A DNA stretch of 34,597 nucleotides from a virus. Lineage: Duplodnaviria; Caudoviricetes. The notes under the pieces were generated by a model that worked only from the letters and a program-made list of their open reading frames with translations, ran no database searches and had not been told where the DNA came from. The number at the start of each line of letters is the position of its first letter. Position 1 is the stretch's first letter. Shown piece by piece: positions 1 to 34,597 of the stretch. Made by a program: the position numbers and the translations under genes. The DNA is taken from positions 1 to 34,597 of the IMG/VR virus record IMGVR_UViG_3300008255_000292. One strand, given 5' to 3'.

Positions 1-26
1 ACTTCCGTCCGGCAACCCCGGCGGAT

Positions 27-227
27 GTGCCTGTGGTAACGCGGCGCGCATCCAAATATGACGCCCTTCTTGAGGCCCTGCTCGACGGTCCGCAGGTTGT
101 CACCGGCATCGAAGACCCCGGCAAGTTCCGTGGTGGTCTGTCCAACCGTGCCTACCAGGACGGGGCGAAGATCTCGATGAAGACGATCGACAAAGGCCGG
201 GGCGTGTACCGTGTCGAGCGGAAATGA
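27..227 (+). CDS. hypothetical protein
   Basis: 66-aa ORF; ATGA overlap with the next gene; true start could lie upstream of the window. Confidence 0.6.
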   Translation: MPVVTRRASKYDALLEALLDGPQVVTGIEDPGKFRGGLSNRAYQDGAKISMKTIDKGRGVYRVERK

Positions 228-409
228 AAATCGTCGAGGTTTGCTGCTGTGGTGCGTCCTGCGAGGTTGAGCAGCCAGAGATGCTGTCAACCAACGTTGA
301 TAAGGCGCGGGATTTTGTAAAGCAGTGGCGGCTCGATCATAGGCATGAGGCACCCGAACGGATCACCACGACGACGTTCGACACGTCCCACGTGGGGCTC
401 GACACGTGA
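224..409 (+). CDS. hypothetical protein, Cys-rich N-terminus
   Basis: 61 aa; coupled by 4-nt overlaps on both sides. Confidence 0.6.
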   Translation: MKIVEVCCCGASCEVEQPEMLSTNVDKARDFVKQWRLDHRHEAPERITTTTFDTSHVGLDT

Positions 410-549
410 GCTACTCATCGAACCTTCGGCGTGAGTTAGCGCGGGGCCGTCCGACGAAAGCCAAGGTCGCCCAAATCGCCCGGCGCAACCAGCGGCAGCA
501 AGCCGCCGTCAAGCGGATCGCCAAGGAAAGGGCGGTGAGAATTCAGTGA
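406..549 (+). CDS. small basic hypothetical protein (47 aa; not in the ORF track)
   Basis: GTG at 406 overlaps the upstream stop, TGA at 547-549 overlaps the next GTG; reads MSYSSNLRRELARGRPTKAK...; fills the gap exactly. Confidence 0.55.
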   Translation: MSYSSNLRRELARGRPTKAKVAQIARRNQRQQAAVKRIAKERAVRIQ

Positions 550-749
550 CAGCACCCGCCGCGTGTACCCACCGCTTTCAGGTCGAGGCACCCTATCCCG
601 GTTGCGTCACCCTCGCCGGTATCTGTCGGGACTGCGGCGCTCACCGTGACTTCGATCCCTATACGAATGAGCACGACTGGAACGACATGCGCCGCAAGGC
701 AAACGTACGGGGAGGGTTTCGCGGTGGAAGGAAGAAGAAGGCGTTGTGA
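546..749 (+). CDS. small Zn-finger-like protein with basic tail
   Basis: CxH...CxxC motifs; coupled overlaps. Confidence 0.6.
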   Translation: MTAPAACTHRFQVEAPYPGCVTLAGICRDCGAHRDFDPYTNEHDWNDMRRKANVRGGFRGGRKKKAL

Positions 750-970
750 CGCGCGACCCCATGCCGAACGTCTACGCGCGCCTTTGGCTTGAGGCCACGC
801 ACGCGCAGCTCGTCTGTACCACGCACGACGGATCGGTCCTTTGTAAGTGTCTGTTAGCCCGGCGGCTCCGAGCGCTGCCCGTTCTTACTGATGCCGAACG
901 TCGACGGTACCGCGCAGAGAAGCGTTTCAGCGTGAAAGGCATGGCAGGCGTCTGGTGGAGGCCTCGCTGA
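746..970 (+). CDS. hypothetical protein
   Basis: 74 aa; GTGA overlap with the previous gene. Confidence 0.5.
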   Translation: MTRDPMPNVYARLWLEATHAQLVCTTHDGSVLCKCLLARRLRALPVLTDAERRRYRAEKRFSVKGMAGVWWRPR

Positions 971-980
971 TTCCCGGCAA

Positions 981-1053
981 TTTCCACGCCTTTTCCACAC
1001 ACTTCCACGCCCATTACTCGCCCATTCCACGCACCTTCTGACCTATTTACGCC
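981..1053 (+). repeat. helically phased short direct repeats (TTCCACRC-like) upstream of terS
   Basis: TTCCACGC at 982, 1003, 1025; TTCCACAC at 993; degenerate copies at 1014, 1036, 1046; period about 10-11 nt. Confidence 0.7.
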
Positions 1054-1075
1054 CCTAATACCCCGGTGCTATCGT
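1046..1075 (+). promoter_or_regulatory. putative promoter for a leaderless terS transcript
   Basis: TTTACG-N18-TATCGT with extended -10 TG; ATG 6 nt after the -10; no room for an SD. Confidence 0.45.
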
Positions 1076-1081
1076 TGAGGC

Positions 1082-1549
1082 ATGGCTGATCTGGCGCTAG
1101 TGCCCACAAAGAATCGAGGACGCCTCTCGAATGCCGAGATAGCCTCCCGGCGAAAGCAGGTGTTCGACCTGCGGCGGGAGGGGCTGAGCGTCACCGAGAT
1201 CTCCGAACGCCTTGGTTGGCCATATGCGACGGTCTGGCAGAACATTCACTCTGCCATCCGGCAGATGGACGTGACGGCCACCCTCGAGGCTGAGGTTGCG
1301 ATTGACCTTGCACGGCTCGAGGACATCATCCGCATTCACTGGCCGCAGGTGAAGGCACGGGATCTGGATTCGACCTACGTTGTCCTGAAGGCCCTCGAGC
1401 GGAAGGCGAAGCTCCTCGGCCTCGACAGCCCGAAGAAGGTCGACGTGCGAGTCTTAGTCGCTCAGTGGGCCGAGGCCCAGGGGCTCGAGCCAGCCATCGT
1501 TCAGGACATCGTGTCGGGGATGCTTCTCGAGACGCGTGATCCAACGTGA
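1082..1549 (+). CDS. terS: terminase small subunit (N-terminal HTH)
   Basis: HTH (LRREGLSVTEISERLGW..ATVW); helical ERKAKLLGLD segment; directly upstream of and overlapping terL. Confidence 0.8.
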   Translation: MADLALVPTKNRGRLSNAEIASRRKQVFDLRREGLSVTEISERLGWPYATVWQNIHSAIRQMDVTATLEAEVAIDLARLEDIIRIHWPQVKARDLDSTYVVLKALERKAKLLGLDSPKKVDVRVLVAQWAEAQGLEPAIVQDIVSGMLLETRDPT

Positions 1550-4335
1550 CAACCAGGATTGAAACGAGCCTGTACACCCGGATTCCCGCCATGCTCGAGG
1601 TTGCGGGACCGGCGATCCGCAAGCTCCATGATGAGGCTGTCGCTGCCCGGAAGATGATCGCCACAACCCCTACGGCCATCGACGCCTGGGCCGAATCCCG
1701 GTTCTACATTCCCGGCTCATCCGAGCCCATCCGCCTTGCCGAGCACCAACGAGCTGTCCTGCGTCTCATGTTCACCCGGACACCGCAAGGGCAGCTCCCG
1801 TATCGGACCTGCATCTATTCCACTCCGAAGAAGTCAGGAAAGTGCGTTCAGGCAGATCAACGAATTCTGCTTGCCGACGGTTCGTGGCGGCGCGCAGGGG
1901 ATCTGATCGGATGTGCTGTTTCCCTCCCCGCTTACGATCAGAAGCGTGGCGTTATCGTTCCCTCCGTCCTCTCGTGGATCACCGACAACGGTTCCCGCCC
2001 TTGTGTCGAAGTCATAACCCGTCTTGGGCGACGGCTCGTTGTGACCGACAATCATCCCTTCCTACGGTACTCAGGATGGGAAGAAGCAGCGAACCTGAAG
2101 CCGGGGCAATCGATCGCAGTCCCTCTCGAGTTGCCCGATCAAGCAACGGATGCTCTGACCTTTGATGAGGCGTCTCTTCTTGCGCTGTTTATAGCGGACG
2201 GCGGATTGACGGGTGGCGGCGTTAACTTCACGAAATGGCGGGGTCCGCTGCGTGAGGAATTCATTCGTATTGTCGAATCGATGGGGGTCGAGGTTCGGAC
2301 GATTGATGATGGGCATACGTTGGTTCCAACCACAGGCAACCGAGGCGGGAAGTCCAATCCAGTAACAGACTTCATCAGAGCGCACGGGCTGTACAACCAC
2401 GGAGCCGCTACGAAATTCGTGCCTGATGCGGTGTTCCGCTCCTCCAACAAAGTCATCGCTCGTTTCCTCAACCGCCTTTACGCTTGCGACGGGTGGGTTA
2501 CTGGTCAATCTGTCGGGTACTCTTCCAACTCTCGGCGTTTGGCTGAAGACGTGCATCGGCTGCTAATGCGCTTCGGGATCCACGCCAAGTTGTACCGAAG
2601 GCCGTGCCCGGAGTGCCGTAAGACAAACTGGCACTGGTTTGTTGACTTCGGCGACCGCGAGTCTGTCCTGGCGTTCGCTGACCGAATCGGGATGCTTGGC
2701 AAAGAGCCCGTGCTTGAGAACGCTGTAGCGATGGCGAGAGCGCGTCACGCCAAGAGGGCGAGACAAGTTGACGTGTTTGAGCGGTCCATATGGGAGGAGC
2801 TTGCCGAAACGGATCTGGCTGTCAAGCAAACGTGGGCTGCCCGGCGGGATGTTGTTCGCAAGCGCGCGGCAAAGCACGGACTTGCCGCCCTTGTCAAGCT
2901 CGCCGACGCCTCTGTTGGGTGGGACGTGGTCAAGGCCGTGACACACCTCGGGATGATGCCCACGGTCGCTATCGAGGTTCCTGGGTATGAGACGTTCGTC
3001 ACGGACACAATCAACCACAACACTACTGCCGCAGGAATCGTCCTTCGCTGGTACGCCGAGACGCAAGGACGTCACTCCGAGCTCTATGCCGTGGGGAACG
3101 ACCTCGAGCAGGCGAAGAGCAGGTCGTTTGCGACGGTGCGAACATCCATCGAGCTATCGCCCGGATATGACCCTCGCCGGGATCGCTTGCCCGGTATTTG
3201 GCAGTTACAGCAGCTCACCTTCCGAAACCTGAAGAACTTCTCCACGATCAAGGCCCTCGCGGTTGACGCCCGAGGCGAGGCTGGAGGCGCTCCTGCTATC
3301 TCCGTCTTTACAGAATTGTGGGGCTTCACAGAGACCGAGGCCCTCCGCTTCTGGGATGAGTTGACCCCGGTGCCCACGATTCCCGACTCGATGCGTCTGG
3401 TTGAGACGTATGCCGGATACGAACAGGAATCAACCCTCCTCAAGTCCCTGTACACCACCGGCCTCGAGGGACGGCAGCTGTCCGTAGGGGAGCTCGCCAG
3501 CCGCACGAACACCAGCCCCCTTGCCTGGCACGAGGCTCAGCATCCCGACGACCCCGTGCCAGTGTGGGAGAACGCGAAAGCTTCCCAACTCACCTATTGG
3601 GACACGGGCACGAACGCCCGCCGGATGCCATGGCAACAGGGAGACGACGGGGCGGCGTATTACCGGGAACAGGAGTCCTCCCTGACCCCGCTGGCGTTCC
3701 GGAGGCTCCATATGAATGAGTGGGTATCGGTAGAGTCCGCGTTCATTCCGCCCGAGCTGTGGGACGCCTGCCTCGACCCCGAGATCCTCCCGCTCGCGCC
3801 CGGTGACAAGATGCCCATCGTCGTTGGCGTGGACGCGGCTACCACGTTTGACTGTTACGCCGTCGTTGCCGTGTCCCGTCACCCCGACCCCGCCAAGCAC
3901 GATCACGTTGCTGTGCGTGCGGTGAAGGTGTTCGATCCTATTGTCGAGGGAGGGGCGGTTGACTACGACAAGGCTGAGCAGTTCCTGCGGGACGTGTGCA
4001 AAGAGAACAACGTCGTGCAGATATGTTTCGACCCGTTCCAGTTGGAATCGGTCATGCAGCGCCTGCGGAAGGATTCCGTAGCCTGGTGCGAACCATTCAG
4101 CCAGCAACAGGACCGGCTCAAGGCCGACCGTCAGCTCTACGACCTCATCGTAACGCGGCGGTTGCACCACACGGGCAACACTCTGCTGCGAGATCACGCC
4201 CTGAACGCGGGCGCGCGGCTACAGCGTTCGGAAGACTCAACCCTACGTCTCGTCAAGATTGCTCCTCACCGCAAAATTGACGCGGTTGTGGCGCTGTCCA
4301 TGGCGGCTGCACGCTGCCTGTATCTTACCATTTGA
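1546..4335 (+). CDS. terL: terminase large subunit, intein-containing (about 536 aa after splicing)
   Basis: Walker A PKKSGK|T split by the intein; Walker B-like VFTELW; RNase H-like nuclease GVDAA..D and KIDAVVALSMA. Confidence 0.95.
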   Translation: MTTRIETSLYTRIPAMLEVAGPAIRKLHDEAVAARKMIATTPTAIDAWAESRFYIPGSSEPIRLAEHQRAVLRLMFTRTPQGQLPYRTCIYSTPKKSGKCVQADQRILLADGSWRRAGDLIGCAVSLPAYDQKRGVIVPSVLSWITDNGSRPCVEVITRLGRRLVVTDNHPFLRYSGWEEAANLKPGQSIAVPLELPDQATDALTFDEASLLALFIADGGLTGGGVNFTKWRGPLREEFIRIVESMGVEVRTIDDGHTLVPTTGNRGGKSNPVTDFIRAHGLYNHGAATKFVPDAVFRSSNKVIARFLNRLYACDGWVTGQSVGYSSNSRRLAEDVHRLLMRFGIHAKLYRRPCPECRKTNWHWFVDFGDRESVLAFADRIGMLGKEPVLENAVAMARARHAKRARQVDVFERSIWEELAETDLAVKQTWAARRDVVRKRAAKHGLAALVKLADASVGWDVVKAVTHLGMMPTVAIEVPGYETFVTDTINHNTTAAGIVLRWYAETQGRHSELYAVGNDLEQAKSRSFATVRTSIELSPGYDPRRDRLPGIWQLQQLTFRNLKNFSTIKALAVDARGEAGGAPAISVFTELWGFTETEALRFWDELTPVPTIPDSMRLVETYAGYEQESTLLKSLYTTGLEGRQLSVGELASRTNTSPLAWHEAQHPDDPVPVWENAKASQLTYWDTGTNARRMPWQQGDDGAAYYREQESSLTPLAFRRLHMNEWVSVESAFIPPELWDACLDPEILPLAPGDKMPIVVGVDAATTFDCYAVVAVSRHPDPAKHDHVAVRAVKVFDPIVEGGAVDYDKAEQFLRDVCKENNVVQICFDPFQLESVMQRLRKDSVAWCEPFSQQQDRLKADRQLYDLIVTRRLHHTGNTLLRDHALNAGARLQRSEDSTLRLVKIAPHRKIDAVVALSMAAARCLYLTI
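1843..3021 (+). mobile_element. intein with LAGLIDADG homing endonuclease (393 aa) in the TerL Walker A motif
   Basis: Begins CVQADQRILLADG; block B TDNHPF; LAGLIDADG motifs LLALFIADG and FLNRLYACDG; ends INHN followed by Thr. Confidence 0.93.
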
Positions 4336-4365
4336 CTTGACACTCACCGACGTCACCTGTATCGT
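4333..4365 (+). promoter_or_regulatory. TGACTTGAC-type promoter, copy 1
   Basis: TTGACA(4337)-N17-TATCGT(4360); first TGA is the terL stop. Confidence 0.75.
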
Positions 4366-4370
4366 GTAAC

Positions 4371-4457
4371 GCACGGCAGGGGGCGTGCGGCTTGAGCAAC
4401 CGGCGGTGTTCCGCTCGCGCCTCCGGGGTAGTATGCTCGCCCCGCCTCCTGCCGTGT
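4371..4457 (+). ncRNA. putative structured RNA or leader (about 87 nt)
   Basis: 15-bp closing stem 4371-4385/4443-4457 with two G-U pairs; inner GAGCA/TGCTC and GCGG-TGTT-CCGC stems; starts at the predicted TSS of promoter copy 1. Confidence 0.5.
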
Positions 4458-4478
4458 ATCTGAAGGAGGGGTGTACTC

Positions 4479-4685
4479 ATGATCTTCGGTCTCGTTCTTT
4501 ATGTTGCTGGCGCCCTCATATTCGGTCTCGTTGCGGTCCTCTGGATCGATGCCGAGCCCAACAGTACGAGTGACTACGCTATTGAGGGTGTGTTCGCCAT
4601 CGCCGTTGGCTCTTTGTGGCTGCTCCTCTTTCCCCTGTTCGTTGCGGGCTACGTGGTGAGCAAGGTTGCCCATAGATTGACTTGA
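4479..4685 (+). CDS. small membrane protein (two hydrophobic segments)
   Basis: GAAGGAGG RBS; two TM-like stretches. Confidence 0.75.
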   Translation: MIFGLVLYVAGALIFGLVAVLWIDAEPNSTSDYAIEGVFAIAVGSLWLLLFPLFVAGYVVSKVAHRLT

Positions 4686-4724
4686 CAGTTACGCTCCTCC
4701 TTGCGATAATTGGATCGAAGGAGG
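4678..4724 (+). promoter_or_regulatory. TGACTTGAC promoter + RBS, copy 2
   Basis: TTGACA(4682)-N17-GATAAT(4705); GAAGGAGG at 4717. Confidence 0.8.
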
Positions 4725-4731
4725 CCTGACA

Positions 4732-5298
4732 ATGGAAATCGGAACGAAGCTCTACGAGTACAGGGGCAGTGGTCCCAAGAGTGACCGGCACACGGACGCG
4801 GTTGAGTTCACGGTGACGAAGGTCACCAAGACCCAGTTCACTACAGACGACGGACGGCGCTGGGCGCTCGGTGACAGCTGGGCCGGGCGACATTCCTGGC
4901 GGCTCTACGGGGGAAGCACAATCCGGGGCATGTACATTCACGACACGCCCGGCGGAAGCCCCGTCACGACCGAGGCGGCACTCACAGCCGCGCGTGAGCA
5001 GAAGCGGGCCGAAGCCAAGGTCGAGGCCGACGCTGCCCGCGCTGCCCTGATCGCCGAGCACGGAATATTCGGGGCAATCAAGAAGACGCTCGAGGCGGGC
5101 GAGTCTTGGGCCGTGCGAATCGACCTGAGGGCCATCCGCGAATCGCTGCCCGAGGACAAACAGGCCGAGTACATCGAGTACCTCGAGGATGCCATCTGTG
5201 ACGCCTACCGGGCGGCGAAATCCAACGTCGAGCGCTTCACCCAAGCCGCCGAACGGATCACCCAGATTGTTACCGACATGACAGCGGCGAGGTACTAA
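4732..5298 (+). CDS. hypothetical protein (188 aa)
   Basis: Promoter and strong RBS upstream; beta-rich N-terminal half, helical C-terminal half. Confidence 0.85.
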   Translation: MEIGTKLYEYRGSGPKSDRHTDAVEFTVTKVTKTQFTTDDGRRWALGDSWAGRHSWRLYGGSTIRGMYIHDTPGGSPVTTEAALTAAREQKRAEAKVEADAARAALIAEHGIFGAIKKTLEAGESWAVRIDLRAIRESLPEDKQAEYIEYLEDAICDAYRAAKSNVERFTQAAERITQIVTDMTAARY

Positions 5299-5299
5299 C

Positions 5300-5346
5300 T
5301 GACTTGACGGTTAGCGCCAGTCACGTCATACTCAAGGTGAAGGAGG
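5300..5346 (+). promoter_or_regulatory. TGACTTGAC promoter + RBS, copy 3
   Basis: TTGACG(5304)-N17-CATACT(5327); GAAGGAGG at 5339. Confidence 0.8.
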
Positions 5347-5354
5347 TAACGACA

Positions 5355-5579
5355 ATGACCACGACGCAAATCAGTCACGACGGCTTCGCCCGGACGTTCA
5401 CCTACCGGGAGACCGTGCCCTCATGGGGAAGCCGCGTGTCCGGGCACAATCGCTGTGCCGAGTGCGGGCGCATCGCCCGGTTCCGGTACACCACCCAGTG
5501 CGAATCGCGGACGTGCGCGCCCCGGTTTGCCGGACCCGCATTCTGCTCAATCTCATGCTGGAGGAGCTACTCGTCATGA
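5355..5579 (+). CDS. small Zn-finger-like protein
   Basis: ATG after the RBS (start moved from 5304); CAECG and FCSISC motifs. Confidence 0.75.
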   Translation: MTTTQISHDGFARTFTYRETVPSWGSRVSGHNRCAECGRIARFRYTTQCESRTCAPRFAGPAFCSISCWRSYSS

Positions 5580-5890
5580 ACACGGGCCACACACCCGGAC
5601 CGCTCGTCGTAGGGCCGCGAGGCGTCATCGGCGAGCGTGCCATCTACGTGCCCGGCGAGCCCGTTGAGGTGCTCGGCTACGCCTACAGGACCGACGACGA
5701 CGTGGCTCTCGAGAATGCCACCCTATGGGCCGCAGCCCCGGACATGCTCGCCGCCATCGAGTACGCCCTGGCGCATCTGCCCGACGTCCCATCCGACGAT
5801 GACTACGCGAGGGGCACCTATGGCACCTATGCTGGGGTAGCCTACCGTCTGCGCGCGGCGCTACTGACCGCCCGAGGAGAAACATCATGA
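5576..5890 (+). CDS. conserved phage hypothetical protein (HTPGP...NA.L.AAAPD type)
   Basis: GGAGG RBS; HTPGPL and ENATLWAAAPDML, a motif pair common in phage accessory proteins. Confidence 0.8.
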   Translation: MNTGHTPGPLVVGPRGVIGERAIYVPGEPVEVLGYAYRTDDDVALENATLWAAAPDMLAAIEYALAHLPDVPSDDDYARGTYGTYAGVAYRLRAALLTARGETS

Positions 5891-6099
5891 CCACGCCACG
5901 CAAGCCCCGATACCGCGTCGCCCCATCGGGGGATACCCACTGGGACTACGCCATCGTTGACGCCACCACTGGGAAGGTGACGTTCTTCTCCGGCGGCTGG
6001 CAGGCCGTTTGCAATGTCATCGATAACCTCAACAACGAATATCGGTACCTTGGCACGACCGAGGCGGATGAAGTGGCCGCTGCCATCCGTGGTGCGTAA
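5887..6099 (+). CDS. hypothetical protein
   Basis: GAGGAG RBS; ATGA overlap. Confidence 0.75.
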   Translation: MTTPRKPRYRVAPSGDTHWDYAIVDATTGKVTFFSGGWQAVCNVIDNLNNEYRYLGTTEADEVAAAIRGA

Positions 6100-6225
6100 A
6101 CGCTGCTACACCTGCGACGCCGAGGTGACCCTCAACGGTTACATGGCGGTGTCACGGTGCATTCTCCCTCCCGCGTAACCGAGACGTTGGTTATTGTTGT
6201 GCCCGGAGCGGGAGTTGGAGTGAGA

Positions 6226-6339
6226 ATGAGAGTCGTCTGCGCGTGGTGCGGCGTCATCCTCGTGTGGGGTCCACCCGAGCCCACGTCCCACGGTATCTGC
6301 GACGATTGCGCGAGGAAAGTCCTGCCTGATTTGACTTGA
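6226..6339 (+). CDS. very small Zn-finger protein (37 aa)
   Basis: MRVVCAWCG...SHGICDDC; stop lies inside the TGACTTGAC motif. Confidence 0.65.
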   Translation: MRVVCAWCGVILVWGPPEPTSHGICDDCARKVLPDLT

Positions 6340-6378
6340 CACTTAGCTCGTCCGGCGTGACAATGGTATCGAAGGAGG
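6332..6378 (+). promoter_or_regulatory. TGACTTGAC promoter + RBS, copy 4
   Basis: TTGACA(6336)-N17-GACAAT(6359); GAAGGAGG at 6371. Confidence 0.8.
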
Positions 6379-6383
6379 TTGAG

Positions 6384-6686
6384 ATGACTACGCGAAGAGA
6401 CCCCGGTTCGGTTGTGAACAAGATCGGCTGGTATGACATGCTGACACTTGACCGCACAACCTGCCGGGTCTGCTTCAACGGCGGGAGCTATGACGAATGG
6501 CCGAAGGGTCAGATACCCTCGATGCGAGCTATCGCTCTCGCCGAGGGAAAGCCGCTCAAGGGTGATAGGATTCACAACCGGCAGCCATATATCACTACGC
6601 TCCGTGCTGCGCTGAAGCGCCACATCGAACGCGAACATCCCGGATGGCTACACGCAATCCGCTGGACGAAGGAGGCAACATCATGA
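6384..6686 (+). CDS. hypothetical protein (CxxC...HxxxxH, possible C2H2-like)
   Basis: ATG after the RBS; CRVC and HIEREH. Confidence 0.75.
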   Translation: MTTRRDPGSVVNKIGWYDMLTLDRTTCRVCFNGGSYDEWPKGQIPSMRAIALAEGKPLKGDRIHNRQPYITTLRAALKRHIEREHPGWLHAIRWTKEATS

Positions 6687-7054
6687 CCACGCCAACACTC
6701 ACTTTCCACATGTGCCCCAATTGCGGCGAGGCCAACGGGTTCTACGACCGCCCCGGTCCCGTGCCATGTGACGGTTGCGGTACGACGGTTGCGGCCTCGC
6801 AGGGACGTCCGCCCGACACCATCGACGCCCTGTACGACCTTCTGTCTCAGGCTGAGTCAATGGTCTTCCGGATGCACTGGCATGGGAACGAGGAGCTGGC
6901 CGCAGCTCGCTGGTCCGTGCTGCAGGCCTGGAGCGACGTTGCCAATGTCAGGGATGCCATGAAGGACATATGCCACGACTGTCACCACGCGGGCTCCCAC
7001 AACAACGGCGGTCCGTGCAACCACGAGGACTGCCGCTGTCAGGAACTGACTTGA
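6683..7054 (+). CDS. Cys-rich Zn-finger protein
   Basis: GAAGGAGG RBS; CPNC, CDGC, CHDCHH...C..CRC. Confidence 0.75.
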   Translation: MTTPTLTFHMCPNCGEANGFYDRPGPVPCDGCGTTVAASQGRPPDTIDALYDLLSQAESMVFRMHWHGNEELAAARWSVLQAWSDVANVRDAMKDICHDCHHAGSHNNGGPCNHEDCRCQELT

Positions 7055-7093
7055 CGTTTCCCCGCTAACGTGACACGATTGACGCAAGGAGGA
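7047..7093 (+). promoter_or_regulatory. TGACTTGAC promoter + RBS, copy 5
   Basis: TTGACG(7051)-N17-CACGAT(7074); AAGGAGG at 7087. Confidence 0.75.
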
Positions 7094-7097
7094 CACG

Positions 7098-7283
7098 ATG
7101 CCTGGTAGGCCTAATCCGAACCTAGTGCCAGCCTCAGTCAACGCCACGCCGGAAGACCGCCGCATCCTCGCCGCCCTGCGGGAACGGGTGTGCCAATCGT
7201 GTGGCCATACCGATGCCCGCCACATTCTGCCGGAACGCTGCGCGGATTGTGATTGCCGACAGATGACCTACGCAAAGACATGA
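7098..7283 (+). CDS. small Cys/His-rich protein
   Basis: RBS; CQSCGH...H....C..CDC. Confidence 0.7.
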   Translation: MPGRPNPNLVPASVNATPEDRRILAALRERVCQSCGHTDARHILPERCADCDCRQMTYAKT

Positions 7284-7334
7284 CTGACGTTCGGGCTTTG
7301 ACCCGGCCACCTACTTCGAAGGAGGAGTACCCAG

Positions 7335-7562
7335 ATGAAAATGGTCATCGTTCCCGGCAGTGACAGCATCCACGTCGCCTATCGACGCAGTGGCAGCAGC
7401 CGCCACGACTTCCGCAAAACCGCCTGCCTGCTAGAGGTCAACGACACCGACGACCCATTCGTACGAACGCCCAGCCTGCCAACCTGCGCATTCTGCATCC
7501 GGGACGGCAACATGCCAGAGGAGATTCGCATCGAACTCTGGAACAAGCTGATGTCAGCATGA
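7335..7562 (+). CDS. hypothetical protein
   Basis: GAAGGAGG RBS; degenerate TGACTGACG motif at 7281. Confidence 0.7.
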   Translation: MKMVIVPGSDSIHVAYRRSGSSRHDFRKTACLLEVNDTDDPFVRTPSLPTCAFCIRDGNMPEEIRIELWNKLMSA

Positions 7563-7984
7563 GCAACGACTACGTCAACGACGACGGCACGTTGCTCGGC
7601 TTGCGCTGGCACGGGCCGACCACCAACATCGAAGCCGACCTGCGAGCCAAAGCTGAAGCCGCGCTCGAAACGCTCACGAACACGGGAAGTCTCGATGGTG
7701 GAATCGCGCGGGTGGAAGGGGAGGGGCTCGATGGCCTCCGCCCATTGTGGGCTTACCAAGATGCCGTGCGTGACCCGCGTGTCATCCTCGCCCTGCTCGA
7801 CGCGCACAAGGTCGAAATTGATATGCACTACGAGCTGCACAAGGGCACCGACGAGCTGGTAGCAGAGCTCTACGAAGCTTTGCAGAAGTACGGGCAACAC
7901 CTTGAGGGATGTCGTTCACTAATCGCATGGCCTGACCGTGAGCCCTGCACCTGCGGCCTCGATGCCGCGAACGGAGATGCGTGA
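7559..7984 (+). CDS. hypothetical protein
   Basis: Coupled overlaps; C-terminal H...C...CTCG. Confidence 0.7.
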   Translation: MSNDYVNDDGTLLGLRWHGPTTNIEADLRAKAEAALETLTNTGSLDGGIARVEGEGLDGLRPLWAYQDAVRDPRVILALLDAHKVEIDMHYELHKGTDELVAELYEALQKYGQHLEGCRSLIAWPDREPCTCGLDAANGDA

Positions 7985-8259
7985 TGACCACCAAAGACGA
8001 ACAACTGCGGGTAAAACACATAAAGACAAACCGATTTGTAGATGTCTTCTGTGATTTCGACCGCGAGCCGTGGCCATGCACCACCATCTGCCTGCTCGAT
8101 CACATTGTGGAATTGGAGGCCATGTTGGAGACGGCAGAGGACAAGGCGCGCCACTACAAGGCTGCCGCGCGAGACAATTTAGTCGCGCTGAAAGCAGCAG
8201 AAGCACGGGCTACGCTTGCGAGGCCAACCACTGATAATACCGGAAGGGTGCAGTCGTGA
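7981..8259 (+). CDS. WPC-motif phage protein (paralog A)
   Basis: DEQLR..H...C...EPWPCTT; coiled-coil tail. Confidence 0.7.
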   Translation: MMTTKDEQLRVKHIKTNRFVDVFCDFDREPWPCTTICLLDHIVELEAMLETAEDKARHYKAAARDNLVALKAAEARATLARPTTDNTGRVQS

Positions 8260-8714
8260 CTACCGAAGACGAACAACTGCGAGCAGAGCATCCCAAGGTG
8301 CAAGGCGCGGGGAGAGCGTGGTGCGGCCTGTGTCTTGGTGAATCGTGGCCATGCATCACCATCCGTCTCCTTGACCGGCTGGCGGCGGCAGAGGCACGGG
8401 CTGAACAACTGAACCACGTTATGCGAACGTGGGAGGGCAGTGAGGGCGCGGGTTCCTGCGATTGGGGTGGATGTTCGCGAGACGCCGATGGCTGGCGCTC
8501 TTGTCTGCCCGTGGGCGGTGGTACAGATACTCTGCCTGTCTGCGCTCAGCACATGGAGGCTTACGAAATACAAGCTGTCGAACTGGACCGGGCACGAGAG
8601 GAATCAGTGCGCGCGGTGAGAGAACTTCAAGCCATCTACGACTACGTGAGAGACGTTCCTGATCTCTGGGGCGAGTACATCCGTGACCATGCACGAACAG
8701 GGCTGCACGGATGA
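8256..8714 (+). CDS. WPC-motif phage protein (paralog B)
   Basis: DEQLR..H...C..C..ESWPCIT; N-terminus homologous to the previous gene. Confidence 0.7.
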   Translation: MTTEDEQLRAEHPKVQGAGRAWCGLCLGESWPCITIRLLDRLAAAEARAEQLNHVMRTWEGSEGAGSCDWGGCSRDADGWRSCLPVGGGTDTLPVCAQHMEAYEIQAVELDRAREESVRAVRELQAIYDYVRDVPDLWGEYIRDHARTGLHG

Positions 8715-8998
8715 GCCGCATACAGATTTCCCCCTGCCCGGTATGTCAGAAGAGGCTGCGTTCACCACATCCTAATGCCCCGTTTTGCACGTTGCGTTGC
8801 GCTGGAGATTGGGCGGTAATCTCAGGGTGGGCTGAACTCGCACGGGCACGGGCGGCGCTGGAGGAGATGGTCACGCTTCTCCAGCGGTCTATCCGCTCGA
8901 ACGGAGTGGGCAGGGGCAGCTATCTTGTTTCTAAGTGGAATGGGCAAGAAGCAATCTACAAGGCCCGCACCGCACTCGGGAAGGTGTCCGATGTATAA
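8711..8998 (+). CDS. small Zn-finger protein (CPVC...FCTLRC, YacG-like spacing)
   Basis: Treble-clef-like Cys pattern; coupled start. Confidence 0.6.
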   Translation: MSRIQISPCPVCQKRLRSPHPNAPFCTLRCAGDWAVISGWAELARARAALEEMVTLLQRSIRSNGVGRGSYLVSKWNGQEAIYKARTALGKVSDV

Positions 8999-9635
8999 CT
9001 GCGGGACCGACCAGTTGAGGACGTTGTTGTTGGCGATAGTGCTCGTCGTGGCCATTACTGTAATTGCCCTTTGTACTGTGGCTGCGTATGACGCTTTTGC
9101 CACCGGTCCCTGTTCGCCAACTACCGTCGCTCTCGACGCCGACGAGCGACAGTTCCTCGTTCTCTTGAACCAATACCGGGTGGCGAACAGCGCTGGTCCG
9201 CTCAGCGTGTCACCAGGCCTCACGCGAGCGGCAGCGTGGATGGCCGAGGACCTAACGGCGCACAACTATTTCAGCCACATCGACACGCTCGGGAGGCTCC
9301 CGTGGGACCGGGTGCTCGGCTGCGGATACCCGTCACAAAGTGTCGGCGAGAACATCGCGGGCGGTACCGCTTCCGCCGCTGGTGTGTTAGCTCAGTGGAA
9401 ATCCTCACCGGGACACAACGCCAACATGCTCAATCCCAACTGGCGCGTGATCGGTATCGCGCGCGTGCCCGGCGGCGTGTATGGAGGATGGACCTGGGTT
9501 ATCGACCTGGGTATCGTCAACGATGGCGAGGCGTTGCCATCTTCCTCCACCCCGCCTTCGACGGCAACACCCCGCCTCACACCGACGCCCGTCATCCACC
9601 GGCTGTTTGCGCCTGGACTTGCGAGGGACCGATGA
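8991..9635 (+). CDS. secreted CAP/SCP-domain protein with Pro/Thr linker and C-terminal tail
   Basis: Signal-like hydrophobic N-terminus; LLNQYR, YFSH, GENIAGG, WKSSPGHNANML motifs; start moved from 8925. Confidence 0.88.
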   Translation: MYNCGTDQLRTLLLAIVLVVAITVIALCTVAAYDAFATGPCSPTTVALDADERQFLVLLNQYRVANSAGPLSVSPGLTRAAAWMAEDLTAHNYFSHIDTLGRLPWDRVLGCGYPSQSVGENIAGGTASAAGVLAQWKSSPGHNANMLNPNWRVIGIARVPGGVYGGWTWVIDLGIVNDGEALPSSSTPPSTATPRLTPTPVIHRLFAPGLARDR

Positions 9636-9880
9636 CGATGGAACCCGCCCTGTTTGTCTGCATCATTTGTCGCCGAAAGTGGCCCACACCATTGGACGCG
9701 TGTCCGTACTGCGAAGCCACGCGAGGCGTGGAGGACCCGATCAAGGGTACGGGCGACTGGCGACACTACTGCGATAAGATGCTGGGCCATCCAATCATCA
9801 CGCCCCACCTCGCACCGTGCATTCTCTGTGGCAAGCGTCAGGACGACCCGACGCTCATTACGAGGTTCGAGACACGATGA
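9632..9880 (+). CDS. small Zn-finger protein
   Basis: ATGA overlap; CIIC, CPYC, CILCG. Confidence 0.65.
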   Translation: MTMEPALFVCIICRRKWPTPLDACPYCEATRGVEDPIKGTGDWRHYCDKMLGHPIITPHLAPCILCGKRQDDPTLITRFETR

Positions 9881-10080
9881 AACGCTGGAAGATCGTATAT
9901 GCCTTGCCCGGCTTCGGCGCGGATGAATACCACTGCTGGCCGCTGATGCCAACCCTCTTCTTCGATTACGAGATGGACGCGATCAGGGTGGTTGCGCTGA
10001 TGGAAAGCATCTTCGCCGGAAAGTGGGAGTTCCACGTCGTCAAAGAAGAGCAGTCGATGGTGGTAGGGCGGGCTCGATGA
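9877..10080 (+). CDS. hypothetical protein
   Basis: Coupled overlaps on both sides. Confidence 0.6.
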   Translation: MKRWKIVYALPGFGADEYHCWPLMPTLFFDYEMDAIRVVALMESIFAGKWEFHVVKEEQSMVVGRAR

Positions 10081-10925
10081 CCCGCCTGTATGACTCCATG
10101 TTCAGTTGGGACCAGGCGTCCGTAACCGCGAATGGCGACCGCGCACACGCGCGCCCTCGTCACGTCACGTGGGACCGGGCCGGGAACGACGGTCCGTACC
10201 GGGTTGCGTGGTTTACGGATGGCCGAGGGTTGGGGAAGTCCGGCATCCCGCTACAAGTCAAGTGGCTGCTGGAACCGCGCAACCTCCATCCTGAGAATTT
10301 CACGTCAGCCGCGCTCGAATATTTCGACGTCATCTACACCCACGATCCAGATATCCTCGGCGACAGCCGTGCCCGCGCGTACCCGCTCGGAGGGACGCGC
10401 ATTCACGAGTCTGACTGGGGCGGGAACGTGACCGGGTTCGATGCTCCTATCTCAATCATGGCATCGCCGAAGCGTGGTCTTCCTGGGCACGCCCTGCGGC
10501 ATGACCTCATCGCACGTTGCGCCACACGTCCCTGGCTCACGGCGTACGGTCCTGAGTACACGCCCTCGTCGAAGCACGCCATGCTTGCCACGTCGCTGTT
10601 CCACGTTGCTATCGAGGCGGTTCGTTCCCCGTTGTTCTTCACGGAACACTTGATTGATCCCATGCTCATGCTGAACGTCCCGATTTACTGGGGCGCGGAC
10701 CGGAGCGTGCTTGAATCCTATGGCTTCGACCCCAGCGGAATCATCTTTGTGCCGGACATCGCTGAGCTCGAGGAGGTTATCGACGATCTCTCGAACGAGC
10801 GCAACCGGCGTGACTTCTACGTTCGCAACCGCGACGCCGTGAGGCATAACTTTCATATAGCGCACGCCTACACCTGCACCGAGGACTGGTTGTGGCGTCG
10901 GGACTCGAGCCTGTTCGATGACTAA
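10077..10925 (+). CDS. GT10-like (fucosyltransferase-type) glycosyltransferase
   Basis: FHVAIEA....FFTEHLID....VPIYWGA resembles the GT10 motif (F.IAIEN...Y.TEK..D....VPIYWG). Confidence 0.75.
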   Translation: MTRLYDSMFSWDQASVTANGDRAHARPRHVTWDRAGNDGPYRVAWFTDGRGLGKSGIPLQVKWLLEPRNLHPENFTSAALEYFDVIYTHDPDILGDSRARAYPLGGTRIHESDWGGNVTGFDAPISIMASPKRGLPGHALRHDLIARCATRPWLTAYGPEYTPSSKHAMLATSLFHVAIEAVRSPLFFTEHLIDPMLMLNVPIYWGADRSVLESYGFDPSGIIFVPDIAELEEVIDDLSNERNRRDFYVRNRDAVRHNFHIAHAYTCTEDWLWRRDSSLFDD

Positions 10926-11295
10926 GATTCGCGAGGCCCTCTGGAGGTTGCGGCATTGGGGTTATGTTCATCGTTTCGATGAGGGAAATCCTAATCCCTA
11001 TCGTTGCCCGTGCTGTCAAAAAGCCATTGTCTTGAGTGAAGAACATAATACCCATTGGTTCTCGTTGGGGTCCGGGTACGCGATCTGTTCTACCCATCCC
11101 GATAGCTTCCCATTCCCTGTACGACGGTGGGAGCACAGTGGGAACTTTGTAGAAACCGTGCCGCTTTCGTCCTGGACTCCTGAAGCTAAGTCAAGCTGGG
11201 CAGCAAACACGAGCAAGAGTATCCTTATTATTTGCGGGGTCCCATACCCTCGTTGGGCCATGAGGTTGGATAGGTGTCGTGACCATCTACGTTGA
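10918..11295 (+). CDS. hypothetical protein
   Basis: Fills the gap between two recognisable genes; CPCC motif. Confidence 0.5.
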   Translation: MTKIREALWRLRHWGYVHRFDEGNPNPYRCPCCQKAIVLSEEHNTHWFSLGSGYAICSTHPDSFPFPVRRWEHSGNFVETVPLSSWTPEAKSSWAANTSKSILIICGVPYPRWAMRLDRCRDHLR

Positions 11296-11530
11296 CGAGG
11301 CGGTCAACCCCTGGCGCGGGCACATGTGGGCACACCTTGTCTCGGACGAATCGATCGAGGAGCTCCAGCGGTTCGGGGATAGCATTGGGCTCAAGCGCCA
11401 CTGGCTTCAAACCAACCACTACAACATCACGGCCCGCAAGCGTAACTGGGCGATCAAGCTCGGTGCGGTTCCCTTGCCCCGGCGCGACCTTGCCCACCTC
11501 GTATTTGAGAAGTATCGTCGATTGACTTGA
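11279..11530 (+). CDS. DUF4031-family protein
   Basis: IYVD...W.HLVSD...EL..F...IGL.R.W.Q..HY.IT...R..A...GA. Confidence 0.8.
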   Translation: MTIYVDEAVNPWRGHMWAHLVSDESIEELQRFGDSIGLKRHWLQTNHYNITARKRNWAIKLGAVPLPRRDLAHLVFEKYRRLT

Positions 11531-11569
11531 CAGTTACGCCTCCAGCACTTATGCTGATATCGAAGGAGG
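11523..11569 (+). promoter_or_regulatory. TGACTTGAC promoter + RBS, copy 6
   Basis: TTGACA(11527)-N17-TATGCT(11550); GAAGGAGG at 11562. Confidence 0.8.
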
Positions 11570-11576
11570 TAAGGAC

Positions 11577-11771
11577 ATGGATATGAGCTTCAAGTGTATG
11601 GAGTGCGGACGGAAGTTCAAGACGGCCCGCGCTGCCGAGAAGGCTGCATGGGACGGGTGCCCTGGGTGCGGCGGAGCGGACATCAACATGGACCCGGACC
11701 CGACTCCAAGCACAGTTCCTGGCTGGGCAGAGCCTGGAGCATTTTCGATGACGAAACCGAAGGGGGCCTGA
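11577..11771 (+). CDS. small zinc-ribbon protein
   Basis: CMECGRKF...CPGCGG.DI. Confidence 0.75.
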   Translation: MDMSFKCMECGRKFKTARAAEKAAWDGCPGCGGADINMDPDPTPSTVPGWAEPGAFSMTKPKGA

Positions 11772-11772
11772 C

Positions 11773-11997
11773 GTGAAGACCAACGGCTACGTCCGAGGTA
11801 AGAACGTCCAGGTACACCTCTTCTCGCTCGAGTGCGGGCGTTGCGGCTCGAGCCTGACATCCGAGCGACAGGGGTCATACGACCTGAGTCTCGGTGACGA
11901 TTTCACACTCGACGGCAAAGGTGATTACCAGCGCGCGTGCGAGTACTGCGGTGCCCGCGTCAGTGTGCCTCATGCCCTGATGCCATTCTTAGTCTGA
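11773..11997 (+). CDS. small zinc-ribbon protein
   Basis: CGRCG...CEYCG. Confidence 0.7.
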   Translation: MKTNGYVRGKNVQVHLFSLECGRCGSSLTSERQGSYDLSLGDDFTLDGKGDYQRACEYCGARVSVPHALMPFLV

Positions 11998-12008
11998 AGG
12001 AGGATCCA

Positions 12009-12194
12009 ATGAACGCGCCAACAATCTGTTCTGGTACAGGTGCCCCGCCCGCTCGTCTCGTGCCTGTCGTCTTCACTTTCAAGAAGCAGCGTACCTATGG
12101 GCACAATGGGATCTGTCCCGTATGCGGAGCCGAGTGCAACATCATCGCTTATGGGTCTGGGCCGCGCATTCTTGGGCATGAGGCGCAGTCATGA
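12009..12194 (+). CDS. small Zn-binding protein
   Basis: GAAGGAGG RBS; CSGTG...CPVCG...H. Confidence 0.7.
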   Translation: MNAPTICSGTGAPPARLVPVVFTFKKQRTYGHNGICPVCGAECNIIAYGSGPRILGHEAQS

Positions 12195-12346
12195 CCGCCC
12201 CGACCAAACCCCACACCTGCGACTGGACGATGCCCGACGGCCATCCGTGCGGTGCTCCTGTTGTACAGGGGAGAGTCCTTCCCCAAGGTCAACTGATGTA
12301 CTGCTCGTTTCACTGGCGGGTACGGGAAAGGCCGAACACGCGATGA
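12191..12346 (+). CDS. small C3H-type protein (51 aa; not in the ORF track)
   Basis: MTAPTKPHTCDW...PCG...YCSFH; ATGA overlaps at both ends. Confidence 0.6.
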   Translation: MTAPTKPHTCDWTMPDGHPCGAPVVQGRVLPQGQLMYCSFHWRVRERPNTR

Positions 12347-12747
12347 CCCTCGACGGCAAGCAGGAAACGAACATACCCAACCGCTACGACACGCAACCGG
12401 AGGCGAGTGCTGCCCTTGCGGAGGGTGCCCATTGCCGTTGCGGGGGCACGCTCAAGCTTCACCAGATCAGCGGTGCGTACTGGCTGCTGTGCATGAAGCA
12501 TCCTGCACATCGGGGCGTACGTGTGCCTACCGCGTGGCAATGCCCGATCTGTCACACTACCCATCCCTCGTTTGTGCCATTCCCTGATGGCACGATTGAG
12601 GACGACGCCGTGCGGCTGCGGCTCATGGACTACTACCACCTGGCGGATACGTCCTGCCCGCGTTGTGGTATCCCACCGTCTACCTCTCCGCTTGCCCACG
12701 GAGGATTCCCTGGAGTCCCGCAGTCCATCTTCGATCATCTAGACTGA
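12343..12747 (+). CDS. Cys-rich hypothetical protein
   Basis: Start moved from 12040; CRCG, CPIC, CPRC. Confidence 0.65.
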   Translation: MTLDGKQETNIPNRYDTQPEASAALAEGAHCRCGGTLKLHQISGAYWLLCMKHPAHRGVRVPTAWQCPICHTTHPSFVPFPDGTIEDDAVRLRLMDYYHLADTSCPRCGIPPSTSPLAHGGFPGVPQSIFDHLD

Positions 12748-12778
12748 CTTGACATTCTCAGTATCGCCCTGATATGGT
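12745..12778 (+). promoter_or_regulatory. TGACTTGAC promoter, copy 7
   Basis: TTGACA(12749)-N18-TATGGT(12773) with extended -10 TG; GAAGGAGG further downstream. Confidence 0.7.
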
Positions 12779-12820
12779 GACCACGAACGCGCCGGTGCGC
12801 GCACCACGAAGGAGGACTCA

Positions 12821-13069
12821 GTGACAGTCTCAACTACAATCAGTCCGAGGGAGTACGGTTTCGTGCGAAGCGACCCCGCTGCTGTCAGGATCTGTACTCG
12901 GTGCGGCTCCGGCTACGAATGGCGGAAGTCAACCTCCGGCCTCAAGATGACATACTGCGGCGTCTTCTGCGAAATCGGCGAGCTGGGCTTCTGCCTTGAG
13001 GCGCTGGAACGGGGAACGCCGTCAATTATCGCCCTGGCCGCGAAGGTGGCCGAGGCGGTGCCCGCATGA
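12821..13069 (+). CDS. small Zn-finger protein
   Basis: GAAGGAGG RBS; CTRCG...YCGVFC. Confidence 0.7.
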   Translation: MTVSTTISPREYGFVRSDPAAVRICTRCGSGYEWRKSTSGLKMTYCGVFCEIGELGFCLEALERGTPSIIALAAKVAEAVPA

Positions 13070-13377
13070 CCACCGAAGACCGTCCCGGCGCTGGGCGTCC
13101 CGGCGTACCATTCACCTTCATGCCCGCTCGACGTGACCGGATCGTCGAGCTTGCCCATCCGAACAACCATAGCCGCGCCGAACTCATAAACTACCTCGGC
13201 GGCGTTGATTCGACACAGCCTGCGGGCTATACGCCACCGACGCGCGAGGATCTCATCGCCGCCGTCCGTTTACTCGGGCGGAAAATACATCAGCGGGACC
13301 TTGTGCTCCAAACGATCCGCTCGTCGACGGAACAGTTCGCCCGCATGGTGGACGCGGAAACGGGGTCGCGGTCATGA
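13066..13377 (+). CDS. hypothetical protein
   Basis: Coupled overlaps. Confidence 0.65.
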   Translation: MTTEDRPGAGRPGVPFTFMPARRDRIVELAHPNNHSRAELINYLGGVDSTQPAGYTPPTREDLIAAVRLLGRKIHQRDLVLQTIRSSTEQFARMVDAETGSRS

Positions 13378-13457
13378 ACGACTGGCCGATCTACATCTTG
13401 TGTGTCCTCTTCATGGGCTACGTCGGCTGGCACGTCCTCGTGGACATGGTGCTCTGA
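13374..13457 (+). CDS. 27-aa single-pass membrane peptide (not in the ORF track)
   Basis: MNDWPIYILCVLFMGYVGWHVLVDMVL; ATGA and TGATG overlaps. Confidence 0.5.
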   Translation: MNDWPIYILCVLFMGYVGWHVLVDMVL

Positions 13458-13600
13458 TGAGCTGGACCGCCATGCCCGCCGACGGATGGGCTGATACCCT
13501 TGAGCGCGACCTTTGGTTCGACGCCAACTGTCCGCACGGTTGCGCACTATATGTGATGGCACTCGAGGTGGCTATCTCAATGGCTGAGGGGAAATCATGA
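13457..13600 (+). CDS. small hypothetical protein
   Basis: Start moved from 13205; coupled at both ends. Confidence 0.5.
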   Translation: MSWTAMPADGWADTLERDLWFDANCPHGCALYVMALEVAISMAEGKS

Positions 13601-13974
13601 TCGGACCGGGGGAGTACATCGAGTACGAGCGAACGTGGGAAACCCTCGCCGGGGATCGGTATGGCGTCATCAAGTTCCGCAACCGCAAGCGGTACATGCT
13701 CCACCGCTCCGTACCCGGACGTTTGTACGTGCTCGCTTACTTCAAGGACATGGCGCGAGCGATGGAGTTCATCGAAATCATGGAGCGGTTAGTGAACGTT
13801 CCGTTGCCGGTGGCGACGGGAGGGAACGATGTCTCTCCGGTGCGCGAGCCAGGATTTCGTAGCATGAGGGCCTCGTTCGAGTGCCCGTGGTGCAAAGAAC
13901 CGACGTTCGGACCGGAGGGACTGCTGTGCGTGCGGTGCTACAAGCTCTATAAGAATCCAGCCGAATTGACTTGA
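13597..13974 (+). CDS. hypothetical protein with C-terminal Zn finger
   Basis: GAGGGG RBS; CPWC...CVRC; stop inside TGACTTGAC. Confidence 0.7.
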   Translation: MIGPGEYIEYERTWETLAGDRYGVIKFRNRKRYMLHRSVPGRLYVLAYFKDMARAMEFIEIMERLVNVPLPVATGGNDVSPVREPGFRSMRASFECPWCKEPTFGPEGLLCVRCYKLYKNPAELT

Positions 13975-14013
13975 CACTTAGCTCTAGACCCTTTACGATC
14001 GTGGTGAAGGAGG
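13967..14013 (+). promoter_or_regulatory. TGACTTGAC promoter + RBS, copy 8
   Basis: TTGACA(13971)-N17-TACGAT(13994); GAAGGAGG at 14006. Confidence 0.8.
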
Positions 14014-14019
14014 TCAAGA

Positions 14020-14739
14020 ATGACTACGGGAACCACGACCAGCTCCATCGACGGTGCGCGCGAGCTCTTCGCCCTCGCCGCCAAGCAGCCCGGATTCAAG
14101 TTCGACAACAGTCACGTCACGGATATCCCCGGATTCGCCGAACTAGCCGACCGCTGGCTGCAGACAACCAAGAGCACCTTCGCCTTCGTGATCGACGTGC
14201 AGCGGGCGGTAGCCCGCTACGGCTCGATGACCGACAGCCAGGCGCGCGGAATCCTGAACGTGATGCTCGCCGAAGCACGGCGGGCAACCGAACGGCCCTA
14301 CGAGCCCATCGACCTGAGCGCAATCAACGCCTTCTTCTACCGGGTGAACCCGAAGCTGAAATGGCCGAAGGTGAGCCTGGCCCTGCCCGACGGGACGCCA
14401 GTGACCATCCGCCCGAAGACCTCGGGGATGCACGCGGGCGCGGTTGAAATCACTGGGGCCGAAGAATGGAACGAGCGCTTCGGACGGTTTGCCCCTCACT
14501 GGTACGGGCGCATCGAAACCGACGGGACCGTGACCTACGGTAAGGGCTGGAACACCATCGAGGCGCTGGCCAAGGCCTTCGCTGAGGACCCCGCCAAGAC
14601 CGCCAGCGAGTATGGGCGGCTTACCGGCAACTGCTGCTTTTGCCGCTTGCCCCTGAGCGACCCGAGGTCAACCGAACAAGGATATGGCGAAATCTGTGCC
14701 TCGAACTGGAATCTGCCGTGGGGCAAGAAAGCGGCCTGA
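14020..14739 (+). CDS. DUF6011-domain protein
   Basis: C-terminal G..TGNCCFCRLPLSDPRS...GYGEICA. Confidence 0.8.
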   Translation: MTTGTTTSSIDGARELFALAAKQPGFKFDNSHVTDIPGFAELADRWLQTTKSTFAFVIDVQRAVARYGSMTDSQARGILNVMLAEARRATERPYEPIDLSAINAFFYRVNPKLKWPKVSLALPDGTPVTIRPKTSGMHAGAVEITGAEEWNERFGRFAPHWYGRIETDGTVTYGKGWNTIEALAKAFAEDPAKTASEYGRLTGNCCFCRLPLSDPRSTEQGYGEICASNWNLPWGKKAA

Positions 14740-14789
14740 CGCAATGGCGGGGGAGCGGACCCGCCCCATTCCTCTGAAAGGAGCTTCCC

Positions 14790-15101
14790 ATGAAGCAGGA
14801 AATCGTCAATCCCGAGAACCTCATCGAAGTCCCGAAGCCCCAGCGTAAACACTACCACGTCATCAGCGGGATGCGTGGCTACATGCCCGACCGCAACGAG
14901 GTTAGCCTTACCCGGCGCGAGGCGGAGCAGGACGCGCGTATCTTTGCAGAGGAGATTCGCGACGACGAGAACGTTGAGTCTCGCTGCGTGCGCGGTTCGG
15001 CGTCAGCGGGCTGGTACGCTATCACGGACCGGCGCGCGGGCGTCGAGTACATCGAAATCACGTCCTGTACCATGCCCGATTGCCTGGAGGACACGCCGTG
15101 A
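14790..15101 (+). CDS. hypothetical protein
   Basis: AAAGGAG RBS; 103 aa. Confidence 0.75.
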   Translation: MKQEIVNPENLIEVPKPQRKHYHVISGMRGYMPDRNEVSLTRREAEQDARIFAEEIRDDENVESRCVRGSASAGWYAITDRRAGVEYIEITSCTMPDCLEDTP

Positions 15102-15394
15102 AGAAGTATGTCCTGTACTCCCACGGCCTTGCTGGGCGAGCGGTGAAAGCCAGCGGCAACGGGACCGGCTACGTTCAGTCGTATGACCCGGACGCTAACG
15201 GCGGGCGGGGGTCCGTCGTGTTCACGGTCCACGCTTACGAGGCGCAGATTTTTGACACATCCGGGGAGGCGCTCCTCGCTTGGCAGCGCATTCCAGAAGT
15301 CCGTAAGACGCGCGAGGACGGGAAGCCTAACAGGCCTCTGACAGCGTTCCACATAGAGATCCGTCCCGTTGAGGAAAAAGACCCTCGGCCATGA
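15098..15394 (+). CDS. hypothetical protein
   Basis: GGAGG RBS, GTG overlapping the upstream stop; RxDGKPNRPLTAF motif. Confidence 0.75.
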   Translation: MKKYVLYSHGLAGRAVKASGNGTGYVQSYDPDANGGRGSVVFTVHAYEAQIFDTSGEALLAWQRIPEVRKTREDGKPNRPLTAFHIEIRPVEEKDPRP

Positions 15395-15490
15395 CTCTTA
15401 CTTGGACATAGCCACCCGCCTACAACAGGTTCCCGGTGCGCGCAGAAATTGACGTGCTACACCGGATTTCGTGTTATCGTACCCTCGATC

Positions 15491-17053
15491 ATGCCTTCAG
15501 AACTCGGTAACGGCGTCGAGAAGTCCTTCGACGCATCTGTTCTCAAACATACCATCCAGCAAGCGCCCACCGGCCAGGGAGCGTTCTACAACGAAGCTGC
15601 GACGGCGCTTTTCTTCGTGGCCCAAGCCGCTGATGAGATCACGGCTTGGGGTACAGCAGTCAAACTTCGCGACCAGCAGCTACGCGAGTTCATTACGGCG
15701 GAGCCCCTGTTCGCCTCCGCCCTCGGGATCGTCTGTTCCCGCAACGCGGCCTTCTCGTGGACAATTGAGGGACCGCCCCGCGCAACCGCCAGGATGCAGC
15801 GCGTTCTCGCCTCGGCCAACTTCGGGCGCGGTTGGGCAGACCTCATGGCGAAGGTCAGCGTTGATTTGTATACCCAAGATGCAGGTGCATTCGTCGAGGT
15901 GATCCGCGACGGCGATTCGGAGTCCGCTGCGGTTATCGGCCTCGCTCACCTCGACTCTCTGAGATGTTACCACACTGGCCTTCCCGAGACGCCGGTCGTG
16001 TACCTCGACCGCAATGGTGCCTACCACTACCTCAAGTGGTTCCAGGTGCTGACACTTGCTGAAATGCCCGCCACGTACGAGGGCTTGCCAGGTATTCAGT
16101 ATTGTGCTTTGACGCGGATGCTGCGCGCCGTGCGTATCCTCCGGGACGTTTCTATCTATCTGTCCGAAAAGATCGGAGGAAGGAACGCGCGCGCGGTGAC
16201 GCTGGTCAAAGGCGTTACCCCTGCTCAGATTGAGGAGGCCTGGGGGCAGGCGCGCGCGAAGCACGACTCGGCGGGATTCCTCCGGTTCAGCCAACCAATC
16301 ATGATCGGCGCGGTTGACCCGAAGTCGGACCTCGGCTTCGAGACGCTCGAGCTCGCGTCCTTGCCGGACGGGTTCGACCTTGACCTCACGTTCAAGCAGT
16401 ACGTCGCGCAGATTGCGATGGCGTTCACGTCCGACTACCAGGAGTTCGCTCCGTTGCCGGGCGGCAACCTCGGTACGTCCAGCCAGTCCGAGATTCTCCA
16501 CCTCAAGACGCGGGGCAAAGGTCCGGGCCTGTTCATGAAACTTATCGAGCAGGCGATTAACTGGACCGTGTTCTCGGATGACATGGAGTTCAAGTTCGAC
16601 GAGGCGGACCCCGAGGCCGACCTCTCGCTGATCAACGTGTCGAAGCTGCGCGCCGACGAGCGCGCCGTGCGCATCCAGTCAGGGGAACTGACGCCCGAGG
16701 CCGCGCGTCAGATGGCTCACGAGGCTGGAGACCTTTCCACGGAGCTTCTCGAGATGATGAAGGCGCAGGACGTGGTGTCTGGTCTCACGGTTACGGATAC
16801 CAACCCGGCGGATACGGACGAGGTTCTTGACGAGACAACCGCGCCCGATACGCCCGGCGCGGGTGGCGTGACCGCGACGCCATCAGCACCCAACTCCAAC
16901 AAACCCGCAACCTTCGGGGCACCCAACACGAAAGAGAAGGACGCTCCGCTGCCTGTTGGCGACAAGCGGCTGCTCGTCGAGGACGAGGTTCAGGCGGCGA
17001 TCGAGCAGGCTTTCGAGGAGGCGTATGCCCGGCTGACGGGCGGCGTGGCGTGA
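15491..17053 (+). CDS. portal protein
   Basis: About 520 aa; DLYTQDAGAFVEVIRDG..VIGLAHLD and C-terminal GELTPEAAR are portal-type features; position in the head module; start set at ATG 15491, below a TGnTATCGT -10. Confidence 0.85.
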   Translation: MPSELGNGVEKSFDASVLKHTIQQAPTGQGAFYNEAATALFFVAQAADEITAWGTAVKLRDQQLREFITAEPLFASALGIVCSRNAAFSWTIEGPPRATARMQRVLASANFGRGWADLMAKVSVDLYTQDAGAFVEVIRDGDSESAAVIGLAHLDSLRCYHTGLPETPVVYLDRNGAYHYLKWFQVLTLAEMPATYEGLPGIQYCALTRMLRAVRILRDVSIYLSEKIGGRNARAVTLVKGVTPAQIEEAWGQARAKHDSAGFLRFSQPIMIGAVDPKSDLGFETLELASLPDGFDLDLTFKQYVAQIAMAFTSDYQEFAPLPGGNLGTSSQSEILHLKTRGKGPGLFMKLIEQAINWTVFSDDMEFKFDEADPEADLSLINVSKLRADERAVRIQSGELTPEAARQMAHEAGDLSTELLEMMKAQDVVSGLTVTDTNPADTDEVLDETTAPDTPGAGGVTATPSAPNSNKPATFGAPNTKEKDAPLPVGDKRLLVEDEVQAAIEQAFEEAYARLTGGVA

Positions 17054-19317
17054 TGGCATTCGCGTATGGTATCACGGAAAAGCGCACCTGGATCCGCGAC
17101 GCTGAGGGCCAGTTCGCGGCAACGGGTGGGGCTGCGTCGGGTGGCGGCATTAGTTCCGGCAACCAGACGGGTATGACGGATGCCGACCTGAAGGCGTACT
17201 ATCGTCCCGGCAAGGCGGGTGACGTGATTTACCCCGCCCAAGCCGTGTTCCATGTTGACGGCAAGATCACGCGCCCAGCGAAGGTCCTGCGCACCGACGG
17301 CAAGCAGACAGCGGATATCGAGGTCATCCACCGCTCCGGTGCCCGGACGCCGCAGACGGTCCCGTTCTCGTCGATCCTCGTGCCTCGCTCCTCCACTTCC
17401 TCCGCACGGACCTGGTACGTGACGACGGGTACGATGGGTGGGCCGCTGACGGCGAAAGCCCTCGATGAAAAGGTTATTTACGTTCGCGATGCTGAGGGTC
17501 AGTTTGCATCGACGGGCGGAGGTGGAGGAAGCAGTACGCCAATCCCGCCTGCCAAGCGCATGATGGGGCAGGACGTTGAGCGTGCCGATTCGGTCGTCGG
17601 CAAGGATGACATGCAGTACGACCTGTATCGCGTGCAAGGCGGTCAAGGTGGCATGGTTCGTGTGACCGATATTGACTCGGGGGAGCATACCGATATCCGT
17701 AAATACCCCGAGTTTGCGAGGGCACAGGCTGCATATAACGCAGCCATACAGGTGGCGACGAAGGCCAGGACCTACTTCCCTGACGCGCCGGGTACAGACT
17801 ACGCCCGCGACGCTGGCTTCGCCGTGCCCGAGCGCAAACCGCTGGACGTTGAGCTGTTCCTTGCTGCGCTCGAGGCCGAGGTCGAGAAACAGACTTACGT
17901 CCGCGATGCTGAAGGTCAGTTTGCGTCAACAGGTGGAGGCGGAGGCGGAGGTAGTGCAAAAGGCTTCACGGCCAGCGTAGGATCTACGGCGGCTGACAAC
18001 GCACTGGATCGCGAGGAAGCGCGGATGATGGCGTTGAAGAAGGAGCGGGTAGTCATCGTTAACCCGCGTACAGGGGGCGAGGTAGATCGTCGTGAGGGAA
18101 GCGCACACGTCGCTGGATACAATCGCAGCGACGTTAAAGACAATGTTATGCTCCACAACCATCCGAACGAAGGCTCCTTCTCTTCGCTAGATGTTTCTAA
18201 TGCTATTGGCGCGGGAGCGGCAGAAACGCGGATTGTCACTCCAAGCGGACGCGTAGAACGATTGACGTTTTCGCCGTCCGCTCGTCAAAGTCGTGCCCTC
18301 TCGGATTCGGCCTCGGCACAGAATCCCTCGAGCGGCGGCTTCCGTGGATGGGGGCAATGGGCAACGACGCAGGAGGGCGTTACTTATTCATCTGGGCAGC
18401 ATCGCGGCATAACCAAGACGCTGGAAAAGGCCCACGCACACGGCAACGACCGCTCGCCTGAGGTACACGCGGCGCAACAGCGTATTCATGATGCCCTTGC
18501 TCGGGGTGAGATCAAGAAACCAGACGGCTGCTCCCGGTGTGCCACAAAGGGGCCAGTCGAGGCTGCGCACAACAGTTACGGCGAGCGCCTCGACTTCAAG
18601 TGGCTGTGCCCGTCCTGCCACCATGAGGCGGACCACGCAAGCCCAAAGTCCACAAAGGTATACGACTACAGCCTGTACGGATATGCCGAGAAGCATCCAG
18701 GGCATCCCGATCAGAAGGTTCATGGTGGGGCAGGGCGCGGCTCGGCTTCTGCTGCCAACCCTATTTATGCGGCAGCGATAGCGAACGAACCCGCGATCAC
18801 GGCTGACATGAAAGGCTTCGCTTCCGCATCCGGCGGTAATTTGGTTGGGCTCGATAACGCGGTCAAAGGCCGAGGATCATTAGAGCGCAAAATCCACGAC
18901 GACTCCGTTTCCAAGCACATACCTTTGGCGGCCTCTAGCTCCCAAATAAGCGACGCCGTTCGCTACACGGCGGCATTCTCGCCCGGCAAGCTCGCGGCTG
19001 GTGCGAACAGGATGCGAACCGACATGAAAGAGAAGGGGTACACAGAGAAGAAGCTCAAAAACTTCTGGAAAACGCCGCCCTCTGACGGTTCCTATCACGG
19101 TATCAACTCGCAATGGATTCATCCTGGCACGGGCCAAAAGCTAGAGCTTCAGTTCCATACGCCGGAGTCGCTCAGAATAGAAAAACGCAATCATCCTCAC
19201 TATGAACGATTCCGCGCGGTGGGCGCATCGGCAAAGGTCAAGCGCGAAGCACGCGTGGCGATGAAAAAGAACTGGGTCGGGCACACGGTACCGGCTAACA
19301 TCGGATCGGTATCCTGA
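17050..19317 (+). CDS. head-associated multi-effector polyprotein 1 (two unknown modules, JAB/MPN, HNH-like, RelA/SpoT-like synthetase)
   Basis: 3x EKxxxxRDAEGQFAxTGG; JAB E...HNHP...S..D; CxxC..AH..Y....WLCxxCH; KG..SL.RK, D.VRY, Y.GIN, ELQFHT, H..YE..R. Confidence 0.8.
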   Translation: MMAFAYGITEKRTWIRDAEGQFAATGGAASGGGISSGNQTGMTDADLKAYYRPGKAGDVIYPAQAVFHVDGKITRPAKVLRTDGKQTADIEVIHRSGARTPQTVPFSSILVPRSSTSSARTWYVTTGTMGGPLTAKALDEKVIYVRDAEGQFASTGGGGGSSTPIPPAKRMMGQDVERADSVVGKDDMQYDLYRVQGGQGGMVRVTDIDSGEHTDIRKYPEFARAQAAYNAAIQVATKARTYFPDAPGTDYARDAGFAVPERKPLDVELFLAALEAEVEKQTYVRDAEGQFASTGGGGGGGSAKGFTASVGSTAADNALDREEARMMALKKERVVIVNPRTGGEVDRREGSAHVAGYNRSDVKDNVMLHNHPNEGSFSSLDVSNAIGAGAAETRIVTPSGRVERLTFSPSARQSRALSDSASAQNPSSGGFRGWGQWATTQEGVTYSSGQHRGITKTLEKAHAHGNDRSPEVHAAQQRIHDALARGEIKKPDGCSRCATKGPVEAAHNSYGERLDFKWLCPSCHHEADHASPKSTKVYDYSLYGYAEKHPGHPDQKVHGGAGRGSASAANPIYAAAIANEPAITADMKGFASASGGNLVGLDNAVKGRGSLERKIHDDSVSKHIPLAASSSQISDAVRYTAAFSPGKLAAGANRMRTDMKEKGYTEKKLKNFWKTPPSDGSYHGINSQWIHPGTGQKLELQFHTPESLRIEKRNHPHYERFRAVGASAKVKREARVAMKKNWVGHTVPANIGSVS

Positions 19318-19321
19318 TGAA

Positions 19322-19369
19322 TGACTTGACGGTTAGCCCTACACGAGGTTACGATGAGCGTGAAGGAGG
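19322..19369 (+). promoter_or_regulatory. TGACTTGAC promoter + RBS, copy 9
   Basis: TTGACG(19326)-N18-TACGAT(19350); GAAGGAGG at 19362. Confidence 0.75.
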
Positions 19370-19375
19370 TGTGTC

Positions 19376-19633
19376 ATGACAGTGACCACCGGGGCCGACG
19401 GCCTACTCACGGGTACATCCTACTGGGTCATGAAGGACTGGGATGGCAACGTTACTCTCGTTGCCAAGATGGACGAGGACGCCGGTGACATCTCGTACTG
19501 GGATCGCGTCTACAAGAAATGGATCGTGGACAACAACATGATTCGGTACCTTGCCACCGGCGAATTCGACGATCAAGTTGACAAGGCCACGGCTGACGCC
19601 ATTATCGCCACGCTGTCTGATACCGAGGGATAA
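19376..19633 (+). CDS. putative immunity protein for the upstream alarmone-synthetase-like domain
   Basis: 85 aa, acidic and aromatic-rich; directly after the C-terminal toxin-like domain; has its own promoter. Confidence 0.6.
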   Translation: MTVTTGADGLLTGTSYWVMKDWDGNVTLVAKMDEDAGDISYWDRVYKKWIVDNNMIRYLATGEFDDQVDKATADAIIATLSDTEG

Positions 19634-19636
19634 CTC

Positions 19637-21706
19637 ATGCCAGCAGTTGCGGATCGACTCGAGGTGCTCACGGCCCGCGCTGGTAAGAAGGCCAAAGCTC
19701 TTGGTACTCCCCTTCGCCTCGAAGCCCTGACTGACGAGGCCCATCCCTACTGGGAATGGTATCGGCGACACCTTGCCGAAACAGCCCGGCCTCTGTTCGT
19801 GACCCTGTTCCTTGCGGGTGCGCGGGCGGGCGTTGACATGCCGATGGTCAAGGCGAAGATTCGCGAGAAGCACCTCGCCGGTCAGCATGATCAACAGCGT
19901 CACGGTCACGGCGGTCCAGACCTTTCCGCAGCCGACCGCGAGGGTGCAGATGACATCAAAGGCTATCTGACCACTGTCTCGGGAATTGCCACCGCTCCCG
20001 CTGGGTACGTCCATTCCTCGGCGCTCATCCTCGAGCACGGCAAGGCATACCCAACCGACGCCGACACGTACGCGGGCAAACGGGGCACACCCAAGCAGTG
20101 CTACGCGAACGCCGGACGGATGGCAACGCGCGACTCCTCCCTGACTTACGTCGAGGGCTACACGACCGTTCACGGCGTTCCCATCGAGCACGCGTGGGTG
20201 GTGAACAAGAAGGGCACGGTCATCGACCCAACGCTCAAGAACGGCGACAACATCAGGGGATACTTCGGCGTCCCGTTCACGACCGAGTACCTGAACAAGA
20301 CGATCGCGCGCAAGGGCACCTGGGGCCTGATTGACGGGATGACGAATCGCGACCTCTTCAAGAAGGACCTGCCGAACGGGGTTGTTCACAAGGCGCTTGA
20401 GGAGAAACACCTGCCTGGTAAGCATGACCAGCATACTCATGGGCGCAAGTCAATCAATTGGGACCAAAACCCTCTGTCGTTTGCCGCCTACCGTGACGCG
20501 CCTAACCTGAGTGCTCAGATGACGGACGTTGCTGGAGCAAACGCCATACGGAAGCAGTTTGCCAAACAAGGACGCCTCAACCCGGACGGGCGTACGGTGT
20601 CCGTGTACCACGTGACTGACAGCGACAACGTTGAATCAATCACATCTCATGGGCTCATTCCTAGCGCAAAAGTGGCACCCGGACAGCCGTTCGCGGCTCG
20701 GCACTCGAGCTACGCTACGTACTTCCACGGCAGCGAAGAGGGCGCGCTTGCGGACCTTGAGCGCGCGAATGAGGATATGCCGGGTGCGTTTGCCCTTATC
20801 AAGGCGAATATTCCGATTACGCCGAAGGCCCTGTTGCGGATCATCCCCGACGAGGACCTCGGCATGAAGATAACTGAGGGTCTGTCAGCGTTGCTCGAGG
20901 GGGATGCCGTTGCCATCATCGGCGGTGTCCCGGCGGCAAGCGTGTCTCGTTACATACCCAAGGGAAAGACACTCGAGGAAAAGCATCTACCTGGTAAGCA
21001 CGATCAACAGTCGCATGGTCGCGGGGGTGGCGGGCGTTCGTTCACTCCAGGGCTCCAAGACCGTACGCTGGAGATACAGGAGGCGATTGTGCCCGAGTTC
21101 AAGCCGTGGGCTGATTCCCTGAATCGCGACGAGCAGAATATGGTCATCGGGTACACGGAGGCTTCCTCTCCATTGAATGAATACCTACGCAACGGTAAGG
21201 AGCCCTCAGCAGCCGACGCGAAGGAGATCCTGGATTACGGCTACACCGGGCACCTTCCCACGGACGCAGCGAACCTCGACTCAGCCCTGCGCAAGGCGTC
21301 CATGCCCGAAACCACAATCACGTATCGGGGCATACGCGCCGGGCGCGACTATAGCGAAGGTGACACGTTCGTCGACAAGGGCTTTGCGTCTACGTCGCTG
21401 AACCTCCACGTTGCATCGATCTTCGCCGACCAGAAATCGGTCGTTCACAACGAAGAGATCACAACGGCGTTTATGGTTGCACGGGTCAAGGTTCCGAAGG
21501 GAGCACACGCGGCAGCAGTCAATTCTGTCTACGGCGTACGACGGAACGAGGCCGAGATTTTGCTCTCTCGCAACAGCCGCTACCGGGTGACGAAGATCCA
21601 CCCACCGGAAACCATCACGATCAAACGCCCTGCGTCTGATGCGCGGTTCAACCTTCCCGACGTGGTATTGAATGTCCTCCACGTTGATATGGACCTCCTG
21701 CCATGA
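19637..21706 (+). CDS. head-associated multi-effector polyprotein 2 (papain/transglutaminase-like protease, two ADP-ribosyltransferase domains)
   Basis: 3x EKHL.G.HDQ..HG; CYANA...HAW...IDPT triad; YHVT...N..SI...GL; YRG...F.STS...EAE (R-S-E, VIP2/Alt-like). Confidence 0.82.
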   Translation: MPAVADRLEVLTARAGKKAKALGTPLRLEALTDEAHPYWEWYRRHLAETARPLFVTLFLAGARAGVDMPMVKAKIREKHLAGQHDQQRHGHGGPDLSAADREGADDIKGYLTTVSGIATAPAGYVHSSALILEHGKAYPTDADTYAGKRGTPKQCYANAGRMATRDSSLTYVEGYTTVHGVPIEHAWVVNKKGTVIDPTLKNGDNIRGYFGVPFTTEYLNKTIARKGTWGLIDGMTNRDLFKKDLPNGVVHKALEEKHLPGKHDQHTHGRKSINWDQNPLSFAAYRDAPNLSAQMTDVAGANAIRKQFAKQGRLNPDGRTVSVYHVTDSDNVESITSHGLIPSAKVAPGQPFAARHSSYATYFHGSEEGALADLERANEDMPGAFALIKANIPITPKALLRIIPDEDLGMKITEGLSALLEGDAVAIIGGVPAASVSRYIPKGKTLEEKHLPGKHDQQSHGRGGGGRSFTPGLQDRTLEIQEAIVPEFKPWADSLNRDEQNMVIGYTEASSPLNEYLRNGKEPSAADAKEILDYGYTGHLPTDAANLDSALRKASMPETTITYRGIRAGRDYSEGDTFVDKGFASTSLNLHVASIFADQKSVVHNEEITTAFMVARVKVPKGAHAAAVNSVYGVRRNEAEILLSRNSRYRVTKIHPPETITIKRPASDARFNLPDVVLNVLHVDMDLLP

Positions 21707-23292
21707 CGACGTCCGACTTGCGCCGTGACCACTTCGCCTGGGCACCGGATGACATCGAGTTCAAGGTCGAGAAGGCCGAGAGCCCCATCAGCGGTGAGGA
21801 CCTGACAACGGCAGCCCGCCAAGCCATCGACGGTTTCATGCCGACGTGGGTTGACGCCATTGGGAAGACGACTTACGAAGAAGTGAAGCGGATCGTCGCA
21901 GACGCGCGCCTGACCGGAGCAACGATTGACCAAACCTGGGCCAAGATGGGACGGCTGTTCAGCCCGGATCGGGCGAAGTTGATCGCGGTGACCGAGTGCC
22001 TACCGCCGGAAACGCTTGTTGACAGAGCTGTGATACGGGCAGCTTTTCGACGGCGGTACGAGGGTCCAATGGTCGAGGTCGTCACCAAGGGCGGTCGCAG
22101 GTTCTCCGCAACCCCTAATCACCCGATGCTGACAAGGCGCGGTTGGGTTGCTGCGGGCGAGGTTGAGGAAGGTGATGATGTCGTCTGTGATGCTCGGCAA
22201 CAGCGTTCGGGTGGAACGAGCGACCCAGATGTACAAGCACCACCAACCGCGATTGCTGAGGTATTCGATTCGATCGCGGCAGTAGGTCTCGCCGAACGGG
22301 TGCGTAGCACTAACCCAGATTTCCACGGCGACGGGTGCAACAGCCAGGTCGATGTTCTTTCGCCCAGCAGGCCATTGCTTATCGGGGACTTCGCCCCGCT
22401 CTACAAGCCAACCGTAGACCTGTTCCTCGCCCCATCCGATGTGGTTCGGGCGGCTGTTTGCGATCGCTGCGGCATGCTTCTCAGTATCACGAAGCAGGAG
22501 TGCTTCTGCGGGAGTACGTGGAGTGATCCCACAGGACAGCAACCGGCTGTCGACCAGTGCGCGGCTAACGTTCAGAGAGTCCGAGATGAAGGTGACGGCT
22601 TCACCAGCATTGTACCGACGGAGGATTTCATCCGTGCTGATGTCGTGTCTGAACCGGGGCTCGCGCTCGCCTGTTACGAGAAGACGAGCAGCACTCCCAC
22701 TTCGGATGACACCCTCACGCCGAAGTGTGTCGGCAACCCAGTCAAGTCCAAATCCGGTTTCGGCGGCGACCTGGGGAGCGCTCATGCCGCTTTGGTAGAG
22801 AGCGGTTATGCGAGCAATATCGGCGTTGCGTCGAGGGTGCAGCAGTTGTGCGGTCTCGCTCTTGCTTCTGAGTGCAACCTTGTTGCACCGCAAGGTGTAT
22901 ATGACCCAACTCTCGCAGGCACCCAGATGAGCAGCGATTCGCTTGGCTGTCCACCCGCCCAGGTAGAGCTTGACAGCGTTATCTCGGTCAGCCTGCGAAC
23001 GTACTCGGGGCATGTTTACAACCTCTCGACACCTTATGGTTACTTCACCATAGCCGGGGGCATCTTTACGGGCAACACCACACGGCTCTTCGGGATGGGC
23101 GCGCAAGCCGTCTACGAGAAGATGGAGATCGAGGAGTGGTCCTGGCAGACGGTCAAAGACCCGTGGGTGTGTACCACCTGCGAGGGCCGCAACGGGCGCA
23201 AGTATCCGATGGAGCATCAATTCGAGCCCGCCCACCCCCGCTGTAGATGCTTTGCACGCCCTGTTGCCATCCCCGACGGAGAATCAGTATGA
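21703..23292 (+). CDS. MuF/SPP1 gp7-like head morphogenesis protein, intein-interrupted (about 169 aa after splicing)
   Basis: RAKLIAVTE|TTR...W.W.TVKD..VC..C...NG..Y......PAHPRCRC signature. Confidence 0.88.
   Translation: MTTSDLRRDHFAWAPDDIEFKVEKAESPISGEDLTTAARQAIDGFMPTWVDAIGKTTYEEVKRIVADARLTGATIDQTWAKMGRLFSPDRAKLIAVTECLPPETLVDRAVIRAAFRRRYEGPMVEVVTKGGRRFSATPNHPMLTRRGWVAAGEVEEGDDVVCDARQQRSGGTSDPDVQAPPTAIAEVFDSIAAVGLAERVRSTNPDFHGDGCNSQVDVLSPSRPLLIGDFAPLYKPTVDLFLAPSDVVRAAVCDRCGMLLSITKQECFCGSTWSDPTGQQPAVDQCAANVQRVRDEGDGFTSIVPTEDFIRADVVSEPGLALACYEKTSSTPTSDDTLTPKCVGNPVKSKSGFGGDLGSAHAALVESGYASNIGVASRVQQLCGLALASECNLVAPQGVYDPTLAGTQMSSDSLGCPPAQVELDSVISVSLRTYSGHVYNLSTPYGYFTIAGGIFTGNTTRLFGMGAQAVYEKMEIEEWSWQTVKDPWVCTTCEGRNGRKYPMEHQFEPAHPRCRCFARPVAIPDGESV
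22000..23013 (-). CDS. antisense-encoded endonuclease: three HTH repeats + Vsr/DUF559-like nuclease (337 aa)
   Basis: ATG 23013 with GAGAGG RBS; three LY..G.....IA...G-type HTH repeats; E...L...G....Q...G...IDLA...VAVEI....H...R..YL...GW..L.IW. Confidence 0.8.
   Translation of the reverse strand: MPRVRSQADRDNAVKLYLGGWTAKRIAAHLGACESWVIYTLRCNKVALRSKSETAQLLHPRRNADIARITALYQSGMSAPQVAAETGFGLDWVADTLRREGVIRSGSAARLLVTGEREPRFRHDISTDEILRRYNAGEAVTFISDSLNVSRALVDSRLLSCGITPRTPAEALLLRDTEKHAAAIANSRPNHIGWGEEQVYGWLVERGEVPDKQWPAGRKNIDLAVAPVAVEIWVSATHPFGETYCRDRIEYLSNRGWWCLYIWVARSTRTLLPSITDDIITFLNLARSNPTAPCQHRVIRGCGEPATALGDDLDHWTLVPPSKSCPYHSSVNKRFRR
23047..23075 (-). promoter_or_regulatory. antisense promoter inside the intein C-terminal splicing block
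   Basis: Minus strand TTGCCC(23075-23070)-N17-TATGGT(23052-23047), 33 nt above ATG 23013. Confidence 0.55.
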
Positions 23293-23492
23293 CAGCACCT
23301 GCTCAGTCGATCGTCTGCCCCCGGTGTACGCGCGCCGTCCTTCGCGATCACGACGAGTTCTTTTGTCTCGTCCACGGGACGGTCAGCGTTCCGCATCGTG
23401 CGTGGGACGTTGCCGCCGGGACGAACCGAACTCAGATGGCGTCTCCCGTCTGGCTTCCGCACGAGCGCAAGGCGTGGGAACAGGACGTTTGA
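23289..23492 (+). CDS. small zinc-ribbon protein
   Basis: ATGA overlap; CPRC...C.VHG. Confidence 0.65.
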   Translation: MTAPAQSIVCPRCTRAVLRDHDEFFCLVHGTVSVPHRAWDVAAGTNRTQMASPVWLPHERKAWEQDV

Positions 23493-23537
23493 CTTGACGG
23501 TTACTTACCGTTGCCGTATTGTCAACGGTGAAGGAGG
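23490..23537 (+). promoter_or_regulatory. TGACTTGAC promoter + RBS, copy 10
   Basis: TTGACG(23494)-N17-TATTGT(23517); GAAGGAGG at 23530. Confidence 0.8.
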
Positions 23538-23546
23538 ATCCAAGAT

Positions 23547-23747
23547 ATGGATCCGAAATACCCGGAGATCAAGGTCAAGTTGAGCAACACGGACGGTAAC
23601 GCGTTCAGCATCATGGGCAAGGTCAGCGTGGCTCTGCACGCGGCAGGTGTGCCCAAGGAAGAGCGGGACACGTTCTTTGCTGAGGCCACGAAAGGCGATT
23701 ACGACAACGTGCTGTCCACCGCAATGCGCTGGGTTGATGTGTTTTGA
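23547..23747 (+). CDS. conserved small phage protein (DGNAF.I.G...GDYD motif)
   Basis: L...DGNAFSIMGKV..AL..AG.......F..EA..GDYD..L. Confidence 0.8.
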   Translation: MDPKYPEIKVKLSNTDGNAFSIMGKVSVALHAAGVPKEERDTFFAEATKGDYDNVLSTAMRWVDVF

Positions 23748-23989
23748 AAGCTGTTGCTGCTGACAGTCCCATCCTCGCCGACACACCGCACGCCCGGTTG
23801 CTCGTCGAGTACCTCAAGACGGGCGGCTTCATGGAGTGGCAGACAGAGCACATCATTGAGGCCATCATCGTCCTGCGGAAATCAACGAACCAAGAGCAAC
23901 GGCTCGAGGCGATGTACAAGATCGTTCGGGCGGCTAACGATCTGGCCAAGGTGTACACTACGGCCATCACGCGACTCGAGGCGAGCTGA
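23744..23989 (+). CDS. hypothetical helical protein
   Basis: Coupled at both ends. Confidence 0.6.
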   Translation: MKAVAADSPILADTPHARLLVEYLKTGGFMEWQTEHIIEAIIVLRKSTNQEQRLEAMYKIVRAANDLAKVYTTAITRLEAS

Positions 23990-24384
23990 TGGCTCCCCGA
24001 CTGACTGCCATCGTACCGCGCACGTCGCCGCTCCCCCGCAATCCGCAGAAGGGCATCGACAAGTCGCTCGCCGTGTTCGCGGCCAAAGCGCAGGAGCTCC
24101 TTCAGGAGTACCCCGCGTGGCGTCCGTGGAAGTACCCGCCCAAGACTGGCCCTCATGCGGGCGGACGGCGCACGGGCGACTACGGGCGTGGCTGGGGGCC
24201 GTCGGCTTCTGTCACCAAGACGTCATCCTCGATCACGATCACAAACAAGGTCAGGTACGCCGAGTACGTCGGCGGCAAAGGCCAGGCCCGCGCGCTCGGG
24301 GCTCGAGGGTGGACAACAATCACTGAAGCGGGCAAGAAGGCAGCGGCGGCTGTCAAAAACGCCAACATCAAGTGGGCTGACTGA
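23989..24384 (+). CDS. HK97 gp10-like neck/tail-completion protein
   Basis: Basic; RRTG.YGRGW...ITITNKVRYAEYV motif. Confidence 0.65.
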   Translation: MAPRLTAIVPRTSPLPRNPQKGIDKSLAVFAAKAQELLQEYPAWRPWKYPPKTGPHAGGRRTGDYGRGWGPSASVTKTSSSITITNKVRYAEYVGGKGQARALGARGWTTITEAGKKAAAAVKNANIKWAD

Positions 24385-24428
24385 CTTGACAGTTAGCGCG
24401 GGATCGTTTACGATGGATTCGAAGGAGG
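24382..24428 (+). promoter_or_regulatory. TGACTTGAC promoter + RBS, copy 11
   Basis: TTGACA(24386)-N17-TACGAT(24409); GAAGGAGG at 24421. Confidence 0.8.
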
Positions 24429-24436
24429 TCAGTTAC

Positions 24437-24616
24437 ATGGCCAAGGATCGGATCGTAGACAAGAAGCGTTGTCCAACCTGCGGGGCTTGGATCGAATTGC
24501 CATTCTCCCGGCAGCGAGCATTCTTCGAGAAGCACATCAAGACGGAACACCCGGAGGCGTGGGCACGCCAGCAGGTAACGCGGAACGAGTTGCTAGGCGC
24601 GGAGGTGTATGCGTGA
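24437..24616 (+). CDS. small C2H2-type Zn-finger protein
   Basis: CPTCG...HIKTEH. Confidence 0.7.
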   Translation: MAKDRIVDKKRCPTCGAWIELPFSRQRAFFEKHIKTEHPEAWARQQVTRNELLGAEVYA

Positions 24617-24789
24617 GCGACCGACTGCCTTGCGGTATCTGCGGTTTCAACAAACTCGGCTTCTGGTGCATGGGCTGTAGCCGCTGGTCCTGCTGGGGCT
24701 GCCGTCGCGGTACGTCTCGGTGGGAACCTACCCGACACTGGTGCTTCGATTGTGCGACGCACGCCGACAACCCGAGGTTGACAGCGTGA
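24613..24789 (+). CDS. small Cys-rich protein
   Basis: GGAGG RBS; four CxxC pairs. Confidence 0.65.
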   Translation: MSDRLPCGICGFNKLGFWCMGCSRWSCWGCRRGTSRWEPTRHWCFDCATHADNPRLTA

Positions 24790-25319
24790 GCGTGCGGGAC
24801 ACCCAACGGCAGAAGCTCTACAACTGGGAGAGTGGGTTGCCTGACTCGGACGAACTCTCTCTCGACGAGTGCGAGACCCTCGCCCACGCCGCCTATGACG
24901 TGTACGGGGTTGTCTCCAAGCCCCGGATCAAGGATGGGCGCGGGACTACCTGGGCGCGCGGTTCCATGTCAACGATTAACCTGCCAAAGTGGGCACGGAC
25001 CAAGCGGACTGTTCTGCACGAGTCCGCCCACGGGATCGTGCAGCGCACTGTTCGCAGCGACGTTGCCGTGCACGGTGCAGAGTTTGTCGCCATCTACATC
25101 GAGCTCCTGGAACGGTTCAAAATTGGGCATGGTCCAGACTTGCGGCGGTCCGCACGCGCGGTCCATCTCAAGGTTGCACTCGACGCGGCCTGCAAACCTC
25201 CAGCGCCGCGAGCACTGAAAACATACCAGGCCGCGCTCGCGCGGGAGCGTGCTGCGAAGCGGGAATGGAAAGCGGCCAGCGCTGCTCTGGCCGAAGCACG
25301 GAACGGGCTTGGACGATGA
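24786..25319 (+). CDS. SprT-like zinc metallopeptidase-domain protein
   Basis: VLHESAH...HGAEF (HExxH + HG..F). Confidence 0.75.
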   Translation: MSVRDTQRQKLYNWESGLPDSDELSLDECETLAHAAYDVYGVVSKPRIKDGRGTTWARGSMSTINLPKWARTKRTVLHESAHGIVQRTVRSDVAVHGAEFVAIYIELLERFKIGHGPDLRRSARAVHLKVALDAACKPPAPRALKTYQAALARERAAKREWKAASAALAEARNGLGR

Positions 25320-25534
25320 GCACCCAACGCGTTGTCGTCTGCGACATGTGCAACATCAAGACGGGGCGTCCATTCCCGATGGCCGAGTACGGCGGGACTC
25401 GGCTGGCACGCGCAGCTCTGCGTGAACAGGGATGGAAATTCTACCGGGACAGCGCGCGGTCCACCCTCGCGGTGTGCAACGACTGCCAGACGCCAGCGGG
25501 ACCAGACCCAAGGCTCTTGGAGGTGTTCGAGTGA
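25316..25534 (+). CDS. small Zn-finger protein
   Basis: CDMC...AR..LR..GW......CNDC. Confidence 0.7.
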   Translation: MSTQRVVVCDMCNIKTGRPFPMAEYGGTRLARAALREQGWKFYRDSARSTLAVCNDCQTPAGPDPRLLEVFE

Positions 25535-25731
25535 CGAACGCCGAAGCTAACCGTCAAGCCAAGTTGATTGCCGCCGGATGGCTTCGGGGAACGTACGACG
25601 GTGGAGCCGAGAGTATGGAGTACGACGAAGACGGCAGACCGTACACCCTCTCCGATGTAGACAAAATCGCGTGTGCGATGGAACGGCTGATTCTTCGTTT
25701 GGAAAGGGAGGCTGGACTTAACCAAGTTTGA
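25531..25731 (+). CDS. hypothetical protein
   Basis: GGAGGT RBS; GTGA overlap. Confidence 0.65.
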   Translation: MTNAEANRQAKLIAAGWLRGTYDGGAESMEYDEDGRPYTLSDVDKIACAMERLILRLEREAGLNQV

Positions 25732-25733
25732 AA

Positions 25734-25842
25734 GATCGCGGCGGCGTGGCGGGACACGCGGGCACAATTCACGGGTGGAAACCTTCAGCGACAAGTACCC
25801 GTTGGAAACGGCATGACCTGGTTCGACTCCAGGCCGCGATCT
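25734..25842 (+). ncRNA. tRNA-like RNA with an enlarged non-canonical central region
   Basis: Acceptor GATCGCGG/CCGCGATC; D-like arm GCGTG-GCGGGA-CACGC; canonical T arm CCTGG-TTCGACT-CCAGG; 57-nt centre without a clear anticodon arm; no encoded CCA. Confidence 0.65.
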
Positions 25843-25845
25843 GAC

Positions 25846-25917
25846 CGTACAGGTGGGGGCGAGGGGGCATCTTGACCTCCTTCAATGTCCGATTTAACCC
25901 TCGCTCTCGCCTGTACG
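25846..25917 (+). ncRNA. long hairpin presenting an anti-Shine-Dalgarno loop (candidate sRNA)
   Basis: About 19-bp outer stem with three G-U pairs; 6-bp inner stem; loop CTTGACCTCCTTCA. Confidence 0.55.
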
Positions 25918-25938
25918 TTCAATCACACGGAGGCAATC

Positions 25939-26130
25939 ATGCAACCCAGACCCTTACCCGTTGACACCAACCATCCGTTCTACCCGATCGTGCCTGGTGG
26001 CGTGGGCTACGGCGACGCCATCGACCGCTGTTTCACTTGCAACGAAACGCTGGCGAACCACGAGAGAGAGGGCAAGGATCTCGTGCGCCTGTACACCGAG
26101 CCGAAGCGCGGGATGTCTTCGCGCATATAA
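25939..26130 (+). CDS. small hypothetical protein
   Basis: GGAGG RBS; H.F...CFTC.....H. Confidence 0.65.
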   Translation: MQPRPLPVDTNHPFYPIVPGGVGYGDAIDRCFTCNETLANHEREGKDLVRLYTEPKRGMSSRI

Positions 26131-26161
26131 CTTGACCGGCTGACCTCTTCCGCGTCACGCT
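26128..26161 (+). promoter_or_regulatory. variant TAACTTGAC promoter for a probably leaderless protease/capsid transcript
   Basis: TTGACC(26132)-N18-CACGCT(26156); GTG start 7 nt later; no SD. Confidence 0.45.
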
Positions 26162-26168
26162 ACGGGGT

Positions 26169-28343
26169 GTGACTGACTACGCCGAGAAAGCAGCAAACCA
26201 CACGGGCGTAATGGTCGCCCTCTATCCGAGCCCGGACGACGCGAAGCACCTCGCGCTCGATCCGGGCTCTTTGTTTCCCGAAATAGAACCGGCGGAACAA
26301 CTGCACGTCACCCTCGGGTACTATGGCAAAGCGGACGAGCTGTCCCCCGGTGACATAGATACGCTGCGCGCAGCGTGCAAAGTGACGACTGAGAATGTCA
26401 GCCCTCCGATGGTCGCAGTCGGGGGTGACACGCGGTTCTCATCCCCTCCGGGCGAACCCGATCCCTACGTCCTCCAGATGGACTCCCCAGTGCTGCATCG
26501 CATCCACGAGATTCTCTGTAGCTATGGCGGGCCATCGCCACGGCAGGATCACGGCTACATGCCTCACATGACCCTGGCCTATTTGCCCAAAGACATGCCG
26601 CTCACGATCAAGTCGCGCGAGCGAGAGACCATCACCTTCGACGGATTGACCCTTGTGGTTGCTGACGTTCGTACTGAGTTCCCGTTCGCTTCACGTGAGG
26701 AAACAACCGCGCCGGGTCCGATGGCTCCTGAAGTGGCAGTCATGCGCACCAAACTTGACGGGGCTGCGGAAGTTGCCGATCGTAACAGTGTTCCCGACCG
26801 AGCAGTCCCACGCACGGAAGAGGACATGGAAGATCTCCACGAGAAGGCTGTCTGGGCGACGGCGGTTGTAAACGACCTGCCTGACTCCGCTTTCCTGTTC
26901 ATTCAGGACGGCGGTACGAAGGATCAGGACGGGAAAACAACGCCTCGATCCAACCGCCATTTTCCGGTCCGAGATGCCGACGGCAAGGTCGACCTGCCCC
27001 ATCTGCGGAATGCGCTTGCACGTATCCCGCAGTCAACCGCCCCTGGCGTAGACGTCGAAGCTCTGCAGAAGCGCGCCCGCGCGTTGCTGGAGAAGGAGAC
27101 GCAAACGCAGAAAACGGGTAAGCGGATGGCTGGCGGCATGCTGAGCACGCTGTCAAATGCCATTTCGTCTCTGACCGGGCTTCTGTCGTGGGCCAAGTAC
27201 GCGGACGAGGAAGGGAAAGAGAATGACGAAGAGGACACGATGAAGGACGCCGCCGATACCGTCGGCACCTCGTTCAACGTGTACAAAGCGTCGGACGGCT
27301 CTACTCGTTGGCTATCCTATTCGTCTAACGGGTTCAAGGACCGGGAAGGCGAGATCGTTTCGACGAAAGCTCTTGAGGACGCGGTTGCACTCGCGGACGT
27401 TACCGAAGACAAGGGACCGCTACGGCTGTTCCACGTCAAAGGTGCGGACGTTGGCCGCTGTGACTTCCAGGCAGTCGAGGGCCGGTTCCTCGTCGAGTCC
27501 GGTACATTCGACGACACTCCGATGGCACAGAAGGCGAAGGAATACTTCCAACATCCGGAAGAGCCGCTCGGAGTCAGCATTGGGTTCGTTTACCCCGAAT
27601 CCCAGTTCGACGGTGGCGTGTACAACCGGATTCGCATAATCGAGCGATCCGTCTGTCCGCTTGCCGCCGCCGCGAATCCATGGACGTCGTTCCAGACGTC
27701 GAAAGGAACACAAATGGACGAGGCGAAGAAGGCGTGGCTGAGCAAGATGTTCGGCGACGACCTTGCGACTCATCTGGTCTCTAGCGCTGCGGGTGCAACA
27801 AAAGAGCTTGAGGGCTCTGTTGCATTCAAGGCAACCGAGGCCGATCTCGAGATCGAGAAGGGTCTCATCGAGGTCAAAGCTGTCATTGACAAGATGCCAG
27901 ATGGCCCGATGAAGAACGCGCTGAACGCAGCGTGCGACTCAACAGGTACGAAAGAACTCGAAGAGAAGACCGACGACGTCGTGATGGAACAGGACGCACC
28001 CGCCTCGGCGGACGTGCCCGCGCCCGTCATGAGCGGAGAGGTACTCGCCGAGACCCTGATTGCCGCTCTTCAGCCCTTCACCGAGAACGTCGAGAAGACG
28101 CTCGAGAAGGTAGCTGAGGATTTCAATGCCCTTGCGGAGCGGATGGCCGCTCTTGAGGTGTCAGACGACGAACGCATGGCCGCGAAAGCTGCACCACGCG
28201 GATCGGGCGTTTTCCGGGCCACTGAGTCCAGTGGCAACGTGCTCGACGGGGCGAAGGCGAAGGAGCTGCTCGGCGTGACTGACCAGCCCGTCAACCACGT
28301 CGCCCCGTACATCCAAGACCTCCTGAAAGGCGTCGCCCGATGA
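26169..28343 (+). CDS. multidomain prohead protease/scaffold with N-terminal 2H phosphoesterase
   Basis: HVTL/HMTL 2H motifs; LPDSAF...R.FP..D.....HLRNALAR domain; protease-like D.EGEIVS...L.FH...VG...GVSIGF...E.S; acidic coiled-coil tail; immediately upstream of the capsid gene. Confidence 0.82.
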   Translation: MTDYAEKAANHTGVMVALYPSPDDAKHLALDPGSLFPEIEPAEQLHVTLGYYGKADELSPGDIDTLRAACKVTTENVSPPMVAVGGDTRFSSPPGEPDPYVLQMDSPVLHRIHEILCSYGGPSPRQDHGYMPHMTLAYLPKDMPLTIKSRERETITFDGLTLVVADVRTEFPFASREETTAPGPMAPEVAVMRTKLDGAAEVADRNSVPDRAVPRTEEDMEDLHEKAVWATAVVNDLPDSAFLFIQDGGTKDQDGKTTPRSNRHFPVRDADGKVDLPHLRNALARIPQSTAPGVDVEALQKRARALLEKETQTQKTGKRMAGGMLSTLSNAISSLTGLLSWAKYADEEGKENDEEDTMKDAADTVGTSFNVYKASDGSTRWLSYSSNGFKDREGEIVSTKALEDAVALADVTEDKGPLRLFHVKGADVGRCDFQAVEGRFLVESGTFDDTPMAQKAKEYFQHPEEPLGVSIGFVYPESQFDGGVYNRIRIIERSVCPLAAAANPWTSFQTSKGTQMDEAKKAWLSKMFGDDLATHLVSSAAGATKELEGSVAFKATEADLEIEKGLIEVKAVIDKMPDGPMKNALNAACDSTGTKELEEKTDDVVMEQDAPASADVPAPVMSGEVLAETLIAALQPFTENVEKTLEKVAEDFNALAERMAALEVSDDERMAAKAAPRGSGVFRATESSGNVLDGAKAKELLGVTDQPVNHVAPYIQDLLKGVAR

Positions 28344-29794
28344 CCGACATTCTCCAGCAACTTGCCGAGGCGCTCATGCCTGTCATGGAGAGCCAGAAGG
28401 CGCGGCGATACGGTATCGCGTACAAACACGATACCGCCAGTGCTACTCCCGGTGCGGTGTATTCGCACGGTCCGGGCGGTATGCTCACGTTCCCCGGCGT
28501 CGATCCCGCTGTCTTCAGTGCAACGATGGGGAACACCAGCATCCTCGGTGAGCTCCCAGCTTCGCCGAGCCTGTACACGAACCCGACGTACCTGACCATC
28601 ACTGGTGTCAGGGACATTACCGGGGCCGAGAAGGATGGCGTGTGCGACAACGCACCGACCGCAGGTTTGATGAAGTCGTGCATGGCCACGAGCGTCTTCG
28701 GGCGCTACGAGCGTGCTACCCCGGTCATCGAACTGAACCGGCTTGGGGCACGCGTTGACCGCGCCGATCCCATCGACCTCCGTCTCATCGGCTCGCCGCT
28801 GGCAACCGCTGGTCCGTTCGCGGGGCCGAATGCCGATGTCAACGGCGCACCTGGCGACCTGCTGACCAACGAAGTCAGCCGGAAGTTCTGGGAGCGCAAC
28901 GTCTCCATGTACCGCCTTCTGTCCGGTCAGATATGGACTGGCAACCCGACCAACAACTCGGCTGGCGGCGGTTACAAGGAGATGACCGGCCTCGCCCAAC
29001 TGGTCAATACCGGGTATGCCGACGCCGAGACCGGCGTTGTTTGCCCGGCGGTTGACTCGTACGTGCGCTCCTTCGCCTACGGAAACGTCGTTGACGACGC
29101 GACAAACCTTGTCGCGGCTCTCACCGACATGTTCTGGCAGGTGAAGAACCGCGCCGATCGCTCAGGCGTCCAGCCCGTGCGCTGGGCGTGGGCAATGCGC
29201 TCGCAGATGTTCTACGAGATCACCTCCGTGTGGCCTTGCACGTACTTGTCCTACAGGTGCGCACCGGGCACGAACATGGAGGGCCAGATCGACGCAGCAG
29301 ATGCCGTCCGGTTCCGCGACGAAATGCGGGCTGGTAAGTACCTGATGCTCGACGGCATCCGGGTAGACGTCATCCTCGACGACAATATCCCGGAGACCTC
29401 GAACACGGACAACGCGAACGTCACCTCCGGGTGCTTCGCGACCGACATCTACCTCCTGCCGTTCTCGGTGGTTGGCGGGCAGTCGGTCCTGTTCCTTGAG
29501 TACTTCCAGTACCAGAACCCGAGCATCCAAGAGGCCCTCGGGAACATGATCCTGGGCCGTATCGAAGGTGCATTCTTGAGCTGGCCTCGCCAGACCAATC
29601 AATGTATCGAATGGCAGACGAAGATCGAGCCCCGGCTCGTCCTGCGTACGCCATGGCTCGCTGCACGCCTCCAGAACGTCCAGTACTGCCCGATCCAGCA
29701 CCAGCGGGATCAGAACCCGACCGATCCGTACTTCGTGAACGGCGGCGGAAGTTCTCGCTCCGGGCCAAGCTACTACTCGATATGGCAATCCTAG
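28340..29794 (+). CDS. major capsid protein
   Basis: 484 aa after protease/scaffold; IWTGNP...EMTGL..L and IRVDVILDDNIP...DIYLL fit an HK97-type fold; followed by a strong terminator. Confidence 0.8.
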   Translation: MTDILQQLAEALMPVMESQKARRYGIAYKHDTASATPGAVYSHGPGGMLTFPGVDPAVFSATMGNTSILGELPASPSLYTNPTYLTITGVRDITGAEKDGVCDNAPTAGLMKSCMATSVFGRYERATPVIELNRLGARVDRADPIDLRLIGSPLATAGPFAGPNADVNGAPGDLLTNEVSRKFWERNVSMYRLLSGQIWTGNPTNNSAGGGYKEMTGLAQLVNTGYADAETGVVCPAVDSYVRSFAYGNVVDDATNLVAALTDMFWQVKNRADRSGVQPVRWAWAMRSQMFYEITSVWPCTYLSYRCAPGTNMEGQIDAADAVRFRDEMRAGKYLMLDGIRVDVILDDNIPETSNTDNANVTSGCFATDIYLLPFSVVGGQSVLFLEYFQYQNPSIQEALGNMILGRIEGAFLSWPRQTNQCIEWQTKIEPRLVLRTPWLAARLQNVQYCPIQHQRDQNPTDPYFVNGGGSSRSGPSYYSIWQS

Positions 29795-29819
29795 TCCGCT
29801 AGGATTTCCTACAGAAAAG

Positions 29820-29852
29820 CGAAAGGCCTCCGGCAACGGGGGCCTTTTCGTT
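29820..29852 (+). terminator. intrinsic terminator after the capsid gene
   Basis: AAAGGCCTCCG-GCAA-CGGGGGCCTTTT; a second hairpin AATCCTAG-TCCG-CTAGGATT overlaps the stop. Confidence 0.75.
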
Positions 29853-29870
29853 GCCTCACGCCGTTGCACT

Positions 29871-29903
29871 TGACTTGACGATCTTGTGCGTTGACACTAT
29901 CCA
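29871..29903 (+). promoter_or_regulatory. TGACTTGAC motif, copy 12, heading the glycan operon
   Basis: Exact motif at 29871; -10 uncertain (TATCCA at 17-nt spacing). Confidence 0.55.
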
Positions 29904-29919
29904 GAACGGAGAGGTGCAA

Positions 29920-30894
29920 ATGGCGTCACTCAGCGCGCGGCAGAATATCCTTCTTACAGGTGGGGCGGGGTTCTTGGGGCGAGGAATTCTCCGCTACCTT
30001 GAAAACTCCAAGTCACCCGCCAACGTCACCATTTACTCACGAGATGAGTTGAAGCATTACAAGGTCAAGCAGCGGTTTCCACACGTGCGCACCGTCCTCG
30101 GTGACGTGCGCGACCTTGACCGTCTGACAGCAGTCATGGCGGGTCACGACCTTGTACTTCACGCGGCTGCGCTGAAACACATCCCGGAAGCCGAGCGTGA
30201 CGTAGCTGAGGCGATTGCCGTCAACGTCATCGGTTCGCAGAACGTCGCCTACGCCGCCCTGCGCACAGGCGTTAAGGACGTTGTCGGCATCTCCACCGAC
30301 AAGACGTGTTCGCCCAGAAACTCATATGGTGCGACTAAGATGCTGATGGAGCGCCTGTTCCAAGAGGCGGGGCGGCTGTCAGACACGCGCTTCACCTGCG
30401 TCCGTTATGGGAACGTCGTCTCGTCTACCGGGTCCGTGGTTCCCCTGTTCCGTGAACAGATTCGGCGTGATGGCGAGGTCACTATCACGAGTCGGGCAAT
30501 GACTCGGTTCTGGATCAGCATCGACGACGCTGTTGCCTTGATTGACAAGGCGGCTACCGATACCTCACGCCGAGGTTACACCTACGTTGCCCGGTGTGCA
30601 GGGATGAGCATCGTCAACGTCGCCCAAGCCGTCTGGCAGCTCGAGGGGCGCACCGGGCCGGTCAAGTATCGAATCATTGGCACACGACCCGGCGAGAAGC
30701 TGCACGAGGTTTTGGTGGACGCCTACGAAGCGCCCTACGCCATGGAGGATGGGCCATACGTCCTGATTCCACCAGCTATGGGACTGGCGGGCGAGGGGAG
30801 TTCCGGCGTGATGCCGTACGAGTCCTCGCTCCCGGTACGCAACCTCGAGCCAGACGAGTTCGCGGCGCTTGTTCGCGATGCTGACTCCGTATGA
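29920..30894 (+). CDS. UDP-GlcNAc 4,6-dehydratase-like SDR (PseB/CapD family)
   Basis: TGGAGFLG, SRDELK, HAAALKH.P, STDK, YGATK, RYGNV..S.GSV, RPGEKLHE; GGAGAGG RBS. Confidence 0.9.
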   Translation: MASLSARQNILLTGGAGFLGRGILRYLENSKSPANVTIYSRDELKHYKVKQRFPHVRTVLGDVRDLDRLTAVMAGHDLVLHAAALKHIPEAERDVAEAIAVNVIGSQNVAYAALRTGVKDVVGISTDKTCSPRNSYGATKMLMERLFQEAGRLSDTRFTCVRYGNVVSSTGSVVPLFREQIRRDGEVTITSRAMTRFWISIDDAVALIDKAATDTSRRGYTYVARCAGMSIVNVAQAVWQLEGRTGPVKYRIIGTRPGEKLHEVLVDAYEAPYAMEDGPYVLIPPAMGLAGEGSSGVMPYESSLPVRNLEPDEFAALVRDADSV

Positions 30895-31577
30895 GCCGTC
30901 TGGCCATCGTCCTGTTGACTTATACGGATGACACGCACGGCCCTCGTGCTGAGTATGCTCACCGGACGTTGCGCTCGGCGCTCGACAACGTTGTCACATC
31001 CTGCGATATTTCGGTTCACATCGCTGACGACGGCTCGCCAGAAGAGCACCGTCAGGCGTTGATACACCTTGCTGGAGGATATGCACACGTCCGTGGAATC
31101 TCGGTCACTAACGCGCAACGTGGGGGCTACGGCAGGTCATACAATCTCGCAACTCAAACCGTTCACAGGCACGTCGACTATGTACTCCCGCTCGAGGATG
31201 ACTGGGTTCTCGAAGCTCCGCTAAATATTGATCCATACCTTGCTGCGATGTCCGCGCCGAACGGTCCAGGTTGCATTCGTCTCGGATACATCGGTATGAC
31301 GCAAGAGCTACGCGGGTTGCTCGTCCCGTTCGCAGGCAATATGTACCTCATGTTCGATCCCGACAGCCCCGAACCACACGTCTTCGCCGGGCATCCGCGT
31401 CTCGAGACGGTGGCGTGGGAGCGCCGGGTAGGTCCGTGGCCGGAGGGGGTATCGGCGGGCACGACCGAGTTCCTCGTCGCGCACAAACGCGAAGCGCGCG
31501 AGCGCGTAGCATGGCCCATGAATCGTGGGCCGTTTGCGCACGTCGGCACAGTCCAAGCAAGAACGGATCAACAATGA
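30891..31577 (+). CDS. GT2 glycosyltransferase
   Basis: IADDGS, G...SYN, LEDDW, HVG. Confidence 0.85.
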   Translation: MSRLAIVLLTYTDDTHGPRAEYAHRTLRSALDNVVTSCDISVHIADDGSPEEHRQALIHLAGGYAHVRGISVTNAQRGGYGRSYNLATQTVHRHVDYVLPLEDDWVLEAPLNIDPYLAAMSAPNGPGCIRLGYIGMTQELRGLLVPFAGNMYLMFDPDSPEPHVFAGHPRLETVAWERRVGPWPEGVSAGTTEFLVAHKREARERVAWPMNRGPFAHVGTVQARTDQQ

Positions 31578-32365
31578 GGGCTGCTTGGGTATTCGGAGTC
31601 ACTGGTATGTTGGGGAAGCGGGTGTGCGCGCAGGTGGAGGCACGTGGTATCCCCGTCGTGGGGTTCGGTCACAGCCGCGATATCGCAAACGGTACGCACG
31701 TTGTTGATGCGTTGGCCCAAGCGCAACCGAAAGACGTCGTGATCAACTGCGCCGGGCTCATTCCCCTACGTGGCAGTCCCGCGATAGACGAGATTGCGAC
31801 GAATGCCCTCGGTCCGCACGTTATCGGGGCAGTATGCAGAGCTAAGAATCTGCGGATGGTGCAGGTGTCCACCGACTGCGTATTCAACGGAAACAAGTCG
31901 GGCGTCAAAGGACGGCTCAAAACTCCCGATGCCGTTGACCTCTACGGGCGCACAAAGGCGATTGGCGAGGTTGGAGATCTCATCATTCGTACGTCGTTCG
32001 TCGGACCGGAGCACGGTCTATGGCAAGAGGTGTTCGCTGCAACCGGGCCACTGTATGGATACACGGACTGGCTATGGTCTGGGTCTACGGTATGGGATGT
32101 GGCTGCGAGTGTTGTCGATGTCGCGTTGTCGAACAAGCGGGGCATTGTACATCTCGCGACCAAGGAACCTATCTCCAAGTTCGCCGTCGTTTCTATACTC
32201 AACCGGATGGCGGATACCCGTCCGCCGGTCAAGGTAGTATCGGTGGGTGGCGATCAGACTGGTTGGAACGACCGTTCTATGAAACCGAATGTCGTGCTGA
32301 GACCGTTTGAGGAGGCAATGCTTGGTTGGTATCAACGTGACCGTAGCGATCCCTGTTGGACCTGA
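31574..32365 (+). CDS. RmlD-like NDP-sugar reductase
   Basis: GVTGMLG, VINCAG, STDCVF.G, YGRTK..GE, IRTS; start moved from 31271. Confidence 0.85.
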   Translation: MRAAWVFGVTGMLGKRVCAQVEARGIPVVGFGHSRDIANGTHVVDALAQAQPKDVVINCAGLIPLRGSPAIDEIATNALGPHVIGAVCRAKNLRMVQVSTDCVFNGNKSGVKGRLKTPDAVDLYGRTKAIGEVGDLIIRTSFVGPEHGLWQEVFAATGPLYGYTDWLWSGSTVWDVAASVVDVALSNKRGIVHLATKEPISKFAVVSILNRMADTRPPVKVVSVGGDQTGWNDRSMKPNVVLRPFEEAMLGWYQRDRSDPCWT

Positions 32366-32993
32366 AAAACGCCACGCTGCCTATCTGGATGAGGCGCTGG
32401 AAAGTGTCTATCGGCAGACCGTTCAGCCATTTCTTGTCATAGTCGACGACATGCACGGTCTACCGCAGGGCTACGGCGGCGCTCGCGTATGGCACGCTCC
32501 GTGGCGTCTGGGTGTTCCGGCTGCGTTCAACGCTGGCGTCGCGCTCGCGCCTAGCGAGTTCGTTCTGATGATGGGAGCGGACGACACGCTGGAACCGGAC
32601 TGTATTGAGCGTGTTGTGGGAGCGATCGAGCGTGTCGGTGAAGGGGCGTGCAAACGTGGAATGCTATATTTGCCGTTGCGCTACATGGACACGAGCGAGG
32701 AGCAGTCGCTAGCCTGCAACGCCGCTGTTGTCAGTAAGACTCTCTGGCGTAACACGGGTGGGTTCGCACCGGAAACCGCCGTCGGTGCCTGCGATACGAT
32801 GTTCGTTACGTTACTGATGGCACATCCGGAAGCCGGAGAGATTTATCCGGTGGGAGGGAAGCCACTGTACAACTATCGTCGCCATGCCGAAACAGATACA
32901 GCCAGTCGAGGTGCCTGGCAAGGGCTAATTTTTACTGCTCGCGACTTGCTCGCTCGAGAATGGAAGCAGCCAAACTGGGGAAGATACGCGTGA
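32307..32993 (+). CDS. GT2 glycosyltransferase
   Basis: VTVAIP, L.SV..QT, IVDD, A.NAGV, GADD, Y.YRRH; exact start uncertain. Confidence 0.82.
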   Translation: MRRQCLVGINVTVAIPVGPEKRHAAYLDEALESVYRQTVQPFLVIVDDMHGLPQGYGGARVWHAPWRLGVPAAFNAGVALAPSEFVLMMGADDTLEPDCIERVVGAIERVGEGACKRGMLYLPLRYMDTSEEQSLACNAAVVSKTLWRNTGGFAPETAVGACDTMFVTLLMAHPEAGEIYPVGGKPLYNYRRHAETDTASRGAWQGLIFTARDLLAREWKQPNWGRYA

Positions 32994-33523
32994 CTTGCGC
33001 TGCGCATAACCTTGCCAGTACGCGGATGTTGTTGACGCAGGACGACGTTGACCTTATTCGTCGCACCGTTGCCCGCTTCCCGCGCGCGAAGCCACTCGTT
33101 GTCGTTGACCTCGGTGCTGGTTCCGGTACGACTGCCGCTGCTGTTTTTGCCGAGCGCCCGGACGCACAAGTGACAACGTATGACGTCTACGAAGTGAACG
33201 TTGGCTGGGCACGGTTGTTCATTCACAACGCCTTCCCGCTGGCCGATTGGGTTGGGTATGTCATGGACTCCGTTGAGGCAGCGTCGATGTGGCAGCAGAA
33301 ATATGCCGACCTCGTCCTGATCGATACGTCACACGAGTACAGGCATACGGCGATGGAGCTCGCTGAATGGCACAACCGTGTGAAGCCTAGTGGATACGTC
33401 TGGTGCCACGACTACGAAGGTGACTATCCCGGTGTTCGGCAAGCTGTAAATGAAGCTGTCCTCGCCGGTTCGTTTGTGATGGTGGAGCAACGCGGGCTTG
33501 GCTGCGTGTTGAGGAAAGCATGA
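32990..33523 (+). CDS. class I SAM-dependent methyltransferase (Methyltransf_24-like)
   Basis: VDLGAGSG, DLVLIDTSHEY, HDY...PGV..AV. Confidence 0.85.
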   Translation: MTCAAHNLASTRMLLTQDDVDLIRRTVARFPRAKPLVVVDLGAGSGTTAAAVFAERPDAQVTTYDVYEVNVGWARLFIHNAFPLADWVGYVMDSVEAASMWQQKYADLVLIDTSHEYRHTAMELAEWHNRVKPSGYVWCHDYEGDYPGVRQAVNEAVLAGSFVMVEQRGLGCVLRKA

Positions 33524-34597
33524 AGGTTGCACTCTGGCCAGAATTCTCCGGTACGGACGACGGCGATGGTGGCGTGCGCCGGGTAGTCGAAGCGCAGCTC
33601 AAAGCGATGCCACGGCTTCGAGTTGAGTTCACCAACGACGTCGGCGACGCGGACCTGATTGCATGTCATATCACGGCTCCCGATCAGTACCTCCGCAAGT
33701 TCCCCGATAAGCCGCTCGTTGCCCACTGCCACGGTTTGTACTGGTCCGAGTACGAGTGGGAGAACTGGGCTTACCGGGCGAACGAGGATGTGCTCAAACT
33801 GGTCATGGCTGCAGATGTAGTCACGGCTCCCGCCGAGTGGGTATCCGTCGTCCTGCGACGTCACACCTGCCGTGACGTGCGTACGGTACCTCACGGCATA
33901 TCATTGACCGACTGGAGTGTACCGAGCAGTAACCGGGGCTACGTCCTCTGGAACAAGACTCGTGTCGACCCTGTTTGTGACATTGCACCGCTGAACGACG
34001 TCGCGCGCGCGTGCCCGGACATACCCTTCGTCTCCACGTTCGGCAACGCCGCACCGAACGTTACCTTGACCGGGCGCGTTCCGTTTGAGGCAGCGAAGGC
34101 GCTTGTTCGCAACGCCGGGGTGTACCTCTGCACAGCACGCGAGACGTTCGGTATTGGGACGCTCGAGGCGATGGCGTGCGGCGTCCCGATTGTGGGCTAT
34201 GACTACGGCGGGCAGGCTGAGATCGTCGAGAACGGCGTCGACGGGATGCTTGTTGAGCCGGGAAACATAGACGCCCTGGCCGAGGCTATTCGCTGGGCGC
34301 TGGGCAACCGGGTTACGGCAGGAGCGGCGGCGCGCAAAAAGGCACGAGAGTATCCGTGGACACGGGCCGCTACGATGTATCACGACATCTACAAAGAGGT
34401 AGTGGAGCGCTACGAGAAGCATGACAGCAACCCGCGCACGACTATCGTGGTCCCTGCGTATAACCTCGCGAAGTACCTTCCCGATACGCTGACTTCCGTC
34501 GCAGTACAGACGGACCCCGACTGGGAATGCATCGTTGTTGACGACGCCAGCCCGGACGATTGCGGCAAAATTGCGGAGGGGTTCGCAGCCAAAGATA
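33520..34597 (+). CDS. GT4-GT2 fusion glycosyltransferase (3' truncated by the window; not in the ORF track)
   Basis: ATG 33520 overlaps the upstream stop; ETFGIGTLEAMACGVPIV (GT4), then TIVVPAYN...WECIVVDDASPD (GT2); open to the window end. Confidence 0.88.
   Translation, partial: MKVALWPEFSGTDDGDGGVRRVVEAQLKAMPRLRVEFTNDVGDADLIACHITAPDQYLRKFPDKPLVAHCHGLYWSEYEWENWAYRANEDVLKLVMAADVVTAPAEWVSVVLRRHTCRDVRTVPHGISLTDWSVPSSNRGYVLWNKTRVDPVCDIAPLNDVARACPDIPFVSTFGNAAPNVTLTGRVPFEAAKALVRNAGVYLCTARETFGIGTLEAMACGVPIVGYDYGGQAEIVENGVDGMLVEPGNIDALAEAIRWALGNRVTAGAAARKKAREYPWTRAATMYHDIYKEVVERYEKHDSNPRTTIVVPAYNLAKYLPDTLTSVAVQTDPDWECIVVDDASPDDCGKIAEGFAAKD

Follow-up and report, generated by a model that had tools for sequence, protein, structure and literature searches.

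A MuF head-gene intein in a phage genome with a predicted Vsr-like homing endonuclease gene on its opposite strand

The minor head protein gene of the phage genome analysed here is interrupted by an intein whose DNA, read on the other strand in exact codon register, carries a conserved gene for a predicted Vsr-like nuclease. The window, by which we mean the whole analysed stretch of 34,597 nucleotides, comes from an IMG/VR record (IMGVR_UViG_3300008255_000292; Caudoviricetes) that is linear, 34.6 kb long and an estimated 38% complete. We consider it probable, at roughly 0.8, that the precursor splices to a 169-aa MuF protein while the nuclease, made from a leftward unit of its own, binds the muF junction through its helix-turn-helix (HTH) repeats and cuts intein-free alleles, with repair copying the insert. 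An earlier note on this DNA, made from the sequence alone, had taken the arrangement for a distinct intein architecture. That claim does not stand, as antisense VSR-like endonucleases in full inteins of actinobacteriophages have already been described (Gosselin, Arsenault and Gogarten, bioRxiv 10.1101/2025.01.02.630785). The arrangement does exist and is conserved, but it has been published before, and the window copy adds a further example. The features discussed below are collected in Table 1.

Table 1. Coordinates of the intein, the antisense gene and its candidate expression signals in the window.
Feature	Position	Strand	Remarks
MuF-like (SPP1 gp7 / Mu F) minor head protein precursor, 529 aa	21703..23292	+	ORF list; PF04233, TIGR01641, PHROG head-protein families
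Class 1 intein, 360 aa, site IAVTE|T	21997..23076	+	Cys1, block B TPNH, block F GHVYNL, terminal Gly-Asn, Thr+1
Block B (TPNH)	22111..22122	+	complement encodes V-I-R-G, late in the nuclease domain; both strands constrained
Antisense ORF, 337 aa plus stop, predicted homing endonuclease	22000..23013	-	exact codon register with the intein
Three helix-turn-helix repeats, predicted DNA-binding part	22513..23007	-	residues about 3-50, 56-106, 121-167
Vsr / DUF559 / I-Bth0305I-like nuclease domain	22084..22446	-	residues about 190-310
ATG start, opposite the His codon (CAT) of block F	23011..23013	-	ATG/GTG in 105/113 representatives
Shine-Dalgarno-like GAGAGGTT, complement of block-F Asn, Leu and Ser codons	23020..23027	-	
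Nuclease stop TAG, opposite the Leu codon CTA at intein codon 2	22000..22002	-	
Candidate sigma-70-like promoter TTGCCC-N17-TATGGT	23047..23075	-	inside blocks F-G; suggestive only in the window copy

The insertion is in frame and leaves a restorable host sequence: the ORF at 21703-23292 is open throughout, divides into an N-extein of 98 aa, an intein of 360 aa and a C-extein of 71 aa, and matches the MuF domain families Phage_Mu_F (PF04233, E 1e-4) and TIGR01641 (E 4e-6). The intact splicing blocks claimed in the earlier note are all present in the stop-free intein frame (21997-23076) and are those of a class 1 intein, namely the Cys nucleophile C1 in an initial CLPPET, a block B TxxH in the form of TPNH at codons 39-42, the block F GHVYNL, and a C-terminal Asn preceded by Gly and followed by Thr at +1. 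Two intein models match the frame, TIGR01445 above its curated cut-off (E 5e-6) and PF14890 below its own (E 3e-7). The penultimate residue is Gly and not His, a replacement that is tolerated in some inteins and that is common to 52 of the 113 representatives of the family. In an AlphaFold model of the precursor built on a 32-sequence alignment, both intein ends form confident beta strands (pLDDT about 80-95), as in the HINT fold, residues 270-416 fall below a pLDDT of 50, and the best-ranked Foldseek matches are inteins (best E 9e-4). Judged by these features, the intein in the MuF gene is likely to be active in splicing. No LAGLIDADG or HNH family matches it at E<=0.1, in agreement with what had been noted for its middle part. 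A separate intein in the terminase gene of the same window matches LAGLIDADG at E 3e-18.

An assembly artefact, considered as the origin of the insert, is ruled out, because the probable source run has a single letter at every position across 21808-24000 and an independent sequencing run bridges the 3' splice junction. Joints skipping the intein were absent from the four sequencing runs kept as contigs, but three of the runs are shallow and patchy, and their absence carries no information on empty alleles.

What does the opposite strand encode? Translation confirms the 337-aa ORF proposed in the earlier note (23013-22000), and the proposed succession of three HTH repeats and a Vsr-like nuclease domain is borne out by profile and structure matches. 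Repeats 1 and 2 match Pfam HTH_23 and HTH_7 (E 6e-8 and 8e-8), the third is more weakly defined by a PHROG match at E 5e-5 together with helices in the structure model, and the HTH part of the model has VIA matches to the GcrA DBD and Tc3 transposase. Residues 190-310 of the model resemble Vsr (1cw0, VIA Z 9.3, rmsd 3.1, 111 aligned), I-Bth0305I (3r3p, Z 9.2, rmsd 3.1, 90 aligned) and NGO0050 (3hrl, Z 8.6), and these are the sole chains at Z>=8 among 48,161. A profile search gave a match to 3hrl at E 0.027; 3r3p was not retrieved by sequence with the A3 profile, phmmer with the antisense protein returned nothing from the PDB sequences at E<=1, and Foldseek with the whole antisense model returned nothing at E<=0.001, with 3r3p at E 0.065 and 1vsr at E 0.18.

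The assignment of this domain to a catalytic class requires some care. E196, Q213, E231 and R248 are invariant among the 45 same-site inteins. The EDxHD label suggested by the earlier note agrees with the Vsr-like fold and with the conserved Glu (E196, 45/45 same-site inteins) and Asp (D222, 44/45), but not with the remainder of the signature: the window copy has H238 and D246 near the place of the EDxHD His and Asp, yet neither column is conserved, and a His near this place occurs in 34 of 106 family members. The antisense protein probably works like a Vsr-type homing nuclease and should not be filed as EDxHD, because the His and the last Asp are not conserved. I-Bth0305I, which is encoded in a group I intron and carries NUMOD motifs (Taylor et al. 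2011, PMC3239194), likewise joins a Vsr-like catalytic fold to N-terminal DNA-binding repeats. Its E170 and D196 are 26 residues apart, as are E196 and D222 of the antisense ORF, a correspondence by spacing only, whereas no conserved residue of the antisense nuclease family corresponds to its His213 and Asp222.

It could be argued that the minus-strand ORF is merely the shadow frame of GC-rich coding DNA with a chance resemblance to HTH proteins. The in-register antisense frames of the genome are indeed stop-poor: 14 other genes of the window have 59 such stops per 6,223 codons, and an open antisense stretch of 332 codons is found in another window gene. At the stop rate of the window genes, the probability of finding no stop in 337 in-register antisense codons is about 0.04; a separate count of antisense-stop codons gives 0 observed against 2.7 expected for the window copy. 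Because stop-poor frames of this kind are general among the GC-rich genes of the window, the length of the antisense frame is not proof in itself, and the open frame in the window alone is weak evidence. Against a shadow frame stand the Pfam HTH matches at E<1e-7, the Vsr fold, the existence of homologues called as genes, and the behaviour of the family as a whole.

Relatives were found by alignment of the sense precursors, to avoid circularity. Among 243 sequences scanned, full intein bounds were recognized by motif in 154, corresponding to 125 unique inteins, 108 of which came from the sense search. The 89 sequences without full bounds were dropped from the frame count; they comprise, among others, truncated contigs, weak unrelated matches such as many Mucilaginibacter loci, motif misses (L005, L012 and L018, for example) and the intein-free L014. 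In L008, L181 and L211 the boundary is misplaced by a few codons. The sense frame is open in 125/125 unique inteins, and 105/108 inteins from the sense search lack any antisense stop between blocks B and F, so that the check on homologues proposed in the earlier note, namely whether both frames stay open, turned out in favour of a dual-coding arrangement; the four off-register frames of the same inteins usually contain several stops each. In the 113 representatives, the codons TTA, CTA and TCA, which read as stops on the antisense strand, number 4 among the 28,235 codons of the overlap, where about 360 would be expected (their extein count is 544 in 42,692 codons), and antisense stops are near-absent even in AT-rich phages. 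This depletion, together with the codon-position entropy described below, rules out the shadow ORF, and we assign it a negligible probability.

Searches with the antisense protein point in the same direction. Tblastn retrieved 100 phage records at E<=1e-3, and four proteins called as genes are homologues at E 9e-76 to 2e-42; the single antisense protein used as a query against viral contigs found no related loci. In 19 regions fetched from the tblastn matches, the homologue lies opposite an annotated gene, nearly always one for head morphogenesis, with the exception of Acinetobacter phage P1068, where it stands free as a separate gene. One further region, reached through an intein match, has the same opposite-strand layout. 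The antisense gene is unannotated in 19/20 fetched regions, the one annotated being the free-standing relative. The latter serves as a control: its opposite in-register frame contains 13 stops, and the openness of the sense frame therefore depends on the intein context.

The distribution of variation among codon positions indicates which strand is under selection. Across codons 67-320 of 45 same-site inteins, nucleotides vary more at sense position 1 than at position 3 (entropies of 1.25 vs 1.02 bits in the nuclease core, for example), and of the two strands it is the antisense one that has the lower amino-acid entropy. The relation is reversed at both ends, with 0.95 vs 1.27 bits at positions 1 and 3 in codons 1-66 and 0.64 vs 1.53 bits in codons 340-360. 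These patterns, which agree with the purifying selection on the minus frame of the middle that the earlier note had asked to be checked, show family-wide selection that acts on the predicted antisense protein over the middle codons and on the intein towards its two ends. Some conserved sense motifs coincide with nuclease elements, as with 'FHGD', the complement of the VAVE strand of the nuclease. In block B, where both products are constrained, Thr is encoded by ACC in 90/108 relatives (39% in exteins) and Asn by AAT in 88/108 (29% in exteins); this bias keeps the Gly and Ile of the R-V-I-R-G motif of the nuclease.

The degeneracy of the code at the splicing blocks appears to be used in the same manner for the expression of the antisense gene. 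The complement of the block-F His codon reads ATG in 86 and GTG in 19 of the 113 representatives, with neither in eight, which corresponds to 86 CAT and 19 CAC codons in block F compared with 269 CAT and 529 CAC in the exteins. The ribosome-binding site proposed in the earlier note, GAGAGG, is present within the intein at 23027-23022. A 5-base Shine-Dalgarno motif is found in 69% of 112 relatives vs 31% (maximum 43%) in 300 synonymous recodings, and the block-F Leu is CTC or CTT in 97/112. The proposed overlap of the nuclease stop with intein codon 2 likewise exists in the sequence; the stop falls there in 43/55 inteins of the same site class, and 61 of the 75 relatives with Leu at codon 2 encode it by CTA or TTA, codons that account for 344 of 3,470 extein Leu codons (10%). 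Codon choice shows that the putative start, Shine-Dalgarno motif and stop are written into synonymous codons of the splicing blocks.

The promoter calls for a more cautious reading. The sequence TTGCCC-N17-TATGGT pointed out in the earlier note does lie inside the intein, and its -10 position is enriched across the family, but the window candidate scores 8 of 12, 6% of synonymous recodings are as good, and the promoter scan of the window did not list it. Among relatives the best -10 score has a mean of 5.9 vs 3.4 +/- 0.13 bits in recodings, with matrices built on consensus frequencies, and the Ile at the -10 position is encoded by ATA in 20/36 (11% in exteins). The same promoter register has better boxes in some relatives, for instance TTGCCC-N17-TATAAT in L104 and L105; several of the relatives with better boxes form one clade. 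A promoter inside blocks F-G is thus supported at the level of the family and is plausible, though only suggestive, in the window copy.

How does this intein relate to systems described before? It agrees with the inteins of Gosselin et al. in being contiguous, with an unstructured middle of pLDDT <50 and no in-frame endonuclease, and in facing an opposite-strand nuclease composed of a helical N-terminal part and a Vsr domain. The C-terminal domain resembles 1CW0 (Z 9.3) and 3R3P (Z 9.2), and for the published endonuclease the corresponding results are Z 10.6 with 1CW0 (residues 144-267) and an HHpred match to 3R3P (10.1101/2025.01.02.630785). Minor capsid proteins (IPR006528) are named there among the hosts of non-canonical inteins. 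In our own tblastn search, the window ORF proved homologous, at E values down to 5e-24, to antisense ORFs in MuF inteins of the Gordonia phages Fosterous, Angelicage, Vivi2 and Malisha. The second ORFs of that study are typically located outside the splicing domain, whereas the window ORF continues across blocks A-B and ends at codon 2. The main text of the preprint nowhere uses 'promoter', 'start codon' or 'ribosom', so that the extension into blocks A-B and the embedded expression signals add to what that text describes. It is the only literature we found on antisense VSR-like homing endonucleases in inteins. Other arrangements are more distant. Dassa et al. (2009, PMC2677866) described Vsr-like nuclease genes between split intein halves in phage genes, with all three coding regions on one strand, in contrast to the continuous intein and overlapping antisense nuclease of the window. 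The inteins of Synechocystis DnaX, of a Chloroflexus SpoVR-like protein and of an actinophage minor capsid protein, cited in 10.1101/2025.01.02.630785, are alike in carrying an opposite-strand endonuclease gene inside a continuous intein but belong to a different nuclease family, LAGLIDADG.

The distribution of insertion sites bears on the role of the nuclease. Homologues in MuF genes of cultured phages, the Gordonia inteins among them, are inserted just before a C-terminal C-R/K-C (or CRS) motif, whereas the window intein interrupts IAVTE|T, about 60 residues before the C-R/K-C (HPN|CRC) site. Of the 120 best among 393 protein homologues, more are inserted at IAVTE|T than at any other site. 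In a quick tree of 105 nuclease domains, 52 TE-site sequences (a label assigned by motif that takes in RVE, RIE and RLE variants) fall on one side of a branch with SH-aLRT 91, which is not starred. The same family also interrupts genes for uracil-DNA glycosylase (5 loci), dCMP deaminase and GH25 hydrolase; two hosts classed as 'other' (L172 and L181) look like MuF. Occurrence at several sites and in several host genes is as expected of a mobile element. Same-site inteins group around 305 aa, fewer of them lying near 360 aa, and most are about 55 aa shorter than the window copy; the gain of one HTH unit by the latter fits this difference. The second MuF site (IAVTE|T, not HPN|CRC) and the third HTH repeat are the specifics of the present case.

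The antisense protein could instead be expressed and selected mainly as a DNA-binding regulator or a competition nuclease, cutting rival muF alleles or damping the late head genes through antisense RNA, rather than as a homing enzyme. Three HTH repeats and a Vsr-like active site without the conserved His would suit such a role, and a leftward promoter in a late operon would be expected to yield antisense RNA. The nuclease lineage nevertheless tracks the insertion site, as the tree branch described above illustrates and as expected for site-specific homing, and the family resides in unrelated host genes as well. We regard this alternative as quite improbable as a replacement for homing, and a regulatory or competitive role could in any case exist alongside homing.

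Somewhat more weight, though still that of an unlikely explanation, belongs to the possibility that the intein splices and that the antisense gene was once a working homing endonuclease, the window copy being immobile now through decay or the lack of an empty target and its frame being kept by recent inheritance. Antisense stops are present in 3/108 relatives, the -10 box of the window copy is weaker than in several of them, and vertical patterns have been reported for some VSR-type inteins (10.1101/2025.01.02.630785). Opposed to this, the family-invariant nuclease residues, the start, the Shine-Dalgarno motif and the stop are all intact in the window copy. Its end branch of 0.55 is typical of a tree with a median of 0.49, and the copy has therefore diverged substantially without gaining a stop.

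Homing by a functional antisense nuclease is accordingly the reading that we prefer, with splicing, expression, cleavage and homing reconstructed by analogy with established intein and homing-endonuclease biology. The 529-aa precursor would splice by means of Cys1, the block-B Thr and His, the terminal Asn and Thr+1 to release the 169-aa MuF protein, the middle of the intein being carried along as a largely unfolded insert that would need only to stay free of stops. The nuclease would be produced from its own leftward transcript, specified by a unit lying inside the intein; as the earlier note supposed, its synthesis could thereby be uncoupled from the late host gene, and antisense RNA to that gene might exert some regulation. 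The HTH repeats of the nuclease would recognize muF close to the TE|T junction, and the enzyme would cut muF alleles that lack the intein. During co-infection, the break at TE|T would be repaired from an intein-bearing copy, whereby the insert would be copied in; such repair is the established model of homing.

A broader hypothesis, which we advance tentatively and hold slightly more doubtful than not, is that these elements form one widespread 'two-way' intein family in which splicing and homing are fused in the DNA itself. The splicing blocks would spell out the start and stop of the nuclease gene together with its promoter and ribosome-binding site, and also the last strands of the nuclease itself. 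The nuclease could then not be cleanly removed, and transcription by the host RNA polymerase would supply it early, without dependence on the late head gene. Repeated retargeting, to two MuF sites and to the uracil-DNA glycosylase, dCMP deaminase and GH25 hydrolase genes, might have proceeded through changes of the HTH array.

The intein of the MuF gene exemplifies about 1 kb of DNA that encodes two proteins on opposite strands, the second of which is missed by annotation pipelines. With the layout itself already published, the value of the present data lies in the family: a second MuF target site, hosts beyond the actinophages, and expression signals kept in the synonymous codons of splicing motifs. 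The element offers a modular HTH and Vsr-like nuclease for which the insertion site gives the predicted target, and the family provides a clean test system for the upkeep of overlapping genes and for the ways in which free-standing nucleases become parts of inteins.

The antisense protein encoded opposite the MuF intein has matches in 63 Salmonella phage records at E<=0.1. An intact antisense ORF, left unannotated, was found in all six of the Jerseyvirus-like enteric phage regions that were fetched (L009, L013, L015-L017 and L019), and these phages therefore offer culturable models for bench work. Antisense frames with one or two stops each occur in three further members of the family (L027, L126 and L154), where the antisense genes are probably endonuclease genes in decay.

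Inteins of the antisense-nuclease family also interrupt genes other than muF, as listed in the table. Uracil-DNA glycosylase, dCMP deaminase and GH25 hydrolase are absent from the four hosts that are named in the main text of the preprint of Gosselin, Arsenault and Gogarten on antisense VSR-like endonucleases in full phage inteins (10.1101/2025.01.02.630785). The intein of the terminase large subunit is of the ordinary type and, because its LAGLIDADG endonuclease lies in frame, both intein types are present in this phage, the one of the window.

Features of the window and of related loci (L-numbers), with their positions
Feature	Location	Strand	Remarks
Terminase large subunit with intein	window 1546-4335	+	in-frame LAGLIDADG endonuclease, E 3e-18
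755-aa modular protein	window 17050-19317	+	repeats, endonuclease-like segment, C-terminal domain
689-aa protein	window 19637-21706	+	C-terminal ADP-ribosyltransferase-like domain, PF03496 E 6e-21
724-aa protein	window 26169-28343	+	2H phosphoesterase domain at the N-terminus, match to 2'-5' RNA ligase at E 5e-7
Probable major capsid gene	window 28340-29794		directly after 724-aa protein gene
Sugar epimerase/dehydratase and glycosyltransferase gene cluster	window 29851-34596	+	3' of head genes
Free-standing relative of antisense nuclease	L014 (Acinetobacter phage P1068), locus 830-1723	+	
Interrupted uracil-DNA glycosylase genes	L126, L143, L146, L161, L173		
Interrupted dCMP deaminase	L008		record annotation: head protein
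Interrupted GH25 hydrolase	L139, L168		
Interrupted proteins without assignment	L130, L138, L166		

The 689-aa ORF adjoins muF immediately upstream; its product, with the motif EKHLxGxHDQxxHG standing three times between modules, resembles an enzyme cassette of the polyvalent or MuF-associated kind. In the 755-aa protein the motif RDAEGQFA is repeated three times, the endonuclease-like segment corresponds to phrog_2340 (E 3e-9), and the C-terminal domain matches part of the XopAD family model together with a head-morphogenesis PHROG. Downstream of muF, the 724-aa protein may be a fusion of an anti-defence enzyme with a head-maturation protein, and its match to the anti-CBASS protein Acb1 is weak (E 0.005). 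A family search with the probable major capsid gene gave no match.

Where might the antisense nuclease have come from? In Acinetobacter phage P1068 muF is free of an intein, and the gene of the free-standing relative is convergent with it and abuts its 3' end; the in-register frame opposite this nuclease contains 13 stops. Such an arrangement fits an origin from free-standing nucleases targeting muF.
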